In this document: in pieces, positions 1 to 64,000 of the stretch
Layout of the letters: each line of letters begins with the position of its first letter
Numbering within the stretch: the stretch's first letter is position 1
Source: Candidatus Pyrohabitans jungbluthii
GTDB lineage: Archaea > Hydrothermarchaeota > Hydrothermarchaeia > Hydrothermarchaeales > BMS3B
DNA: 64,000 nucleotides
Assembly (NCBI GenBank): GCA_002010065.2
Contig: MTMD02000005.1
Coordinates: forward strand, 1-64,000
Direction of reading: 5' to 3'
Notes under the pieces: model-generated
What the model was told of the DNA's origin: nothing
Seen by the model: only the letters and a program-made list of their open reading frames with translations
Databases searched by the model: none
Made by a program: the position numbers and the translations under genes

Positions 1-2
1 AC

Positions 3-65
3 AAACCCTTCGATAAGGAAGAGCTGCTCGAACTGGTGGAAAATATGTTAAGAAGAAATGATTAA
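3..65 (+). CDS. C-terminal end of a response regulator receiver protein (partial, runs off the window)
   Basis: Manual translation KPFDKEELLELVENMLRRND*; KPF plus final helix is typical of REC domains. Confidence 0.7.
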   Translation, partial: KPFDKEELLELVENMLRRND

Positions 66-142
66 GAAGTAATTCATACCTGCCTCAGGTTCCACCAGTT
101 TTATATTGAAGTAGCGCCACACTTAAGTAAGGAGGGAGTATT

Positions 143-562
143 ATGGCTAGCGAAGAGTTAAAGGAGATGCTCAACAGGGCAATAGCGAGAGAGATGCAGG
201 TTTCAATTCAGTACATGTGGCAGCACATCGAGGCTAAGGGCATCCTGGGCGAGGCCGCGAGTCCAATACTCAGGCAGATCGCTATCCAGGAGATGCTGCA
301 CGCGGAGCAGATAGCAGAGAGGCTGAGCTATCTTGGAGGAAAGCCAACCACAAAGCCAGGTGAGGTGAAGGTGGGGGACTCACTCAAAGAGATGCTTGAC
401 TTGGACGTCGCCGCCGAGGAGGAGGCAATACAGATGTACAGGGAAATTATAAAGAAAGCCGAAGAGGAGTTTGACGTGGTTACCAGAAAGCTCTTCGAGA
501 ACATACTCATAGAGGAAGAGAAGCATCACGACACCTTCATGAGGATGCGCGAGGGGATGTGA
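143..562 (+). CDS. Ferritin-like / bacterioferritin-family diiron protein
   Basis: E..Y, EMLHAE, EEEAI.MY and EEEKH diiron motifs. Confidence 0.85.
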   Translation: MASEELKEMLNRAIAREMQVSIQYMWQHIEAKGILGEAASPILRQIAIQEMLHAEQIAERLSYLGGKPTTKPGEVKVGDSLKEMLDLDVAAEEEAIQMYREIIKKAEEEFDVVTRKLFENILIEEEKHHDTFMRMREGM

Positions 563-655
563 GTCCGAAAGGTACTTAAATGATTTTAATCCAAAACTTT
601 TTCAGAACTCCCTTTGCGGACAGCGGAGGGGGATAGAAAGAGAGGTGAAAATGAG

Positions 656-1126
656 ATGAGTGAAGAAGTTGTGAAAAATGGCGATACGGTGAAGGTCAGC
701 TACACCGGCAAGTTCACAGACGGAGAGGTGTTCGACACCTCTGACCCGAAAGTTGCCAAAGAAAATGGAATTTTCAACCCGTACCGCGAATATTCGCCAC
801 TGGTGTTCATCGTTGGAGCTGGTCAGGTAATCCGGGGCTTTGAAAAGGCTGTGCTGGGAATGAAGGTTGGCGAAGAGAAGACTGTGGAGATTCCTCCTGA
901 AGAAGCCTACGGAGAGGTCAACCCGGATCTGGTGGTTACCCTGCCAATGGAGATGTTCAGGGAAGCCAACATCGAGCCCAAGGTGGGCATTATCCTAGAG
1001 ACAAGCTCAGGCATGTGCCAGGTGAAGGAGGTTCGCGAGGAAGAAGTCGTGGTGGACTTCAATAATCCGATGGCTGGCAAAACGCTGGTCTTCGACATAA
1101 AGGTGGAGGAGATAGTAGCGGACTAG
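656..1126 (+). CDS. slyD: FKBP-type peptidyl-prolyl isomerase (SlyD-like)
   Basis: YTGKF.DGEVFDTS, G.GQVIRGFE, IPPEEAYG, DFNNPMAGKTL; ATG at 656 after GAGGTGA. Confidence 0.9.
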   Translation: MSEEVVKNGDTVKVSYTGKFTDGEVFDTSDPKVAKENGIFNPYREYSPLVFIVGAGQVIRGFEKAVLGMKVGEEKTVEIPPEEAYGEVNPDLVVTLPMEMFREANIEPKVGIILETSSGMCQVKEVREEEVVVDFNNPMAGKTLVFDIKVEEIVAD

Positions 1127-2046
1127 TCCCACCACCCTCGCTCTTTTTTTAGCTTCTGCAGGTCTATGCTTGCGAAATCCTCCGCCACGTAGCTTTCAGG
1201 AAAAACCTTTTTCGCCTGCTCTTCCAGGAGTTTGGCATCCTTATACCTGGGGCTTATATGGGTGAGGTAGAGCATTCTCGCATTCCCACGCTTCGCAAGC
1301 TGCGCCGCCTCAACGCAGGTGGAGTGAAGCCTCTCTTTAGCTTCCTCTTCGAGGGTATGGTCGAAGGTGCTGTCGTGGATGAGCAGCGCATCTCTGCACG
1401 CGCGCTCAACGCTCTTCACCGGGCGGGTATCTCCTGAGTAAACCACCTTAAAGCCCTTCTTCTGCTCCCCCAGCACCTCTTCAGGCAAGACGACCCTGCC
1501 TTTGAATTCAATGCTTTCGCCCCGCTGGAGCTTCTTGTAGAGCGGTCCAGGGGGTATGCCCAGAGCCTCCGCCTTCTCGCGCAGGAACTTCCTGCCCTTC
1601 TTCTCCTCAAATACCAGACCAAACGCTGGCAGGCCATGCTCCACCGGTAAAGCAGAGATTGTATACTTCCTCTCTTCAAGGCTGAAGTCCTCGCCCAACT
1701 CTCCCACCTTAACCTCGTAGTTTAAGTCGAAATAGCCCAGCTTGAGTATCCTTCGGACAAGCTCTTCTATCCCGGGAGGGCCATAGATTTCCAGCGCCTC
1801 GCTTCTGCCGGCGAAGCTGAGGGTCTGGATCAGCCCAGGTAAGCCCAGAAAGTGGTCCCCGTGGAGATGGGTGATGAAAATCTTGGAGATGCGCATGTAG
1901 CTTATCCCGCTCTTAATAAGCTGCCTCTGCACGCCCTCGCCGCAGTCCCACAGGATAACCTCGCCCTCATAGCGCAGAGCTATCGCTGTGTGAGCGCGCT
2001 TCGTAGTGGGAATCGCTGCCGTCGTGCCTAAAAACACTACCTCCAT
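1123..2046 (-). CDS. rnz: Ribonuclease Z
   Basis: FLGT, DCGEG, THLHGDH, GIPPGP flexible arm, SGDT, THISPRY. Confidence 0.95.
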   Translation of the reverse strand: MEVVFLGTTAAIPTTKRAHTAIALRYEGEVILWDCGEGVQRQLIKSGISYMRISKIFITHLHGDHFLGLPGLIQTLSFAGRSEALEIYGPPGIEELVRRILKLGYFDLNYEVKVGELGEDFSLEERKYTISALPVEHGLPAFGLVFEEKKGRKFLREKAEALGIPPGPLYKKLQRGESIEFKGRVVLPEEVLGEQKKGFKVVYSGDTRPVKSVERACRDALLIHDSTFDHTLEEEAKERLHSTCVEAAQLAKRGNARMLYLTHISPRYKDAKLLEEQAKKVFPESYVAEDFASIDLQKLKKERGWWD

Positions 2047-2047
2047 A

Positions 2048-3073
2048 TCACTTCCTCAGCACCACTATCTTCCTTACCAGGCTGCGGTGCACCCTCTCAA
2101 AGTGCACCTCCTCTATGCTAAAGCCCGCACTGCTCGCGTAGCCCTCGATATCCAGGTTGCTCGGACCAATCACGCACGCGTACCTTCGTGGGATGAGCAT
2201 GCGGTAAATCGAACTCAACGACTCTTGATAAAGCCTCTCCAGGCTTAAACCTTTTGTGCTGGCGCTTATTCCATACGGCGGGTCGCACGCTATGGCGTGG
2301 AAGTGCTCCGGATAGCGCTCCCACAGCGCTCGCGCATCTCCCTTCGCGAGGTGGTATCGCTCTACCCCATAGTGGCGCAGGTTAACCTCAGCGCCGCGGA
2401 GAAACTCCTCCTCCAGATCAAAACCGTAGACCTCAGCGCCCACAAAGCTTGCTTCGATGAGTATCCCGCCGGTACCGCAGAATGGGTCTGCGAAACGCTC
2501 ACCCTCACGAACCCTAGTTAAGTTAACCACCGCCCTCGCCAAGCGCGGCAGCAGCACGCCGGGGCGGAAGTACGGCCTCAGGTGAGGGCGCCTCTCCTCG
2601 TATGCGCCGCGATCTACGCGCTCCAGAACGCGGGTCAAGTAGAACCTATCAGTGATTATGCCCGCAATCACATTGGCTGGCGCGGAGAGGTTCACCTTTT
2701 TACCCCGCGACGCTATAACTGCGCCTATCTCCCTTTCCAGCTTTTCGGTAGATAGGTGCTCTGCATGGTGCCTGACCCTGTGCACCCGCACGGCGAAGCT
2801 CCCCTCAAAGGCATAGTCCACGCTTCTCGCGTTGGAAAGCACCTCTCCCGCGTCGGCTTTGCAGGAGAAGTAAAGCTCCCCGAAGAAGTGGGCCATCGCC
2901 ACGCGCTTTGCAGCCTGAGCTATCGCCCCAGCTGGGAAATCACCCTCGAGCACCAGAACCTGCTCAGCCTGCTCCACAACCTCAAACCTCAAGCCGAGGG
3001 CTTCAAAAGCTGCAAGCACCTCGCTCCGAGGCAGCGTCGGGTGCTCACCTGAAAGAAAAACCAGAAGCTTCAT
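2048..3073 (-). CDS. trm11: tRNA (guanine(10)-N2)-methyltransferase, THUMP plus methyltransferase domain
   Basis: LSGEHP N-terminus, DPFCGTGG, DPPYG. Confidence 0.85.
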   Translation of the reverse strand: MKLLVFLSGEHPTLPRSEVLAAFEALGLRFEVVEQAEQVLVLEGDFPAGAIAQAAKRVAMAHFFGELYFSCKADAGEVLSNARSVDYAFEGSFAVRVHRVRHHAEHLSTEKLEREIGAVIASRGKKVNLSAPANVIAGIITDRFYLTRVLERVDRGAYEERRPHLRPYFRPGVLLPRLARAVVNLTRVREGERFADPFCGTGGILIEASFVGAEVYGFDLEEEFLRGAEVNLRHYGVERYHLAKGDARALWERYPEHFHAIACDPPYGISASTKGLSLERLYQESLSSIYRMLIPRRYACVIGPSNLDIEGYASSAGFSIEEVHFERVHRSLVRKIVVLRK

Positions 3074-3080
3074 ATCGCCG

Positions 3081-3944
3081 CTACCTGAGCGCCTCCGCTA
3101 TGCGCGACGCCACTGAAATAAAACTTATCTGTGAGGGTATTGTATTGGTGCCCACCACCTCTTTTGCTCCTGCTGCGAATAGCCTCGCAATGGCGCTCCC
3201 AGTAGCCACAGCATGAACGCAGCCCACGTAGATGTTCGCTGCCCCCTGCGCTTTCAGCATCTTTATCGCTTCCACCATTGAGCCGCCCGAGTCTATTATA
3301 TCGTCCACAATTATTGCATTCATCCCCTGAACATTCAGATTCTTGGGCTTCACCACCACCTCTCCCGGACCGAGGCGGGTTTTCTCAAGGTAATCGTGCT
3401 CGCATCCCAGGCGTGCTGCAACTTTCTCAGCCATGGCAAGGGCGCCCTTGTCCGGGCTTATAACAACGCAGTCGTCTATCCCGCGACGGCGGAAGTACTC
3501 CCCCAGGTCAGGCGAGGCGTCTATCTCATTAGCTTCTATGGTAAAGTAGTCCAATATTGCGCTCTTGTGCAGGTTTATACCTATGAACCTGTCGGCATGC
3601 ATAGAGATGTGCTTCGCAAGTACGCGAGAGGTTACAGCCTCACCTTGAGTGAAACTCCTGTCCTGCCTCGCATAGGCGAAGTATGGTACCACCGCCGTTA
3701 TCCTTGCAGCGCCCTCCTCGCGCAGGGTTTCCAGCAGGGCGAGGAGTTCAAATATGTTTCTGTTCTGCGGGCGAGGTGTTGACTGTACCACCACACACTC
3801 TTCGTTAGCGACCTCGCTCTCTATGCGCAGGTACAGCTCGCCGTCAGGAAAAACCTTGCAGGTTATGCTCGCCAGCTCGGCATCAAGCTCACTCGCCACC
3901 TCCTTTGCCAGAACCTGGGAAGCTGTGCCTGGGATAACAATCAC
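3081..3944 (-). CDS. prs: Ribose-phosphate pyrophosphokinase
   Basis: FPDGE, PYFAYARQD, SPDKGA, VDDIIDSGGS; probable GTG start after GGAGG. Confidence 0.93.
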   Translation of the reverse strand: MIVIPGTASQVLAKEVASELDAELASITCKVFPDGELYLRIESEVANEECVVVQSTPRPQNRNIFELLALLETLREEGAARITAVVPYFAYARQDRSFTQGEAVTSRVLAKHISMHADRFIGINLHKSAILDYFTIEANEIDASPDLGEYFRRRGIDDCVVISPDKGALAMAEKVAARLGCEHDYLEKTRLGPGEVVVKPKNLNVQGMNAIIVDDIIDSGGSMVEAIKMLKAQGAANIYVGCVHAVATGSAIARLFAAGAKEVVGTNTIPSQISFISVASRIAEALR

Positions 3945-4012
3945 ACTACCATCCTCCTTCAGATATTTACCCGCGGGCAATATTTATATCTTAATGGAAT
4001 AAAAGGCATGCG

Positions 4013-4909
4013 ATGGCTTGGGATGTGATTATCGTCGGTGCAGGTGTCGCTGGGCTAAGTGCAGCGATGCAGGCTTCTCGCCTGGGATTAAGCTGCTTAG
4101 TGCTTGAGAAGCTCGTACCAGGCGGAGGCGCATGTCTGACAAAGCAGGTGGAGAACTATCCCGGATATGAGAGCATTGACGGCTGGACACTTACTAGGAA
4201 ATTTGAGGCTCAGGCTCTGGAAGCAGGGGCAGAGATACGGGATAGCGAGGAGGTTTTGAGGGTTCTCCCCGCTGAAGGAGAGGTTCGCATTGCCACCGCC
4301 AAGGAGGAGCAAACCGCGAGGGCTGTGATCATCGCTTCTGGCACAAGAGAGAAGATGCTCAATGTACGGGGGGAAAAACGCCTCCGCGGCATGGGTGTGC
4401 ACTATTGCGCCCCGTGCGCCGGCTATTCCTATAAAAATAAGCGCGTAGCCGTGGTGGGCAACAACGACCACGCTGTGGCGAATGCACTCTTCCTTGCGGA
4501 GATTGCATCTGAGGTTACGATTATCTTCGAGGAGGAGAGGCTGAGAGCTGAGAAGCCACTGCTTGAGAAGCTCGAAGAAGTGCAAAACGTGGCTTTGCTT
4601 CCCAATGCGAGGGTGACTGCCTTCTCAGGTGAGGAGAGGCTGGAGGAGGTCTCGCTGAGCGTCGCGGGTGAACCGCGCACAATCGCGCCAGACGGGGTTT
4701 TTATATACACTGGAAGGGTGCCCAACTCAGAGATTGTGGATGTGGAGAAGGATGCCGAGGGATACATTCTCGTTGACTGCGACATGCGAACCTCAGCTAA
4801 AGGAATCTTCGCATGCGGTGGTGTGGTGCGCAGGAATGCGAGAATAGCAAGCAGCGCCGGCGACGGCATGGTGGCGGCGCTCTCCGCGGCGGAGTATTTG
4901 GGAGTGTAG
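4013..4909 (+). CDS. Thioredoxin reductase-like flavoprotein with atypical NADPH-binding motifs
   Basis: GAGVAG, VENYPG, GVHYCAPC redox motif. Confidence 0.8.
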   Translation: MAWDVIIVGAGVAGLSAAMQASRLGLSCLVLEKLVPGGGACLTKQVENYPGYESIDGWTLTRKFEAQALEAGAEIRDSEEVLRVLPAEGEVRIATAKEEQTARAVIIASGTREKMLNVRGEKRLRGMGVHYCAPCAGYSYKNKRVAVVGNNDHAVANALFLAEIASEVTIIFEEERLRAEKPLLEKLEEVQNVALLPNARVTAFSGEERLEEVSLSVAGEPRTIAPDGVFIYTGRVPNSEIVDVEKDAEGYILVDCDMRTSAKGIFACGGVVRRNARIASSAGDGMVAALSAAEYLGV

Positions 4910-4914
4910 CGAAT

Positions 4915-5334
4915 ATGAAACTTTACATCGACGCTGATGTGTGGCTGAACTTCTGGCAGGATGAAATGATTGGGCTGATACCAGCCGCTCATTACACAGA
5001 GCTGCTTCTTGAAAAGGCGATCGATGAGGGATGGGTGATAGTGGTTTCCGATGCTGTCAAAAAGGAAGTATATAAAAAGAAGGTGACTCCAGAAGACTTT
5101 GAAAGATTGGTTGGCAAACTTAAAAAAGCAGGATTGATTGAAGAAGTCGAAACCACGCAGGAAGATGTAAACCTAGCATATAAAATATTCTCTGAAAGAT
5201 ATTTGCACCGCTCAGATGCCCTCCACACCGCGCTTGCCATAAAGTCAAAAGCGACTATAGTGACGAGAAATATAGAAGATTTTAAAAAAGTTTCTGACAT
5301 GGTTGATGTGAGAAAGCCAGAGGACTTAATCTGA
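4915..5334 (+). CDS. PIN-domain (VapC-like) nuclease
   Basis: YIDADV, SDALHTALA, IVTRNIEDF. Confidence 0.85.
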   Translation: MKLYIDADVWLNFWQDEMIGLIPAAHYTELLLEKAIDEGWVIVVSDAVKKEVYKKKVTPEDFERLVGKLKKAGLIEEVETTQEDVNLAYKIFSERYLHRSDALHTALAIKSKATIVTRNIEDFKKVSDMVDVRKPEDLI

Positions 5335-5550
5335 TAAACCAGGCCACTTGAGACCCTTTTCTCTCAGAAGTTCGTTAAGCGCCTCCTCCTTCTCCTCATA
5401 TGTTAATGGACCCGGATCAGCTTTACCTTTCATGGAACCTCTCTGCAGTCTTATATCAATCTTGAGAATCTCTTTTTGAAATTCCTCATCCTTTGTTTCC
5501 TTCTCAAGTCTGTCGAGTTCTGCACGAAGTTTCTCAGCTACAGCGGACAT
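5326..5550 (-). CDS. Small charged helical protein, possible antitoxin
   Basis: 74-aa ORF with ATG, convergent with and overlapping the PIN gene. Confidence 0.55.
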   Translation of the reverse strand: MSAVAEKLRAELDRLEKETKDEEFQKEILKIDIRLQRGSMKGKADPGPLTYEEKEEALNELLREKGLKWPGLSD

Positions 5551-5629
5551 GTTATCATCCTATCCTTTCCCAATCTCATCGGCAAGCAATGTTATATCAA
5601 AATACTCAAAAAGGGATGCTAAGGAACTT

Positions 5630-6820
5630 TCACACCACGCCCTCACGCTTTGCCACTGCCTCGACGTCCTTATCGCCCCTGCCTGAGAGGTTTATCACCA
5701 CCACGTCGCCCTTATCGAATTTATCAGCGTTCTTAAGAAGCCATGCCACGGCGTGGGCGCTTTCAAGCGCTGGTATTATGCCCTCCTTCTCGCTGAGATA
5801 GTGGAACGCCTCAAGCGCTTCGTCGTCTGTGGCGTAGTAGTACTTCGCCCGCTTTATCTCACGGAGCAAAGCGTGCTCAGGACCCACAGCAGGGTAATCT
5901 AAACCCGCGCTTATGCTGTGCGTCGTGGCAATCTGCCCGTACTCGTCCTGAAGCACGTAGGTGTAGGTGCCGTGGAGCACGCCTTCTCTGCCTGCGGCAA
6001 AGCGCGCCGCGTGCCTGCCTGTTTCTATACCCTCGCCTCCAGCTTCGACGCCTATAAGCTCAACCTCGGTATCGTCTAGGAAGGGGTAGAAGATACCCAT
6101 GGCGTTACTACCGCCGCCCACGCAGGCGATTATTGCGCTGGGCAGCCTGCCCTCATGCTTCAGTATCTGCCTCTTAGTTTCTCTACCTATGACGCTCTGG
6201 AAGTCGCGGATCATCATTGGATACGGGTGCGGACCCAACACAGAGCCCAGAAGGTAGTGGGTGGTCGTGACGTTGGTTAGCCAGTCGCGCAGCGCCTCAT
6301 TTATCGCATCCTTTAGCGTCCTGGAGCCGCTGGAAACGGGGTGCACCTCCGCTCCAAGAAGGCGCATCCTGAAGACATTCATCTTCTGCCTTTCCATATC
6401 CTCTGTGCCCATGTATATCTCACATTTAAGGCCAAGCACTGCCGCCGCCGTTGCTGTGGCGACGCCATGCTGCCCTGCGCCCGTCTCAGCTATGATCCTG
6501 CGCTTACCCATTCGCTTTGCCAGGAGCGCCTGCCCAAGGGTGTTGTTTATCTTGTGCGCTCCCGTATGCGCTAAATCCTCGCGCTTCAGGTAAACCTTAA
6601 AGCCGAGCTCAGCGCTCATATTGGCGCAGTAGGTGAGCGGCGTCGGTCTGCCCACGTACTCGCGCAGGTAGTAATCCAGCTCCCTTTTGAATTCCCTATC
6701 ATTGCGGAACTTCCTGTACGCCTCGTCCAGCTCTTCCACGGCTGGCATTAAAACCTCTGGTATGTACCTCCCGCCGTACCTGCCGAACCTGCCTCTCCGC
6801 GTAGGGTATCTCATCTTCAC
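5630..6820 (-). CDS. trpB: Tryptophan synthase beta chain
   Basis: [39 protein letters not shown]. Confidence 0.97.
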
Positions 6821-6879
6821 TCCTCAAGTGAGTATGGAGTCATAGAATATAAATCTGTTTCCAAGAAACAGGAAAAAGA

Positions 6880-6952
6880 TGGACCCGCCGGGATTTGAAC
6901 CCGGGGCCTCTGCATTGCGAATGCAGCGCTCTTCCTGCTGAGCTACGGGCCC
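6880..6952 (-). tRNA. tRNA-Ala(CGC)
   Basis: Reverse complement GGGCCCGTAGCTCAG...CTGCA-TTCGCAA-TGCAG...GGTTCAAATCC...GGGTCCA forms a cloverleaf; no encoded CCA. Confidence 0.95.
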
Positions 6953-7035
6953 ATACAAACAGCTCTAATTCAATGCTTTGATTAACAAAGGACAGGATTT
7001 TAAAGTTTGCCAAGGGTAGCTTAAAAGGTTGTGCT

Positions 7036-7236
7036 ATGAAGGTGAAGGTTATCATCGGAAAAGAAGAGAGGGAGGTGGAGGTTAGTCCCGGCGCTACCGC
7101 TGCAGAGGTTCTTAAAGCGCTGGGCATTAACCGGGAGGAGGTTATAATAAAGCTCAGGGACGAGATAATCACAGAAGATGAAACCCTCGCCGAGGGCAGT
7201 GTAATAGAGGTTATAAGGGTGATTTCGGGTGGCTAA
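7036..7236 (+). CDS. Ubiquitin-like small archaeal modifier / ThiS-MoaD sulfur carrier
   Basis: 66 aa ending VISGG, overlapping the ncsA-like gene. Confidence 0.9.
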   Translation: MKVKVIIGKEEREVEVSPGATAAEVLKALGINREEVIIKLRDEIITEDETLAEGSVIEVIRVISGG

Positions 7237-8143
7237 TATAACCTGCTCTCTGTGCGATGAGCGCGCGTGCTACCTGCGACGGTATAGCGGTCAGCGCTTT
7301 TGCAGGCGGCACTTCATCGAGTACTTTGAGAAGAAGGTGAAGCAAACCATGCTCCGCTACCGCATGCTCGAGCGGGGCGAACGAATAGGCGTGGCTGTGT
7401 CCGGGGGTAAGGACAGCCTGTCAACGCTAAACATTCTCAGCAAGCTCGCTGAGAAGCTCGACCTGGATCTTCATGCGATACTGATCGACGAAGGTATCGC
7501 TAACTACAGAGCCGCAACGATAAAGCAGGCGAAGCGCTTCTGCGAGGAGCTTGGCGTACCTCTAACAACGCTCTCATTCAAGGAGCGGTTTGGCACAGCC
7601 CTCGACGAGGCGGTTAAGCTGAGCCAGCGCAATGCATGCACCTTCTGTGGTGTCTTCAGGCGGAAGCTTCTGAACGACGCCGCGAGAGAGCTGGGCTGCG
7701 ACAAGCTTGCCACGGGGCACAACCTGGATGACGAGGTTCAGGCGATAGTTATGAACTACCTTCGCGGTGACCTGGAGCGCCTCGTTCGTCTTGGTATAGA
7801 CGCGGGCAGCGAGCAGCTTGTGCCGCGGATAAAACCCCTCATGGAAATGCCTGAAAAGGAGGTGGCGCTTTACGCCCTGCTCAGCGGCATTCCCGCGAGC
7901 TTTGAGGAGTGCCCCTACGCCCAGGACTCCTTCAGGACAGAAGTGAGGGCGATGATAAACCGCCTTGAGGAGAGCAACCCGGGGATAAAGTTCTCCATTT
8001 TGCGGGGCTATCAGAAGCTCTTGCCTTATCTGAAAAGCTACCAGGCAAAAGCCCTGCGAAGCTGTGCAACCTGCGGGGCACCCAGCTCAGGGGAGCGCTG
8101 CAAGGCGTGCATGCTACTTGAGGAGCTCACCCCATCAGCATAA
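7229..8143 (+). CDS. ncsA: tRNA 2-thiolation protein (TtuA/NcsA/Ctu1 family)
   Basis: N- and C-terminal Zn fingers, SGGKDS PP-loop, CTFCGVFRR, GHNLDD, CPY. Confidence 0.9.
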   Translation: MANITCSLCDERACYLRRYSGQRFCRRHFIEYFEKKVKQTMLRYRMLERGERIGVAVSGGKDSLSTLNILSKLAEKLDLDLHAILIDEGIANYRAATIKQAKRFCEELGVPLTTLSFKERFGTALDEAVKLSQRNACTFCGVFRRKLLNDAARELGCDKLATGHNLDDEVQAIVMNYLRGDLERLVRLGIDAGSEQLVPRIKPLMEMPEKEVALYALLSGIPASFEECPYAQDSFRTEVRAMINRLEESNPGIKFSILRGYQKLLPYLKSYQAKALRSCATCGAPSSGERCKACMLLEELTPSA

Positions 8144-8921
8144 TGGTAAAAGCGTCCCTCAAGCCGGGGGCGAATCCGAGAACAAAGAATGCGAAGTACC
8201 AGAAGTTTCTGTTCTCCTCCTCTATCAGCGAGTTTATCACCCAGATTATTATTCCAATGGCGATGAGCTTAAGCGGGTAGAGCACGTAGGCGGTGCCGAC
8301 GAGGTTTATGAGCCAGTCCTCAAACACGTGCTCCTCAAAGTACCCGTAGTACTCTACGCCGACGATGGTGGCGCTTGCATCAAGCATGTGCCCCGCGAAA
8401 ACCGCAAAAACCCAAGCATTGTCCTGGTTCACAAGCTTCAGAAATGCATAGCTTGCGGCTGTGCTCACCACAAAAAGGGCGAGTATCTGCGCCCCAGCCA
8501 AGAGGTAGGCGACGTTGGTCAATGCAACATAGGCAGGGTAGGCGAGCAGAAAAATGCCTAGCGCAAGCATAGTCTTCTCATAGGCTATGCCCCGGGAGCG
8601 CTGAAAGCGAAGCGCCAGCGCGAGGCTTGCCAAAGCGAGAAGGGCAGTGGTGAAGAAGATTCCGGGCGTAATAAGCCAGGCTGTACGCGGAAAAAGCTGC
8701 GCATCCACGAGGCTGCGCGAAAAGGAGGCGAAGGCGAGAAAAGGGAGAAGCGCCTTGAGAAACCGCCTGTCCACTTTCAGATTAAGCTTTATCACAATCC
8801 TCTCCAGCGCAAGCAAGCCGAAGCCGAGGAGAAGGCCGTACACCAGTGTATTGTAAACGTTGTACCCCTCGCCGGTGTAAATGGGTTCAACGAAGTACCG
8901 CTTGAAAAACTCTACGACCAT
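8127..8921 (-). CDS. DUF63-family membrane protein
   Basis: GYNVYNT, ITPGI, HMLDASAT, GYFEEH, LGFAPGLRD. Confidence 0.8.
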   Translation of the reverse strand: MVVEFFKRYFVEPIYTGEGYNVYNTLVYGLLLGFGLLALERIVIKLNLKVDRRFLKALLPFLAFASFSRSLVDAQLFPRTAWLITPGIFFTTALLALASLALALRFQRSRGIAYEKTMLALGIFLLAYPAYVALTNVAYLLAGAQILALFVVSTAASYAFLKLVNQDNAWVFAVFAGHMLDASATIVGVEYYGYFEEHVFEDWLINLVGTAYVLYPLKLIAIGIIIWVINSLIEEENRNFWYFAFFVLGFAPGLRDAFTIMLMG

Positions 8922-8929
8922 GGTTCCAC

Positions 8930-9478
8930 CTATGCCCGTTTAAATTTCTTAGCCAAGGGAATTCCAAAGTATGGGCCTGAGATGTGGAGCAGGGGCTTCG
9001 CTTTGGCCACGTTTATCACACGGTCGTAGTACTCATCCCTTACCTCTGCCAGGAGCACCTCGCCGGCGATTAGCACGTGATCGCCTAGCTCCTTCGCGTC
9101 GTAGAGTTTGCACTCCAGCCAGGCATACGCCTCTGCGATGCGCGGCGCCTTGACCTTCTTCGAAGGCATCTCTGTCAAGCCTGCTTCGCTGATTTCGCTC
9201 ACCTCATAGGGAAAGTCTTTCTCCAGGATGTGCATCTTCTCGCCCAGTTCTTCGCCTACGAAGTTTATCACAAACTCCTTCGTAGCCTGGATATTGCGCC
9301 AGGTGTCGTGGCCTGGGTTGCACGCTATGGCAAATATTGGGGGAGAGAAGCTTATGGGCGTATTGAAGCTGAAAGGTGCAGCGTTGCTTATACCTCTGGG
9401 CGAAGCAGTGCTCACAACCACACAGCATCTCGCATTCAGCTTATAGAAATTAACCGGGTCTATCTCCATTTCAATCAC
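8930..9478 (-). CDS. Flavin reductase-like FMN-binding protein
   Basis: NAAPFS, TWRNI..TKEFVIN, LEC, GDH. Confidence 0.85.
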   Translation of the reverse strand: MIEMEIDPVNFYKLNARCCVVVSTASPRGISNAAPFSFNTPISFSPPIFAIACNPGHDTWRNIQATKEFVINFVGEELGEKMHILEKDFPYEVSEISEAGLTEMPSKKVKAPRIAEAYAWLECKLYDAKELGDHVLIAGEVLLAEVRDEYYDRVINVAKAKPLLHISGPYFGIPLAKKFKRA

Positions 9479-10632
9479 CTCGAAAGGAACCTCTCAAGTC
9501 TCGACATTGCCTCATTAATATCTCTGAGCGACGCTGCGTAAGCCATGCGCACATGCCCTTCGCCGCCCTCGCCGAAGGCGTTGCCAGGCACCACAGCGAC
9601 CTTCTCCTCTCTGAGAAGCCTCTCAGCAAACTCCTCACTGCTCATCCCGGTGGAAGCTATTGATGGGAATACATAAAAGGCGCCCTTGGGCTCAAAGCAT
9701 TCTAAGCCTGCCTCGCGGAGGCGCTTCACTATGAGCCTTCGCCTGCGATTGTACTCCTGCCTCATCTCCTCGACGGCGCTGTTGCCCCTGCGCAGTGCCT
9801 CAAGCGCAGCCTTCTGGCTCATTATGGGCGCGCACAGCATCGCATACTGGTGAATCTTCATCATGGCTTCGATTACCTCCGCTTCGCCAAGCGCATAGCC
9901 GATGCGCCAGCCAGTCATGGCATAGCTCTTTGAGAACCCGTTCAAATAAATGCAGCGCTCCCGCATGCCGTTAAGCGCAGCGAAGGGCACGTGTTTGCCC
10001 TCGTAGGTAAGCTTGTCGTAAATCTCATCGCTTATTACCACGAGGTCATGCTCCACAACTACGTCTGCTATAGCCTCTAAGTCGCGCTTGCTCATTGTCG
10101 CTCCAGTAGGGTTGTTGGGGTAGTTCAGCACGAGCACCTTGCTCCTGGGCGTAACCTTCGCCTCAAGCTGCTCCGGCAGGAGCTTGAACTCGTCCTCGGC
10201 ACGAGTGGGCACACTCACAGGTATGCCGCCTGCGAAGATGGTGCAGGGTTTATAGGCGACGTAGCTGGGCTCGGGTATAAGCACCTCCTCGCCGGGATTC
10301 ACGAGAGCGCGTATCGCTAGGTCGAAAGCCTCGCTCACCCCAACAGTAACGAGAACCTCATTTTCAGGGCTGTAATCAATGCGATAGTCACGCCTCGTGG
10401 CTAAGGCTATCTCCTCGCGAAGCTCGGGCAAGCCGTAGTTGGAGGTGTACATGGTGTAGCCTCTCTCGAGGCTATAGATGCACGCCTCGCGTATGTGCCA
10501 CGGCGTAATAAAGTCCGGCTCGCCCACGCCGAGGGAGATGACACCCTCTACGTTTGCCACAAGGTCGAAGAACTTCCTTATCCCAGAGGGTGGCACCTGG
10601 GTTACTCGTCTTGCTATCTTATCGCGCATCAT
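9475..10632 (-). CDS. PLP-dependent aminotransferase class I/II
   Basis: GEPDF, YPNNPTG, SDEIY, SKSYAMTGWRIG. Confidence 0.92.
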   Translation of the reverse strand: MMRDKIARRVTQVPPSGIRKFFDLVANVEGVISLGVGEPDFITPWHIREACIYSLERGYTMYTSNYGLPELREEIALATRRDYRIDYSPENEVLVTVGVSEAFDLAIRALVNPGEEVLIPEPSYVAYKPCTIFAGGIPVSVPTRAEDEFKLLPEQLEAKVTPRSKVLVLNYPNNPTGATMSKRDLEAIADVVVEHDLVVISDEIYDKLTYEGKHVPFAALNGMRERCIYLNGFSKSYAMTGWRIGYALGEAEVIEAMMKIHQYAMLCAPIMSQKAALEALRRGNSAVEEMRQEYNRRRRLIVKRLREAGLECFEPKGAFYVFPSIASTGMSSEEFAERLLREEKVAVVPGNAFGEGGEGHVRMAYAASLRDINEAMSRLERFLSR

Positions 10633-10634
10633 CG

Positions 10635-11123
10635 CTACGGACTCACAGCTAAGCGACGAAGCTCTTCACCATCGTAGAGCATATCCCCGTCTTCCTTGTA
10701 CTTCTTCAAGATGAAATGCGTGGTGGTGCTGGTAACCTGAGGCAGGGGTGCAAGTTTCTCTGCAACGAAGGTGGCGACTTCCTTCATCGTGTTGCCCTCC
10801 ACCAGCACAGAGAGGTCGTACATCCCCGAGACCAGGTAGAGGTTCTTTACCTCAGGAAAACGCATTATCCTCTCGGCTATCGCGTCATAACCATGCTCCC
10901 TCTCGGGGGTTATCTTCACATCTATGAGCGCCGCCACCTTTTCCCTGCCCAGCTTCTCCCAGTTTATCACCGTCTTATACTTACGTATTACGCCACTCTT
11001 TTCCAGCTCCGCTATAGCTTTGTCCACTTCTTCTTCGCTTAACCCAACCGCCTTGGCAATCTCAGCCGCAGTGAGCCTGGCATCACCCTCGAGAAGCTTG
11101 AGAATCTCCTCTTTTTTGTCCAT
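10635..11123 (-). CDS. Lrp/AsnC family transcriptional regulator
   Basis: N-terminal HTH, LYLVSGMYD, TTTHF; ATG at 11123. Confidence 0.9.
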   Translation of the reverse strand: MDKKEEILKLLEGDARLTAAEIAKAVGLSEEEVDKAIAELEKSGVIRKYKTVINWEKLGREKVAALIDVKITPEREHGYDAIAERIMRFPEVKNLYLVSGMYDLSVLVEGNTMKEVATFVAEKLAPLPQVTSTTTHFILKKYKEDGDMLYDGEELRRLAVSP

Positions 11124-11216
11124 GGTTATCACCTGTAGAGCCTTTTTATTCTTACAGGCGCAGGGTTTATAAATGTTATAGGTTAACCTGGCGGGTATCA
11201 TGTAGGTGATTGAAGG

Positions 11217-12797
11217 GTGGAAGCAACAGCAGAAGCTGCACGCAGGATAATTGCAAGGCTGCTTGAAGTAAAGCCTTCGAGAAGCGAGGTCCAGCGCATT
11301 AAGGCTCAGGTTGCGCGGGAGCTTAAGCTTAAAAGGTTGCCCTCAAACGCTGAAATTCTCGGGTTTGCAACTCAAGAAGAGCGTGAAGCGTTGCTTCCTA
11401 TTCTCAAGCGCAAACCGGTGCGCACCCTCTCGGGCATTGCTGTCGTGGCTGTGATGGCAAAGCCAGCGCCCTGCCCAGGAGAGTGCATCTACTGCCCCCG
11501 CGGCGAGGATGCGCCCCAGAGCTACACAGGCTATGAGCCCGCTGCCCTGCGCGCAAAGGCGAGCGACTACGACGCCTTCACTCAGGTTTATTCCCGCCTT
11601 GAGCAACTCGCTGCGATAGGACACGCTGTGGACAAGGTGGAGCTCATCGTGATGGGAGGCACCTTCCCGGCGCTGCCCATCGAGTATCAGGAGGAGTTTG
11701 TTAAGGATTGTATAGACGCGATGAACAGCTTTCCCGGCGCTCGCGTGCGCAGCGCCAGCTTTGAGGAGGCGGCAAGGCGAAACGAGAGCGCGAGGGTAAG
11801 AAATGTGGGGATAACCTTCGAGACCCGTCCTGACTTCTGCAAGGAGGAGCACGTGAATGCGATGCTCAGTCTGGGTGTAACCCGGGTTGAACTCGGCGTG
11901 CAGACGCTCAGCGACGAGGTGTACCGCAGGGTTAGGCGAGGGCACACCATCGAAGACGTTATTGAAGCCACGCGGGTGCTTAAGGACGCTGGGATTAAAG
12001 TGGGATACCACATGATGCCGGGGCTGTTCTCAGGCTTTGAGGAAGACCTGGCGATGTTTAAAGAGCTCTTTGAAAACCCCGACTTTCGCCCGGATACGCT
12101 GAAGATATACCCCACGCTTGTAGTGGCAGGCACAGAGCTTTATGAGATGTGGAAGCGTGGCGAGTTCCGCCCTTATAGCGATGAGGAGGCTGCGCAGCTT
12201 ATCGCCGAAGTGAAGCGCCTGCTGCCGCGCTGGGTGCGCACCATGCGGATTCAGCGAGACATACCGGCGCAGTTTATTATCGCTGGCGTTAAGCATGGCA
12301 ATCTCGCTGAGATGGTGCAGCAGAAGCTAAAGGAGATGAACGTCCGCTGCCAGTGCATCCGCTGCCGAGACGCTGGGCATCTCGCATATAAGGAGGGCAT
12401 AGAGATAAGGGAGGAGAACCTAACCTTTGAGATGGAAAGCTACGACGCTTCGGAGGGCGAGGAGCACTTCCTGAGTGTTGTGGACAGAGCTAACGACGCG
12501 CTCGTAGCTTACCTCAGGCTGCGCTTTCCCTCTGAGCACGCGCACCGCAGCGAGGTTAAAGGCTCAGCGATAGTGCGGGAACTTCGCGTCCTTGGTGAGG
12601 CTCTGCCTCTGGGCAGGCGCGCTACTAGCGCCGAGCAACACCGCGGCTACGGCAGTTATCTCCTCAAGAAAGCGGAGGAAATCGCAAGCGAAGCTGGCTT
12701 TAGGCGCGTGCTCGTGACAAGCGCTATAGGTACGAGACCCTACTACCGTCGTAGGGGTTACTCTCGCCTGGGACCCTACATGGCGAAGGAGTTGTAA
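11217..12797 (+). CDS. elp3: Elongator Elp3 tRNA uridine(34) acetyltransferase
   Basis: RTLSG, CPGECIYCP, ETRPD, LKIYPT, QHRGYG GNAT domain. Confidence 0.95.
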   Translation: MEATAEAARRIIARLLEVKPSRSEVQRIKAQVARELKLKRLPSNAEILGFATQEEREALLPILKRKPVRTLSGIAVVAVMAKPAPCPGECIYCPRGEDAPQSYTGYEPAALRAKASDYDAFTQVYSRLEQLAAIGHAVDKVELIVMGGTFPALPIEYQEEFVKDCIDAMNSFPGARVRSASFEEAARRNESARVRNVGITFETRPDFCKEEHVNAMLSLGVTRVELGVQTLSDEVYRRVRRGHTIEDVIEATRVLKDAGIKVGYHMMPGLFSGFEEDLAMFKELFENPDFRPDTLKIYPTLVVAGTELYEMWKRGEFRPYSDEEAAQLIAEVKRLLPRWVRTMRIQRDIPAQFIIAGVKHGNLAEMVQQKLKEMNVRCQCIRCRDAGHLAYKEGIEIREENLTFEMESYDASEGEEHFLSVVDRANDALVAYLRLRFPSEHAHRSEVKGSAIVRELRVLGEALPLGRRATSAEQHRGYGSYLLKKAEEIASEAGFRRVLVTSAIGTRPYYRRRGYSRLGPYMAKEL

Positions 12798-12842
12798 TCA
12801 TTATTTTTAAACTCGCTACTCTCCTGCCTTAATCATTAGCAT

Positions 12843-12926
12843 GCAGGGGTGGCCGAGCGGCTAAGGCGGCAGACTCAAGATCTGCTGGGCGTAGGCCCGT
12901 CGGGGGTTCGAATCCCTTCCCCTGCA
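12843..12926 (+). tRNA. tRNA-Leu(CAA)
   Basis: GCAGGGG acceptor stem, GCAGA-CTCAAGA-TCTGC anticodon arm, long variable arm, GGTTCGAATCC. Confidence 0.95.
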
Positions 12927-12955
12927 TTCATAACAATTAAAGAATGTGCACCATC

Positions 12956-13654
12956 ATGGGGGAATTAATCGAAGACCCGAACTTAAGAGACAAGTACTAC
13001 GTTTTCAGAAACAGACGCCATGCTGGCGAACTCCTTGCTGAGAAGCTCAAAAACCTCGTGACCAGGCATAGCTTTGTGCTTGCCATCCCTTCGGGAGGCG
13101 TGCCAGTTGGCTATGAGATAGCGAAAAGGCTCAACTTGCCCCTAGATACAATAATTGTCCGGAAAATCCCAATTCCGGGGGAAACAGAGGCTGGTTTTGG
13201 AGCGCTCACCTTTGACGGCGAGGCATTTCTTAACCTTTCACTAATAAATAGGCTGGGTATAACTGAAGAGGAGATTGAAACTCAGAAGGAGATTGTCAGG
13301 AGGCAAATAGAGAGGAGGCAGAAGATATTCAGAGGGGGCAGGGCATTTCCTGAAATCTCAGGGAAAGAAGTAATCCTCGTGGACGATGGCTTAGCCAGCG
13401 GCTACACCATGCTTGCGGCGCTATCGTCGGTTAAAAAGAGAGGCCCGAGGAGGGTGATCGTGGCGGTGCCCACAGCCCCAGAAGCTACAGTAGAGTTAAT
13501 TCTACCCCAGGTTGACATTCTAATGTGCCTGAACATAAGGAGCGGCGCTGTCTTTGCGGTTGCCGACGCCTACATAGAGTGGCACGACCTCAGTGAGGAA
13601 GAGGTGCTGGAATACCTTAGCCTGCCTGGCTTCAAAAAAAGAGGAGGCGGGTAG
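12956..13654 (+). CDS. Phosphoribosyltransferase family protein
   Basis: FRNRRHAG, PSGGVPV, VRK, LVDDGLASGYT. Confidence 0.88.
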   Translation: MGELIEDPNLRDKYYVFRNRRHAGELLAEKLKNLVTRHSFVLAIPSGGVPVGYEIAKRLNLPLDTIIVRKIPIPGETEAGFGALTFDGEAFLNLSLINRLGITEEEIETQKEIVRRQIERRQKIFRGGRAFPEISGKEVILVDDGLASGYTMLAALSSVKKRGPRRVIVAVPTAPEATVELILPQVDILMCLNIRSGAVFAVADAYIEWHDLSEEEVLEYLSLPGFKKRGGG

Positions 13655-13718
13655 ACGGGGCTATGGCAGATTAACCTTCTTCACCATAGGATAAATTCTT
13701 TTATGCGAACATGTTCGC

Positions 13719-13853
13719 CTAGCTTTCCCCGACATCAGAAAAGAACTTCTCTTCGCAATCCTTGGAGCAGAAATCTCTGTGTGAAGGAATGGCAGCACCA
13801 CAGTTAAGGCACTTGAACTGATAGAAAACACTAAAGGAATTCCCTCTCCTCAT
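13719..13853 (-). CDS. 44-aa Zn-ribbon protein (DUF2116-like), absent from the ORF track
   Basis: MRRGNSFSVFYQFKCLNCGAAIPSHRDFCSKDCEEKFFSDVGES*; GGTGA RBS; CxxC..FCSxxC. Confidence 0.75.
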   Translation of the reverse strand: MRRGNSFSVFYQFKCLNCGAAIPSHRDFCSKDCEEKFFSDVGES

Positions 13854-13940
13854 GCTCACCACTCTTCATTTATATTGCGGTTCATCCATATTAACTTTAT
13901 CCCATGGCACGTGGCGCCGTCCCGGAAGGTTACGTTACTC

Positions 13941-14351
13941 CTACTTTATCAGCTTTTCTGCCTCTTTGGCAAGCTTTTCCAACACTTTTATCGAGATGCC
14001 AGACTTTTCAGACACTTCTTTGAGATCCGCTTTAAGCAGGTCGTTGGCGGTGCGTATCCCGGCTTTTGCAAGTTGTTCAGCCTTCTTTGGCCCCACCCCC
14101 TTTATCTCCTCCAGCTTAACGACCTTCTCTGCCTTCTTCTCTTTCTTCTTCGGCGCGGGCTTCTGCGCAGCGATTCTCTTCAGCTCTTCCACATTCTCCT
14201 TATGAAGGCTCTTCCTACGCCGGTCAACAGCTATCCCAAGCTTCTTTGCCTGGGTGAGGGTAATCCCGGCTTCCTGGAGCTCTTTCAGACTGAAGCCTCT
14301 CCCCTTTCTCTTTCCATCAGCTTTTTTAACGACAGGACGATACATCATCAT
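13941..14351 (-). CDS. rpl13e: Ribosomal protein L13e fused to a C-terminal helix-hairpin-helix domain
   Basis: RKGRGFSLKELQEAGI...LGIAVDRRRKS.H.ENV; then IKGVGPKKAEQL HhH. Confidence 0.85.
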   Translation of the reverse strand: MMMYRPVVKKADGKRKGRGFSLKELQEAGITLTQAKKLGIAVDRRRKSLHKENVEELKRIAAQKPAPKKKEKKAEKVVKLEEIKGVGPKKAEQLAKAGIRTANDLLKADLKEVSEKSGISIKVLEKLAKEAEKLIK

Positions 14352-14406
14352 AACCTCCTTGAGAAATTATAATGTGTTATGCCTCTTGCCCCGTGGGCAA
14401 GAATAA

Positions 14407-14793
14407 TTAGAGCCGCTCTTCTGCCCACCAGGGCGTGGCGGGGTTTTCGTCTATGTACATGGCCACCCACTCTTTGTTATTGCTCAGGTCACGGATGTGG
14501 TAGAGTCTTATGAAGCACGCGCTCATCTCAGCATAATCGTAGAACTCAAACAGCCTGCCCTTTAATATGTGAAACTGCACTGCGCCGGAGTCGGAGATGG
14601 TGCCAGAGGAAATGCTGCATGAGATAAGTTCACACCTGTCGCGCGCCTCCAGGTGGGATAGAATAACCCTCTCAACCTCATCGTATTTCTCCTTCCCAAA
14701 AAAGGCGCTCGCAGCGTAATAGTGGGCGTATTCTCTGAGGGTCTTTCTCTCAGCAAGCCCTTCCAGTGCCGATAGCAATTCCTGGCTCAGCAT
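14407..14793 (-). CDS. Hypothetical protein
   Basis: 128-aa ORF from ATG at 14793, no recognised motif. Confidence 0.55.
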   Translation of the reverse strand: MLSQELLSALEGLAERKTLREYAHYYAASAFFGKEKYDEVERVILSHLEARDRCELISCSISSGTISDSGAVQFHILKGRLFEFYDYAEMSACFIRLYHIRDLSNNKEWVAMYIDENPATPWWAEERL

Positions 14794-14876
14794 GCAATAT
14801 TCATTTACGGCGGGAGGTTTTAATGTATTTGTGTGTTCATATATGTGTAACACATAAAAACATAGGAGTGAGAAAA

Positions 14877-15263
14877 ATGGAAAAGTTTCACTACACAAAG
14901 GTTGCGAAGGGCGACTTCGACGCTGTGGTAGATCGGGTGCAATCGCTTGCGAAGGAGGAGGGTTTCGGAGTGCTCGCTGTTCATGACGTGAAAGAGTCGC
15001 TCGCCAAAAAGGGAATTGACTTCATCCCATTCAAGATAGTGGAGATATGCAATCCCGTGCTCGCTGCCGAGGCGCTGAAGAGGGACATAAACCTCGGGTT
15101 GCTGATGCCATGCAAGGTGAATGTTTACGAGAAGGACGGCAAAGTGATAGTAAGCGGAATAGTTGCTAATGTCATGGCAAACTTCACCAGTGCCGACTTA
15201 GGAGAGCTTCCCGAAAAGGTAACTCAGGCGATAAAAAGGATAGTAGACAGAGCCTCAGCCTAG
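14877..15263 (+). CDS. DUF302-domain protein
   Basis: GFGVL, EICNP, GLLMPCKVNVY. Confidence 0.88.
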   Translation: MEKFHYTKVAKGDFDAVVDRVQSLAKEEGFGVLAVHDVKESLAKKGIDFIPFKIVEICNPVLAAEALKRDINLGLLMPCKVNVYEKDGKVIVSGIVANVMANFTSADLGELPEKVTQAIKRIVDRASA

Positions 15264-16055
15264 CTTTGTACCAGACTTTAGTCGAGCTGCAAAGCTTCGC
15301 AACTCGTCGCACGCGTCGGCGCCCTTCTCCTCTATTATCTTAACAAAGGCACTCCCTACGACTGCGCCCGAGGCACCTGCCTCAATAACCGCGCGCACAT
15401 GCTCTGGCTTTGAGATTCCGAAGCCGACCGCAAGAGGCAGGTTTTTTACATACTGAAGTGCCCACTTTGTTTTTTCTATCGTTACTTCGCTCAGCTTCTC
15501 CCTCGCGCCGGTGGTGCCCAGCAGGGAAACAAGGTAAATAAAGCCAGAGGCTTTTTTAAGTATCTTATTTATCCTCTCCTCTGTGGTGGTGGGCGCTATT
15601 AAAAATATGGTGTCCACGCCGTACTTCCTGCATATTTTTACAAGGTGCGAGGCCTCTTCCACAGGAAGGTCGCTCACAAGCAAACCATCGACGCCCACCT
15701 CGCTGCACTTCGCAACAAAGCGCTCCTCCCCATATTGAAGCACTATGTTGTAGTAAGTCATGAACACAAGGGGGATTTCCACGCCATCTCTGCGAAGGCG
15801 AGCGGCTATTTCAAAGCAGTCGTCGGTGTTTGTCCCTGCACGAAGGGCTCTGTCGATTGCGCCCTGAATCGTCGGACCGTCGGCGATGGGGTCTGAGAAA
15901 GGTATCCCGAGCTCTAAGATGTCCACGCTCTCCGCAAGGCAGGTCGCAAGCCTGGCGGATGCCTGAGGAGTGGGGTCGCCTAAGGTCAGGTAGCCTATGA
16001 GCGCGCCTTCGTTGCGCTGCTTTAGCTCAGCGAACTTCTCTGCAATTCTGCTCAT
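15255..16055 (-). CDS. trpA: Tryptophan synthase alpha chain
   Basis: ELGIPFSDPIADGPTIQ, MTYYN, GFGIS, VVGSA. Confidence 0.96.
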   Translation of the reverse strand: MSRIAEKFAELKQRNEGALIGYLTLGDPTPQASARLATCLAESVDILELGIPFSDPIADGPTIQGAIDRALRAGTNTDDCFEIAARLRRDGVEIPLVFMTYYNIVLQYGEERFVAKCSEVGVDGLLVSDLPVEEASHLVKICRKYGVDTIFLIAPTTTEERINKILKKASGFIYLVSLLGTTGAREKLSEVTIEKTKWALQYVKNLPLAVGFGISKPEHVRAVIEAGASGAVVGSAFVKIIEEKGADACDELRSFAARLKSGTKLG

Positions 16056-16094
16056 GAGGATAAAGTGCAGCACCCTCTTAAAAAGCTTTATCCC

Positions 16095-17042
16095 TCACTC
16101 CACAATTACCCTCGCCTCTCCTCCCGGCGGAACCTCAGGAAAGACCACATAAAGCTTGCTACTATCAGGGTCGCGCCACGATTCTACGGCACCTTTCGCA
16201 GCTCTTGCATCTACGACTGCGGTTGCGCCCTTTACCGGCTTAGAGGCGTGATTGCGCAGGATTAAAGTGTTGCCCTCAACGGTAAGCTCGAGATTCTTCC
16301 TGAGTCTCCACCACTCTGCAAGCTCTCTCGCGGAGGGGAACCACACCCTGCGCTCCTTCATGTAGTCCAGAAAAGATGTGAAGTTCTGCAGGTTGCGGGA
16401 GGCGGTATCCACGTGTGTCAGTAGGGTAAAAACTTCGCCTGCGTCGTAGGCGCGCTGAAAAGCTAAGTAGGTTGGCAAGAGAGTAAAGCTCATCTTCTCC
16501 TCATCCCAGAAGGCATCGAAGTTCATGCTTATAGGAATCTCAAGCACGCCTTCCACTTCATAGGGTTCAAAGCCATAAAAGAGAGAGGAGTCATAGGCAT
16601 AGCCCATCTCTGCCACAAGGGGAAGTGTAGCCCTGGTTGCATTGAGGTAGGGTGCCCTAAAGCCGCGAACCTCGTAGCCATGCTGCTCAAACCAGGAGTG
16701 CGCCCTAATAATCTGCTGCCTCCTCTCCTCTTCTGAGGCATGAGCCCACTCTGGCTGACTCCATGCCATGCTCGCCACCTCAAAGCTTCTCAGCGGTGTG
16801 AGTACCTCACTTTTACCTTGGAAGTACCCCGCCACCACGAAAAAGGTGGCATTTATCCCCCGCTCCTGGAGCGCCGCTGCTATAGCCTCAAGCTCACCCT
16901 CGCGGACAACCTCGGTGTCGAAGGTAACAACCGCCGCAGCTTTATAACCATAAGGGTACTTGGAAAGGTGGGCTTCCCGCTGAGGCTGAGTGAAGCAGGC
17001 TGAAAAGAGTGCCAGCAGGAGCAGCAGATGGGTAATCTTCAT
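16095..17042 (-). CDS. Exported polysaccharide deacetylase (CE4-like) lipoprotein
   Basis: Lipobox-like LFSAC, TFD, ATFFVV, GFRAPYL, YDSS. Confidence 0.75.
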   Translation of the reverse strand: MKITHLLLLLALFSACFTQPQREAHLSKYPYGYKAAAVVTFDTEVVREGELEAIAAALQERGINATFFVVAGYFQGKSEVLTPLRSFEVASMAWSQPEWAHASEEERRQQIIRAHSWFEQHGYEVRGFRAPYLNATRATLPLVAEMGYAYDSSLFYGFEPYEVEGVLEIPISMNFDAFWDEEKMSFTLLPTYLAFQRAYDAGEVFTLLTHVDTASRNLQNFTSFLDYMKERRVWFPSARELAEWWRLRKNLELTVEGNTLILRNHASKPVKGATAVVDARAAKGAVESWRDPDSSKLYVVFPEVPPGGEARVIVE

Positions 17043-17359
17043 TTTAACCCTGGTATTAACTGCTTCTTTCCTCAGTAATAAGCTTTCGCAAAAGAAGGGA
17101 ATAGGGAGGAGGTGGGGGGAGGGGGAACCCATGAGTCGTATAAAAGAAGCTAAACGCCTCATGGGTTCAACATAAATTATAAATTTTACGTCTCAAAACA
17201 TTATTATAAAAGAATTTAGCCCAGAAAATAATTAAATTAATTAATTAGCATTGAGCATATATAAGCAAAATAGCTACTCTTTAATTGTATTATTTAAAAC
17301 CAACAACGTTAAATGTTTTAAATTAAATTTTAACAATTGTGGAATTGATTAAAATTGGT

Positions 17360-18388
17360 TCAACCATTTTCTGCTTCTCGTATCGCCCTGACAGTCCTCT
17401 TGAGCACAAGTTGTGCAGCCTCCTGAGATGGCCAGCTTCCGAGACCGCAGTCGGGGCCTGCGAAGAGCATCCGCTCGCCGAACCTCCCCTTGAGTCTCAG
17501 GTAGATTGCCTTAATCTCATCCACGCTGTCGGCGAGCTGCTCTGGAGTTGGGTGCTTAATCCCGCGCTCCACAAAGCTACCCAACTTCCTGTCTATGCTG
17601 GTGCTCGCCACGCCTCCGCGCAGAAACTTGTCGCTGCTCTCCAACTCGCGCTTTGATATAAAGTTTATGTTTTCCGGCGAAGAGGCAAACTCGCCCGTGA
17701 GAATATGTATCCCATTAGCTTCCAGCGGATACTCTGCAGCCTTAAGGGTGTGCAGGTGTATCTGCACCTTCGCGTTAATCCCGCGTACGCTCTCCTCTAG
17801 AGCCCTGATTATCCCCTCCTTTTCTATGTTCAGGAGGTCTACGAAACCCAAGCTTGGTTCGTCTATGCTCACCACCTCGGTTACCACGTGCTTCGTATTG
17901 AGCAGAGAGTTCCTCAGGAAGGCATTAACACTTCTGGCCATGTTCATAAGAACCTCTTCATAGACGTTGAAGCCGAAGGGCGTCTTGAGGTAGAGCTCAA
18001 TTGCTCCGGTTACGCACACGCGGAGGCGCAGTCTCTCGCCCCGCTCTTCATAATAGCGCTCCGCCTCCCTCTCAACCACATAAAGCTCTGGGATAACCGC
18101 GTATTTCTCTTCGATAAGGAAGGGCTCCCGCTGGTATCTTTCAATGGGCTCCATGAACTGGCGGTGCATGTCAAAGTGCTGCGGGTAGGTTACCACGTCC
18201 AGCTGAGCCTCAAGCTTTGCTCTCAGCGAGGAGCTTACGGCGCTGTAAAAGGGCTTTAGCCTGGGTTCCTCCTCAAGGCGTTTTCCTTCTGCGAAAGCAG
18301 CGAGGGCGTCGAGGTAAACCCCGTTAAACTCCTCCCGGCTCACGCTAGCGGGTAAAGGAAAGCTGCCTATGTCGTCTATTATGACCAT
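17360..18388 (-). CDS. Core (single-barrel) cobalamin-independent-type methionine synthase
   Basis: DDIGSFP, YPQ, VTGA, SIDEPSLG, IHLH, GPDCGLG; real start ATG at 18388. Confidence 0.75.
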   Translation of the reverse strand: MVIIDDIGSFPLPASVSREEFNGVYLDALAAFAEGKRLEEEPRLKPFYSAVSSSLRAKLEAQLDVVTYPQHFDMHRQFMEPIERYQREPFLIEEKYAVIPELYVVEREAERYYEERGERLRLRVCVTGAIELYLKTPFGFNVYEEVLMNMARSVNAFLRNSLLNTKHVVTEVVSIDEPSLGFVDLLNIEKEGIIRALEESVRGINAKVQIHLHTLKAAEYPLEANGIHILTGEFASSPENINFISKRELESSDKFLRGGVASTSIDRKLGSFVERGIKHPTPEQLADSVDEIKAIYLRLKGRFGERMLFAGPDCGLGSWPSQEAAQLVLKRTVRAIREAENG

Positions 18389-18454
18389 ACCTCTACCTTG
18401 GCTCAGCCTCTTATAAATTTTTACTCGGGACGCTTTCGTGTAAGGACGATAATC

Positions 18455-18646
18455 ATGTGCGAGTCCAAGCTTTACCTTCTGGAGAATGGGCAGAAAACAA
18501 AGGTTATGGACGAGGCCATACTGGTGCGGGAGAAAGAGGGGAAGGTTATTGCTGTGGGTGTGCTTGGTGAGCGCCTGGACTTCGAGGGCGCACGCATAGT
18601 GGAGATAGACATGGACAGGCACAGCATAACCATTGCGAGGGATTAG
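18455..18646 (+). CDS. cooT: CooT-family nickel-binding protein
   Basis: MCES N-terminus, GE, C-terminal His; 63 aa. Confidence 0.8.
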   Translation: MCESKLYLLENGQKTKVMDEAILVREKEGKVIAVGVLGERLDFEGARIVEIDMDRHSITIARD

Positions 18647-18647
18647 C

Positions 18648-18950
18648 TTGCTCATCGCTGAGCTCAGCGTTGTGCCCATAGGCACGAGCAAAACCAGCGT
18701 GGGCGAGTACATTAAGGCCGCGATAGAGGCGCTTAAGCAGGCGGATGTCCGGATAAAGCCCCATGCGATGGCAACGGAAATAGAGGCGAAGGATTTAGAG
18801 ACGTTACTTTTCGCTGTAAAGTTAGCCCACGAGGCGGTTCTCGCAAAAGGCGCAAAGCGCGTTGTAACGACGCTTCGCATCGATCACCGCATCGACAAGG
18901 ATGCAACCATCGAGAGCAAGCTGCGCAGTATAGGTTCCTATGATGAGTGA
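18648..18950 (+). CDS. MTH1187 / thiamine-binding protein family
   Basis: ELSVVPIGT, SVGEY, M.TEIE, RVVTTLRID.R.DK. Confidence 0.88.
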   Translation: MLIAELSVVPIGTSKTSVGEYIKAAIEALKQADVRIKPHAMATEIEAKDLETLLFAVKLAHEAVLAKGAKRVVTTLRIDHRIDKDATIESKLRSIGSYDE

Positions 18951-19001
18951 ACCCAAGGCTGACCCACGCGGGATGATATTCGTCTGGAGCGCTGAGGAAC
19001 C
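18933..19001 (+). ncRNA. Box C/D guide sRNA
   Basis: Terminal stem GGTTCC/GGAACC, box C ATGATGA 18940-18946, D' CTGA 18959-18962, C' GGATGA 18971-18976, D CTGA 18992-18995. Confidence 0.8.
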
Positions 19002-19027
19002 ATACAGAAATTTAAACCTATGGTTGC

Positions 19028-19124
19028 AGGAGGTCTCGCCAGTTCCTACGGAACTGACTTCGACTTCCTCACCGACGTTCGGAAAGTAATAGGAACCCGC
19101 AGGTGGTTCCTATTTTGGGAGGTG
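19028..19124 (+). promoter_or_regulatory. Structured multi-hairpin leader upstream of the CBS gene
   Basis: Stems AGGAGG/CTTCCT, CAGTTCC/GGAACTG, CCGA/TCGG and AATAGGAACC/GGTTCCTATT directly before SD GGAGGTG. Confidence 0.5.
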
Positions 19125-19129
19125 TTTAG

Positions 19130-19531
19130 GTGAGAGCGGGTGATATAATGAATCGCAAGGTGGTTACCGTTTCTCCCCACGCCAGCGTGAGGGAGGCGGC
19201 TCGTTTGATGAGGGAGCACAACATCGGCACCCTCGTGGTGGTGGACGATGGGTACCCGGTGGGGATAATTACTGAGCGCGATCTTGCCACGCGCGTTGTG
19301 GCACTAGATTTGAGCGGAGATACCCCTGTGGAGGATGTGATGAGCACTCAACTTATCACTGTGAGTGAGTCTACGAGCATTGAGAATGTGCTGGACACAA
19401 TGCAGAAGCATGGTTTCAGAAGGCTACCCGTGCTGAAAGACGGCAAACTTGTGGGCATTCTTACTCTTCGCGACATCCTTAGCGCCAGAAAGCTGGATAG
19501 GCAGGTGCTTAAGAAAATTATAAGGGTGTAG
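19130..19531 (+). CDS. CBS-domain pair protein
   Basis: Two CBS repeats: GIITERD, RRLPV..GKLVGIL. Confidence 0.92.
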   Translation: MRAGDIMNRKVVTVSPHASVREAARLMREHNIGTLVVVDDGYPVGIITERDLATRVVALDLSGDTPVEDVMSTQLITVSESTSIENVLDTMQKHGFRRLPVLKDGKLVGILTLRDILSARKLDRQVLKKIIRV

Positions 19532-19635
19532 CTTCGTCACCCGCAGCTATGCTGCAGGTAACTGCGCTAACTTTTCTGTTAATTTTTATTTGGTCAGGAA
19601 AGTATGAAAATTCCTGCTTTTATCATTTGTATATT

Positions 19636-19653
19636 TGTAAAATTAATTTTACA
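19636..19653. promoter_or_regulatory. Perfect 18-bp palindrome, putative operator
   Basis: TGTAAAATTAATTTTACA upstream of the DUF4870 gene. Confidence 0.45.
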
Positions 19654-19753
19654 TTCTGGAGGACGTAAAAATGTAAGCAAACGCGCCTTTATTCTAAGAA
19701 AGCGAAAACATTATATCCCACCATTCTAAAAGCTATAAAAGGAGGTGGAAGGA

Positions 19754-20104
19754 ATGGGTGAGAAGACAAGCACAGGTTTAGACGAGAATATCGCAGGTTT
19801 GCTCTGCTACCTTTTGGGCGTTATAACCGGAATTATCTTCTATGTGATCGAAAAGGAGAATAAATTTGTCAGATTCCATGCGATGCAGAGCATTGTCGTG
19901 TTTGGGTCGATATTGATTATAAATTGGGTGGTCATTCCTATAGTGATGATGATTCCAATTTTGGGCTGGGTGATTGGCATGCTGCTCGGCCTTGTGGTAT
20001 TCATAGTTTCAATAGTGCTGTGGGTACTGCTGATGTACAAGGCTTATAAGGGAGAGAAATACAAGGTGCCATTCGCAGGAGATTTTGCAGAGAAGTATGT
20101 GTGA
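19754..20104 (+). CDS. DUF4870-family membrane protein
   Basis: GLDENIAGLLCY, FVRFHAMQS, KAYKGE.YKVP. Confidence 0.88.
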   Translation: MGEKTSTGLDENIAGLLCYLLGVITGIIFYVIEKENKFVRFHAMQSIVVFGSILIINWVVIPIVMMIPILGWVIGMLLGLVVFIVSIVLWVLLMYKAYKGEKYKVPFAGDFAEKYV

Positions 20105-20113
20105 GGTGAAAAC

Positions 20114-20635
20114 ATGGGAAAGGCCTGGATTTTTGCAGCATTCTTTGCTCTGCTCCTTTTCGCGGGCTGTACCGGCGGTGGTAAGGGCGGAGGAGAGGCA
20201 GGCCTGCCCGGCGGCATTGGCGAAGAAGTAAGCGAAAAAGTGAGAGAGGAGATTGAGACCGCGACGGACGAGGACTGGTGTGTAAGGGGTGCATACTGGC
20301 AGTGGATGAATCCGCAGACGGGAGAGAGCGCTCAGCTTGTTGTCCAGGGAATCGTAGACCATGAGGGCAGAAAAACCTGCAAGGCTGTGCTGGAAGGAAG
20401 ATCAGCAGGAGAATACGCAAGGTGGGAGGGTTACTTCAGCAGGAATGGGGAATACACTCACATGCTCTTCTACGACGAGCAGGATAGGCTGAGATTGGAG
20501 TGGAAGATGGAAGAGGGAAGAGTTACAATCAGACAGTACGACGAGCAGGGCAACCTCGTGGGCGAATACACCATGGGGGAAGGCATGCCCATGCCCGGGA
20601 TGGGAGGAATGCCTATACCGATGCCGGGTCAGTAA
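20114..20635 (+). CDS. Hypothetical lipoprotein
   Basis: Signal peptide with FAGC lipobox, Gly linker, Pro/Met-rich tail. Confidence 0.75.
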   Translation: MGKAWIFAAFFALLLFAGCTGGGKGGGEAGLPGGIGEEVSEKVREEIETATDEDWCVRGAYWQWMNPQTGESAQLVVQGIVDHEGRKTCKAVLEGRSAGEYARWEGYFSRNGEYTHMLFYDEQDRLRLEWKMEEGRVTIRQYDEQGNLVGEYTMGEGMPMPGMGGMPIPMPGQ

Positions 20636-20699
20636 AGAGAGCCTCTTCTCTTTTTCTTCTTTTTGAATTCTTGCCCTCGCCAGCCTTAGAGATAATGCT

Positions 20700-22268
20700 A
20701 TGCAAACCTGGCGGTTGCTGGACACAGGCAAGCGGAGCGCCGCTGAGAACTTAGCTTTGGACGAGGCGCTGCTTCTTGCGAGGGCGAGGCATTCTTCGCC
20801 TAACACGCTGCGTTTTCTTCAGTTCTCGCCCCACGCCGCGCTTGTGGGGTTTCATCAGAGTGTTGAACTGGAGATTCGCGAGGATTTTTGCAAACAGGCG
20901 GGCATAGATATAAACCGCCGCATTACCGGGGGAGGAGCGCTGTACTTCGACGAGTCGCAGCTCGGATGGGAGATTATCGCCCCTCGAGGCTATGAAGCTT
21001 TTCCGAAACGTGTGGAGGAGCTCTACGAGGTGATATGTAAAGGAGCAGTTCGCGGATTGAAAAACCTCGGGATAAACGCAAGCTTCCGTCCGAAGAACGA
21101 CATAGAGGTCAACGGAAGGAAGATATCTGGCACAGGAGGGGCACTTGAGGAGGACGTCTTTCTGTTCCAGGGCACGCTGCTCATGGATTTCGACGTCGAA
21201 ACCATGCTGAAGGCGCTGCGCATACCCACGGAGAAGCTCAAGGACAAGGAGATAGAATCGGTGAAGGAGCGCGTTACCTGCGTTAAGTGGGAGCTTGGCT
21301 ACGTGCCGCCTCTGGAGGAGGTGAAGCGCGCTCTCATGCTTGGGTTTGCCCAGGAGTTTAACCTGCGCTTCGAGGAAGGCGAGCTTACCCGACCCGAAGA
21401 AGAACTTTACGCGAAGCTTCTACCAAAGTTTAAATCGCAGGCTTGGGTTTACGGCGTTCGCCGTGCGCCAGAGCAGCGAGCCACGCTGCGCGCTGCGAAA
21501 AAAACTCCGGGTGGGCTTATTCGTGCCCAGCTAGTGGTGGACGCAAAGAATGAGCGCATTCACTTTGCTCTAATCACTGGCGACTTTTTCGCCTACCCAA
21601 AGCGGGCCATCCTCGACCTTGAGGCTAGGCTTAAGGATGCGAGCGCTGCACCAGAGGAAGTAGAGGCTACAATAAGGCGCTTCTTCTCTGAGCGAGAGGT
21701 TGAGATCCCCGGTGCGAGCGTGGACGACTTTGTTGAGGTGGTGCTGACAGCGCTTGCCAAGCTCAGGCTGAAGAAGTATGGCATCGACATAGAGGAGGCG
21801 AATCGGGTATTTACAGTGGTGGAGGACTTTGAGGGCATTGCTAAGCCAAAGGCGCTGCTTTTACCCTACTGCGCCAAGGCAAAGGACTGCGACCTTAGAT
21901 ATAAAAACGCTTGCAGAAAGTGCGGGCGCTGCACTGTTGGCAGAGCGTATGAGCTGGCGGACGAGCTGGGCTTAGAGGCGATTACCATTGTGAACTACGA
22001 GCACCTGGAGGAGACGCTTCGCAGCCTGCGCGAGCGCGGCGTCGACTCTTTCATCGGCACGTGCTGCGAGAGCTTCTTCATAAAGCATCAGCGCGACTTT
22101 GAGCGCCTTGGCTTGAAGGGGGTGCTCGTGGATATAGACAACACCACCTGCTACGACCTTGGCAAGGTGAGGGAGGCGAAGAAGGGCAGGTTCAGGGAGG
22201 AGACGACGCTTAAGCTTGAACTTCTTGAGAAGGTGTTGAGGTTGAAGGTAGACCAGGGCAACTCCTAA
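20700..22268 (+). CDS. Lipoate-protein ligase fused to a Cys-rich DUF116-like domain
   Basis: NLALDE, RRITGGGA, NDI..GRKISG, GDFF; C-terminal LPYC..C..CxxCGxC..GTCC. Confidence 0.85.
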   Translation: MQTWRLLDTGKRSAAENLALDEALLLARARHSSPNTLRFLQFSPHAALVGFHQSVELEIREDFCKQAGIDINRRITGGGALYFDESQLGWEIIAPRGYEAFPKRVEELYEVICKGAVRGLKNLGINASFRPKNDIEVNGRKISGTGGALEEDVFLFQGTLLMDFDVETMLKALRIPTEKLKDKEIESVKERVTCVKWELGYVPPLEEVKRALMLGFAQEFNLRFEEGELTRPEEELYAKLLPKFKSQAWVYGVRRAPEQRATLRAAKKTPGGLIRAQLVVDAKNERIHFALITGDFFAYPKRAILDLEARLKDASAAPEEVEATIRRFFSEREVEIPGASVDDFVEVVLTALAKLRLKKYGIDIEEANRVFTVVEDFEGIAKPKALLLPYCAKAKDCDLRYKNACRKCGRCTVGRAYELADELGLEAITIVNYEHLEETLRSLRERGVDSFIGTCCESFFIKHQRDFERLGLKGVLVDIDNTTCYDLGKVREAKKGRFREETTLKLELLEKVLRLKVDQGNS

Positions 22269-22412
22269 TACGACTACATATAAAGACATTTTGTTGGAGA
22301 GGGCAGAATGTTTTCTGCAGAGCCCGTTATACTCCCTCGGTGAACTCACTCAACCTCAGATTCGCAAACCCCAGGGCAACATATTTATTCCCCCTCTGCA
22401 TCTCTTTAAGCT

Positions 22413-24152
22413 ATGGCAGCGATGGAAGAGGACCACCTGGAGTTCCAGCTGAAACAGGTTAACCCTGAGGAGACGCTGGAGGAGCAGTTTGTTAGAAACA
22501 AGCAGACCTACCTGTTCTACAAGTTAGCGTGGATACAGGAATTCTTTGATAAAAAGAAGCTCGCACAGGAGCTGGCTTTTCTGGTTATGATGATATACAT
22601 CTACGACTTTATAGACCGCCTTGGCATGCGCTTCGCTGATCGAATTCTCAACTTCCTGTCCTTTACAGGCTGGCCACTGGACAAGTTCCGCTCCCTTATG
22701 GGACTCAACCTTGAAGCCAAGATAGCCATGGCTGTTGCGCTTGAGTATCCCGAGAAAACCCAGGAGGAGCAGGAGAAGATTGTAGAGCTGGTAACCACCG
22801 CCTACTCATGGCTCGGTTTGGCGAGGGAGCAGGAGTGGGACATTGCTCGCGTTGTAAAGCAGAAGCGATGGCTGTACTCGCTTCTCAACTCAGAGCCGGA
22901 GCAGAAGCGCCGCGAGCTCATTGAGAAGCTGCGCGAGGAGGGAGGAAAGCGAGTAGAGCTCAACCTTGTGAACATCGGCATAGTGCCCACCGAGCTATGC
23001 CCCAACAGGTGCCGCTTCTGCTTGGCGGCGTGGAAGGCGAGTTGCGAGGAGAGGATAGGGCGAAGCATAAGCGAAGAGGAGTTTGAGGTTATAGCGGACG
23101 AGGTTATAAACTTCGCCGACGAGCACTCGCTCATCGTTACGGTAACCGGCGGCGAGCCGTTCTTAGAGCTGGAACGTGTGCTCTACCTAGTGAAGCATGC
23201 ACGCTCTCGCTTGGATATAACCACCAGCGCCTACTGGGCTCGCGATATTGGCAAAGCTAGGGAGATCTTGGCAAAGCTGCGCGATGCCGCGAAGGAAAAC
23301 CGCAATGAGAACTTCAAGTTCACGTTGCAGGTTAGCCTGGACGCCTTCCATCAGGAGGTGTTCTTTGAGAAGGGCGAGTTTGTGCAGAACGTGCCCATAG
23401 AGTGCATAATTAACCTGCTGAAGCTGACGCAGGAGGAGTTCCCGGAGATTGAGGTGGTGCTTCTTACCAAGCTTACATCCTACGAGGATCCCCTTGCAAG
23501 GCTCATAAAGCTGCTGGAGAAGCAGGGGATGAAGGTCAAGCTTACGCGAAAGGTGACTCAGCCCGGGGTGACTGTGAGCCTCCTGGACGAGGAGCGCAAT
23601 CTCGTAGCGAAGCCTGCGCTGCTCAAGGCTTACCTCGAGTTTGAGGGTACTGAGGGCAAGCCGGTGCTTATCTTCTACACTGTCGTGGAGAGCATGGGCA
23701 AGGCCTCAGCGCTGGACGCCTTCGAGTTTCCTGGATTCAGAGAGCAGGTGCAGGAGCTTCTCAAGGGCAAGAGTGAGATTAAGCTTCCGCTTATAGGCCT
23801 CGAGGTGAGCGACGACGGCAACGTTTACCCTGGGGCACATTCCCTCTACGCGTGGAGCGCTGGCAACCTCCTCGAAGAGGGATTAGAGGATATATATGAG
23901 CGCCTGAGCTATGACCCTCTCATAATCGCCCTCGCCGAAGCACCAGAGAAGATTTTCGCAATAGCAAAGGAGGTGGAGGGCGAACGTATTGACGTGATTG
24001 CCGTGAAGGAGTCCTCACCTTTAGCGGCGGCGTACAAGATTTTAGAAGCCCCCTGGATGCGCCTGTATATCACGCGACGCCTTCTCGGTGAGCCTCAGGA
24101 TAAGGCACAGGAGGAGTACCAGAAATACAAGGAGGAGTACCGCCCAGAATAA
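22413..24152 (+). CDS. Radical SAM protein with a long N-terminal helical extension
   Basis: CPNRCRFC, TGGEPF, VSLDAFH. Confidence 0.85.
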   Translation: MAAMEEDHLEFQLKQVNPEETLEEQFVRNKQTYLFYKLAWIQEFFDKKKLAQELAFLVMMIYIYDFIDRLGMRFADRILNFLSFTGWPLDKFRSLMGLNLEAKIAMAVALEYPEKTQEEQEKIVELVTTAYSWLGLAREQEWDIARVVKQKRWLYSLLNSEPEQKRRELIEKLREEGGKRVELNLVNIGIVPTELCPNRCRFCLAAWKASCEERIGRSISEEEFEVIADEVINFADEHSLIVTVTGGEPFLELERVLYLVKHARSRLDITTSAYWARDIGKAREILAKLRDAAKENRNENFKFTLQVSLDAFHQEVFFEKGEFVQNVPIECIINLLKLTQEEFPEIEVVLLTKLTSYEDPLARLIKLLEKQGMKVKLTRKVTQPGVTVSLLDEERNLVAKPALLKAYLEFEGTEGKPVLIFYTVVESMGKASALDAFEFPGFREQVQELLKGKSEIKLPLIGLEVSDDGNVYPGAHSLYAWSAGNLLEEGLEDIYERLSYDPLIIALAEAPEKIFAIAKEVEGERIDVIAVKESSPLAAAYKILEAPWMRLYITRRLLGEPQDKAQEEYQKYKEEYRPE

Positions 24153-24214
24153 TAAAATTATTCTATTTTGTATTACTATTTCCTAAATTTCCCCATTTCA
24201 ATACGTAATGGCAC

Positions 24215-24227
24215 AAAGTTATAAATA
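24215..24227 (+). promoter_or_regulatory. BRE/TATA promoter of the peptide gene
   Basis: AAAGTTATAAATA about 35-45 nt upstream of ATG 24261. Confidence 0.55.
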
Positions 24228-24260
24228 TCCCACAGAATCAAAAATAGTCAGGGTGATTAA

Positions 24261-24329
24261 ATGAAAATCGTGAAGAAGGAGAAGAAAGTCGCATATGCGA
24301 CCTGCAAGTGTCACAAGAGCTGCATGTAG
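24261..24329 (+). CDS. 22-aa Cys-rich putative RiPP precursor peptide
   Basis: MKIVKKEKKVAYATCKCHKSCM*; GGGTGA RBS, own TATA box, T-tract after the stop. Confidence 0.8.
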   Translation: MKIVKKEKKVAYATCKCHKSCM

Positions 24330-24330
24330 C

Positions 24331-24348
24331 TCTTTTTCTTTTATTTTT
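24331..24348 (+). terminator. Oligo-T tract, probable leaky terminator
   Basis: TCTTTTTCTTTTATTTTT immediately after the peptide stop. Confidence 0.55.
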
Positions 24349-24359
24349 GAGGTGATGGC

Positions 24360-24500
24360 ATGGACTTAACCGAAGAGATTCGAGCGAGAGTGTGCAAGCG
24401 CTGCGACTTCTACAAAGAGGGTGAAACTCTAGAGTGCGCCGCCTTTAAGACGGCAAAGCGCTTGGTTGAGCAGGGCAGGATTAGTTTGGACGAGATATAA
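24360..24500 (+). CDS. 46-aa Cys-containing accessory protein
   Basis: MDLTEEIRARVCKRCDFYKEGETLECAAFKTAKRLVEQGRISLDEI*; GAGGTGA RBS. Confidence 0.75.
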   Translation: MDLTEEIRARVCKRCDFYKEGETLECAAFKTAKRLVEQGRISLDEI

Positions 24501-24513
24501 ACTGCGCATTGCC

Positions 24514-25695
24514 ATGTACCCCAGACTTAAGAACTGTGTGCTTCGCGCAGGCGAGGGCTATTTTCTTTACAACTACGTTGAGGATGAGGTTTACGAGCTT
24601 GACCTCGAAGCGATGGAGCTGCTGCGCCGCTTCACAGGGAAAAACAGCCTCGAAGCTCTTGCCCGTGAATTTGGAGAGAAAGAGGTAAGGGAGGCGGTGG
24701 AGTACCTTCTGAGCGAGGGGTGCCTCGTTGATGAGCGTTGCGAGGATGCGCCGCAAAGCTTCGCCGTCGAGGGCTTTACACCATCGCTGCGCTACCTCCA
24801 GCTTCACATCACAGAGCGGTGCAACTTAGCATGCAGGCACTGCTACCTGGGCGAGAAGTCGCAGGTTGATCTGCCCAAGGAGCTGGCGTTTAAGGCTGTG
24901 GAGGAGTTCTCCAGCTTTGGATGGAAGCTTTTAATCACAGGGGGCGAGCCCCTGCTTTCCCCATACTTCTGGAAGCTGGCAAGCTTCGCTTCTCGCCAAG
25001 GGGTACGCGTGGTGGTGCTCACCAACGGCACGCTTGTCAGCGAAGCTACGGCGAAGAAGCTGGCTGAGCATGTGCATGAGGTGCAGATTAGTTTAGACGG
25101 CATTAAGCGTGGGCATGAAGTGCTACGTGGAGAGGGAAGTTTCGCCAAAGCTGTGCGCGGAATAAGGGCGGCGAGCAAATATATGAGGGTGAGTGTTGCT
25201 ACCATGATTCACCGGGAGAATCTAAAAGAATTCCCGCAGCTTGAGAAGCTTGTTAAAAGCCTGGGTGTAGAGGAGTGGAGCCTGGATGTACCCTCGCCGA
25301 AGGGGAGTCTGCTGGAAAATACAGAGCTTCTTCCACCCCGCGAAGAGGCGGCGCGGATATACTCGAGGTACGGCTTCTCCTCAGGCGTGCATGAGGGCAG
25401 CGCCGACTATGCGTGCGGCGCTCATCTGTGTTCAGTCAATGTCAAGGGCGAGGTGACGAAGTGCGGATTCTTTGAGCGCGGAGTGGGCAACCTTGCAGAA
25501 ATTTCACTTAAGGAGGGCTGGGAGAGGATAGTTGAGAACTACCTGCCAAAGCTGAGCGAACTCGCTTGTGCAGGTTGCAAATACCTCAGCGCCTGCAGGG
25601 GCGGGTGCAGATTCAGGGCGCTAAGCGAGGGAGACTTTTGGGGCAAAGATAGCTTTCTATGCCTTCTCCACTCAAAGATGCACAGTCTTCAGTGA
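24514..25695 (+). CDS. Radical SAM/SPASM peptide maturase with N-terminal PqqD/RRE-like domain
   Basis: N-terminal YFLYN..EVYELD..helices; CNLACRHC; ITGGEP; SPASM C..C..GEVTKC..CAGC..CRGGC..C. Confidence 0.85.
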   Translation: MYPRLKNCVLRAGEGYFLYNYVEDEVYELDLEAMELLRRFTGKNSLEALAREFGEKEVREAVEYLLSEGCLVDERCEDAPQSFAVEGFTPSLRYLQLHITERCNLACRHCYLGEKSQVDLPKELAFKAVEEFSSFGWKLLITGGEPLLSPYFWKLASFASRQGVRVVVLTNGTLVSEATAKKLAEHVHEVQISLDGIKRGHEVLRGEGSFAKAVRGIRAASKYMRVSVATMIHRENLKEFPQLEKLVKSLGVEEWSLDVPSPKGSLLENTELLPPREEAARIYSRYGFSSGVHEGSADYACGAHLCSVNVKGEVTKCGFFERGVGNLAEISLKEGWERIVENYLPKLSELACAGCKYLSACRGGCRFRALSEGDFWGKDSFLCLLHSKMHSLQ

Positions 25696-26069
25696 CCCCT
25701 CATAGCCACTGCTTTCTTAAACTCTTCCCAGCCTATGGCAACATCTAACGTATACCCCTCCCCTGCCATTGCCTTCATCATGTTCATAACCTTCTCTCTG
25801 AGTTTTTCCTTCCCAAGCTCTTCCACCTCCTCATGCTCCTCCGGGAAGTAGTAAACCATGAGCCTCTCCCCCATGTCGTGGTAAAGCAGGGGAATTTCAT
25901 AGCGATTGAGCTTTCCGCACCTCTCACAGGCAGCGATATTGAGTTCCTGTTTGAAGAGTTTACCCTTCAGCTCCGGGTCGAGGGTGACATTTACGCTGTG
26001 GTAAAGCGCAGCCTCAACCTCGCTCCCGCACCACCCGCATTTCAGTTTGTAAACCCCAACCTGAGTCAT
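25689..26069 (-). CDS. CpXC-domain protein
   Basis: CGWCG..SVNVTLDPEL..CERCG..PLLYHD. Confidence 0.8.
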   Translation of the reverse strand: MTQVGVYKLKCGWCGSEVEAALYHSVNVTLDPELKGKLFKQELNIAACERCGKLNRYEIPLLYHDMGERLMVYYFPEEHEEVEELGKEKLREKVMNMMKAMAGEGYTLDVAIGWEEFKKAVAMRGH

Positions 26070-26177
26070 ATCTCAGCCTCCCATAGCTATATGTTATTGG
26101 TGCTTGCTTATATAAAATTTTAAAAGGAGTCCATCACAACAACTGGCCCTTAAAAGGCATGAGAAAAACAAAGAGGA

Positions 26178-27797
26178 TTAAAACTCCGGCATTGACGGCA
26201 TCTCTGATTTCTCACCTTCCTTCTCCTTCTCAAGCTTGCTTGCAGCGATTATGTCGTCTATTCGCAGTATCATCACCGCGACCTCGCTCGCTGATGAGAT
26301 CGCCTGCGTTTTGACGCACACCGGCGTTATAAGCCCTGCCTCGAAAGTGTCCTTGAGCTCGCCAGTGGTTACGTCGTAGCCGTAGTCAGGGCCCTTCTCG
26401 TGGGCTTTTCTCAGTTCTACCAGCACGTCGATGGGGTCAAGGCCGGCGTTCTCCGCCAGAGCGCGGGGTATTGCTTCAATGGCGTCCGCAAACGCTTCTA
26501 TTGCAAGCTGCTCGCGCCCGCCCACTGTAACAGCGTAATCCCTCAGCCTGAGTGCCACCTCCACCTCGGGTGCACCTGCTCCAGCTACAACTTTGCCTGC
26601 GCGTATCGCCGCGGCTACAACGCCTATCGCATCCTCAATGGCGCGCTCCGCCTCGTTCACGACGTGCTCAGTACCGCCTCGCACAAGTATTGTAACCGCC
26701 TTTGGATCCTTGCAGTCCCGCACGAATACCATCTCATCGTCGCCTATCTTAACTTCCTCTACCACACCTGCGTAGCCTAAATCAGCACTGCTCAAGTCCT
26801 CAAGGCTTGAGACTATCTTCGCTCCCGTGGCCTTAGCCAGCTTCTTCATATCGCTCTCCTTAACCCTGCGCACAGCAAAAATGCCCTCCTTGGCAAGGAA
26901 GTGCTGGGCTAGGTCGTCTATACCCTTCTGGCACAGCACAACATTAGCTCCGCTCGCTTTAATCTTCTCCACCATGCTGCGGAGCATGCGCTCCTCTTCG
27001 TCCATAAACGCCTGAAGCTGGTCGGGAGCGGTTATGTTGATTTTCGCATCCACCTCCGTCTTCTTAACTTCCAGCGCAGACTTTATCAGTGCAATCTTAG
27101 CCTCCTTCACCGAGCGGGGCATTCCAGCATGCACCTTCTCCTTGTCCAGAACAATGCCATTCACCAGCTGGGTATCCTCTATACCACCGCCCGCCTTCTT
27201 CTCTATCTTTATTAAATCCCTGTCAACTACGCTATCCTCGCGCACCTTCTGCACAGCTTCTACGACTATGCTTGCAAGGTGCTCCTTCGCCTTCTCTGCC
27301 CCCTTGCCAGTCATCGCCATTATAGCAACCTTCTTCAGCATTTCCGCGTCGTCGGGAGAAATCTCGTGTGCCATTTCATTGAGAATCTCCCTCGCCTTTT
27401 CAGCGGCCATGCGGTAACCCCTTGCAATAAGCGTCGCATGAACTTCCTGGTCAAGGAGCTCTTCTGCACGTTTTAGAAGTTCGCCCGCAAGCACCACCGC
27501 GGTGGTTGTGCCGTCGCCAACCTCGCTCTCCTGGGTTTTGGCGATCTCCACTATCATCTTGCCCACAGGGTGCTCTATGTCCATCTCTTTGAGTATCGTC
27601 ACGCCGTCGTTGGTTATTGTGACATCGCCTAGGCTATCGACGAGCATCTTGTCCATTCCTCTCGGCCCGAGGGTGGTTCTCAGTGTCTCAGCTATTATCC
27701 TCGCTACCATTATGTTTGTGCGCCTCGCTTCACTACCACGGGTACGCTGCGTACCCTCCTTGAGTATCAGTACAGGCTGCCCTCCCATTGTTGCCAT
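26178..27797 (-). CDS. ths: Thermosome subunit (group II chaperonin)
   Basis: [30 protein letters not shown]. Confidence 0.97.
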
Positions 27798-27896
27798 CAC
27801 ATCAAACACCTCCATCTCCATTATAATAAATAATGGTTAGAAAAATATTAACGGGGTGGTTTTTATTTTTTGCGCTCCCCTCGCAAGGTTATTCCT

Positions 27897-29093
27897 TCAA
27901 ACCTTTATTTTTTCATACTTTAGGAGGTAGGCGAGGATGAGCCCTATGATGAATGCCCATGCTAAGTTGCTCATAAGCGTAATACCCAGCATCACCAGGG
28001 GCACGTAGAACTCCCTCTTTCCTTTTAAGTCCTTTATCATCGTCATAAGCTCTGCGCCTGCGATGAAAAGGAGCACGCCTAAGATTGAGAAGGGCAGAAG
28101 CTTTATTATCTCTATTGAGCTTTCTCCGAAGAGTATAGCAACGCCAAGGAAGAAGCTTCCTATTATTATGTTGTTCCCCGCGGTGCGTGCCCCGAAGCGG
28201 TAGTGCGCGGCTAAGCCACCTGCGCCATGGCACATGGGCATGCCCTTTAACAGGAAGGAGCCGATGTTTGCTAACCCCTGACTTATGGAGAGAGCCCTGT
28301 AGGTTACTCTGTTTGCCCTACCGCCGAAGTAGCTCTTCGCCAGGTCGTGCTGGGCGATTACCGCATTGCCGAGGGTCATGGGAATCTGGGGGAGCACCAG
28401 AAGGAAGAAGGCGGTAACAAAATCGTCAACGCTCGGCATGCCCTCGAGAAAAATTGGCCTGGGGAGGTGCACGCCGAGAGCCACGTGGGGGGTTTCAAAG
28501 GCCAAGCCTACCAGGAAACCCCCAATCACTATTATAAGAGCAGCCGGCGCACGTCTGTTCTCAAGGAGGAGGTATGCCACCGCTAAGCTTGCCACCCCCA
28601 GCAGGAAGTAGACGCTTACATCGCCTATACCAAGCTCAGCTAGCTTAAACTGGTAGCTTGGAACAACCTCTGAGCTTGGGGGCGCCTTTATGAATTCCAG
28701 GCCACGGATAAGTAGCAGCGTGCCCACGCTGAGCTGCACCCCTCTGACGACGGTCTTGGGAACATACCGGCTGAGTTCTATTAAACCCGTGGCTCCGAGA
28801 AACAGCAAGATAGCACCCACGAGGAGGGCGGCGGCGTAGATTATGTTAGGAGTTATCATGGCATAGTTTGCTATTGCGTAGGCGCCGATAACCTTCATGG
28901 GCTGCACCGGCGTAGGCACGCGGTAGTAGGCTCCAGCGAGGATGTAAAAAAGCCCCACCATGAAGAACAGGCCTACAGCGCTCACGCCATTGAGAAGGAT
29001 CATTCCCAGGGCGAGAGGTAGAAGCGTGCCTAGGTCGCCAAGTGAACCTGCAGCTTCCATCCTGTCAAACCTGTAATGCTTGCCTATCTGCAT
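27897..29093 (-). CDS. MOT1-type molybdate/sulfate transporter
   Basis: GSLGDLGT, PVQPMK, MPMCHGAGGLAAHYRFGART. Confidence 0.88.
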   Translation of the reverse strand: MQIGKHYRFDRMEAAGSLGDLGTLLPLALGMILLNGVSAVGLFFMVGLFYILAGAYYRVPTPVQPMKVIGAYAIANYAMITPNIIYAAALLVGAILLFLGATGLIELSRYVPKTVVRGVQLSVGTLLLIRGLEFIKAPPSSEVVPSYQFKLAELGIGDVSVYFLLGVASLAVAYLLLENRRAPAALIIVIGGFLVGLAFETPHVALGVHLPRPIFLEGMPSVDDFVTAFFLLVLPQIPMTLGNAVIAQHDLAKSYFGGRANRVTYRALSISQGLANIGSFLLKGMPMCHGAGGLAAHYRFGARTAGNNIIIGSFFLGVAILFGESSIEIIKLLPFSILGVLLFIAGAELMTMIKDLKGKREFYVPLVMLGITLMSNLAWAFIIGLILAYLLKYEKIKV

Positions 29094-29207
29094 CTTAAGA
29101 ATAAAAAGTTATAACAATAAAAAATTAATTTATTATATTTAAAATCAATTATCCTTGATATTTCGATTATTTAAGTGCCCAGCGTTTCAAAATCTGCTCA
29201 GAGGTAT

Positions 29208-29534
29208 TTACAATTTGAGCTTTTTCAGGACATTCTCAATTTCCCCATATGTGGCGTCGCCCTGAATGGCAACCTCCCGCCCTACTATCAGTGCCGGAAG
29301 CTGCTCAACACCGAGCTTTTCAGCCCTGCGCAGGTTGCGAGGAAAGTGGTATACTATAAGTTTGTTGCCATGCAGGTCTTCGAAAACGCTCATGGTGTTT
29401 ACCCACTTTCGTCCAGTCTTTTCTTCCAGCGCCTGCATCAACGCCTTCTCAAACTCCTCACTCTCATTTGGAAATTCAACGCCACAGCAGCCATCTGGCA
29501 CAGGCAGGGATTTTCTGAGGAACTCTATTATCAT
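29208..29534 (-). CDS. Thioredoxin-fold protein with vicinal Cys (ArsD-like)
   Basis: DGCCG near the N-terminus, GVEQLPALIV. Confidence 0.55.
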   Translation of the reverse strand: MIIEFLRKSLPVPDGCCGVEFPNESEEFEKALMQALEEKTGRKWVNTMSVFEDLHGNKLIVYHFPRNLRRAEKLGVEQLPALIVGREVAIQGDATYGEIENVLKKLKL

Positions 29535-29541
29535 ATCTATC

Positions 29542-29979
29542 TCACTCCACTATGACTCTCCCACTTCTCAGAATGCTGACCCCTATTTTACCAACGATGC
29601 GATTTCCCTGAATCCTGCTTCCCGCGTGCCTGCGCAACATGCCTATAAGCGAGGTCTTGTTGTGCACCACCTTTATGCCATGGCGGTCTGCGATGCGGAG
29701 AATCTTCTCAGGCGCGGTGAAAAGCTCTTCGCCCTCCTCCAGGAGCACCCTCACCGGCGAGAGCCTTTCAAAGGCAATGATGGTGCGCCTCGCCTTCTCC
29801 ACATTCTCCCTGGCGCGCTTCTCGAGTATTGCCACGTTCTCCCGCGTTGTTCCCAGAAGCTCTGCAATCTCGCGCTGCTTGTAACCTTTAGCGCGCAGCT
29901 CCAGGATTTTAAGCTGCTTCTCCGTCAGGAAGCCGTTGTAGCGGGTCAAGCTACCACCTGCCGTTAAATCTGTGAGCAT
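29542..29979 (-). CDS. tfx: Tfx-family DNA-binding protein
   Basis: LTEKQ..LELRAKG..Q.EIA..LGTTRENV..LEKRARENVEKARRT. Confidence 0.9.
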   Translation of the reverse strand: MLTDLTAGGSLTRYNGFLTEKQLKILELRAKGYKQREIAELLGTTRENVAILEKRARENVEKARRTIIAFERLSPVRVLLEEGEELFTAPEKILRIADRHGIKVVHNKTSLIGMLRRHAGSRIQGNRIVGKIGVSILRSGRVIVE

Positions 29980-30225
29980 GTAAATAAATATTTCCGCTTA
30001 CATCTCCGGTGCAGCATCGCTCTCTGCCCATCTTTTTTTCTGAAAGAGTAAACAGATTATATTACGTCCAACCAAATATTTAAGTGGTGGAGGGTCAAGC
30101 TGATAGATAAAGTATATGGATTTATGAGTATACGTAAACATTTTTGCTTACAATTCCAAAATATTTGCACAACTTTTATATAATGGGTTATCTTTCTACG
30201 TTACAAAATTTTCAGGAGGTGTAGT

Positions 30226-31212
30226 ATGAAGTTGAAGCTGCTCGGAGTGTTTTTTGTGCTTTTTCTCCTCACGCTGAACCTTGGATGCACCGCCAAGGAG
30301 GAGGCCAAAGCGCCTTCGGAGGGTGCAGCGGCACAGGAGGCACAGGCGTCTAAGGAAATGCCTAAGCTGGTCCTCGCCACGACGACCAGCACCTACAACT
30401 CAGGCTTGCTCGAGGTGCTCAACACAGAGTTTCAGAAGAAGTACGGTGTACTTGTGGAGGTGCACGCCGTCGGCACGGGCGCAGCTATACGCATGGCGCG
30501 GGACGGTGAGGTCGACGTTGTGCTTGTGCACGCCCGCGGCAAGGAGGACAAGTTCCTTGAGGATGGCTACGGCATCAACCGGCGCAATGTGATGTACAAC
30601 GATTTTATCATTGTAGGACCCAAAAGCGACCCAGCTGGCATTCGCGGCATGAAGAGCGCAGCGGAGGCTTTCAAGAAGATAGCCAAAGCCCAGGCGAAGT
30701 TCGTCTCCCGCGGAGACAACTCGGGCACGCATGCAAAGGAGCAGACTATCTGGAAGCTCGCCGGCATTACCCCAAGCGGCGACTGGTACGAGCAGACCGG
30801 GCAGGGAATGGGCAAGACGCTAACTATAGCCAGTGAAAAGCAGGCTTACACCCTAACCGACAGGGGCACCTTCCTCGCCTACAAGGGCAAGCTCGATTTG
30901 GAAGTGCTCGTGGAGGGCCCAGTGAAGGGCGGCGATCCCACGCTTTCGAACCCCTACGCGGTTATCGCCGTGAATCCCAAAAAGTATCCTGACCGCAACT
31001 ACGAGCTGGCGATGCTGTACATAGGCTTCCTTACCTCACCAGAGGGGCAGAAGCTTATCGCTGAGTACAGGAAGAACGGAGAGCAGCTTTTCTATCCTGA
31101 CGCTCTCGTGGATAGGGAGAACTACAATCAGTACCTGCCCGTGACCATTCACGGGCTATACGACGAGCAGGGTGAGCCGTACACCGGCGTTACGCTACCA
31201 CCAAAGGGCTGA
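30226..31212 (+). CDS. tupA: Tungstate ABC transporter substrate-binding lipoprotein
   Basis: ATTTS signature, GTG.A, MYNDF, SRGDNSGTH, DRGT. Confidence 0.93.
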   Translation: MKLKLLGVFFVLFLLTLNLGCTAKEEAKAPSEGAAAQEAQASKEMPKLVLATTTSTYNSGLLEVLNTEFQKKYGVLVEVHAVGTGAAIRMARDGEVDVVLVHARGKEDKFLEDGYGINRRNVMYNDFIIVGPKSDPAGIRGMKSAAEAFKKIAKAQAKFVSRGDNSGTHAKEQTIWKLAGITPSGDWYEQTGQGMGKTLTIASEKQAYTLTDRGTFLAYKGKLDLEVLVEGPVKGGDPTLSNPYAVIAVNPKKYPDRNYELAMLYIGFLTSPEGQKLIAEYRKNGEQLFYPDALVDRENYNQYLPVTIHGLYDEQGEPYTGVTLPPKG

Positions 31213-31282
31213 GGCTTCTCAGCTCGCTTTCCTTTTTTCCATCAACGTTATTTTTATACTGGCTCACTGTGAGGGTGCTCTC

Positions 31283-32020
31283 ATGGAATACCTCGTAGAG
31301 GGGATTCTTCGTGCGGTAACGCTCATCCTCACCCTCGACCCCTACGTGATAAGCGTCGCCAAGGTTCAGATTATAGTCTCTACCAGCGCCGTTATACTAG
31401 CCTCTGCCACAGCAGTGCCAATTGCAGTGCTCTTCAGCTTCAGAAACTTCCCATTTAAGAACTTCCTTCTCACACTGATAAACACAGGCATGGGTTTGCC
31501 GCCGGTAGTAGTGGGCCTGGTGGTGTTTGTGTTCTTCATGCGCCGCGGTCCCCTCGGCTTTCTGGATTTGGTTTATACCAGGGAGATAATGGTCATTGCG
31601 CAGTACCTCCTCGCTTTTCCCATAATACTCGGCGTGAGTATTGCTGCTATCAACGCCGTACCTAAGAGCATACGTGAGACCGCCTATACCCTCGGGGCGC
31701 GGGATCGCGAAGTGGCACTGGTGGTGATTAAGGAAGCTGCCTTTGGAATAATCACAGGCATACTCGCGGGCGCTGGCAGAGTATTCGCCGAGGTGGGCGC
31801 TATTCTTACAGTTGGCGGAAACATCGCCTACGATATAGCCACGCCTGAGGGTATAATCCACGTCTCAAAGACGCGCACTCTCTCTACGGCTATCCCCCTT
31901 GAGACCAGCCAGGGAGATATAGCCGCTGCCATAGCGTTTGGGCTTATTCTTTTAACCATAACCTTCATCCTCAACCTTCTGGTGAGCTTCCTGCGCAGGA
32001 GGGCGAGTATTGAGGCGTAG
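31283..32020 (+). CDS. tupB: Tungstate ABC transporter permease
   Basis: MGLPPVVVGL, GPLG, EVGA..VGGNI, TRTL. Confidence 0.92.
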   Translation: MEYLVEGILRAVTLILTLDPYVISVAKVQIIVSTSAVILASATAVPIAVLFSFRNFPFKNFLLTLINTGMGLPPVVVGLVVFVFFMRRGPLGFLDLVYTREIMVIAQYLLAFPIILGVSIAAINAVPKSIRETAYTLGARDREVALVVIKEAAFGIITGILAGAGRVFAEVGAILTVGGNIAYDIATPEGIIHVSKTRTLSTAIPLETSQGDIAAAIAFGLILLTITFILNLLVSFLRRRASIEA

Positions 32021-33107
32021 CATTGTGCGCCTGGAAAACATAAGTAAGCACTTCTCTGGCAGAGAAGTGCTGAGCAGGATAAACCTTGAGATAAGGGAGG
32101 GGGAGCTTCTAACCCTACTCGGACCAAGCGGCGCAGGCAAGACGACACTCATGCGCATTATCAACCTCTTCACCAAGCCAAGCGAGGGGAAGCTCTACTT
32201 CCGCGACAGGGAGGTAACCCGCCTGAGTGGCGACGCCCTGCTTGAGGTAAGGCGCAGCATGGTGATGGTATTTCAGAAGCCGGTGATGTTCTCGGGCAGC
32301 GTGTTTGACAATGTCGCCTATGGGTTGAGAATAAGGGGCTATTCCAGGGCAGAGATTGAGCGCAGGGTTAAAGAGGCGCTTCGCCTTGTTGGTCTGGAAG
32401 GTTACGAGGAGCGCAACGCCCGTACATTGTCTGGGGGCGAAGCCCAGCGCGTAGCCTTTGCTCGTGCAGTTGTGATTCAACCTGAGCTTCTTTTGCTGGA
32501 CGAGCCCACCACCAGCTTGGACCCGATAAGCGAAGCCAGGGTGCACAGCATAATAAGGAAGATAAAGGAGCTTGGGATAAGTGTGGTGCTCACCACGCAC
32601 AAGCAGCATGAGGCTATCGCTTTGGGTGACCGTGTGGCGGTGCTCAAAGATGGCAAGCTCCAGCAGGTGGGCACCCCCCAAGAGGTTATATACACACCAA
32701 AAACACGCTTCGTCGCAGAATTTACGGGCATGGTGAACATCTACGATGGTGTTGTTGAGGAAGTGGGCAGCACCCACTGCACCGTCAGGGTGGGCGAGGT
32801 TGCTCTGATGATGCACGCCTTTGAGGCTTCTCGCGGGGAGCGCATCTGCATAGGCATACGCCCCGAGGAGGTTATGCTTCTTCGCACCGACGTGCCCCTG
32901 AACCCAAGACACAAAAACGTCCTTACCGGTGTGGTAAGCGAGATTTCACCTCAGGGCAGCGCCATGCTGAGACTGCGCATTGCCAGCGGAGGCTTTGAGG
33001 TGAGCGCCGACGTGCCCAGGCACGTGGCTGAGAAGATGAGCATCCGCAAGGGCGGCGAGGTGCTCTTCTCTCTTAAAACCTCCTGTTTGCGCAGGCTTGA
33101 GGAGTAG
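32010..33107 (+). CDS. tupC: Tungstate ABC transporter ATPase with TOBE domains
   Basis: GPSGAGKT, LSGGEAQR, LLLDEP. Confidence 0.9.
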   Translation: MRRSIVRLENISKHFSGREVLSRINLEIREGELLTLLGPSGAGKTTLMRIINLFTKPSEGKLYFRDREVTRLSGDALLEVRRSMVMVFQKPVMFSGSVFDNVAYGLRIRGYSRAEIERRVKEALRLVGLEGYEERNARTLSGGEAQRVAFARAVVIQPELLLLDEPTTSLDPISEARVHSIIRKIKELGISVVLTTHKQHEAIALGDRVAVLKDGKLQQVGTPQEVIYTPKTRFVAEFTGMVNIYDGVVEEVGSTHCTVRVGEVALMMHAFEASRGERICIGIRPEEVMLLRTDVPLNPRHKNVLTGVVSEISPQGSAMLRLRIASGGFEVSADVPRHVAEKMSIRKGGEVLFSLKTSCLRRLEE

Positions 33108-33168
33108 CTATATTAGTTTTAGGTCAGAATCAGTTAGCAGCATTGCTCCTCCTTCTAATGGAGTAAAA

Positions 33169-33254
33169 TGGTAATGGTTCACGGATATACGAAGCTCTGA
33201 GCGCAGCGAAGGGTTTTGGGTGAGCAATAGCCAACCGCATAGTTGCTGTTAGGT
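33169..33254 (-). repeat. attC-like site 2 with degenerate R' box
   Basis: Minus strand ACCTAAC (contains the stop codon)..TATGCG..CGTATA..ATTACCA; resembles site 1. Confidence 0.6.
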
Positions 33255-35147
33255 GACGTAATCATTATATATCTTATTTAATAATTCAGCCGTTTCTTTA
33301 TCTTCACAGATAATGTAAGTACCTTTTATTCCTCTTGTCAAAAATATCCTATATCTATTCTTTAAAAGAAACAGCGCTTTTTCTTTTGCTTCTTTGTTTC
33401 CATTTTTCGCCTGAGAGAATAAATCTTTTAAACTTGGCTTTCCAATATTATCTTCACAATTGTCTCCGACTTCCCATTTGTTGTTTCTAATAACATAATC
33501 TCTGCCCCAAATTATGCCAGCATAATCAGTTTCAAAGCCTTGGCATCCGTAAATCGAGGCACATTTGTCAAGTTTGTTGGATTCCCCTCGTACCCAAAAA
33601 GGAACATAGTCCCTTTTAGGATCCATCAACCAATAAATTTTTTTGTTAAAATTTTTATAGATGTTTAAACCGGAGTAAAGTGGGTATCCTATTCTTAAAT
33701 TTTTTATTGAAGAATGATTTTGAAAATCTCCTGGCGATTCTGTAAATGCTGCGATTAATGCAACTTTATTGTTTATTGCTTTGCTTTTCAGTGCATTATA
33801 CATTTCATCAAAATCTGTAAATACCCTAAAATCATAGTTTTTCTTCCATGGGTCCACTAAGTCTTTGTTAATATTCACGGGACCAGTGATTAATTTTTCT
33901 ACAAAAGCATGATAAGTCTCGCCGCCCTGAACCCTGTAAAATCCTTTCAGATACCTTTCTTTTACATACTTCCCTTGTTTTTGTGCTTCGTATTTAAAGT
34001 TTTCCGTAGTTCCTTCTTCTTCAGCATTAAGAATTTGTCCTTCATCGTAGAAAAAGACTGTAATTCTTCCTCTTTGAACAGCATAGGTAATGTTTCTTTT
34101 GGTCATTCTTTGTGCCTCGTCATAAATTACAAGATCAAAGCTTCCATTAAAATTTTGTTCTGCAACTCCTCTAAATCTAGCTCTGGGTCCTACTGAATAA
34201 AATTTAATTGGGTTTGATAAGCCTCTTTGTATAGAATCAAAAATCTCTCTTATAGAGTTTATCAATCTATTATTGCGATAAGCTAAAATTGTTTGATATT
34301 TTAAAGAAAGAGCGGAAAGCATAAGATGAATAGCAACTAAAGTTTTCCCGGAACCTGGAGCTCCTTGTACCAAATAAATAATATCTTTTTTACCATTTCT
34401 TAAGTCTGCAATTATCTCTTCTATGAGCTTTAATTGTTCCTCCGATAATCCCCATCCATTTTGTGCTAAAGTTTCATAGCTTCTTTGTTTTATTTCCTCA
34501 AAGTGGTTTTTTATTGAATCAAAAAGTTGTTTGTTCTGAATATAAGTGCCATTTAAAAATTTTTCAATTGTCTTATTATCCAGTGATGTTTTTAAACAAC
34601 CTATTATAAATCGTTGGAATTGAACAGTATCATTTTTAAAGAAAACATTACCATTAAAGTTGATATTAATATTGTTTTTATCAGCATTGTAAAATAATAC
34701 ACATCCTGAAAAGTTAAAATTTTTAGATTCTGAATGAGAAAATCTCAATTTACCTATGTAATTTTCCAACTGATATTCAGGATGACTTGAAATTCCTATA
34801 TTACTCCGAACCAAAAAGTCTGTTACCTTATTAGCAAATGTCCATCCTTTCAACTCCGCAACAATAACCGCGGGATTACCATTACTATTAGCACCAAATA
34901 TCAATAAATCAATACGTTCATTACTAAAAGGCAAACGATATTCAAAGGTTACATCAAAATCAAGTAAGTTTTGATTGTTAAACACTTGTTTGAGGTATGC
35001 AATTGAAGATTTCCAAGCATTAATTTGTTGTATATCGGCATCCTCTCCATAAACATTCCAAAATCCATTTTTAAATGTACTCAACAAGTCATCATCATTT
35101 TTTTGTATAAAATCTCTTATTTTACCAACATATATTTGATTTTTCAT
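33249..35147 (-). CDS. DUF2075 / Schlafen group 3-like helicase with N-terminal PD-(D/E)XK-like domain
   Basis: FEY..RIDLL..ELKGW; GAPGSGKT; DEAQR; SIY.CQGFE.DY.G; NRYRIFLTRG. Confidence 0.88.
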   Translation of the reverse strand: MKNQIYVGKIRDFIQKNDDDLLSTFKNGFWNVYGEDADIQQINAWKSSIAYLKQVFNNQNLLDFDVTFEYRLPFSNERIDLLIFGANSNGNPAVIVAELKGWTFANKVTDFLVRSNIGISSHPEYQLENYIGKLRFSHSESKNFNFSGCVLFYNADKNNININFNGNVFFKNDTVQFQRFIIGCLKTSLDNKTIEKFLNGTYIQNKQLFDSIKNHFEEIKQRSYETLAQNGWGLSEEQLKLIEEIIADLRNGKKDIIYLVQGAPGSGKTLVAIHLMLSALSLKYQTILAYRNNRLINSIREIFDSIQRGLSNPIKFYSVGPRARFRGVAEQNFNGSFDLVIYDEAQRMTKRNITYAVQRGRITVFFYDEGQILNAEEEGTTENFKYEAQKQGKYVKERYLKGFYRVQGGETYHAFVEKLITGPVNINKDLVDPWKKNYDFRVFTDFDEMYNALKSKAINNKVALIAAFTESPGDFQNHSSIKNLRIGYPLYSGLNIYKNFNKKIYWLMDPKRDYVPFWVRGESNKLDKCASIYGCQGFETDYAGIIWGRDYVIRNNKWEVGDNCEDNIGKPSLKDLFSQAKNGNKEAKEKALFLLKNRYRIFLTRGIKGTYIICEDKETAELLNKIYNDYVT

Positions 35148-35170
35148 TTCCTATTCCCCCAGATTATGTT

Positions 35171-35254
35171 GCCTAACATTCCGGGGATATGTGAAGTTCG
35201 CCCGATAGGGCAAATTTTGGTGAGTGATAGCGAACCACATACTCACTGTTGTCC
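35171..35254 (-). repeat. attC-like site 1
   Basis: Minus strand GGACAAC..TATGTG..CACATA..GTTAGGC, then RBS and ATG of the next gene; 84 bp. Confidence 0.7.
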
Positions 35255-35319
35255 GAGTGCGTTGACACCGAAGCGAAGCGGAGAGTTCGGCTCGATGGTG
35301 ATATGTCTATCAATCTACA

Positions 35320-36999
35320 TCATTTTAACTCTTCCTGTAGTGGAAAAACATTTTGGTCTTCAATAAAATCTTGCTTTATCTCATTTATAAATTCTGGAAT
35401 GTAATCGGGGAACTCATCAATAATCTTCTTAACAATATATCTATGTTTTTGAGCTTTTCTCAAACCCAACTCTTCAGATTCTCTTTTAAACTCCTCATAT
35501 CTATTATTAAGCCCGTTACTTTGGCAGTATTTCTCGAAATCCATTTTTGTTGCTGTCTCAAAGTTATTGTTAAATATTAACAATTTCTGCCCAAATCTGC
35601 CGTTTATGAGCTTAAATACTTTGCTATCTTCGATTTTTTCAATATTGTCAACTGAAATATCAAAACATTCTGCAATAGTTTCATTGTTTCTTTTATTTGA
35701 AGATTTATCTATATCATTATCAAAAACAACTAACATTGGAATATTAAATTTGTAGAACAATCTCCAATATTTTGGTATCTGAGGCTTCCCTACAACCCCT
35801 ATGACAGATATGCCTCTTTTATTTATATCAATCCCTGCTTTAGTTAATAAAAGAGGAAAGCATAATTCTTCTGTATCTCCTTCAACTAATATAATTTTCT
35901 TTGCAAAAAATGCTTCTTTTAACCTTTCGTTGGATGTAAGAGCATAAAAGTCGGTGATGTTTTCTACTGTAGATTTCCCTGCGGCACCAGTTTCATTTGA
36001 AAATTTGACTAAATCATTTTTAGAAACTTGTATTATCTTTGTACCTTTTTCTTTTGTTTTGTAAACAAGAGCTATATTTTCAAAATGCTCTGTTTCAATA
36101 AATGTTGATGAATGGGTCGTAATCATTATTTGTATATTTGAATTTCTAACTATTTCTTTGAAAATTTTAAGCAAGTGTCTTCTTGCTTGTGGATGCATAT
36201 AAATTTCAGGTTCTTCAATGATCAACAAACCTTGAGCTTCATTTTTAAAATTTTTGGCATAAGCTCTCAATAGAGAGAGAATAATAAGGTTTCTGCTACC
36301 TTCACCTAATTCTTCAATATCAATATCGTAATCATCACCCAAGATTTTATCATTTGTAAGGATGTTAATGGTTTTGAAGTAATTTAATGGAGAAAACGGC
36401 TTGAAATCAACTTTTAATTTATATGATGAATCTGCTTGCATTTCCTCAAATAATACGCAGAAATCTTCTTTAAATTGTTTAAATTCGTCAATTTTTTCTA
36501 GAATTTCCATAACTTCGTTAAATTTACTTTCTAATTCTTCTGTTAAATTTCTTTTTCTAACGAGTTTATTAAATGAGTGCGCAATTTTCCCCATCAAAGC
36601 CCATTTATTAAATGAAAGTGTTTGAGGAATACCTCTTTCAGCTGAAAGATAATTACAAGGGAAGTCTTCTTTTATATTGCTCTGATTTGACCTAATTGGA
36701 TTTCCATTTTCATCAAAGTATTTAGGCCAGCCTTTTTGGCTGTTAAATTCAACTCTTCTGCCATTATCAAACTTAATGGTTATTTCAATTGGATTGTTAG
36801 TATTCCTCATATAAAAATCTATTGAATCAATATTTTTACCCCACCATCCTTCTCCTAAAATATTATTAATAGCTCTAACTATATTCGATTTACCAGCATT
36901 ATTAGCTCCAACTAAAACCATCAGTCCGCTCTCGGGAAACCAGAATTCTAAATCTTTAATTGAACGAAAGTTTTTTATATGAACTTTTTTAATTTTCAT
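35320..36999 (-). CDS. OLD-family ATP-dependent nuclease (ABC ATPase plus TOPRIM, GajA-like)
   Basis: NFRSI, GANNAGKS, IEEPE.YMHPQ, TTHS, LVEGDTE, FDND. Confidence 0.9.
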   Translation of the reverse strand: MKIKKVHIKNFRSIKDLEFWFPESGLMVLVGANNAGKSNIVRAINNILGEGWWGKNIDSIDFYMRNTNNPIEITIKFDNGRRVEFNSQKGWPKYFDENGNPIRSNQSNIKEDFPCNYLSAERGIPQTLSFNKWALMGKIAHSFNKLVRKRNLTEELESKFNEVMEILEKIDEFKQFKEDFCVLFEEMQADSSYKLKVDFKPFSPLNYFKTINILTNDKILGDDYDIDIEELGEGSRNLIILSLLRAYAKNFKNEAQGLLIIEEPEIYMHPQARRHLLKIFKEIVRNSNIQIMITTHSSTFIETEHFENIALVYKTKEKGTKIIQVSKNDLVKFSNETGAAGKSTVENITDFYALTSNERLKEAFFAKKIILVEGDTEELCFPLLLTKAGIDINKRGISVIGVVGKPQIPKYWRLFYKFNIPMLVVFDNDIDKSSNKRNNETIAECFDISVDNIEKIEDSKVFKLINGRFGQKLLIFNNNFETATKMDFEKYCQSNGLNNRYEEFKRESEELGLRKAQKHRYIVKKIIDEFPDYIPEFINEIKQDFIEDQNVFPLQEELK

Positions 37000-37230
37000 G
37001 GCTAAACCCCCCGTTCAGGATGATTTTCTTCATCTCTTCAAGTTGAGTTATTTGGTTCTGGATTTTCTCATTTAGGGTTTTGATTTTTTCATAAACACCG
37101 TCAAGGTAATTTGCTATTTCTTTTTGCTTTTCAAGGTTTATTTGGTTGTTGTGGAAGGGGGATTTTTACTAATAAAAGCTTTTTATTGGATATTCCAATC
37201 TGCCCGATCCATTTTGTAGCTTCCTTCCTA
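36989..37230 (-). pseudogene. hsdS: Frameshifted 3' remnant of a type I restriction-modification specificity subunit
   Basis: ..VKIPLP / PFHNNQINLEKQKEIANYLD..LEEMKKIILNGGF* in two frames; its stop overlaps the OLD start. Confidence 0.7.
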
Positions 37231-37294
37231 CCACCTCCCGACATCCGAATTTAATGACTTTTGATATCACTTAAATCTTTCGCAGTGGTTTGGG

Positions 37295-38131
37295 TCAAAA
37301 GCCGCCGAATAGACTGTAAACCTCAGCCAAAAGCCACACCAGCAGCGCCGCGAAGAATACTGCGGGAAGCGCCGGGTAGGCTTTTTTAGCACTCTTCAGT
37401 GTGAAGCGCAGGAAGACGAGCATGGCTATGGCAGCTGAGAAGATAGCGGCGATTCCCCAGGCTAAGCCAAGCTCTGCGTAGCTCGCCGCAGCCACGGAGG
37501 AGGCGAAGAGCAGGTCGCCGAAGCCCAGAACAAGGCGATTTTCATCAGCAACGCCCACATCCACCCCGAAGGGTACGCCCGCTTTTTCTAACTGAGACGC
37601 AAGCTTGGGTATGGCTTGCTTTCTTAGTACATAGTAGTAGTCCAGCATGGCAAGCAGAGCCAAGCCGAGCACAAGCGCCCCGAGGCTGAGGTAGCTTGCC
37701 AGCGTGGCACCCGCTACGCCAGAGAAGCAAACGAGCTGCAGATTTCTCATCCACGGTTTAAGCTTTTTGGGAGCGGCAAAGGGCAGGAGCAGGGCTACAA
37801 GCAACACCAACAGGAAGAGAAGGCTCGGCGCAGGAAGTAGCGCCTCAAGCATTGAGAGCAGTATGAGGATTATTAGAGCGTAGCTGAAGTAGGCTGAGGC
37901 GAGAACCGCAAACTTGACCATTTTCAAGAATGCGCGAGAGCGGAAGAGGATGAGGTAGAGGTTAAGCGCAAGGATGAAGAGCACAGGCATGGCAAGAGCA
38001 TAGCCGAAGCCAGCATTCGCCTGCGTCTCCGCCTCGCCCACGCTGGGAGTGAGGAGGAGCTCATGCTGGTACAGCAGCGCTGCAGCGCCGGAGAGAAGGA
38101 GGAAGAATATTATGAGCGCTTCGCTTCTCAT
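37295..38131 (-). CDS. Presenilin/SPP-like GxGD intramembrane aspartyl protease
   Basis: Multiple TM helices, MLDY, LGFGD, PALP. Confidence 0.75.
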   Translation of the reverse strand: MRSEALIIFFLLLSGAAALLYQHELLLTPSVGEAETQANAGFGYALAMPVLFILALNLYLILFRSRAFLKMVKFAVLASAYFSYALIILILLSMLEALLPAPSLLFLLVLLVALLLPFAAPKKLKPWMRNLQLVCFSGVAGATLASYLSLGALVLGLALLAMLDYYYVLRKQAIPKLASQLEKAGVPFGVDVGVADENRLVLGFGDLLFASSVAAASYAELGLAWGIAAIFSAAIAMLVFLRFTLKSAKKAYPALPAVFFAALLVWLLAEVYSLFGGF

Positions 38132-38994
38132 TCTTCGAATATCTCCTCGGTCTCACCCCTAAAGACGCGCTTCGCGGGGCCACGCATTCGCAGGTTGACC
38201 ACCTCTCCGTCTTCCACCTCGACTTCAACGTAGAGCGTGCCACCGCGGGCGCGTATCTCTATTGGCTTCTCCGGCGAAGCCTCGCCCAGGAGCACTGCGA
38301 TGGCGCCGCATGCGGTTATACCCGTGCCGCACGCTAAGGTCTCGCCCTCCACGCCGCGCTCATAGGTGCGCACCGCGAAGAGGTTCTCTCCCAGCTTCTC
38401 CACGAAGTTGACGTTCGTGCCCTGAGGGAAAGCCTCATGGAAGCGCAGCGCCCTGCCTAAGCGGAGAACGTCTACATTGGCAAGGTCGTGCACAAATACA
38501 ACGGCGTGAGGCACGCCAGTGTTTACAGCGCTCACCTCAAGCTCCTCTCCGGCTACGCGTAGCTTCTGCTTTATAAACCTCCCTTCCCCCAGCGCAGGTA
38601 TCTCTTTTCGCAAAAATCGCGGCAAGCCCATCTCAACCCGCACTTCCTTGGCGATGCCGTCGCTGGGGTAAACCTCGACATTGAGCACTCCTGCGAGGGT
38701 CTCTATGCGCATCTTCTCCCGCTTAACTATTCCAAAGTCGTAGAGATGCTTTGCAAAGCAGCGCATGCCATTGCCGCACATCTCAGCCTCGCTGCCGTCG
38801 CTGTTGAAGTATCTGAAGCGCGCGTCTGCTTTATCGGAGCGCTCCACAAGCAGCAACCCATCGCCGCCCACGCCGAAGTGACGGTGGCACAGCTTCCTCG
38901 CCAGCTCAGGCTTTGTCTTTTCTTCGATCTCGCCACGCAGGTTCTCCACTAGAACAAAGTCGTTGCCCGCGCCGTGATACTTGTAGAATTTCAT
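38128..38994 (-). CDS. dapF: Diaminopimelate epimerase
   Basis: GAGNDF, EMCGNG, GVPH, ERG..ETLACGTG. Confidence 0.96.
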   Translation of the reverse strand: MKFYKYHGAGNDFVLVENLRGEIEEKTKPELARKLCHRHFGVGGDGLLLVERSDKADARFRYFNSDGSEAEMCGNGMRCFAKHLYDFGIVKREKMRIETLAGVLNVEVYPSDGIAKEVRVEMGLPRFLRKEIPALGEGRFIKQKLRVAGEELEVSAVNTGVPHAVVFVHDLANVDVLRLGRALRFHEAFPQGTNVNFVEKLGENLFAVRTYERGVEGETLACGTGITACGAIAVLLGEASPEKPIEIRARGGTLYVEVEVEDGEVVNLRMRGPAKRVFRGETEEIFEE

Positions 38995-39075
38995 GGCCTT
39001 GCCTCCAGTTTACTGTGTATGGTTATTGTTATGGCTAAAATTATATTTATAGCATCCTCTCATTAATGTAATATA

Positions 39076-40626
39076 ATGGGCTCCCGGTATGAAGTATGCA
39101 TTATAGGTGGGGGGATAACCGGTGCTGGCATTGCCAGAGACCTAGCAATGAGAGGTGTGGATGTAATCCTTCTGGAGCGAGGTGACCTGTCTACAGGCTC
39201 CACCGGCAGGAGCCACGGCTTACTGCACAGCGGGGGGAGGTATGTGGTCACTGACATAGATAGCGCAAGGCAGTGCGCCTCCGAGAATGAGATTTTGAGG
39301 AAAGTTGCCGGGAGCTTTATCCATGCCACGGGCGGGCTGTTCGTTTCTCTTAAGGGTGACGATGACTCCTACTTGGAAAGATTCCTGCAGGGGTGCAGGA
39401 GCGCTGGAGTGAAGGCGAGTGAGATATCGCCGGAGGAGGCTCTAAAGCTTGAGCCAAACCTGAGCAGTAGCGTAGAGGCTGCGGTGGAGGTGAACGACGC
39501 TGTTGCTGACCCCTTTATGCTCACTGTTGCAAACGCGTACGCCGCTCGCGAAGAGGGTGCTGAGATTGAGACCTACGCAAGAGTGGTGGAGATCGACGGT
39601 GAGAGGGTGGGTTACCTGCAAAATCACAGAAGGCACACGATAAAGGCAGAGGTCATAATAAACGCCTCTGGCGTTTGGGCTGGCGAAGTTGCGAAGCTTG
39701 CTGGGAAAAAGATTGAGGTTAAGGCTTACAAGGGCACCATTCTGGTCTATCAGGGTAGAGCGGTGCAGAGGGTGGTAAACCACCTCCGCCTGCCTTCGCA
39801 GGGCGACATCCTTCTCCCCCACCAGAGCACCACCCTGGTGGGCACCACCCTTATGCCAGAGGCAAAGCTTGAGAAGTTCCTAATTGAGAGAGAAGAAGTG
39901 GAGCTTCTTAAGAGGGAAGGCGCAGCCAAGGTTCCCCTCCTTCGTAAGATGAGGCTTTTAAGGGCTTACGCGGGCTTGAGACCAATAGTGGGCGAGTGGA
40001 AAGAGAGAGGTTATGCGCTTATCGAAGATGGAAACTTCATCACCATCACCGGGGGTAAGTTCACCATATTTCGATTAATGGCAGAGCGCGCGAGCGACGC
40101 CGCTTGCAGAATGCTTGGTGTTAGGGCGAGGTGCCTCACAGCGAAAGAGCCGATTATTGAGGAAGGCGAGGATGAGAAGCTGAAGGCGAAACTTGGGGAG
40201 CGCACTATGGGGAGGCTTTATAAGAAGTACGGAGCGCTTACGCAGAAGCTTTCGCTCTACGCAGGGAAAAAGAAGGTCACCTGCCTGTGCGAGGGAGTCA
40301 GCGAGGGCGAAGTGATTTTCTCGGCGAAAGAGCTTTTCTGTAAAAATATTCGCGACATAAGGCGGCGCACAAGGCTGGGAATGGGCTTCTGCCAGGGCAG
40401 GAGGTGCACCCTTGAAGCGGCTCTCGCCCTTTTCTCAGAGGGCATAATTTCTCCAGAGGAGGCGCAGATGCAGATCATAAACAGCTTAAGAGAGAGGTGG
40501 AAGGGGTTAATGCCTGTGATGGAGGAATCCTTAAAGGAGGCAAAGCTTACTGAAGCGACGTACGCATGCGCCGGCAACTACGATAAGATTAAAAAGCACA
40601 TCTCTGGGCTGGTGAGTTTCCTTTGA
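39076..40626 (+). CDS. glpA: Anaerobic glycerol-3-phosphate dehydrogenase subunit A
   Basis: GGGITG, HGLLHSGGRY, GGKFT, CLCE..RTRLGMGFCQGRRC. Confidence 0.9.
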   Translation: MGSRYEVCIIGGGITGAGIARDLAMRGVDVILLERGDLSTGSTGRSHGLLHSGGRYVVTDIDSARQCASENEILRKVAGSFIHATGGLFVSLKGDDDSYLERFLQGCRSAGVKASEISPEEALKLEPNLSSSVEAAVEVNDAVADPFMLTVANAYAAREEGAEIETYARVVEIDGERVGYLQNHRRHTIKAEVIINASGVWAGEVAKLAGKKIEVKAYKGTILVYQGRAVQRVVNHLRLPSQGDILLPHQSTTLVGTTLMPEAKLEKFLIEREEVELLKREGAAKVPLLRKMRLLRAYAGLRPIVGEWKERGYALIEDGNFITITGGKFTIFRLMAERASDAACRMLGVRARCLTAKEPIIEEGEDEKLKAKLGERTMGRLYKKYGALTQKLSLYAGKKKVTCLCEGVSEGEVIFSAKELFCKNIRDIRRRTRLGMGFCQGRRCTLEAALALFSEGIISPEEAQMQIINSLRERWKGLMPVMEESLKEAKLTEATYACAGNYDKIKKHISGLVSFL

Positions 40627-41678
40627 AGCTGGTGGTTATAGGCTCGGGCATCGCTGGCATCGTAGCTGCGCTGAGAGCAGCATCTCTAAAAAGGGAAGTG
40701 CTCCTGGTATCTCAGGGCAAGAGTGCCACTTCTCGTTCGCTGGGCGTGGTGGACGTGCTGGGTTATCTCAATGGAGAGGAAGTTAAAAGCCCTGAAGAGG
40801 GGATAAAGACGCTCGCCGAGACGAAGGAGGAGCATCCATACTCTCTGCTGGGGTTTAAAAAGGTGGCAGAAAGCCTGAATTTCTTTAAAAGCATGGCAGA
40901 GAAGGCTGGCATTCCCTTCAAAGGCAGTATTGAGAAGAACATCCATGTGGCGACGCAGTTCGGTACCGTCAAGCCTACTTGCCTCGCCCTAGACGAAGTC
41001 TACAATGCCAGGGTTGAGGAGTGGCACACCAGGGCTGTGGCTATCGCCGGGAAGGAGGAGAGGAATTTCAATCCCGGCTTTGTCGCCGCATCCCTGGCAG
41101 AGCTCCTACCGAAGCTTGGAATTGCTCAGCCAGCGAGAATTTCAGGCAGCGAGCATGGCGACCTCGTGATTAAACCTCTAGAGCAGATTGCACCGGGGGA
41201 AAAGGCTTATGCCCTGCCCATTCTGGGAGACGGCAGCTTTATTGCGCAGAGGCTTCTGGAGCATGCTGTAAAGCTCGGGGTAAAGGTGGTGGAGGACAGG
41301 ATTGACAGAGCGAGGGTTGAGGGAGGTGAGGTAAAGGAGGTAATGGGAAAAGAGAGCTATAAGGGTGATGCCTTTATTCTTGCCACCGGTGACTGGGTGG
41401 GAGGCGGTCTCTCAGGGTTAAAGGAAAAGGTGTTTGGACTGGAGCTACTCAGGGTTGAGGGGAAGCTTGTAAGGAAGACGCCTTTTCCGGAGAAGGGGCA
41501 CCCTTACTCCAGGGTGGGCGTTAAGGTCGATGAAAGTCTCAGCCCATTTTATAGAGGGGAAAAAATATCCAATTTAAAGGTGGCAGGTGCGCTGCTGGGA
41601 GGCTATGACTACTGCACTGAGAAGAGTGGCTGGGGCGTGGCTATCGCAAGTGCATACGTGGCAGGAGGTATGGAATGA
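40623..41678 (+). CDS. glpB: Glycerol-3-phosphate dehydrogenase subunit B
   Basis: GSGIAG, FGTVKPT, LATG...GG, EKSGWGVA. Confidence 0.8.
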   Translation: MKLVVIGSGIAGIVAALRAASLKREVLLVSQGKSATSRSLGVVDVLGYLNGEEVKSPEEGIKTLAETKEEHPYSLLGFKKVAESLNFFKSMAEKAGIPFKGSIEKNIHVATQFGTVKPTCLALDEVYNARVEEWHTRAVAIAGKEERNFNPGFVAASLAELLPKLGIAQPARISGSEHGDLVIKPLEQIAPGEKAYALPILGDGSFIAQRLLEHAVKLGVKVVEDRIDRARVEGGEVKEVMGKESYKGDAFILATGDWVGGGLSGLKEKVFGLELLRVEGKLVRKTPFPEKGHPYSRVGVKVDESLSPFYRGEKISNLKVAGALLGGYDYCTEKSGWGVAIASAYVAGGME

Positions 41679-42448
41679 AGGACTATAAGGGCTACATATT
41701 TGACATGGACGGCGTGGTTTATCGAGGAAACACGCTTATTCCGGGGGCGGTGGAGACACTGGAGTCTCTAAAAAGGAGAGGCAAAAGGCTTGTGTTTGTG
41801 AGCAACAACTCCACAAGGGCGAGGGACGACTACGCGGAGAGGATTAGAGAGATGGGGCTGCCCATAGAAATGGATGAAGTAATCCCGGCCACCTATGCCA
41901 CAGCTCGCTTTCTTGCAGATAACTATACGGAGAAGAGGATATTCGTGGTGGGTGCCCTGGGGCTGATAAAGGAGCTTCTCAGGGCAGAGCTTACGTTGGT
42001 GGATACCCCTGAAAAGGCGGACATCCTCGTTACAGGCTCAGACCCGGCGATTAACTACCAGAAGCTGAGCCAGGCGACCTCGCTATTGCTCAAAGGCAAG
42101 CTGTGGGTTACTACCAACACTGACAAGCTGTACCCAGCGGAGGATAGGATAATCCCCGGCACTGGCGCGGTGGTGGGGGCGCTGCAGTACATCACAGGCA
42201 GGGCTCCGGATGTGGTAATCGGTAAGCCCTCAAGGCACATAATGGAGCAGGCACTTAAAGCTCTTGGCGTTGAGAGAGAGGATTGCCTTATGGTTGGGGA
42301 CATTATTGAGAGCGACGTTCTGGCAGGGAAGAATGCTGGAATAGATACCGCTCTCGTCCTCACAGGGGTAACAAGCCGTGAGGATGTGGAAAGGTCGGAA
42401 ATAAAGCCTGATTATGTGCTGAATAGCATAAAAGACCTGGAGGGGTGA
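41675..42448 (+). CDS. HAD-IIA (NagD-like) phosphatase
   Basis: FDMDGV, SNNS, GKP, MVGD..SD..AG. Confidence 0.9.
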   Translation: MKDYKGYIFDMDGVVYRGNTLIPGAVETLESLKRRGKRLVFVSNNSTRARDDYAERIREMGLPIEMDEVIPATYATARFLADNYTEKRIFVVGALGLIKELLRAELTLVDTPEKADILVTGSDPAINYQKLSQATSLLLKGKLWVTTNTDKLYPAEDRIIPGTGAVVGALQYITGRAPDVVIGKPSRHIMEQALKALGVEREDCLMVGDIIESDVLAGKNAGIDTALVLTGVTSREDVERSEIKPDYVLNSIKDLEG

Positions 42449-43680
42449 AGGTGCTAAGGGAGTTTATAGGGGATGAGCTCATAAAAGCATTGGAAAGGGC
42501 AAAAGAAGGGATTTGCTCAGTGGAGTTCAGGGATGTAGTAATTGTACATCACAACGACGCCGACGGGATATGCGCGGGTACAATTCTTTACAAATCCTTC
42601 TCTGCCTTGGGAATGAAGCCAGGGATGGTGTGCATTGAGAAGGTTCACCCAGCGATAATAGAGAAGATTCACGCCAGGGAAGATTCCCTTATTGTTTACA
42701 CAGACCTGGGAGGTTTAGCGGGGGATATAATCAGAGATATGGATGCAGGAAGAAACTTGGTTTTAATTCTAGACCATCATCCAGCAAAGGAGGTAAGTGG
42801 AGAGAAAATTCTGGTAATAGACTCGGAGCTTTTCGGGGTCAGCGGCGATGTTTTCATCTCAGCCTCCACTCTCACCTACCTCTTCTGCAGGTATATTACT
42901 GATTCAGAGATAGAGGGCTGCGCCACCCTAGCTGTGGTGGGCTCAGTTGGAGACTACCACGACAGGAGCGGCGGTATTCTGGGCTATGACCGCTATGCAC
43001 TGGAGCAGGCTATAGACGCTGGTGAGGCGAAGATTAAGATTGATGACAGCAGGGAGAGGTATTTCCTTAATAAGTTTAACGAGTTCGCCGACGTTGTGGC
43101 AGACTACCTTACCACCCTTGGCTCAGTTGGATACTATGAGGGAGGCTATAAACTGGGCATGGAGGCAGCTCTGCATGGGTTTTCAGATGAGGTAATAAAG
43201 CGAGCCAACGAGCTGAAAAGGCTGAAAGATGAGAAGTTTAAGCGGAAGATTGAGGAGCTGAAAAATGGGGGAATTCGGAAGGAAAAGCATGTGCAGTGGT
43301 TCCACGTGGGCAGGGATTTCATGCCCATGGGGGTTAAGGTTATAGGGCTTTTCTGCCATGGGATTAAGGATATGAGCTTTATCGACGAGGATAAGTTTGT
43401 AGCAGGTTTTCAGGATTTTATACCAGAGCTGCCAGACTTGGGGAGAATAGACTGGGAGGGTGTGAAGGTTAGCTTCAGGGCTCCTGCGCCTCTGGAGAGG
43501 AAAGTTCTCTCGGGAGAGGTGCCTGGATTAGATATAACCCTGCCCAGAGCTACAGAACGCGTGGGAGGCACAGCCGACGCAAGCCACCGCATAGCTGCTG
43601 CTTCGCTGATAGATAAAGACAGGGAAGAGGAGCTTATCCGCGAGTGGGAGGCGATTATGGAGGAGCTTAGCTCCACCTAA
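42445..43680 (+). CDS. DHH-family phosphoesterase
   Basis: HHNDADG, TD, LDHH, VGD. Confidence 0.8.
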   Translation: MKVLREFIGDELIKALERAKEGICSVEFRDVVIVHHNDADGICAGTILYKSFSALGMKPGMVCIEKVHPAIIEKIHAREDSLIVYTDLGGLAGDIIRDMDAGRNLVLILDHHPAKEVSGEKILVIDSELFGVSGDVFISASTLTYLFCRYITDSEIEGCATLAVVGSVGDYHDRSGGILGYDRYALEQAIDAGEAKIKIDDSRERYFLNKFNEFADVVADYLTTLGSVGYYEGGYKLGMEAALHGFSDEVIKRANELKRLKDEKFKRKIEELKNGGIRKEKHVQWFHVGRDFMPMGVKVIGLFCHGIKDMSFIDEDKFVAGFQDFIPELPDLGRIDWEGVKVSFRAPAPLERKVLSGEVPGLDITLPRATERVGGTADASHRIAAASLIDKDREEELIREWEAIMEELSST

Positions 43681-43765
43681 CCCGCCTTCCCTATTCTCAG
43701 CGCATCAGTTCACCGCCAAGCTTAGGCCCATGTTGCCAACGGGACGGCTAGCTACATTTTATACT

Positions 43766-44236
43766 TCATTTAATTGCTAGGCACTTAACCCCCTCTCCGC
43801 CGAGCATGAGCTGCCTGAGCTTCTTCTCACAGTAGTCCACCCACGGCGAAAGATGCGCCACCACCACTTCCACATTTTGGTGGTTTATAGTGCCTTGCTT
43901 CTGTCTGTGCAGGCAGGTAAGAAGCTCCTGGTATGCTTTCATTGCAGCCTCAACCTCACCGCACGCTTCGTAGAGGCGAGCCGCATGCATGTAGCAGTTC
44001 GTTGCCAGGTCTACCATGAACATTGCCAGCTCATGACGATGGCTGCGGATATTCTCATAAACCGTGAGGTAGCTGTCGCCGGCGAGCTGATAAAACACCG
44101 CTGCAAGCGCATGCCCTTCCACTTCGCAAGCGCGCTCCATGAAGCTCTTAGCCAGCTCAATCACCGCACCTAAGCCAAGGCGCATCGCAGCCTCAAGCGC
44201 TTCATAGCCTCTTGCCAGTTCCGCGTCTACATCCAT
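43766..44236 (-). CDS. Hypothetical helical-repeat (TPR/SNAP-like) protein
   Basis: Repeating A..FY..AG..Y / A..CY..AA..Y pattern. Confidence 0.5.
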   Translation of the reverse strand: MDVDAELARGYEALEAAMRLGLGAVIELAKSFMERACEVEGHALAAVFYQLAGDSYLTVYENIRSHRHELAMFMVDLATNCYMHAARLYEACGEVEAAMKAYQELLTCLHRQKQGTINHQNVEVVVAHLSPWVDYCEKKLRQLMLGGEGVKCLAIK

Positions 44237-44278
44237 GCCCTCACATCTACCCAAAGGCTTAAATATCTGACGATTCTA

Positions 44279-44292
44279 TTAACATATGTTAA
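44279..44292. promoter_or_regulatory. Perfect 14-bp palindrome, putative ArsR autoregulatory operator
   Basis: TTAACATATGTTAA just before ATG 44298. Confidence 0.5.
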
Positions 44293-44297
44293 CCAAA

Positions 44298-44864
44298 ATG
44301 GCAACAATAAAGGACATCTTCGGTGTGCTCAGAAGCAAAACCAGGAGGGAAATCCTCAGGTTACTCCTGAAGAAGGAGATGCACCTCTCAGGCATAGCTC
44401 GCGAGCTTGGCATCTCAGTACCTCAAGCATCGAAGCACTGCAGGCTGCTGGAGGAGAAGGGTTTAATAGAGCGCAGAACCTTCGGCAGGACAAATGTACT
44501 AAGAGCGAAGCCAGAGAGAATATACGAGCTTCTAGAGTACTTCGCAGAGGAGGTGAGCGTAGAGGTGCCGGCAGGAACGAATGTGCTCGACGCTCTGAAG
44601 CAGGTGGCAAATGTACAGGTGGAGCGCGTGGGCGCTCGCGGCTTTGTGGTGAGCATAGACGGAGAGGAGGGCTACTACATCTATGAGGTCAACGGCAGGC
44701 TTCCAGACGTGCCAATGCACGAGTTCACGCTGAGCGAAGATGTCACCGTGGAGCTCAAGAAGATTGTAAACGTGCCAAAGAAGCGGATGAAAATTAGGGT
44801 TAAGAGGGGGTATCCCTCGCCGAGGGAGGGCGTGCTCAAATCACAAGGCTCACATTCTCCTTGA
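44298..44864 (+). CDS. ArsR-family regulator fused to a DUF4430-like beta-grasp domain
   Basis: TRREIL..HLS.IARELGIS...SKH...LE..GLI; then NVLDALK..FVVSIDG..YEVNG. Confidence 0.75.
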   Translation: MATIKDIFGVLRSKTRREILRLLLKKEMHLSGIARELGISVPQASKHCRLLEEKGLIERRTFGRTNVLRAKPERIYELLEYFAEEVSVEVPAGTNVLDALKQVANVQVERVGARGFVVSIDGEEGYYIYEVNGRLPDVPMHEFTLSEDVTVELKKIVNVPKKRMKIRVKRGYPSPREGVLKSQGSHSP

Positions 44865-45276
44865 GGCATTCGAAAACCACGCTGGCGCGAACCTCGTTTA
44901 TGCCTGAGATTCTCGAAATCCTCTTTTCCACTATCTCCTTCAGCTTTGCGATGCTCTCGGTGCGTATCTTTGCAACTATGTCGTACTCCCCCAGAGTGGT
45001 GTAAACCTCGGTGACGTCTTCCACATCTGCAATCTCCCTTGCTATCGCAGCGCTGTCCGAGATGCTGCATCTTATGTTGAGTATACAGGTTATTGGCTTG
45101 CCCATAGCCTCTTGGCTAATAAGCACTGTGAAAGCCTTAATTGTGCCTTTTTCCAGCTTTTTTATGCGTTTGTGCACAGCCACGTCGGAAATTTTGGTTT
45201 TCTTGGCTATCTCTTTATAAGAGGTGCGGGAGTTCTTCATCAGCATCTCCAGGATTTTCCTATCCACATCATCCAT
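44836..45276 (-). CDS. Lrp/AsnC family transcriptional regulator
   Basis: DDVDRKIL..NSR..V.KRIKKLE, GEYD. Confidence 0.9.
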   Translation of the reverse strand: MDDVDRKILEMLMKNSRTSYKEIAKKTKISDVAVHKRIKKLEKGTIKAFTVLISQEAMGKPITCILNIRCSISDSAAIAREIADVEDVTEVYTTLGEYDIVAKIRTESIAKLKEIVEKRISRISGINEVRASVVFECLKENVSLVI

Positions 45277-45468
45277 CGCTAACACCAGTTTGCGATTCTA
45301 ACCTCATAGTCTAAGGGGTGAGCGTTTATAGCTATTGAGTTAGTACATATAAATATCTTTTGCTGTATGGTTAAGAAAACTCTTTCGAAACATTTATATG
45401 CGTTGTAAACCACGTATCTATTAATCTTAAAACCTCTGATAATTAGAAATCCAAATGTGGGGTTGAGC

Positions 45469-47511
45469 ATGGGCGTGACAGGTACCCGGATTCGTGTTGT
45501 CAAAGCTTCAGGTGAGATGGAGGCATTTGACCCTAACATGGTTACCAACGACTGTGTAGACGCCGGGATAGATTTCTGGACCGCTGTGGAAGTGGCCCAG
45601 GAGGTTGCCAAGCGAATAAGGGATGGGGTCTCTACCAGAGAGATTCAGCAGGAGACGCTCCGGGTGCTCTATGCAATGAATCCAGAAGCTGCGGAGCGCT
45701 ACAAGCGCTACCACAGCATGTATGTTCGTACATCTCGCAATACCATCGAAGCCTTCGACAGGAAGAAAATTGTGGAGTCACTCATCCGCGAGACCTCCCT
45801 GCCCAGAGAAATAGCTGAGAACATAGCGAAGGAGGCTGAGGCGGAGCTGCGCAGGCTTAAGCTGGAGTTTATCTCCGCCCCGTTGATACGCGAGGTGGTG
45901 AATGTAAAGCTCCTTGAGCATGGTTTCGAGGAGGCACGAGCTAGCTATACCCGCCTTGGAATGCCTGTCTACGACGCCTCTCGCTTAGTTGAGGGCGAGG
46001 CGAAGAGTGCAGAGGCGGTGCACCGCGCCATGGCTGCCAACGTGCTTAAGGAGTTTGCACTTCTGAAGGTTCTTCCTCTAACCCTTGCGGACGCTCATAT
46101 GAAGGGTGACCTTCACATCCACGCCCTTGAGGCTTTCGCAACGAAAGCGAGCGCCTTTGCCCATGACCTCCGCCCCTACCTCATCGCTGGCATTAAGGGC
46201 GGGAGCAGCGCAACCCCGCCAGCGGAGCATGCGGTAGAGGCGGTGCTCACCGCAATAAACGCGCTCCGCCATGGAGAGGGGAGCTTTTCAACCTCGCAGT
46301 GCCTGGACTACATAAACGTGTGGCTTGCTCCTTATATAAGCGGAATGGGCAGCGCAGAAATAGCGCGAGTCGCCAGAATGTTGATTTACGAGGTTTCACA
46401 GCTTAGCAATGGGGAGCACGCCTACGAGCTGGGCGTTGAATACGGCATACCCGAGTTTCTTGCCTCTGAGCCAGCGACGCTTCCTGGTGGTGACGTGGGC
46501 GACGCTGTCTATGCAGACTTTGAGGAGGAAGCACGCGCCCTTGCTCTTGCCATTGCAGAAGCCTTCGCATCGGGAGACCACTTAGCCAAGCCCTTCCTCT
46601 GTCCCAAGGTGTACTTCAGGCTGCGTAAAGAGTATGAGGAAAAAGAAGGCTACGACGCATACCTGCGCGCTGCCCACCTAGCAGCTTCGAGGGGAGCGAG
46701 TCATTGCTTTGCGGCTCCTCACGAAGGAGAGCTTCAGATCGCAAACTACACATTTCCAGGCGAGGAGGTGCTGCACCAGCTGAGCGCAGGCATGCTCCAG
46801 GTGGTCACCCTCAATCTCCCCAGAATAGCCTACCAGAGCGAAGGCAGAGAGAGAAAGCTTTTTGAGCTTCTTGAAGAGAGGGTAAAGCTTGCCATAGATG
46901 CGCTTCTTTTAAAGAAGGAGGTTATAGACCGCCGCGTTATGGCTGGGATGCTGCCCATGCTCTCTGAGAATTATGCTACGGCGAGGCTTCTTCTCGGCGT
47001 GGGCTACGTTGGGCTGAATGAGATGCTCACCGCTTACCTTGACAAAGAGCTTCACGATGGCGAGGCGGCAAAGCTCGGGGAGCGCGTGGTGAGGTATATG
47101 CACGCCCTTGTGGAGCAGTTCAGCCGAGATACAGGGCTAAGCTTTGTGCTCACACAAGCAATAGACGAGAACCCGGCAATGAGGCTGGCGAAGCTCGACC
47201 ATGGCATGTTTGCGGACAGGCTTATAGCAAGAGGTGATAGGCAGGAGGGGAGCGTTTACTATACCCATGCTTCCTGGGTAAGAGCAGATGCTGAGCTTCC
47301 TATCCACCAGCGGCTGAGTATAGAGGGCGAGTTTCATCCTCTCTGCAAAGGTGGTGCAGTTTCCCGAATACTAATAAGCGAAGCTTTGCCAGAGGTGACA
47401 GCGCTGATGGAGCTTTCGCGGAAAGTAGCGGAGCACACCAAGCTGCGCTTCTGGAGCTATTCCCATGAGGGCGACACGGGCGCAGGTTGCGGCTCTGCCG
47501 CAGGGAGGTGA
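45469..47511 (+). CDS. nrdD: Class III ribonucleotide reductase-like protein with two ATP cones and no recognisable glycyl-radical domain
   Basis: ATP cones, AH.KGDLHIH, TLNLPRIA, GYVGLNE, YYT; ends without Zn ribbon or RxxGY. Confidence 0.75.
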   Translation: MGVTGTRIRVVKASGEMEAFDPNMVTNDCVDAGIDFWTAVEVAQEVAKRIRDGVSTREIQQETLRVLYAMNPEAAERYKRYHSMYVRTSRNTIEAFDRKKIVESLIRETSLPREIAENIAKEAEAELRRLKLEFISAPLIREVVNVKLLEHGFEEARASYTRLGMPVYDASRLVEGEAKSAEAVHRAMAANVLKEFALLKVLPLTLADAHMKGDLHIHALEAFATKASAFAHDLRPYLIAGIKGGSSATPPAEHAVEAVLTAINALRHGEGSFSTSQCLDYINVWLAPYISGMGSAEIARVARMLIYEVSQLSNGEHAYELGVEYGIPEFLASEPATLPGGDVGDAVYADFEEEARALALAIAEAFASGDHLAKPFLCPKVYFRLRKEYEEKEGYDAYLRAAHLAASRGASHCFAAPHEGELQIANYTFPGEEVLHQLSAGMLQVVTLNLPRIAYQSEGRERKLFELLEERVKLAIDALLLKKEVIDRRVMAGMLPMLSENYATARLLLGVGYVGLNEMLTAYLDKELHDGEAAKLGERVVRYMHALVEQFSRDTGLSFVLTQAIDENPAMRLAKLDHGMFADRLIARGDRQEGSVYYTHASWVRADAELPIHQRLSIEGEFHPLCKGGAVSRILISEALPEVTALMELSRKVAEHTKLRFWSYSHEGDTGAGCGSAAGR

Positions 47512-47518
47512 GGGTGAG

Positions 47519-48202
47519 ATGGAACTGGTGTTCTCACACATAGAGCACCTTTCAACCACCGCCTATCCCGGCAAGCCCTGCACAGTTGTGCACACTCATG
47601 GATGCCCCCTGGGGTGCTTCTACTGCGCAGCAGAGGATGCTAATGCTAAGAAGACGGAGACGCAGAAGCTTGTGAAGCTTTTCGAGGAGGGGAAAGAGCT
47701 GATAGATGCTGTAGCTATTGCGGGATGCGAACCTCTTATGCAGTCAGCCTCTTTAGAGCTTGCAGCGCAGCTTAAGGAGAGGGGGTTTGATATAAAGCTC
47801 CACACCACGGGCTACTATCCAAGTGCACTGGAGAGTGTGGTTGAAGAAAGGCTTGCGGATGTCGTGGAGATGGACATAAAGGCGCCTCTGGATACTGAAA
47901 AGTATGCGATGGTAACCGGGAGAGGCGACGCGGTTGACAGGATTTTTCAGTCCCTTGATGTGCTCTCTTCCTCGCAGGTGCGCTGCCAGGTTACAACAAC
48001 TCTCGCACCCCCTGTATTCTCCCACGAGGATCTCCCTGAACTTGTTCATGTCCTCTCCTGCTATGGCTTCAAAAAGCTGAGAGTGAAAAACTACCCTGGC
48101 GAAGGAGTGGTAGAACCATGGCTTCTGCATTCGCATGGGGAAGCGCTTCTCAGCAGAGGCGTGGCAGAATGCTTCGCCGGGAGGTGGTCGGATAGTAATT
48201 GA
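47519..48202 (+). CDS. nrdG: NrdG-like radical SAM activase
   Basis: YPGK..HGCPLGCFYC, EP, KLHTTG, MDIKAP. Confidence 0.8.
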   Translation: MELVFSHIEHLSTTAYPGKPCTVVHTHGCPLGCFYCAAEDANAKKTETQKLVKLFEEGKELIDAVAIAGCEPLMQSASLELAAQLKERGFDIKLHTTGYYPSALESVVEERLADVVEMDIKAPLDTEKYAMVTGRGDAVDRIFQSLDVLSSSQVRCQVTTTLAPPVFSHEDLPELVHVLSCYGFKKLRVKNYPGEGVVEPWLLHSHGEALLSRGVAECFAGRWSDSN

Positions 48203-48518
48203 CATTCTCCTCGATGTCAACATCCCGAAGCGGGTGAAAAAGCTCAACCACGGTACGCGGGTGTTGCACATCGGCGATGTAGATACCCACATGAGCGACG
48301 AGGAAATCCTCCACCTATTAGCCAAGCTGCGCTGCATAATTGTCACCCATGACCGCGAGTTAGCTATGCGAGCGGCGAAGAAGCACCACGTTCTTTTTAT
48401 CAAAAATTCCCTCCCGGCGGAAAATATAGTGCGCTGCCTTGAGAAGCACCGCAGGCTTTTGCGCAGGGCGAGCATCTTTTGCGAGGGGCGCGAGGATTGC
48501 GATTCGTGCCCGTCTTAA
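48135..48518 (+). CDS. PIN-like DUF5615/Mut7-C protein (true start probably near 48190)
   Basis: LLDVNIP, SDEEIL, IVTHDREL. Confidence 0.7.
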   Translation: MGKRFSAEAWQNASPGGGRIVIDILLDVNIPKRVKKLNHGTRVLHIGDVDTHMSDEEILHLLAKLRCIIVTHDRELAMRAAKKHHVLFIKNSLPAENIVRCLEKHRRLLRRASIFCEGREDCDSCPS

Positions 48519-48532
48519 AACAATATGTTTCG

Positions 48533-48622
48533 ATTGCAGAGACGCTGCTGAAATATGGTTGTGATGCCAATAGTTACAAGAAATGAGAAACACTTCAGGT
48601 GGATAGAGGAGATCACAGGTTA
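48533..48622 (+). pseudogene. Frameshifted VapC C-terminal remnant
   Basis: IAETLLKYGCDA / IVTRNEKHFRWIEEI in adjacent frames. Confidence 0.55.
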
Positions 48623-49144
48623 TCCAAAAAACCTCTCCTCATACCTCGCCTTCGCCCTTTCAAGCTCTGCAAGTGCCTCTTCCCGGGGCTGCCAGTCCTC
48701 CACCACTATTTCTCTACCCTCCAGCTCCCGGTAGCGGGCGAAGAAGTGCTCCACCTCGCGCAGAAGGTGCGGAGGCACGTCTTCAAGCTCCGCCATGTGC
48801 TGAAGCTGCGGATCCCTAGCCGCCACCCCGAGAAGCTTGGGGTCTCGCCTTCGCTGCGCCTTTACCTCGAGCATTCCCAGAACCCGAGCCTCCACCACTA
48901 TCCCAGGATAAAGCGCCTCTTGGCACAGCACCAGGATATCTAAAGGTGAGGAGTCCTCGCACCAGGTGCGAGGGATGAAGCCGTAGTTCGCTGGCGAAGC
49001 GAAAGAAGTGAAGCTCACCCGGGATAGCTTTATAACCCCAAGCTCAAAATCGTACTCGTACTTCGCCTTTGTGCCGCGGGGCACCTCTATCACAGCGAGC
49101 ACATCGCCATGCTTTGGCTGCGCTTTAAGATGGAGCAGGTTCAT
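48620..49144 (-). CDS. ppa: Family I inorganic pyrophosphatase-like protein with divergent active site
   Basis: IEVP.G..KYE, NYGFIP.T, PLD, DPKL, HFFARY. Confidence 0.8.
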   Translation of the reverse strand: MNLLHLKAQPKHGDVLAVIEVPRGTKAKYEYDFELGVIKLSRVSFTSFASPANYGFIPRTWCEDSSPLDILVLCQEALYPGIVVEARVLGMLEVKAQRRRDPKLLGVAARDPQLQHMAELEDVPPHLLREVEHFFARYRELEGREIVVEDWQPREEALAELERAKARYEERFFG

Positions 49145-49176
49145 TGAATTAGGTAGGTAGCTTTGGTAATATAAAT

Positions 49177-50268
49177 CTACTTCGCCACCCCTGTCTTCTC
49201 TAGGCATATCTCAAAGTCCTTCTTGCTTGGGTTCTGATCCTCTAAGATGGTGTAGCGTGAGGGTCTTATGTTCTTCGCGTACATCAGCGCTTCCAGCATC
49301 TGCTTCTTTGTGAGACCTATCTCCCTAGCGGTAGTGGGGGCAAGGATCTTCTCTAGGGAGTACTTCAGAAGCTCCCAGTCACCCTCGCCATAGTAGTGCT
49401 GATGCATGTACTCCATAATTATCGTGCCTATCCCCACCTGCTCCCCGTGGGTGCCCCTCCCGTAACCCAAGTAATCTAATGCGTGGCTGAACTTGTGGGC
49501 AGAGCCGGAGACCGGGCGAGAGGTGCCATACATGTTTATGGCGAGCCCGCCGAGGATAAGCCCCCTCACCAGAAGCTTGAGATACTTGGCGTCCCTGAAG
49601 TCCAGCTCATCTGCGCTCTTAAGCAGAAGCATCGCAGGCATGGAGGAGATACTCGCCACTATTTCGTCGTAGTCCTCGTCTATCTTCTCCACCCCGAGAA
49701 GCCAGTCCTTCACCTCCACCAAATTGGAGATCAAATCCCCATAGCCTGAGCGGAGGAGTCTGACAGGGCTGTTCCTGATAATCTCCAGGTCGGCGATAAT
49801 GGACACAGGAGAGGCGGCTTTGATTGAGATTGGCATCCCTTTCTCCTTGAAGCTCGCCAGGGGTGAAGCTATGCCGTCATGGGCGGCGTTGGTGGGAATA
49901 CTTATAAGCAGAGCGTTTGAGTGGAAGGCCACCACCTTCGCTACGTCAAGCACCTTGCCTCCGCCCACCCCTAATACGGCGTCATACTCGCCAAGGTCGC
50001 CTCTAATCTCCTGCTCAATTTTTTTCGCAGTTACCCTTGAGGCGGTTTTAACAATAAATTTCTTGGATTTACACTCGTCGCTGGTGCAGATAAGCTCCTC
50101 CACCTTCTTACCAGCGATTTCATTTGTCCTGGGTCCAGTTACAATTACCACATTTCTCAAATCATACCTGCCAACCAGCTTTGAAACATGGTTTAAGGCT
50201 TCTCTGTGTATCCTTACATCCACGGGCAGGAGTATCTGCTTGAAGTGTTTCAATATCATGGCCATCAC
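49177..50268 (-). CDS. egsA: sn-glycerol-1-phosphate dehydrogenase
   Basis: GGGKVLDVAK, PTNAAHDGIASP, SGSAHKFSHALD, HGEQV. Confidence 0.9.
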   Translation of the reverse strand: MMAMILKHFKQILLPVDVRIHREALNHVSKLVGRYDLRNVVIVTGPRTNEIAGKKVEELICTSDECKSKKFIVKTASRVTAKKIEQEIRGDLGEYDAVLGVGGGKVLDVAKVVAFHSNALLISIPTNAAHDGIASPLASFKEKGMPISIKAASPVSIIADLEIIRNSPVRLLRSGYGDLISNLVEVKDWLLGVEKIDEDYDEIVASISSMPAMLLLKSADELDFRDAKYLKLLVRGLILGGLAINMYGTSRPVSGSAHKFSHALDYLGYGRGTHGEQVGIGTIIMEYMHQHYYGEGDWELLKYSLEKILAPTTAREIGLTKKQMLEALMYAKNIRPSRYTILEDQNPSKKDFEICLEKTGVAK

Positions 50269-50831
50269 ATCTGTCTCATTGAATAAATCATCCTGTGGAA
50301 AGCTGTAAGGAATCCGAGGGCAGCGAGGAAGACCAGGAGGTAGTACACCTCACCTATAAGCAAACCTATTATTATGGCCAGGATTCTGAAGTCCCTCGTG
50401 GCTATTCCAACTTTACATTCCGCGCCAACTGCTTCGGCCATTATCCTGGTCACGCTAACCAGGAAGGTACCCACAATCGCTAGGCTTCCAGCCAGCCAGT
50501 ACTCCGCGGGGTTAAAGGCGATCAGAGCGATTATTAAAGCTGCGTCTACAAATCTGTCCAGCACCCTGTCAAGGTAAGCTCCCTTCTTTGTTACCCTGCT
50601 GGAGAGCCTCGCCAGGTCGCCGTCGGTGCAGTCCAGAATCTGAGATACCAGAAGCACCACCACGCCTGCGATTATGCTCTGAGTGGCTATAAGGTAGGCG
50701 GCGTAGAATCCCAGGAGTGTTGCTATAATAGTTACCATGTTCGGTGTCAGTGGCGTTCGCATCAGCAGCTTTGCAATGGGTATAGAAAATCGCCTGTAAA
50801 TGTAGTGAGTAAGTGGATATTTCAACTCCAT
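50265..50831 (-). CDS. CDP-alcohol phosphotransferase
   Basis: TPNMVT, DCTDGDLAR..GAYLDRVLD. Confidence 0.92.
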   Translation of the reverse strand: MELKYPLTHYIYRRFSIPIAKLLMRTPLTPNMVTIIATLLGFYAAYLIATQSIIAGVVVLLVSQILDCTDGDLARLSSRVTKKGAYLDRVLDRFVDAALIIALIAFNPAEYWLAGSLAIVGTFLVSVTRIMAEAVGAECKVGIATRDFRILAIIIGLLIGEVYYLLVFLAALGFLTAFHRMIYSMRQM

Positions 50832-50999
50832 TTTAAACGACCTGATAATCCCTTTTTAAGTATTTTTTATTGTAACTCAGCCTTACTGCATAAATTCCCA
50901 CCAAAGGCTGATTAAGCAAATCCCACCTCTCTTTTGATAGAATTTTAATCACAAGAAATATTATTGTAGTTCAATATTGTCATTTAGAGGGGTAAAACG

Positions 51000-51752
51000 A
51001 TGAAGGCGGTTATCCTTGCAGCGGGCATGGGTAGCAGGCTTGGTGAGTTTACCAGAGATAAACCAAAGACTCTGCTGCTGGTGAGAGGCAAGCCGCTGAT
51101 ATTCCACATCTTGGGGAGCCTCTCCACTAATGGGATAGAAGAAGTGATAATAATAACTGGCTACGAAGATGAAAAGATTAGAGAGGAGGTGAGAGACGGC
51201 TCTGCGTGGGGACTAAAGGTAAGATACGTTAACAACCCCCGCTATGATTCAACAAACAATATCTACAGCCTTCGCCTGGCGGAGAAGGAGGTGGCATCAC
51301 AGGGATTTTTGATTGTGAATTCGGACGTCTTCTTTCATCCCGAGATTTTAAGGAGGCTTCTTGAGGCTAAAAATAGTGGGATTACCCTTATGGTGGATGT
51401 TGAAAAGAGTCTGGGGGAAGAGGAGATGAAGGTAGTAGCCCGGGAGGAGCGTATTACAGATATCGGGAAGGGGCTACTCCCCAGAGATGCGGATGGGGAA
51501 TATATAGGTCTTGCGCGTATTGATTCTGAGTTTACCTCCATATTTTTTGATGCTATTAAGGAAGTGCTACGCGACCAGGGGGCAGGGGTTTTCTACGAGG
51601 AGGCTTTTAAAAGACTTATAGAGAAGGGTTTCCCAATAAAATACAGCACGACCGGTGGGTATCCATGGATAGAGATTGACACCCCACAGGACCTGAGAAC
51701 TGCCGAGGCTGACATAGCACCAGAGATAGAAAAGGGGCGTGTTGACCTATAA
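51000..51752 (+). CDS. Sugar/polyol-phosphate cytidylyltransferase (IPCT/LicC-like)
   Basis: ILAAGMGSRL, PK, NN.YSL, EEEMKV, WIEIDT..DL. Confidence 0.85.
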   Translation: MKAVILAAGMGSRLGEFTRDKPKTLLLVRGKPLIFHILGSLSTNGIEEVIIITGYEDEKIREEVRDGSAWGLKVRYVNNPRYDSTNNIYSLRLAEKEVASQGFLIVNSDVFFHPEILRRLLEAKNSGITLMVDVEKSLGEEEMKVVAREERITDIGKGLLPRDADGEYIGLARIDSEFTSIFFDAIKEVLRDQGAGVFYEEAFKRLIEKGFPIKYSTTGGYPWIEIDTPQDLRTAEADIAPEIEKGRVDL

Positions 51753-51827
51753 GATTCCTATAAGGGCTAAATCTTCGAGATACGCCCTTTCAAAGCTTTT
51801 ATTATATGGACAATCAACACGATTTAC

Positions 51828-52000
51828 ATGCTGAGGAGATTTTTCATTCTTCTGCTTCTAGTAGGTGCTGTGCATGCCCAAGAAGTGCGCTTCTCTGGGT
51901 GGAGTATCATCACGAAGTTTGCGCTTAGCTTCTATAACCCTGTAAGGGGGTGAGTTCTCTCCATAGGCGGCGATAGTTATGTGGTAGCGAGGAGTAAAAG
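51828..52000 (+). pseudogene. Internally deleted remnant of a paralog of the downstream CGP-CTERM gene
   Basis: Signal peptide MLRRFFILLLLVGAVHA, FALSFYNP vs FVLSFYDP downstream, in-frame TGA at 51951. Confidence 0.5.
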
Positions 52001-52112
52001 CTCTATACGGCCCCACATTGTGATTTTAATCTCATTAGCAGCTGTGCATCTTCGGGATAAACAGGTAAATTTAATACTTAATAACTCCAAGTTTTACTAT
52101 AGGTGGATGTTT

Positions 52113-53255
52113 ATGAGAAGAGAGATATTGGCGTTTATTCTGGTCCTTTTACCTTTTAATGCTGCAGCAGAGGAATCTCTTCTGAAGTTCTATTCCTGGG
52201 ACCCTGCTACAAAGACGCCTCGCATTTTAGAGGGGGAGGAGATAGACATTTCAGGCGAACAGGGCACCTACTACTTTATCAACCCTCCTCTTAGGGTGGA
52301 TGCAAACAGGGACGGCGATACCCTGGATGAAGAAGATTATGTGCTCTACAATGCGCTGTACATTATCAACTCCTCATACGCTGAGTTTGTGCTTAGCTTC
52401 TACGATCCCAGCGAGGCAGAGACAATAAATGTAAGGGGAAAAGAGTATCTGCTCATATACTCAAACCCATACCAGCAGCAGTTCCGCTATGCAGAGAGGT
52501 ACCATTACCTCACTCTGCCCCGGAAGGGAAGTATCCTCTCTAGGGAGGCTACACCATTCCCACAGGACGCCAACCTTAAGGTCGAGTATGTTAACCCCAC
52601 CGTCAGCCTGGGCAATGTGATTGGAACTCTCGCTTTCTTTGTAGGCAATAATTACCATTCCTCTGTCAGCATCTTTGAGGGAAGGTTCCCCAAGGATATA
52701 ACTTCGGAGCTTAAAGACCCATTTAAGAAGTACAAGATATATGTGGTTGAGGCAGATTCTACGCACGCGAAGCTTGTCATAGTGAAAAGGGGCGAGGAAA
52801 ACGCTGTCTGGGTGAAGAATGGTGATACAGATGTGCTGGGCTACAGCAGGGTGGCGGCCTTCACCCTGAAATATGGGGGCAGAGGTGAGGGGGGACCATC
52901 ACTGGGCAATGACGCCAAATACTTTATCCACTTTCGCGGCGAAGCTTTCAAGCTCACTCAGGGTTGCGTGGATATAGAGGGCACCTTATACGAGCTTTGC
53001 TACGATGGTGTGAGGAAGCTAAGCATAAGGCTCAGAGAGGAGTTTGCAGTGCCACCAGAGCCTAAGCCCGAGGAGACACAGGCTCCAATAACAACGTCTC
53101 CACTAGAGACTACTCCAGCGCCCACCCAGCCACCAGCTACAGAAAAACCAGAAGAAGAAAAGAAAGGTGTGTGTGGACCTACTCTGCTTGCGCTGCTCGC
53201 CCTAATTCCCCTGCTCAGGCGCCCCTCATTCGCCTCTTGTACTCCTCCAGCTTAG
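52113..53255 (+). CDS. Secreted surface protein with CGP-CTERM sorting signal
   Basis: Signal peptide, Pro/Thr linker, KKGVCGP plus hydrophobic stretch plus RR. Confidence 0.85.
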   Translation: MRREILAFILVLLPFNAAAEESLLKFYSWDPATKTPRILEGEEIDISGEQGTYYFINPPLRVDANRDGDTLDEEDYVLYNALYIINSSYAEFVLSFYDPSEAETINVRGKEYLLIYSNPYQQQFRYAERYHYLTLPRKGSILSREATPFPQDANLKVEYVNPTVSLGNVIGTLAFFVGNNYHSSVSIFEGRFPKDITSELKDPFKKYKIYVVEADSTHAKLVIVKRGEENAVWVKNGDTDVLGYSRVAAFTLKYGGRGEGGPSLGNDAKYFIHFRGEAFKLTQGCVDIEGTLYELCYDGVRKLSIRLREEFAVPPEPKPEETQAPITTSPLETTPAPTQPPATEKPEEEKKGVCGPTLLALLALIPLLRRPSFASCTPPA

Positions 53256-53655
53256 CTCTGAGTTCTGAATCCTTGAGGGCAAGAATCTCAATAGCTAAGA
53301 GTGCCGCATTTTTAGCGTTGTCTATGCCCACAGTAGCAACCGGCACGCCAGGTGGTAGCTGGGCAATTGCAAGCAGCGCATCTAAGCCGAGAAGCTTCAC
53401 CTCCCGTGGTACGCCTATCACAGGCTTTATTGTGTGGCTTGCTATTACTCCGGGTAGCGCGGCGCTTAAGCCAGCGATGGCGATGAAAACCTCGCAGTCA
53501 TCTCGTTCTGCAATCGCCTTAACCTTTTCCGGCGTGCGATGAGCGCTTGCTACGTGCACTTCGCAAGCAACGCCGAACTCCTTTAAGACAGCCTCAGCCT
53601 TCTCCGCGAGTTCGCGGTCAGACTCGCTTCCTATAACCACAATCACCTTGCTCAT
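53215..53655 (-). CDS. purE: N5-CAIR mutase
   Basis: GSESD, SAHRTP, AALPG, PVIGVP, P.GVPVATV. Confidence 0.95.
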   Translation of the reverse strand: MSKVIVVIGSESDRELAEKAEAVLKEFGVACEVHVASAHRTPEKVKAIAERDDCEVFIAIAGLSAALPGVIASHTIKPVIGVPREVKLLGLDALLAIAQLPPGVPVATVGIDNAKNAALLAIEILALKDSELRAKLEEYKRRMRGA

Positions 53656-53664
53656 CTCATCACC

Positions 53665-54369
53665 TCAATAAACCTCTAAGCACGAGCCATAGTCAAGCTT
53701 TACCTCACCTTTGCACAGCGCCACTATTGCAGAGGCAACCTCCTCTGGAGAGCGCAGCTTTGAGAAGTCGTCCTCAGGGTAGAGGGAGCGGTACATCGCT
53801 GTATCCGTACCTCCTGGACAGACGGCATAAACTTTAACTTTTGGTGAGACCTCGTACGCGAGGGCTTCGGTTAAGCCAAGTACGGCGAACTTGCTGGCGC
53901 AGTAGGCGCTGAGCTCAGGGAAGCCCATCTTTCCCATGCCGGAGGAGACGTTTACTATGATGCCGCCCCTCTCCAGCATGCCGCTGCGCAGCGCTTCGCG
54001 GCAGCACAGGAATACGCCCTTTACATTCGTCGCCATTATGTTATCAAACTCCTTCTCATCTGTATCTATTAGTCGCTTTCGTATCGCCACGCCGGCGTTG
54101 TTTATCAGTATCTCTACCCTGCCAAGCTCACTGGCGGCTGCGAACATAGCTTTAACCTGAGCAACGCTGCGAACGTCAGTGGGTACCGTCAGCGCCTCGC
54201 CGCCTTCGTGGGAGATTTCATCTGCCACGCGCTCAAGCTCGCTTCTCGTGCGCGAGGCAAGCACCACCTTGACGCCTTCCTGTGCGAGGAGCTTGGCTGT
54301 GGCAGCGCCTATCCCACGTCCTGCACCTGTGACCACTGCAACCTTTCCCTTGAGCTGCATCTTTCCCAT
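53665..54369 (-). CDS. SDR-family oxidoreductase
   Basis: TGAGRGIG, NNAG, YCASK. Confidence 0.92.
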   Translation of the reverse strand: MGKMQLKGKVAVVTGAGRGIGAATAKLLAQEGVKVVLASRTRSELERVADEISHEGGEALTVPTDVRSVAQVKAMFAAASELGRVEILINNAGVAIRKRLIDTDEKEFDNIMATNVKGVFLCCREALRSGMLERGGIIVNVSSGMGKMGFPELSAYCASKFAVLGLTEALAYEVSPKVKVYAVCPGGTDTAMYRSLYPEDDFSKLRSPEEVASAIVALCKGEVKLDYGSCLEVY

Positions 54370-54440
54370 GTTCCTTTGCAGGCCGATTTAAATAAAGGTT
54401 GTGGAAATACTTATTTATCCTCATAAGCAGAGGCAGAGGC

Positions 54441-56366
54441 ATGTTCGAGATAAAGTATAAAGACGGTGCAGGAAGAGCAGGTGTGTTCGAAGTTCATGGC
54501 AAAAAGCTGGAGACGCCTTACCTCTTCCCTGTAATAAATCCCAAGCGTCAGGTGCTTGATGTAAAGGAGATTGAGAGGCTTGGCTTTAATGGCATAATCA
54601 CCAACTCCTACATAATCTACCGCGATCCTGCGCTGAGACAGCGTGCTTTAGAGCGAGGAATCCACGCTCTTATTGGCTTTGACGGTGTGGTGATGACCGA
54701 CTCGGGCTCCTTCCAACTATACCAGTATGGCAGGGTTGAGGTCTCTCCCAGTGAGATAGTGCATTTCCAGGATGAGATAGGCGTGGACATAGGTGTGATT
54801 CTTGACATTCCTACACCTCCAGATGTGGGCTATGAGCGTGCGGAGCGGGAGCTTGAGGAGACACTGACCCGTGCCAAGGAGGCGGCTAGGCTTAGCAGAA
54901 AAATGCTCCTCGCAGGCACAGTGCAGGGCTCCACCTATGCTGAGCTAAGGGAGCGCGCAGCTTCAGGAATAGCAGCGCTGGGTTTCGACGTGCATGCAAT
55001 AGGGGGCGTGGTTCCCCTCATGGAGGAGTACCGCTTCGCCGACCTCGCAAGGGTAATCCTCCATGCGAAGCTTAAGCTGGGGCATGCGAAGCCGGTGCAT
55101 CTATTTGGTGCTGGGCATCCCATAGTATTTGCCTTCGCCTCGCTCTTGGGATGCGACCTCTTTGACAGCGCCTCCTATGCCCTCTACGCCAGGGATGGGC
55201 GCTACATCACCGCGAGGGGTACGTATAAGCTTGAGGAGCTTCACGAACTTCCCTGCTCGTGTGAGGTTTGTGCAGAGCACTCTGCAAGGGAGCTTAAGGG
55301 CTTAGAGGCAGAAGAACGCGAACAGCTGCTGGCGAAGCACAACCTCATCGCCTGCCTGGAGGAGATAAAACGCGTGAGGCAGGCGATATACGAGGGCTCG
55401 CTGTGGGAGCTTGTGGAGCAGCGAGCGAGGGCGCATCCAGCATTGCTCGAGGCGCTGCGTGTCCTTAAGGGCTATTCGCCCCAGCTTGAACGCCTGGAGC
55501 CCGTGACAAAGCGCTCAGCCTTTTTCTACTCAGGCATGGAATCACTCTCGCGTCCGGCAGTGGCGAGGCACATTGAGAGGCTTTCCTGGATTGAGCGCGT
55601 GGGTAAAGAGCTTGTGCTTTTGCCCGACTGCGAGAAGCCGTACTCGCGCACCTATCGCTTGGCGAGCAGTGAGCGCTACCACGTATGCATAGCCTCGCCG
55701 GTCTTTGGGATAATCCCCCTGGAGATTGAGGAGACGTACCCCTTAACCCAGCATGAGGGTGTTGCTACGCTTGACAGGGAGCAGCTAGCCTTCATGCGTC
55801 GTGTTATAGCTGAGTACGCTCAGCGTTTTACAAAGGTGCATTACCACACTAGCTTGGAATTTCTGGGCATCGAAGGCGAAGCTTTCGACGAAGTTTCGCA
55901 ATTTCGCTTTGCTGGCGGGGAGGAGCTTAAGCTGCGAGCCCTCGCTGATTACCAGCTTGGCAAGGGCGCGGGCGAGGTGCTATTCGCTGGCGCCAGGGCA
56001 GAGTACTCCAGGCGTACCGGCAGAATAAGGCGCGCTTTTGTTGATGGCGAACTAGTAGCGACGCTGCGCGCCAGCGACGGTATAGTTGTGCCGACCATAG
56101 CTGGAGCAGAGCGCCTGCTTCGCCTTCGCTACCCGCGATGCCGTGTCGTCGTTGCAGAAGAAGCCAGGCAATTCGCAAAAGAGGGTAAGAGCGTTTTTGC
56201 GAAGTTCGTTGTAGATTGCGACCCCGAGATAAGGGCTATGCAGGAAGTTGTTGTGGTGGATGAAAGCGATGAGCTTTTAGCCACGGGCACATCGCTGCTG
56301 AGCGCCGAGGAAATGCTGGAGTTTGAGCGTGGGATAGCTGTAAAGCCGAGGCACAGGAGGCGTTAG
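54441..56366 (+). CDS. tgtA: Archaeosine tRNA-guanine(15) transglycosylase with PUA domain
   Basis: MTDSGSFQ, HLFGAGHP, DLFDSASY, C.C..C Zn site, PUA. Confidence 0.95.
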   Translation: MFEIKYKDGAGRAGVFEVHGKKLETPYLFPVINPKRQVLDVKEIERLGFNGIITNSYIIYRDPALRQRALERGIHALIGFDGVVMTDSGSFQLYQYGRVEVSPSEIVHFQDEIGVDIGVILDIPTPPDVGYERAERELEETLTRAKEAARLSRKMLLAGTVQGSTYAELRERAASGIAALGFDVHAIGGVVPLMEEYRFADLARVILHAKLKLGHAKPVHLFGAGHPIVFAFASLLGCDLFDSASYALYARDGRYITARGTYKLEELHELPCSCEVCAEHSARELKGLEAEEREQLLAKHNLIACLEEIKRVRQAIYEGSLWELVEQRARAHPALLEALRVLKGYSPQLERLEPVTKRSAFFYSGMESLSRPAVARHIERLSWIERVGKELVLLPDCEKPYSRTYRLASSERYHVCIASPVFGIIPLEIEETYPLTQHEGVATLDREQLAFMRRVIAEYAQRFTKVHYHTSLEFLGIEGEAFDEVSQFRFAGGEELKLRALADYQLGKGAGEVLFAGARAEYSRRTGRIRRAFVDGELVATLRASDGIVVPTIAGAERLLRLRYPRCRVVVAEEARQFAKEGKSVFAKFVVDCDPEIRAMQEVVVVDESDELLATGTSLLSAEEMLEFERGIAVKPRHRRR

Positions 56367-56367
56367 C

Positions 56368-57144
56368 TTGAAGGCTGCGCGGGTGCTTCGCGAGGCACTG
56401 GCGCTTCTCCGCGCGGAGCCCAAGCTTTTCGTACCCCGAATCGCCACTACCTTCATCTATACCGCCTTTCTGCTCTACCTCAGCAAGGTGCTCTATGAAG
56501 TTGTGCTCATGCTTCAGCGTGGCGAAGTGGCTGGAATAAAAGCCCTCGCTCTGCCTTTAGTAGCCAGCCTCCCCGCTATTCTCGCGGTGGATATGCTCAC
56601 CTATGGCATGTACGCCTCACTGGCGGCGCAACATAGGCGTGGTGAGGTCTCCCTTATTCTTGCGCTGAGGCAAGCGCTCTCGCGGTGGCGAAGCCTCCTG
56701 GCGATAGGCGTCGCTGCCCTGCTCTTCGTAGCCTGCGTTTTCCTTATCAGCTCTCTAACCCTAGCCGGCTTCATGTACACCCGCTCTGCCCTCTTCGCAC
56801 TGGTAACCCTGGGGATATCCTTACTTGGCGTTGTGGTTTTTGCGCTGCTCTTCTTCTTTGCCGTGCCGGTGACTGTGCTCGAGGGCAGGAGCTTTCTCGC
56901 CACAATGGAAAGAAGCGCCTCTCTTGGAGTGAGGCGAAGCAGCGAGGTGGTGGCACTGAACCTGTTCTTCATGCTCCTCATATTCATAACCATGCTCATA
57001 GGCATGGCCACGCAGTTCAGGGGCAAGGCTTTTGCTGCGGGAGTTGTGCTATTCTTAATTGGAAGGCTGATTCAGGCGGTGGTTTACACCTACATGAGTG
57101 TGGTCGCGCCTACGGCTTACCTGCTGGAGGAAGAGGATGGTTGA
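56368..57144 (+). CDS. Hypothetical multi-pass membrane protein
   Basis: About six hydrophobic segments. Confidence 0.7.
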   Translation: MKAARVLREALALLRAEPKLFVPRIATTFIYTAFLLYLSKVLYEVVLMLQRGEVAGIKALALPLVASLPAILAVDMLTYGMYASLAAQHRRGEVSLILALRQALSRWRSLLAIGVAALLFVACVFLISSLTLAGFMYTRSALFALVTLGISLLGVVVFALLFFFAVPVTVLEGRSFLATMERSASLGVRRSSEVVALNLFFMLLIFITMLIGMATQFRGKAFAAGVVLFLIGRLIQAVVYTYMSVVAPTAYLLEEEDG

Positions 57145-57805
57145 GGTAATTGCGGATGTTCGCGAGCAGGCTTCGCAGGTGCCTGTACTGCTCCAGGAGC
57201 TAGGGGCTAAGGTAAAACTGCGCAGCCTTACTGTCGCCGACTATGTGGTGAGTGAGCGCGTTGGCATAGAGCGCAAGTCAGCGCGAGACTATCTGTCGTC
57301 GCTTTTTTCTGGCAGGCTTTTCGACCAGGCGAGCAGGCTGAGTGAGGCTTATGAAAAGCCGGTGATACTCATCGAAGGCTACTTAGAGGAGGAGCTCGAC
57401 TGGTTCAATAACTTCTCTGCCATATGGGGTAGCCTCTTTTCGCTTAGCCTCGACATGGGCGTAACGGTACTTCAGGCAAAAGACCAGGCGTCTGTGGCTA
57501 GGGCGATTCTCACCCTTGCAAGGAGGGAGCAGGAGGAGCGGCGCTCAAAGCCGAGGATTAGAGCTAAGCCCAGAATGCTGAGCATGGATGAAAAACAGGT
57601 GTTCTTGGTGAGCGGGCTGCCTAGCGTTGGTACAGAGCTCGCAGAGCGCCTGCTCGCCCATTTCCGTACGCCGCGAAGAGTTTTCGCCGCAAAGGAAAGG
57701 GAGCTGGTGAAGGTGCCGGGGATAGGCAGGAAAAAGGCTCGCAGCATAGCGAGGGTACTCGACTCAGAGTTCCGCTCTTTTAAGCAGGCTTCGCTGGAGG
57801 AGTGA
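57137..57805 (+). CDS. xpf: Short XPF/ERCC4 nuclease (nuclease plus HhH2, no helicase)
   Basis: ADVRE, ADY, ERKS..D, RLFDQ, two HhH motifs. Confidence 0.88.
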   Translation: MVEVIADVREQASQVPVLLQELGAKVKLRSLTVADYVVSERVGIERKSARDYLSSLFSGRLFDQASRLSEAYEKPVILIEGYLEEELDWFNNFSAIWGSLFSLSLDMGVTVLQAKDQASVARAILTLARREQEERRSKPRIRAKPRMLSMDEKQVFLVSGLPSVGTELAERLLAHFRTPRRVFAAKERELVKVPGIGRKKARSIARVLDSEFRSFKQASLEE

Positions 57806-58251
57806 GCTTGCCGAGGGATGAGGTGCATGTCATTGTGGGCGTGGTTGTGCTTATCCCAGTGCTGCACCTTGCTTGGGAGCGCCTCTCCCCCAGTGATGTG
57901 CTCCTTTTTACCCTCGCCTACCTGTTCAGTCTGCTGTGGCTTTCCCCTGACTTGGACCTGGATAAGGGCTCCAGAAGCATGCGTCGCTGGGGCATACTTG
58001 CGGCGATATGGGTGCCCTACGCAAAACTAATGCGCCATCGCGGGCTGAGCCACAGCCTTTTTGCGGGTTTCGTCACGAGGCTTGCCTACCTGGCGGTGTT
58101 TCTCCTGCCCGTCATCTCTCTCATTGATCGTGGGCTTAACCTTAATCTCAGCGCCGCAAGCGTGGGTGTTTTTGTTCTAGGGATGTGGGTTCCCCATGCT
58201 CTCCACGTGCTCCTCGACAGGCTCGACGAAGCTCTCGGAGGAAGGCTCTAG
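57802..58251 (+). CDS. DUF2227-family putative metal-binding membrane protein
   Basis: LSPDLD, RWG..W.PY, HRGLSH, H..LD. Confidence 0.85.
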   Translation: MSLPRDEVHVIVGVVVLIPVLHLAWERLSPSDVLLFTLAYLFSLLWLSPDLDLDKGSRSMRRWGILAAIWVPYAKLMRHRGLSHSLFAGFVTRLAYLAVFLLPVISLIDRGLNLNLSAASVGVFVLGMWVPHALHVLLDRLDEALGGRL

Positions 58252-59453
58252 CGGCGGCTGCGCAGCCTAATCGCTAAAGCTAGGAGTAGTACTGCAAGCA
58301 CTGCAAAAATCGCCAGGTTCTGTTTGCTTCTATCATCCCCGCTCCTCTCCCAGTCCTCTAAGAAAAGTTTCTCGAAATAGCGCGCTGGCGAGCCGTAGAT
58401 TATCACATTCACCTCGCGGTTCTTCTTGGGCGAGTGCTCATTCCAGTTCATGCTTCCCAGCATCACAGCTTTGCCGTCGACCACCATGCCCTTGAGGTGG
58501 TACTTCTTGATTTTGTTATTTGTCTTAGCGAGGCGTGCCTCAAGCGGGAGGTTCTCTCTCTGCGCGATCTCATTCACATAGCGAACGGTGCGCAGGTTGC
58601 TCCTAGGGTCATCTTCCTTCACATGGTACCAGGTGGAGTCCAGAAGTATCTTTACCTCCACACCACGACGAGCCGCATTTATCGCCTCCTCTAGGAAGAG
58701 ATTGGGCGTTGTAGCAGGCGAGCCCTCCTTTGTTTTGCCCCAGTAGGTGTATATGTAGAATTGCTCTATGTAGATAGAGCGGTTCGCACTTCTAAGCAGG
58801 GCAAGCGTGGCGTCTATCGCATTCTCAGGGGCAATAACCGCAACCACAGGGAAATTGCCCATGAAGCTCCTTCCGGTAAAGCGGGCTTTCGTCTCGCTCA
58901 TGGCTAAGTCAGCGCCTTCCTTGCCTTGGTATCTCACGCTTTGCCTGAGGTCTGCGAAGAAAATCTCTGCGAGAAATCTTGATAGCTCCTCGCTTGCAAG
59001 GATAGCGCCCCACCCACGGTTGCCCTTCCCATACACTGGAAACCCGCTGTCACCAAAATTTTCAGTGGTTATCAGAACGCTTGCATTGTCTGCAATGGCG
59101 TACTTAGCATGGTTAAACCTCAGCTTGCCGTCGTAAAGATAGACCTCTGCCCCATTCGCGGCAAGCGTGCTGAGAAGCATGCGCTCCTTCTCCGGCATAC
59201 CTCCGGCTGGTGCCTTGTCAACCATAACCACGACCTGGGTGCCCTCTTCAAGTTCCCTGAGCAGCGCCCCCGCTATCTCTTCGCTGGTGAATGTGTAAAC
59301 GTTAATATAGAGCGAGGTGTTTGAAGAGTCTATGAAGCTGGTAAGTGTGGCAAGCGCTGACTCTGGCGAGGAGAATGCTGTAACCTGTGTGGCGGTGAAT
59401 TCCGTTGAGTATGCGCATGGGAGCAGGAGTAGTATGAGGAGTATGTATCTCAT
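58248..59453 (-). CDS. Exported phospholipase D-superfamily protein
   Basis: Two HxKxxxxD motifs (HAKYAIAD, HLKGMVVD), GSMNW, signal peptide, C-terminal TM helix. Confidence 0.88.
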   Translation of the reverse strand: MRYILLILLLLPCAYSTEFTATQVTAFSSPESALATLTSFIDSSNTSLYINVYTFTSEEIAGALLRELEEGTQVVVMVDKAPAGGMPEKERMLLSTLAANGAEVYLYDGKLRFNHAKYAIADNASVLITTENFGDSGFPVYGKGNRGWGAILASEELSRFLAEIFFADLRQSVRYQGKEGADLAMSETKARFTGRSFMGNFPVVAVIAPENAIDATLALLRSANRSIYIEQFYIYTYWGKTKEGSPATTPNLFLEEAINAARRGVEVKILLDSTWYHVKEDDPRSNLRTVRYVNEIAQRENLPLEARLAKTNNKIKKYHLKGMVVDGKAVMLGSMNWNEHSPKKNREVNVIIYGSPARYFEKLFLEDWERSGDDRSKQNLAIFAVLAVLLLALAIRLRSRR

Positions 59454-59542
59454 TGTCTAAAGTATTTCAATACTCGATAAAAAGGTTCACCCATCAAAAG
59501 AATTAAAAATTTTGACGCCTATATAAGAGAAGGTTGCCCCGC

Positions 59543-61225
59543 ATGAAAGATGCGAACTTTAAGCTCTGGAAAGATGTTGTAGAAAACCTGGATGAGGCTG
59601 TGCATGTAATCAACAGAGATTTTAAGATAGTCCTCGCCAACCGTAGGCTCGCTGAACTTGTGGGTCTGCAGAAGGAGGAAATAACAGGAAAGAAGCTTTT
59701 TGAGCTTTTTCCTGCAGAGAAGGGGGTTGAGAGGGAGTACTTAGAGGTTTTTAACTCGGGAGAGGGATTGCGAACCACCGAAAGAATGGTATTTGGAGGT
59801 AAAGAGTACTACATGAGGACAACAAAGCTCCCTCTTGACCTGAAGGGTGAGAGGCTTGTTTTAACAATTATTCGCGATGTAACTGATGAAGAACTCGCCA
59901 AAAAGGAAATATTGAAACTTAAAAACTTTAGTGATAGTATTTTTGAGAGTATATCCACTGGAATAATGGTCCTCGACAGAGATTTTAAGATAAGGGCTAT
60001 GAATGCATACCAAGTGGAGCACATGCGCAGGTTTGGAAAGCTTAATATAAATCGTGAGGAGGTAATCGGGAAGCATTTCAGTGAGATAAGCACGCTGCTA
60101 GAGGAGGAGCATCGCGGCGAAAGCTTCAGGGAGCTTTTCAGACGTGTGCTGGAGCAAGGCGAGGTTATAAAGATTTACAACCATGAGCATCGCTCAAAGG
60201 CAGGGGCTACAGTTTATCTAAACTTTACGCTTCAGCCCTTGAGAGGAGCAGGCGGTGAAATAGAGGGGGTAGTACTTCTCAGTGAGGATGCCACCGAAAA
60301 AGCTATGCTGGAGCAGGAGGTTGAGCAGAGCAGGGACTTTCTCAAGAGAATACTTGAAAGCCTAGGTCAGGGTGTCGTCGTTGTAGACCGGGAATTCAGG
60401 ATTTTAATGTGCAATACAGCCTACACTGAGATGGCTGGGCTAAGCAGGGAAGAGATTATTGGAAAGAAGTGTTATGAGGTTGCTCACCTCCGGCAATGGT
60501 CATGCGCAGAGGAAAGGGAACTCTGTCCTGCTGTTGAGGTTTTTTCAACCGGAAAGCCCGTAAAGGTTGTGCATGAGCATCGCAGAAAAGACGGGAGTAG
60601 CTATTACGCTGAGGTAAACGCGTATCCTCTGAGAAACGATAGGGGTGAAGTGGTTCAGGTTATAGAGATGGTAAACGACATAACAGAGAGATACGAGCTT
60701 GAAAAGAAGCTGAGGGAGACGAGGGACTTCCTTAACAATATTGTAAAAAGCTCCGGGGATGCAATAGTAGCAACCGACTTGGAGGGCAGGATAACCTTCT
60801 GGAGCCAGGGAGCAGAGAATTTGTTTGGCTACAAAGCGAAGGAAATGCTGGGTGGGAGCATATACGACCTATATCCTGAGGAGTTTAAGGTTAAGAGGAA
60901 GAGAATGGAGGAGTTCCTCCTAGAGTATCCTGAAAATGCAATAAGAAACTACAGGATGAAGATTTACAAAAAGGACGGTAAACTTGTGGATATAAGCCTC
61001 TCCCTTTCTCTGCTAAAGGATGCAAAGGGCGAGCCCATCGGCATGGTTGGTATATCCAAAGATATAACCAGAGAAGTTAAGGCTGAAGAGGAACTGAAGC
61101 GAAAGATACGTGAGCTTGAGGACTTCTACAACATGGCGATTGGAAGGGAAATAAAGATGATAGAACTCAAAAATGAGATTGAGAGGCTGCGTGAGGAGAT
61201 TCGCAGGTTGCGAGGCGAAGCGTGA
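59543..61225 (+). CDS. Multi-PAS sensor protein without a kinase domain
   Basis: Four PAS/PAC repeats ending DVT, DAT, DIT, DIT; C-terminal coiled coil. Confidence 0.85.
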
Positions 61226-62712
61226 TGCTCAAATTTCTGAGAGAGCTCACTGCGACAATAAAAACTCATAGGCTGAGTATTGCAATAGGTGTAAGTGGTT
61301 GGCTCCTGCTCATCCTCTATCTCACCTATGAATACAAAGCCATGGCTGGTCTCCGGGGGCTTATTGCTCACCTCACAAGAATTGACCCCATATTTCTCAC
61401 ATTTCACATTATGATTTTCCTCGCCCCGGTGGTTTCAACAGCTTTCGCCTACCTAGTGAGCAAAAAGATTGAGCTTGAAGCTGAGCTCAGAAAACACACA
61501 GAAGAGCTGATAAAGATAGTCGAGGAGAGAACAACGCAACTTAGGCACTACTCGGAGCATCTGAAGGAGCTTGTGGATGAGCGCACCGCTGAGCTTCGCG
61601 CCATTCTTGTTGCCTCGATGGATGCGGTGATAAATTTCAGCAGCAGGGGCGAGATTCTGATGTGGAGTCGAGGAGCAGAAGATATCCTCGGCTATAGTGA
61701 AGCTGAGGTTGCCGGTGAAGCCTTTGAGAATCTCTTTCCCCCGGAGATTAGGGAGGAGCTAAGGGAACTCATCAAAAAGGCGAGAATTGAGGGATTTGCA
61801 AGGCAGGGAGAACTCAAGATGCGCAGAAAAGACGGAAGCGTTATCGATGTAGAGATGACCTTGACATCCCTGGGTAAGCTGGGATTCACCGCAATAGTGC
61901 GCGACATTACCCAGAGGAAACAATATGAGGAGATGCTCAAGCGCAGCCGGGATGCGTACTTCAATATGCTCCAAGACTTGGAGAAGGCACATGAGGAACT
62001 AAAGTTTGCCTATAATGAGCTTCGGGAGATAGACAGGATTAAAACCGACATAATATCCAATGTAAGCCATGAACTAAAGACGCCGCTAACTGTGGCGAGG
62101 GGATTTATAGAGCTTGCTATGGGCGAGGCAAATGATAATGTAAAGGGATACCTCAAGAAGGCTGCAGAGGCTCTCGACAGGCAGAGCCACATAATAGATG
62201 ACCTGGTGAAGGTTGCAGAGATACACAGGGGTGAAATATCGCTTAATTTCGAAGTGGCCGATATTGAGAATATTATATGGGAGGTAGTGGAGAGGAAGGA
62301 AGATATGGCGGCACGCCACAGGGTTAGAATATATGTGGAGCTTGATAACGGTCTGCCTCCTGTTAAGGTTGACGTCAGCGGCATTAAGCATGTGCTCAAC
62401 AACCTACTGGACAATGCGATAAAGTTCAACCGCATAGGGGGGGAGGTGAAGGTAAAGGTAACCAATCCGAAGAGTGGTGGCTATATAGTAATCTGCATTG
62501 AGGACACCGGCATAGGTATAGAAAAGCAGCACCTTGAGAAGATATTCGAGCCTCTGTATCAAGTGGACTCCTCCACCACGAGGCGCTACCCAGGCACGGG
62601 TATGGGCTTAGCCCTAGCAAAGCGCATGGTGGAACTGCACGGCGGAAGCATATGGGCAGAAAGCGAGCCGGGGAAGGGGAGCAAGTTCTGCTTTACCCTG
62701 CCCGTTGAATAA
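61222..62712 (+). CDS. Membrane PAS histidine kinase
   Basis: Two TM helices, [32 protein letters not shown]. Confidence 0.93.
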
Positions 62713-62859
62713 TCAGTGCAGCTTTACTGAGAGGTGCACTAGGAATGCGGCGAAAAGGGCGAGGAGTAGCGCTTTGATAAGGTCGCCGGAGAATAGCCTC
62801 TCCACGGCTATGGTCATGAGCGCAATCGCAGCCAGCTTGATAATATGCTCAAGCTTCAT
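62713..62859 (-). CDS. 48-aa two-TM protein, last gene of the cytochrome b operon (absent from the ORF track)
   Basis: MKLEHIIKLAAIALMTIAVERLFSGDLIKALLLALFAAFLVHLSVKLH*; ATGA overlap with the subunit IV stop. Confidence 0.65.
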   Translation of the reverse strand: MKLEHIIKLAAIALMTIAVERLFSGDLIKALLLALFAAFLVHLSVKLH

Positions 62860-63296
62860 GTTAGTAGCTCAGCGTAACTGGTTATGTCTGCGGTGTAGGC
62901 ATAGTAGGCAAGGTAGAGGAGGAGCAGCACGAAAGCAATGCCTGCAATGCTCCAAGCACGCCTTTTCAGGGGGTGCTCTGCCTCTTCCTCGCCCCTGTCT
63001 ATAAAGGGGAGAAGTAGTATTACCAGGAGGATAACCACTGGCAGAGCTACAGCCATGCTCTGGTTGGGGGAGATGTTGCTATCCCAGAAGGCGAGGAAGC
63101 CGAAGAGGGGTGAGAGGTACCACTGCGGCTCTATCGCGGTGATTTCACCCACTTTTGCCTCTTCACCAAGAGGTGCAGGAAAGTAGGCTGCGAGCAGAAG
63201 GAGCACACCCAGCACAAAGCTGGCGACACCTAACTCGCGGACCACCTGGTAGGGGAAGAATGGTATCCTTAGCTCCTGCTTTTTCATCCTCAACAC
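62856..63296 (-). CDS. petD: Cytochrome b6 subunit IV-like (cytochrome b C-terminal part)
   Basis: PFFP, IEPQWY (PEWY variant), LLPFID. Confidence 0.82.
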   Translation of the reverse strand: MLRMKKQELRIPFFPYQVVRELGVASFVLGVLLLLAAYFPAPLGEEAKVGEITAIEPQWYLSPLFGFLAFWDSNISPNQSMAVALPVVILLVILLLPFIDRGEEEAEHPLKRRAWSIAGIAFVLLLLYLAYYAYTADITSYAELLT

Positions 63297-63297
63297 C

Positions 63298-63957
63298 TCA
63301 CATGTAGCTCGCTATCCCCTGCCTCCTCACCATGAGGAAATGGATAATCATCAGGGTAAAGGCAGCCATGGGTATGAGGAAGACATGCAGGAAGTATAGC
63401 CTCGTAAGAGTCTCTCCGGTTATCGCCACCTCGCCAAGAAAAACCCTCACCACCCATGCGCCTGCGAAGGGCAGCGATGCAGGGGCGAGCACCACAACGC
63501 TGGTGGCGCCGTAGCTTGCAACGTCCCAGCGCAGGGCATAGCCGCTGAACCCAAAGGTGAAGGTAAGTAAGAGCAGAGCCACGCCCACTAGCCAGTTCAG
63601 CTCCCTAGGCTTGCGGTAGGCGCCCATGAAGTACACCCTGAGCATGTGCAGGAGCACTGCCGCAATCATAACGTTGCCAGCCCAGTAGTGAAGGCTCCTA
63701 ACAAGGGAGCCCAGAGGCACTTCATAAGTTATCACCCTCACGCTCTCATACGCGAAGGCTGCATCTGGCAGGTAGTACCTTGCGAGAGCTATTCCGGTGA
63801 CCACCTCTACGAGGAAGGCGAGGAAGGCTACGCCACCAAGGCAGTAGACGGGGTTGGCAGCCTGTTTTGGCACCATTTTGCGCAAAGCACGCTCTATATC
63901 GCTGCGAATTCCAAGCCTCTCGTCCAGCCAGTCTATTAGCTTAGTGGTGAGGCTCAT
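63298..63957 (-). CDS. petB: Cytochrome b6-like (cytochrome b N-terminal part)
   Basis: WLDERL, YCLGG, RSLH..HMLR, YRKPRELNW, H-x14-H. Confidence 0.9.
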   Translation of the reverse strand: MSLTTKLIDWLDERLGIRSDIERALRKMVPKQAANPVYCLGGVAFLAFLVEVVTGIALARYYLPDAAFAYESVRVITYEVPLGSLVRSLHYWAGNVMIAAVLLHMLRVYFMGAYRKPRELNWLVGVALLLLTFTFGFSGYALRWDVASYGATSVVVLAPASLPFAGAWVVRVFLGEVAITGETLTRLYFLHVFLIPMAAFTLMIIHFLMVRRQGIASYM

Positions 63958-64000
63958 TGCCCACCCCCCGAGATGTACTTCAGTAGCAAAGCCAAGCTGC
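63954..64000 (-). CDS. 3' end of an upstream gene of the same operon (partial)
   Basis: ..SLALLLKYISGGGQ* with ATGA overlap onto petB. Confidence 0.4.
   Translation of the reverse strand, partial: SLALLLKYISGGGQ

Follow-up and report, generated by a model that had tools for sequence, protein, structure and literature searches.

A conserved 22-aa cysteine peptide beside a radical SAM/SPASM enzyme of Hydrothermarchaeota: a candidate RiPP-like precursor family of archaea and bacteria

Does the apparent gap between two radical SAM genes of the archaeon Candidatus Pyrohabitans jungbluthii hold a gene of its own, and if so, is its product the substrate of the enzyme encoded downstream? The window analyzed here, a stretch of 64,000 nucleotides from this member of the Hydrothermarchaeota (GCA_002010065.2, contig MTMD02000005.1, positions 1-64,000), carries on its plus strand a cassette of three genes, encoding in this order a 22-aa peptide, a 46-aa protein with three cysteines, and a 393-aa enzyme with an RRE-like N-terminal domain, a radical SAM domain and a seven-Cys SPASM region. 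The peptide gene, a candidate precursor or metal-binding micro-peptide (24261..24329, +), reads MKIVKKEKKVAYATCKCHKSCM, and a Shine-Dalgarno-like GGGTGA (24251..24256, +) is located 5 nt ahead of its ATG. The BRE/TATA-like box GCACAAAG TTATAAATA (24211..24228, +), about 33-50 nt 5' of the start, is a putative promoter, in which the purine-rich GCACAAAG directly precedes the TATA-like TTATAAATA at about 24219-24228; most of the archaeal peptide copies linked to a cassette have a similar A/T box 33-45 nt ahead of their start. The stop codon is followed by the T-rich tract CTCTTTTTCTTTTATTTTT (24330..24348, +), a possible archaeal terminator or attenuator, for which the original prediction had suggested a leaky terminator that would let precursor exceed enzyme. 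Such a tract is seen in four loci and is absent in three, in which the next gene abuts the peptide gene. A hairpin-plus-U fold at the tract is not significant (z-score -0.92), and an Rfam scan of 23900-24700 gave zero matches at E<=1. The gene of the 46-aa protein (24360..24500, +) has a GAGGTGA ahead of it, and the enzyme gene (24514..25695, +) starts with ATG at 24514, residues 1-75 of its product forming the RRE-like domain. The ORF with its TATA-like box, GGGTGA and T-rich tail, as well as the two genes behind it, had been described in the original prediction and are all present as described.

The 22-aa ORF is a real and conserved gene

A very short ORF that is never called as a gene (none of seven family peptides is present in a collection of 15 billion proteins) could be a chance open frame in an untranslated intergenic spacer. 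However, the conservation of this ORF leaves that reading with practically no probability. The window peptide has a basic N-terminal half with conserved I3, K5, and K8 and the C-terminal core Y-x-x-C-K-C-x-K-S-C-M, and the family peptides consist of 20-22 aa with the pattern M-x-I-x-K…C-K-C-x-x-S-C-stop. A looser regular expression has a single match in the 64-kb window, which is the ORF at 24261-24329, and matches 31 of 46 family loci versus one of the 54 controls, which are loci of distant radical SAM/SPASM paralogs. With the refined expression, 35 peptide ORFs were found at 34 of the 46 family loci, beside orthologous enzymes in both domains of life. A reversed control pattern had 0 matches versus 34 for the true one. 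Most of the 35 ORFs have a GGAGG/GGTGA-like box <=20 nt before the start, as judged by eye and without a tally. Variation among 31 distinct archaeal copies is biased to third codon positions (21 of 22 variable, compared with 13 of 22 first and 12 of 22 second positions), and synonymous differences in the core codons outnumber nonsynonymous ones (1782 versus 1029). Invariant in these 31 sequences are K5, K8, Y12, C15, K16, C17, S20, and C21, of which Y12, C15, C17, and C21 were fixed by the search expression and position 5 was limited to K/R, while K8, K16, and S20 were left free. Moreover, no Rfam family covers the region.

Pfam and NCBIfam contain no model for the 22-aa peptide, and the seven family peptides match no NCBIfam family even at E<=10. 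The original prediction had not recognized the precursor as a member of a named family, and indeed none of the three genes falls into a defined one. No description of the peptide, the motif or the cassette was found in the full texts searched, a set with few subscription journals. The ORF is best explained as a member of a cross-domain family of 20-22-aa peptides that had so far escaped annotation.

The radical SAM/SPASM enzyme and its three-cysteine neighbor

The enzyme matches PF04055 with 79.5 bits (cutoff 29.5), and its CxxxCxxC motif (C103, C107, C110) is invariant across 64 aligned sequences. Equally invariant in these sequences is a 7-Cys pattern (C301, G312-x4-C317, C352-x2-C355-x5-C361-x3-C365, C383), the canonical SPASM arrangement that is expected to bind two auxiliary [4Fe-4S] clusters. 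No SPASM model is among the Pfam matches listed at E<=0.01; structural alignments of the enzyme model to CteB, anSME, and ChlB extend to residue 393. The AF2 model (pLDDT 95.0, pTM 0.92) begins with strands in residues 3-29, followed by three helices in residues 31-67, the succession of strands and helices that had been proposed ahead of a Cys-rich SPASM domain. Its top structural match is SkfB (Z 27.7, rmsd 4.9, 325 aligned), followed by SuiB (Z 26.4, rmsd 3.7, 362 aligned) and CteB (Z 25.1, rmsd 3.2, 289 aligned); PqqE is a further match (Z 22.2, rmsd 3.5, 260 aligned). The RiPP maturases SkfB, SuiB, and CteB are thus the closest solved structures, in line with the maturase-type architecture suggested before. 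The full-length profile also finds SkfB (E 4.2e-27) and CteB (E 5.5e-19), its alignment beginning at residue 15 for CteB and at residue 11 for TigE. The original prediction had further taken the N-terminal domain as PqqD-like. The predicted fold is indeed RRE-like, and SuiB is superposed over residues 2-384 of the model (chain residues 1-439) with its N-terminal region included, but by sequence the domain alone is not recognizably PqqD-like: it has 0 PDB sequence matches at E<=10, and of 20 members a single one was matched by the Pfam model of PqqD (E 0.021). It is therefore the predicted fold that points to an RRE.

Assignment to a known maturase family fails at the curated cutoffs. The best NCBIfam score of the enzyme, among the best 25 of 75 matched families, is 118.9 bits for AhbD (cutoff 500), and MftC (89.8, cutoff 265), StsB (87.8, cutoff 625), and PapB (71.2, cutoff 340) are also far from their cutoffs. 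None of the cutoffs of PapB, StsB, SkfB, WgkB, DynA, SbtM, ACGX, GeoRSP, geopeptide, MftC, PqqE, and CrpC/TIGR04463 is reached, the scores of three bacterial orthologs likewise stay below the NCBIfam maturase cutoffs, and neither Pfam nor NCBIfam has a model specific to this enzyme clade. A complex prediction for enzyme, 22-aa peptide and 46-aa protein returned a score of 0.00 ("no answer"), which carries no weight either way.

The 46-aa protein has the invariant residues C12, C15, F17, and C26, and its cysteines stand in acidic surroundings (C-D-F-Y-K-E-G-E-x-L-E-C). It is predicted to form a compact helix, Cys loop and helix (pLDDT 91). No Pfam or NCBIfam family was found for it at E<=0.01, Pfam at E<=1 gave sub-threshold matches alone, none of them PqqD, and a fold search against 48,161 PDB chains returned nothing usable (best Z 3.2). 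Its 90%-identity cluster contains two RlmN-like proteins with zero similarity to it, which is a clustering artefact. In the Hydrothermarchaeota, the small protein occurs in 14 genomes and the enzyme in 15, of which the unmatched one is a fragment at a contig edge, and both are adjacent in all 14 genomes with an intact locus. The bacterial forms carry an N-terminal extension of about 30 aa. The protein was not found at 13 of the 46 family loci, although the peptide is retained at 6 of these, and a genome-wide search with alignment A3 did not find it in three genomes (G041, G042, G044); for G044 this conflicts with an HMM search, in which a match of 55 aa (E 3.3e-6) was located next to the enzyme at locus L051. 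The best explanation for the 46-aa protein is that of an accessory partner, which in Hydrothermarchaeota is an obligate neighbor of the enzyme and which some bacterial loci and genomes seem to lack.

Linkage of the peptide to the enzyme and to copper ATPases

Enzyme orthologs are present in 15 of 41 related genomes. Methanoperedens, Geoglobus, Nitrospirota, Desulfobacterota, Actinomycetota, and others have full-length relatives, and the family extends to Dehalococcoidia and further bacterial MAGs. The system had been regarded as archaeal, but it is not specific to archaea, as Nitrospirota, Desulfobacterota, Actinomycetota, and others have it too. What stands of its interpretation as a RiPP system is the predicted RRE-like/radical SAM/SPASM fold together with the linked peptide. 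The conserved M-K-…-CxCxxxC peptide, which the prediction had named as the test among enzyme homologs, is found next to the enzyme at 34 of the 46 family loci, in archaea as well as in bacteria and on the upstream or the downstream side, and four genomes whose locus lacks the peptide encode it elsewhere. As six loci contain peptide and enzyme without the small protein, the peptide is the most general partner of the enzyme. The tightest co-occurrence in Hydrothermarchaeota, however, is that of small protein and enzyme rather than of peptide and enzyme, and one genome (G011) has two pairs of enzyme and small protein and zero peptides with the pattern used. Conversely, 5 of the 41 relatives contain family peptides with an intact N-terminal motif, but neither an enzyme ortholog nor the small protein. 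The peptide therefore probably has an enzyme-independent function as well, unless these MAGs are incomplete (completeness 82% for G001, 96% for G017, 81% for G018, 89% for G025, and 70% for G029).

The family loci searched contain no conserved protease, exporter or further tailoring genes. Outside Hydrothermarchaeota, no cassette neighbor was found to be conserved by all-vs-all BLAST or with CopA, Ccm, and thioredoxin queries, with the exception of a copA fragment at one locus, and the neighbors at the Pseudomonas and Methylomonas loci from the enzyme search are not pqqD-like by eye. The upstream radical SAM gene (22413-24152), encoding 579 aa, was considered as a part of the cassette and rejected because of its independent phyletic pattern: it is present in 16 of the 41 relatives, 7 of them without the cassette, was not found in 5 cassette-bearing genomes, is unlinked to the cassette in four genomes and neighbors it in five loci only. 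The LplA-DUF116 gene as a further part of the system, and with it a LipS-like lipoate link, was rejected as well (TIGR04133 84, cutoff 425).

The peptide is multi-copy, and its unlinked paralogs away from the enzyme cassette have neighbors of their own. In six loci the peptide gene is located directly 3' of a P1B ATPase gene (overlapping or within about 15 nt), and in two further loci such a gene is found within about 0.5 kb. These ATPases contain HMA domains and score 581-654 bits with the copper subfamily model TIGR01511 (cutoff 397). One genome (G026) combines both settings on one strand in the order copA fragment, peptide, peptide, small protein, and enzyme. The second copy in the genome of Ca. 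P. jungbluthii (G000:C8, about 187594-187662, minus strand) is flanked by a CcmE-like gene on one side and by methyltransferase and thioredoxin-like genes on the other; neither this copy nor that of the window adjoins a copper ATPase gene. The adjacency to copA was seen in Hydrothermarchaeota only; the three unlinked bacterial copies examined have zero adjoining ATPase genes. Since paralogs are located 3' of copper-type P1B ATPases and beside genes for thiol redox and cytochrome c maturation, it is most likely that the peptide acts in copper/thiol homeostasis. Pfam and NCBIfam detect neither an HMA nor a TRASH domain in the peptide, whose 22 aa could accommodate neither of them. The original prediction had divided the peptide into a basic leader and a three-Cys core. 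The basic half is conserved, but given several gene copies, partly adjacent to copA, and five relatives without the enzyme, the N-terminal half may be more than a leader.

Substrate, micro-protein or cofactor precursor

We consider it probable that the 22-aa peptide represents a new RiPP-like precursor family with Cys-directed crosslinks that is tied to copper/thiol homeostasis. The neighboring RRE-like/radical SAM/SPASM enzyme would then act on the peptide, and its predicted winged-helix N-terminal domain may bind the basic half M-K-I-x-K-[IVL]-x-K as a leader, so that the core C-K-C-x-K-S-C, with just 7-8 residues, would be placed at the active site. The seven SPASM cysteines would hold two clusters as in CteB-type enzymes, and a Cys thiolate of the peptide could coordinate the iron that is left open in the first auxiliary [4Fe-4S] cluster. 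That seven SPASM cysteines leave an open iron for a substrate Cys is the reasoning put forward for CrpC in one study (PMC13692751). The 5'-deoxyadenosyl radical would take an H atom from a neighboring peptide residue, and the outcome would be at least one intramolecular Cys-directed crosslink, most likely a thioether. The peptide, modified or unmodified, may serve as a metal-binding or buffering agent rather than as a secreted antibiotic. However, so short a core counts against this reading, and the formation of thioethers would consume the thiolates that are needed for metal binding.

It has been considered whether the 46-aa protein instead is the real substrate or co-substrate, as in QhpC-QhpD or CrpA-CrpC, with the peptide as an accessory, e.g., a metal or sulfur carrier. 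The perfect co-occurrence and adjacency of small protein and enzyme in Hydrothermarchaeota, with equal copy numbers in G011 and G030, would fit this, as would the acidic residues flanking the invariant C12, C15, and C26 and the N-terminal extension of the bacterial forms, which could serve as a leader, and an archaeal radical SAM/SPASM enzyme with a protein substrate has precedent (PMC13692751). We nevertheless regard it as unlikely: the small protein was not found at those 13 loci, 6 of them with the peptide, nor genome-wide in three genomes apart from the conflict on G044, it is predicted as a compact helix-loop-helix without an extended core, and RRE-like domains usually bind a short linear leader, which the peptide has. 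The same modest probability is assigned to the peptide being an unmodified, stand-alone micro-protein that serves CopA and thiol redox as a mini metallochaperone or as a metallothionein-like Cu(I)/Zn buffer and whose adjacency to the enzyme reflects shared metal/Fe-S physiology or regulation. Cys, His, and Met residues are typical soft-metal ligands and are those found at its C-terminus, paralogs show translational coupling with genes of copA-type ATPases, the peptide is present and the enzyme is not in five relatives, and the loci lack a protease or exporter; besides, a metallochaperone is usual beside copA in archaeal cop clusters, according to PMC7830388. Yet peptide and enzyme stay side by side, in either order, in phyla of both domains, for which an explanation other than a direct functional relation is hard to find, the enzyme is built like peptide maturases and has a predicted N-terminal domain of the peptide-binding type, and in the bacterial genomes examined there is zero adjacency to copA. 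Less likely still is a peptide-derived redox cofactor analogous to those of PqqA/PqqD/PqqE or MftA/MftB/MftC. Here, the identical three-gene layout, the almost invariant C-terminus of the peptide, the alignment of the MftC model to enzyme residues 96-365, the structural match to PqqE, a homolog that one source annotates as "Coenzyme PQQ synthesis protein E", and the absent exporter and protease, which would suit an intracellular product, have to be set against an MftC score far below its cutoff. Moreover, PqqE is not among the matches listed for the window enzyme (best 25 of 75; a bacterial ortholog reaches 46.1, cutoff 381), the model of the small protein has no PqqD/RRE fold, further tailoring genes are not conserved, and a multi-copy, copA-linked peptide is unlike cofactor precursors.

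Several known systems offer parallels. CteB/SCIFF, PapB-type, and SkfB systems have the architecture predicted here, with an N-terminal domain of the peptide-binding type, a radical SAM barrel and 7-Cys SPASM, and in them, too, the gene of a short Cys-rich precursor is located next to that of the enzyme. In contrast to these systems, the precursor here has 20-22 aa with the core C-K-C-x-x-S-C at the extreme C-terminus, occurs in several copies with copA linkage, and is accompanied by an extra conserved three-Cys protein; its hosts are archaea, Nitrospirota, Desulfobacterota, Actinomycetota, Dehalococcoidia, and further bacterial MAGs, whereas SCIFF systems are typical of Firmicutes. SuiB/SuiA (streptide) shares the predicted three-domain layout and gives the best whole-chain superposition including the N-terminal domain, but sequence identity is 16-17%, and SuiB forms a Lys-Trp C-C crosslink, while the peptide contains no Trp. 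The trio of a peptide of about 20-30 aa, a small protein and a radical SAM/SPASM enzyme is also the layout of PqqA/PqqD/PqqE and MftA/MftB/MftC. Unlike in the PqqD/MftB systems, the enzyme itself carries the RRE-like domain here, the partner of 46 aa is predicted as a three-Cys helix-loop-helix, and the Cys-rich core means that the precursor chemistry must differ from that of PQQ and mycofactocin. Methanobactins, bufferins, and CopZ/CopM are copper-stress-linked Cys-rich ribosomal peptides or small metal-binding genes adjacent to copA, and the peptide may resemble methanobactin precursors. However, CopZ/CopM have HMA/TRASH domains of about 70 aa, neither of which is in the peptide, and methanobactins and bufferins, the latter described as RiPP metallophores in PMC11626156, appear to depend on MbnBC/MNIO iron enzymes instead of a radical SAM enzyme. 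In archaea, CrpC of Methanococcus voltae is an RRE-radical SAM-SPASM enzyme that installs ranthionine thioethers on the Cys-rich CrpA encoded adjacently, for which its authors suspect a metal-related role (PMC13692751). It belongs to a separate enzyme family, as TIGR04463 is not among the best 25 of 75 matches listed here, and CrpA is a 28.8-kDa repeat protein as opposed to a 22-aa peptide; that study left out proteins <100 aa on purpose (PMC13692751).

Firmicutes and Proteobacteria are the familiar sources of radical SAM/SPASM RiPP systems, of which few have been studied in archaea. The precursor family defined here escapes annotation pipelines, no HMM covers it, and gaps beside radical SAM genes can thus conceal conserved genes of <25 codons. 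Together with a single enzyme clade, it has been conserved in lineages ranging from Hydrothermarchaeota and Methanoperedens to Nitrospirota, Desulfobacterota, and Actinomycetota, and the cassette brings a new three-Cys partner protein whose predicted fold has no usable PDB match. The paralogs adjacent to copper ATPases lead to a testable physiological hypothesis, namely copper/thiol homeostasis of anaerobes, which is rare for orphan RiPP clusters, and the compact three-gene cassette is fit for heterologous expression. A bolder idea, which we put forward tentatively and with more doubt than confidence, is that these peptides of both domains, invisible to gene callers, are to anaerobes what methanobactins and bufferins are elsewhere, but made by radical SAM chemistry: RRE-radical SAM-SPASM enzyme and three-Cys helper would crosslink C-K-C-x-K-S-C into a rigid Cu(I)-binding or buffering peptide that works with CopA-type ATPases, extracytoplasmic thiol redox and cytochrome c maturation. 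If true, a metallophore-like RiPP would for the first time be traced to a radical SAM enzyme, by a route common to archaea and bacteria.

The three-gene cassette and its surroundings

The stretch from the gene of a 579-aa radical SAM protein (22413-24152, plus strand) to the next large ORF is filled by three genes, all located on the plus strand. The first is a 69-nt ORF at 24261-24329 with the translation MKIVKKEKKVAYATCKCHKSCM, which is preceded by a Shine-Dalgarno-like GGGTGA 5 nt ahead of its ATG and a TTATAAATA box about 33-42 nt upstream of its start, and which has a T-rich tract directly after its stop codon. It is followed by a 46-aa ORF (24360-24500, +) with its own GAGGTGA and by a 393-aa ORF, which runs from an ATG at 24514 to 25695 (+). 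Re-reading of the sequence confirmed the coordinates and the description of the 69-nt ORF, the 46-aa ORF and the radical SAM gene in the original prediction. An Rfam scan of the cassette region matched no family, and the hairpin with U-run overlapping the peptide stop has a stability no greater than that of shuffled sequence (z -0.92). Neither the 579-aa radical SAM gene nor the lipoate-protein ligase fusion gene two genes upstream of the cassette (20700-22268, +) is regarded as part of the system, as both are neighbors by lineage-specific synteny only. In the 522-aa fusion protein LplA-B_cat and Lip_prot_lig_C are followed by DUF116, which is Cys-rich and forms the C-terminus, and no link between its gene and the cassette was found. 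The 579-aa protein is extended by about 190 aa at its N-terminus and matches only the generic PF04055 and Fer4_12, with no NCBIfam model near its cutoff; its gene is kept in 16 of the 41 related genomes independently of the cassette. Downstream, a gene for a CpXC-family zinc-ribbon-like protein (25689-26069, minus strand; PF14353, 81.8 bits) is convergent with the enzyme gene and overlaps its last 7 nt.

A radical SAM/SPASM enzyme with a predicted RRE-like domain

Pfam assigns only Radical_SAM (79.5 bits) and Fer4_12 to the 393-aa enzyme. NCBIfam gives 75 weak matches, among which AhbD is best (118.9 bits; cutoff 500), and among the matches listed no model approaches its curated cutoff. In alignments of 12 and 64 homologs C103/C107/C110 are invariant, and the same alignments show the canonical SPASM pattern C301, G312-x4-C317, C352-x2-C355-x5-C361-x3-C365, C383. 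The AlphaFold2 model has high confidence values (pLDDT 95.0, pTM 0.92) and places four short strands (3-29) and three helices (31-67) in front of the radical SAM barrel. Its top structural matches are peptide maturases, namely SkfB (Z 27.7, rmsd 4.9, 325 aligned), SuiB (Z 26.4, rmsd 3.7, 362 aligned, model 2-384 to chain 1-439) and CteB (Z 25.1, rmsd 3.2, 289 aligned), followed by anSME, ChlB and PqqE. The full-length sequence profile yields alignments that begin at residue 15 for CteB and at residue 11 for TigE. Taken on their own, the N-terminal 88 residues have no PDB sequence match at E<=10, and the PqqD Pfam model matched only one of 20 members (E 0.021). Therefore, the assignment of the N-terminal domain as RRE-like rests on its predicted fold and not on its sequence. 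For CrpC and CteB-type enzymes it is argued, in the Discussion of PMC13692751, that with seven Cys in the SPASM domain one iron of the auxiliary clusters stays open to a thiolate of the substrate. Such a free iron would fit a Cys-directed crosslinking of the C-K-C-x-K-S-C core of the peptide.

A clear ortholog of the enzyme (E<=2e-123) is present in 15 of the 41 relatives, with the next best match at 8e-29. Close homologs belong to Candidatus Pyrohabitans and Hydrothermarchaeales, which assigns the window to Hydrothermarchaeota, and homologs of Methanoperedens appeared in the same search. Moreover, a scan of GTDB species genomes detected full-length relatives at 35-45% identity, N-terminal domain included, in a Methanobacteriota MAG, in Geoglobus and Mnemosynella, and in Nitrospirota (including Magnetobacterium), Desulfobacterales, Geobacteraceae, Actinomycetota, Thermoleophilia, Dehalococcoidia and Rokubacteria.

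Conservation of the peptide and its three-Cys partner

Among the 14 Hydrothermarchaeota loci with upstream sequence, the 22-aa peptide lies upstream of the enzyme in 11 and the 46-aa protein in all 14. A first, looser regular expression for the peptide matched 31 of the 46 archaeal and bacterial family loci versus 1 of 54 control loci around distant rSAM/SPASM paralogs, and exactly once across the 64-kb window; the refined one found 35 ORFs in 34 of the 46 loci. The archaeal form is M-[KR]-I-x-K-[IVL]-x-K-x-x-x-Y-x-x-C-K-C-x-K-S-C-[MASL]-stop and the bacterial form M-x-I-[KRT]-K-x-x-[KR]-K-x-x-x-x-C-K-C-x-x-S-C-(G)-stop. The gene precedes the enzyme in archaea and Desulfobacterota and comes just after it in Nitrospirota, Actinomycetota and others. 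By eye, a GGAGG or GGTGA box can be recognized in the 20 nt ahead of the start of most copies. In 31 distinct archaeal sequences the third codon position varies in 21 of 22 codons, the first in 13 and the second in 12, and K8, K16 and S20 are invariant at positions left free by the regular expression. Judged by this sequence conservation, the peptide ORF is a real, conserved gene. In locus L009 a second match (…CKCTRTC-stop; 537-566, +) covers the end of the small-protein gene in a different frame; as it has neither a start codon nor the conserved N-terminal motif, it is judged to be a chance match. Even at a threshold of E<=10, the peptide is matched by no model of NCBIfam or Pfam. None of seven family peptides is present in a collection of 15 billion proteins, and they have therefore been missed by gene callers. 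No description of the motif or the system was found in the literature that was searched.

The 46-aa protein, which is in no Pfam or NCBIfam family, has the invariant residues C12, C15, F17 and C26. Its model (pLDDT 91.3) consists of helix 3-11, a Cys-bearing loop and helix 27-37, and a PDB fold search with it gave nothing above Z 3.2. A profile search of 1.84 billion representatives returned 156 clusters; among the 150 matches listed, all but one have 47-188 aa with one or two modules. The sole long homolog among them, P0245 (474 aa), contains a receiver, a PAS and a HisKA_3 domain (fragment) and then two three-Cys modules at the C-terminus; it could represent either a genuine sensor fusion or an error of gene calling. 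In the protein collection the 46-aa protein falls into a 90%-identity cluster whose representative, an RlmN-like protein of 373 aa, shows no similarity to it, which is an artefact of the clustering. In Hydrothermarchaeota the small protein occurs in exactly the enzyme-bearing genomes and always adjoins the enzyme (14 versus 15, the odd one being a contig-edge fragment). It was not found in 13 of the 46 family loci, mostly of Nitrospirota, six of which keep peptide and enzyme, nor in a genome-wide search with the small-protein alignment in three bacterial genomes, in one of which (G044) an HMM search had earlier matched a 55-aa ORF beside the enzyme (locus L051). Thus, peptide and enzyme are the most widely shared pair, and by this distribution the small protein is a lineage-variable partner.

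Peptide copies beside copper ATPase and thiol-redox genes

The core DNA pattern (C-K-C-x-K-x-C-x-stop) gave 34 matches in 18 of the 41 relatives and none in the reversed control. On inspection, the 24 matches away from a full cassette comprise 21 clear family members, one degenerate copy and two chance matches; one of the 21 (L119) adjoins a small-protein gene at a contig edge. As raw counts, since these relatives are not independent, enzyme ortholog and peptide are both present in 13 genomes and both not found in 21. Two genomes have the enzyme with no peptide found (G002, at a contig edge, and G011), and five, 70-96% complete, have the peptide with its N-terminal motif intact and no enzyme ortholog found (G001, G017, G018, G025, G029).

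In six loci (L105, L109, L113, L116, L117, L122) a P1B ATPase gene has the peptide gene at its 3' end, overlapping it or a short distance behind, and in L108 and L115 such an ATPase is no more than about 0.5 kb away. Three HMA domains were detected in the ATPase that was searched against Pfam. With the copper subfamily model TIGR01511 the scores are 581-654 bits (cutoff 397); the Cd-subfamily model likewise exceeds its own cutoff, but with a lower score. In G026 a copA fragment, two peptide genes, the small protein and the enzyme follow each other on one strand. Further recurrent neighbors are CcmF/NrfE-like heme lyase, thioredoxin, DsbA-like proteins, PadR regulators and cytochrome c. Peptide copies flank heme lyase and thioredoxin genes in L112 (G013:C9) and L113 (G022:C261), in the latter 1.2 kb from a pair of copA and peptide, which hints at a copper and cytochrome c maturation neighborhood. 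A different contig of the genome that contains the window carries a second peptide gene (G000:C8, about 187594-187662, minus strand; L104, L124), flanked on one side by a CcmE-like gene (65 bits, which is under the cutoff) and on the other by genes for a UbiE-type methyltransferase and a thioredoxin-like protein. Copy number varies widely between relatives. The MAG G034 has five core-pattern matches, one by chance and four family peptides. Two of the four adjoin cassettes, in one case at a contig edge; the third follows copA, and the fourth has thioredoxin-like, FAD-oxidoreductase and PadR genes as neighbors. None of three unlinked bacterial copies examined adjoins an ATPase.

The peptide occurs in multiple copies, is coupled to copA in several genomes and is kept in five relatives without the enzyme; on this genomic evidence it is more than a cluster-bound precursor. 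The ranking of the readings follows from the same three observations. We rank first, as the probable one, a RiPP-like substrate with a role in copper/thiol homeostasis. That the small protein with its three invariant Cys, always next to the enzyme in Hydrothermarchaeota and not found in some loci with peptide and enzyme, is the actual substrate seems unlikely. It is likewise improbable that the peptide, which is kept without the enzyme in some genomes and is paired with it in most family loci, acts as an unmodified metal-binding micro-protein. A cofactor precursor, for which PqqE among the structural matches might speak, is very unlikely, and a spurious ORF is hardly conceivable given the codon variation and the control loci.

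The comparative data support the core idea of the original prediction, a peptide-maturase system, and no named family of NCBIfam or Pfam claims the system. The kind of system, a rSAM/SPASM enzyme with a Cys-rich precursor, is already known; new are the precursor family, the three-Cys partner, the presence in both domains and the association with copA.

Follow-up and report, generated by a model that had tools for sequence, protein, structure and literature searches.

Clusters of attC sites lacking an integron integrase (CALINs), as well as integrons, have already been reported in archaea (Ghaly et al. 2022, PMC9668308). According to that report, integrons are present in 3-4% of 'Hydrothermoarchaeota' genomes, attC sites are shared across domains, and a CALIN is recognized by two sites separated by less than 4 kb in the absence of an integrase. 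Sedentary chromosomal integrons are described as reservoirs of cassettes for anti-phage defence (bioRxiv 10.1101/2024.07.02.601686). The locus analysed here, which lies in a window of 64,000 nucleotides from Candidatus Pyrohabitans jungbluthii (positions 1 to 64,000 of contig MTMD02000005.1, assembly GCA_002010065.2), resembles both. Its two sites, hereafter S1 and S2, share with the attC sites and CALINs, as outlined in PMC9668308, the inverted ends of the RYYYAAC/GTTRRRY type, one of which is mutated in each site, an imperfect hairpin, eroded in both sites, with a probable preference for the bottom strand, the location directly 3' of a co-oriented ORF with the stop codon in R'', and the circular-cassette ends. 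Provided that S1 and S2 count as attC, the locus has two attC sites at a distance of less than 4 kb and no intI in the vicinity. With a probability of roughly 80%, we interpret S1 and S2 as eroded members of an integron-type (attC-like) site family which, together with two genes, constitute a two-site CALIN in an archaeal chromosome.

In line with the sedentary integrons as outlined in the preprint (10.1101/2024.07.02.601686), the locus carries compact candidate defence genes, those for an OLD nuclease and a DUF2075 helicase, and related arrays contain restriction-modification and toxin-antitoxin pairs. Unlike these integrons, it belongs to an archaeal host, consists of two sites only and includes no integrase, and the defence role of its genes is a predicted one.

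A variable insert with two candidate defence genes

Comparison by blastn synteny with a genome of the same genus (G010), in which the same flanks enclose an empty site, delineates an AT-rich insert at positions 33108..37309, with a GC content of 0.29-0.37 compared to 0.50-0.59 in the flanks. In a further sister genome (G007), the same flanks enclose a different 192-aa ORF and two family sites. The part of the insert that differs from G007 spans positions 33216-37221, and no homology between the two inserts is detectable outside the sites and flanks; the 3' half of S2 is about 79% identical, by hand count, to the G007 site G7b. At the left junction of the insert, there is no att-like or third site, the next-best match scoring 13.1 bits (E 0.16).

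The first of the two genes (33249..35147, minus strand) encodes a 632-aa helicase of the DUF2075 or Schlafen-group-3 type (Pfam PF09848, 232.5 bits). A PADLOC search matches it to PDC-S41 (107.8 bits, residues 1-302), Nhi (51.6) and AbiO (44.1), so that the protein is a candidate for a single-gene antiviral defence function. No homologue was found in the other 37 genomes of this small archaeal phylum, probably the Hydrothermarchaeota, and the best relatives show 66% identity; the first scan for related loci, with the single helicase protein as the query, produced no confirmed relative. The second gene (35320..36999, minus strand) encodes a 559-aa OLD-family nuclease that combines an ABC-type ATPase with a TOPRIM domain (Pfam AAA_15, 141.2 bits; OLD-like_TOPRIM, 76.5 bits); its sole other match in the phylum, in G035, is 34% identical.

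The arrangement of an OLD ATPase-TOPRIM nuclease directly upstream of a superfamily-1 helicase-like gene recalls Gabija, which consists of the OLD-type nuclease GajA and the UvrD-type helicase GajB. It differs from Gabija in that the helicase is of the DUF2075 type and shows no GajB match, and in that a recombination site separates the two genes. Furthermore, in PADLOC the nuclease scores 189 bits with Old compared to at most 140 bits with the GajA models, and none of the 73 helicase loci has an OLD homologue beside the helicase. The assignment to Gabija was therefore rejected. The nuclease and the helicase are likely to be independent antiviral defence cargo.

The OLD-bearing unit is irregular: its cognate 5' start is not preserved, and it begins with a gene remnant. 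A 58-codon open frame devoid of a start codon (36992..37165, minus strand) overlaps with its end the start of the OLD gene, so that it represents a remnant of a donor gene located upstream. A resemblance of this frame to the terminal part of hsdS, the gene for the S subunit of type I restriction systems, was dropped given that Pfam returns sub-threshold matches only. A cassette start cognate to the left arm of S1, i.e., that of the OLD unit, was not found in the window.

S1, S2 and their site family

S1 (35171..35254, minus strand; covariance-model envelope 35158-35269) reads GGACAAC (R'', 35254-35248), TATGTG...CACATA and GTTAGGC (R', 35177-35171), followed by a purine-rich, RBS-like stretch and then by the ATG at 35147. 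It forms the end of the OLD-bearing unit and gives the G that precedes the helicase cassette. S2 (33169..33254, minus strand; envelope 33156-33269), the attC-type site of the helicase cassette, reads ACCTAAC (R'', 33254-33248), TATGCG...CGTATA and ATTACCA (R', 33175-33169), and the TAA stop codon of the helicase gene (33251-33249) is located inside its R''. All the sequence features quoted in the original prediction are thus present on the minus strand, and its description of the gene as a cassette with a stop codon in R'' is supported. The two sites are separated by 2.0 kb, start to start, and can be aligned over their full length. Compared to the RYYYAAC/GTTRRRY consensus, S1 matches 5 of 7 positions in R'' and all 7 in R', and S2 matches all 7 in R'' and 3 of 7 in R'. 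Each site accordingly has one good and one mutated end, with CAAC in place of TAAC at R'' of S1 and ATTA in place of GTTA at R' of S2.

TATA-like motifs can be seen by eye within the 3' parts of both sites. A promoter reading of these motifs would leave the conserved structure unexplained. A coding-remnant reading, based on a short peptide-like match between S1 and G7a in one frame, was abandoned when the sites proved to belong to a larger family with a covarying structure at the DNA level.

The motifs alone are within the range of chance: a strict RYYYAAC/GTTRRRY finder returns zero matches anywhere, with the textbook-like L027 site (see below) among those missed, and a relaxed R''/L/R' finder returns 4 matches in the window, compared to 0-6 in 10 shuffles, with both S1 and S2 failing. 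It is the evidence from the family that makes the two sites significant. A leave-out covariance model (R3), constructed from 48 sites located elsewhere, with this locus and the orthologous G007 locus excluded, detects S1 with 63.9 bits (E 2.2e-13) and S2 with 45.4 bits (E 8.9e-9), in agreement with the prediction that attC-type sites flank the helicase gene. Run on the 64-kb window with filters off, this model finds no match at E<=1 besides S1 and S2; the G007 site G7b has no R3 match at E<=1 either.

A search with another model (R1; 8 sites, S1 and S2 included) identifies matches in 21 of the 38 genomes of the phylum at E<=0.1 and in 15 at E<=1e-3; at least two same-strand sites within 4 kb are present in 7 of the 38. 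Both the clusters and the strong sites (7/38 and 15/38, respectively) are more prevalent than the published values given in PMC9668308, although the data sets and detection methods differ. The family includes at least 50 members of about 85-95 nt, often in same-strand arrays, and its core ends are TAAC at R'' in 35 of 40 sites and GTTA at R' in 33 of 40. In the sole bacterial order sampled, the family is rare (2/81), and a metagenome scan that returned 80 loci shows none with a family site at nhmmer E<=1, the five closest relatives having no cassette ends. Rfam scans yield no relevant match. A BLAST search of this genome, as proposed along with the original prediction, detects no further copy of either site and does not link the two to each other. 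The genome has two copies, both at one variable locus.

The structure common to the family consists of an 11-bp stem that begins 1-2 nt after TAAC, two inner hairpins and a conserved CCCAAA motif. The L boxes of the original prediction are real but represent only the inner 6 bp of this stem, and the shared core it described is indeed present but corresponds to the two inner hairpins plus the CCCAAA motif. The long-range stems were placed by hand and then tested by pair counting; RNAalifold applied to the family alignment recovers a small inner hairpin only. Among 40 sites, 81.4% of the cells are paired, compared to 69.6 +/- 0.9 in shuffles, and compensatory changes are found in 140 cells, compared to 66 +/- 8, with 0 of 500 shuffles reaching the observed value in either case, although kinship among the sites causes these statistics to overstate independence. 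Slid registers of the same 40 sites give 19-43% pairing. At the family level, all 11 stem pairs show change on both sides, and 83.8% of the cells are paired. Read on the top strand, the stem mismatches include 32 A·C cells vs 12 G·T cells, an excess that translates into wobble pairs on the bottom strand and so fits bottom-strand folding. Unlike integron attC, the family has asymmetric unpaired spacers (1-2 nt on the 5' side vs 5-6 nt on the 3' side) and no identified extrahelical bases; a branched inner structure is retained throughout the phylum, and the closing helix is about 16 bp long.

S1 and S2 are among the weakest-folding members of the family. Of the 11 positions in the stem, 8 are Watson-Crick pairs in S1 and 6 in S2; G·T and A·C each account for 1 position in S1 and for 2 in S2, which leaves a single position of another kind in each site. 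On the bottom strand, the minimum free energy is -9.2 kcal/mol for S1 (z -0.4) and -7.9 kcal/mol for S2 (z -0.3), the stem being absent from the latter fold, whereas for the family the median z is -2.0, and many members reach -15 to -25 kcal/mol. Single-sequence ssDNA folding of both strands of the two sites gives z values of -0.6 to +0.6, similar to those of shuffled sequence. This result was first taken as evidence against attC; the poor folding is explained here by the erosion of these two copies. The decay proposed for S2 is borne out by its R' (ATTACCA), its 6 Watson-Crick pairs of 11 and the loss of the stem from the minimum-energy fold. It is not, however, a property of S2 alone because S1 is eroded too, as indicated by CAAC at a position where 35 of 40 sites have TAAC, and by 8 stem pairs of 11.

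Cassette ends, related arrays and recombinases

The helicase cassette unit (33175..35176, minus strand), which extends from the TT of the S1 R' to the first base of the S2 R', is about 2.0 kb long and has 31% GC. Starting at the G of R', the initial 16 nt of the cassette (35162..35177, minus strand) represent the 5' arm of a cognate closing helix, and the left arm of S2, consisting of the last helicase codons and R'' (33248..33263, minus strand), is its 3' partner. The two arms form 13 Watson-Crick pairs of 16 and 3 A·C pairs, equivalent to G·T when the bottom strand is read. Among 16 consecutive site pairs, cognate pairing amounts to a mean of 10.3 Watson-Crick pairs of 16, compared to 7.66 +/- 2.06 for non-cognate pairing (n=2636) and 7.1 for pairing within the same site; 12 or more Watson-Crick pairs are attained in 6 of the 16 cognate cases and in 2.5% of the non-cognate ones. 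Pairing between the start of a cassette and its own downstream left arm is the trace of a circular cassette opened at R'.

In related arrays, the sites lie immediately behind co-oriented ORFs. In G018, there are five sites, each following a co-oriented ORF or ORF pair, and a similar pattern is seen in G012 and G006. Typical of integrons, the cargo of these arrays includes two gene pairs, MNT-HepT (toxin-antitoxin) and CfrBI (restriction-modification), along with unknowns.

Homologous helicase cassettes with ends of the TAAC/GTTA type are present in four bacterial genomes and one other archaeal genome. Three of them (L024, L025 and L027), hosted by a Gracilibacteria, an Aminicenantes and a Bacteroidales MAG, have the 5' start GTTAGG... 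and a stop codon within CCTAAC; one from a Thermoplasmatota MAG (L028) has the equivalent ends GTTATC and GCTAAC, and for the one from Desulfothermus okinawensis (L086), the contig covers no more than the 3' end. The bacterial homologues of the helicase gene are accompanied by short hairpin sites that are unrelated to the family but have the same ends and occupy the same position. In the Bacteroidales MAG, the site forms a hairpin of 54 bp whose 10-bp stem is perfect. The suggestion that bacterial-style cassettes were captured here thus holds in that the helicase cassette is shared with bacteria, but does not extend to the sites, whose family is common in the phylum (15/38) and rare in the bacterial order sampled (2/81).

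As the original prediction had noted for the stretch in view, there is no integron integrase in this 99.95%-complete assembly, where the best TIGR02249 match reaches 26.8 bits against a cut-off of 265; none of the 38 genomes of the phylum has a match above this cut-off, and the insert contains no integrase gene. A complete integron, in which the array is adjoined by an attI and by an intI that includes the additional domain specific to it, is not found at the locus. In the bacterium Desulfothermus okinawensis, the four family sites score between 80.3 and 43.8 bits, and there is an integron integrase (326.9 bits against the curated cut-off of 265), which is interrupted by an in-frame TAA and is encoded on a contig other than that of the family sites. 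In G012, an intact 349-aa recombinase is encoded upstream of the array and co-oriented with it, and G018 has a frameshifted counterpart in the same arrangement. The G012 protein matches IntI4 (2A3V) with 161 bits, slightly above XerA (150 bits), but has only 20 residues opposite the 60-residue segment that holds the integron-specific domain; among NCBIfam models, it matches XerA_Arch with 237.6 bits (cut-off 220).

Origin of the locus and alternative explanations

Under the integron-type reading, a tyrosine recombinase of the integron-integrase type would excise cassettes as circles and insert them through recombination of the bottom strand, in its folded form, at G|TT. The OLD unit and the helicase cassette would have arrived in this manner or by recombination with an array already present at the locus. 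S1 and S2 would then be drifting because the genome encodes no integrase. Judging by its sequence, S2 is probably unable to recombine now, given the G to A change at the first base of its R'.

An alternative would be a distinct, integron-like archaeal system that employs a short XerA-like tyrosine recombinase without the integron-integrase-specific domain. The lack of TIGR02249 matches above the cut-off in all 38 genomes, the position and orientation of the recombinase genes in G012 and G018, and the G012 protein itself, which passes the XerA_Arch cut-off while missing most of the integron-specific segment, speak for such a system. It appears unlikely, nevertheless: in our own tally, strong sites are present in 3 of the 7 genomes with this class of recombinase vs 12 of the 31 that lack it, sites are absent from G028 and G029 although both encode the recombinase, the recombinase is near an array in two genomes only, and the same site family is found in a bacterium with a classical integron integrase. 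Joining several of these observations, one can conceive of a phylum-wide, homogeneous and structurally distinct attC-like family, far more prevalent than the published 3-4%, that is served by a short XerA-like recombinase devoid of the integron-specific domain, with some of the bacterial copies being exports from archaea. In that case, the turnover of cassettes between sister strains without such a recombinase would imply action in trans or site-site recombination. We consider this joint reading doubtful.

It is far less probable that the sites are structured intergenic elements unrelated to cassettes, i.e., a repeat of the MITE/REP type or an element acting as RNA, for instance a terminator or a 3'-UTR structure. 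Like REP or MITE-type repeats, the sites are short, structured, GC-richer and intergenic; the co-oriented copies at the 3' ends of genes and the conserved stems and CCCAAA motif would suit an RNA element, and the absence of an Rfam match is compatible with an undescribed RNA. However, mismatches compatible with wobble pairing are more numerous for the antisense (bottom) strand (32 vs 12), and the TAAC/GTTA ends obey a circular-cassette logic, with cognate complementarity to the cassette starts; the bacterial helicase homologues retain the same ends in the same position with unrelated hairpins. Moreover, unlike REP and MITE elements, the sites are oriented with respect to genes and bound exchangeable units, and the two copies in this genome, located at gene ends in one variable locus, are not dispersed, contrary to the outcome that would have spoken against the original prediction. 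Hardly any weight can be given to the possibility that S1 and S2, as attL and attR, delimit one integrated element carrying the helicase gene, or that they show a chance likeness between ordinary promoter and terminator regions. These explanations could appeal to the direct repeats around one foreign gene, the RBS and ATG that follow each site and the TATA-like motifs in the 3' parts, but S1 and S2 have diverged beyond BLAST linkage, the insert lacks an integrase gene, the family has at least 50 members and forms arrays, and the E-values of the leave-out model exclude chance.

Under the integron-type reading, this locus clearly exemplifies, within well-defined bounds, the transfer of genes between domains by way of cassettes, and the known cargo of cassette arrays in archaea is extended by candidate antiviral genes. 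The site family, with its structure, bottom-strand signature and closing helix, could aid in finding archaeal cassettes that are missed when motifs are read, and the question of which recombinase acts on the family sites becomes directly testable.

Layout of the locus in the window and in related genomes

The presence of attC-like repeats at this locus is confirmed. The two repeats, S1 (35171–35254, minus strand) and S2 (33169–33254, minus strand), flank a 632-aa ORF (33249–35147, minus strand) that encodes a helicase of the DUF2075/Schlafen group 3 type (PF09848, 232.5 bits; PADLOC matches PDC-S41, Nhi and AbiO). All the motifs quoted in the original prediction are found in place in the minus-strand sequence and, as it had claimed, the stop codon of the helicase gene (TAA) lies within ACCTAAC, the opening motif of S2. 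S1 is located inside a GC-richer spacer between the helicase gene and a 559-aa ORF (35320–36999, minus strand) encoding an OLD-family ATPase-TOPRIM nuclease (best PADLOC match Old, 189 bits). S2 is directly followed by a mini-ORF of 11 codons that has a strong RBS (33108–33143, minus strand) and then by the end of a convergent ABC-ATPase gene. The GC content is 29–37% over 33.1–37.3 kb vs 50–59% in the surroundings, and 49–50% in S1 and S2 themselves. The host is archaeal (archaeal SSU model, 1527.7 bits). Among named organisms, its DapF is closest to those of Candidatus Pyrohabitans (78% identity) and of Hydrothermarchaeota MAGs.

Among the 38 species genomes of the phylum set, G010, from the same genus, has the two flanking genes ~160 nt apart, that is, an empty site. 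In G007, also a member of the genus, both flanks are kept at ~92% identity and enclose another AT-rich ORF, of 192 aa, and after it two more repeat copies, G7a and G7b; the inserts of G007 and of the window share no homology outside the sites and flanks. The contigs of the remaining two members of the genus break off at the locus and give no information. The mini-ORF that follows S2 is kept in G007 (L019, 1528–1563) with one residue different, and may be what is left of an earlier cassette or of a chromosomal gene. The empty site of G010 (L017, ~1340–1500) holds an ORF of ~20 codons, the start of which may resemble the N-terminus of HicB-type antitoxins.

The site family and its structure

The first tests spoke against the original prediction: the single-strand folds of S1 and S2 are not better than those of shuffled sequences. 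Neither BLAST nor a first nhmmer profile detects other copies of S1 or S2 in the 1.99-Mb genome, and an Rfam scan returns nothing relevant. Given that a relaxed finder of the end core motifs R'' (RYYYAAC) and R' (GTTRRRY) and the inner L boxes performs at chance level (4 matches vs 0–6 in shuffles) and that S1 and S2 fail it, the attC claim would not stand on motifs alone.

R1, a covariance model based on 8 sites, has matches in 21 of the 38 genomes of the phylum at E<=0.1 and in 15 at E<=1e-3; in 7 genomes, two or more sites on one strand lie within 4 kb. G018 carries five sites, each located after an ORF or ORF pair of the same orientation; the arrangement is the same in G012 and G006. Among the cargo of the arrays in the phylum are an MNT-HepT pair, a GH130 enzyme, a CfrBI-type endonuclease together with a methyltransferase, and uncharacterized proteins. 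The overlapping genes of the MNT nucleotidyltransferase and HepT ribonuclease toxin-antitoxin pair form one two-gene cassette with a single terminal site (L211 in G018, 11269–12170). A leave-out model, R3, made from 48 sites (one row being a reverse-strand duplicate), none of which comes from the window locus or its G007 orthologue, when run on the whole window with filters off, detects S1 with 63.9 bits (E 2.2e-13) and S2 with 45.4 bits (E 8.9e-9), and no further match at E<=1. R3 also detects G7a, and does not detect G7b. Across the whole genome, S1 and S2 are the sole matches of a fuller covariance model; the 30–40 kb region holds no third site. The patches of lower GC content (0.45–0.47) at 17001–18000, 19001–20000, 50001–52000 and 59001–61000 of the window contain no family site.

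The structure was analyzed in 40 realigned sites, namely 37 of a set of 42 and three from Aminicenantes and Thermoplasmatota loci. The five sites left out ahead of the count were one truncated at the end of its contig and four that had long indels or scored lowest. The site consists of TAAC, 1–2 nt, an 11-bp stem arm, hairpin 1, CCCAAA, hairpin 2, ACTT, the other stem arm, 5–6 nt, and GTTA. In the alignment, 81.4% of the cells are paired, compared with 69.6 +/- 0.9 in shuffles, and 140 cells are compensatory, compared with 66 +/- 8 (0 of 500 shuffles as high in either case). This control overstates independence because the sites are related; slid registers, in which pairing amounts to 19–43%, are free of that weakness. 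Two-sided changes occur in 11 of 11 stem pairs and in 4 of 4 hairpin-2 pairs. Read on the top strand, the stem has 32 mismatch cells of the A·C type and 12 of the G·T type, which points to wobble pairs on the bottom strand. Folding energies of the bottom strand have a median z of -2.0, and many members reach -15 to -25 kcal/mol; the weakest members include S1 (-9.2 kcal/mol, z -0.4) and S2 (-7.9 kcal/mol, z -0.3). In S1, R' is good but R'' reads CAAC, and 8 of the 11 pairs of the stem remain. In S2, which had been predicted to be decaying and indeed is, R'' is intact but R' reads ATTA and 6 of 11 stem pairs remain. The subfamily of sites that includes S1 has a small extra hairpin with a TAAC-like loop just 5' of R'' (35255–35269 of the window, minus strand), which looks like a duplicated R''-like motif.

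The helicase gene as a cassette

None of the other 37 genomes of the phylum has the helicase gene; its relatives, with up to 66% identity, are spread over many phyla. Among 73 helicase loci fetched using the alignment of these relatives, 5 show cassette ends, and 80 metagenome helicase loci add no cassette contexts. In MAGs of Gracilibacteria, Aminicenantes and Bacteroidales, the 5' start GTTAGG... and the stop codon within CCTAAC are conserved as in the window; equivalent ends, GTTATC and GCTAAC, occur in a Thermoplasmatota MAG, and the contig of Desulfothermus okinawensis includes the 3' end of the cassette only. In the Bacteroidales MAG, the site forms a 54-bp hairpin in which GCCTAAC and GTTATCT enclose a perfect 10-bp stem.

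A cassette that had been circularised and then opened at R' should show pairing between its two ends. When the first 16 nt of a cassette (starting at the G in the R' of the site before it) are compared with the 16 nt ending at its own downstream R'', 16 consecutive site pairs yield a mean of 10.3 Watson-Crick pairs, vs 7.1 for the two ends of one site and 7.66 +/- 2.06 for non-cognate pairs (n=2636); at least 12 pairs are reached by 6 of the 16 cognate combinations vs 2.5% of the non-cognate ones. The helicase cassette of the window has 13 Watson-Crick and 3 A·C positions in the top-strand reading, so that all 16 positions pair on the bottom strand. These results match the expectation.

The OLD unit, the part of the insert bearing the nuclease gene, is irregular. 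A frame of 58 codons that lacks a start codon (36992–37165, minus strand) overlaps the OLD ATG; a resemblance to the C-terminus of a type I restriction S subunit has no support from Pfam, which yields sub-threshold, unrelated matches only. No cognate start for the left arm of S1 is found in the window and no site is found at the left junction of the insert. An OLD homologue is present in none of the 73 helicase loci; thus, unlike in a Gabija-like system, the two genes do not form a conserved pair and are treated as separate cargo.

Recombinases and the relation to known archaeal integrons

The claim that no integrase is in view holds for the entire genome, where the best match to the integron integrase profile TIGR02249 scores 26.8 bits vs the curated cut-off of 265; no genome of the 38 in the phylum has a match above it. 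The genome encodes a single clear tyrosine recombinase, 402 aa long, whose type is frequent in the phylum. XerA/IntI-like tyrosine recombinases are encoded upstream of, and co-oriented with, the arrays of G012 (intact, 349 aa; L212, 4538–5587, minus strand) and G018 (frameshifted, in two frames; L211, 2763–3780, plus strand). IntI4 is a slightly better match than XerA to the G012 protein, which is ~40 residues short where the integron-specific domain lies; a tally over the 38 genomes reveals no genome-level association of this recombinase class with the sites. The only integrase above the curated cut-off among the genomes searched is that of D. okinawensis (326.9 bits; L233, ~2745–3588), which is broken by an in-frame TAA. 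The four family sites of this bacterium are on other contigs, with none in the first 9 kb of the integrase contig, and the family was found in only 2 of 81 sampled genomes of its order, under stricter search filters.

The interpretation of S1 and S2 as attC-type cassette sites is supported by the leave-out model, the structure of the family and the cognate helix, with three corrections: the L boxes first quoted are the inner 6 bp of the 11-bp stem; S1 is eroded as well as S2; and the helicase cassette is shared with bacteria, but the site family is common in this archaeal phylum and rare in the one bacterial order sampled. Ghaly et al. (2022, PMC9668308) report integrons and CALINs (attC clusters lacking an integrase, defined by at least two attC sites <4 kb apart) in nine archaeal phyla, including 3–4% of the 'Hydrothermoarchaeota' genomes, and describe attC sites shared between the domains. 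A full-text search for Hydrothermarchaeota and integron identifies no other relevant paper. Bacterial chromosomal integrons are described as carrying defence cassettes (2024 preprint, bioRxiv 10.1101/2024.07.02.601686). Beyond the known archaeal integrons and CALINs, the present analysis contributes a tested structure of the site family, the evidence of the closing helix, and variation of the locus between strains.
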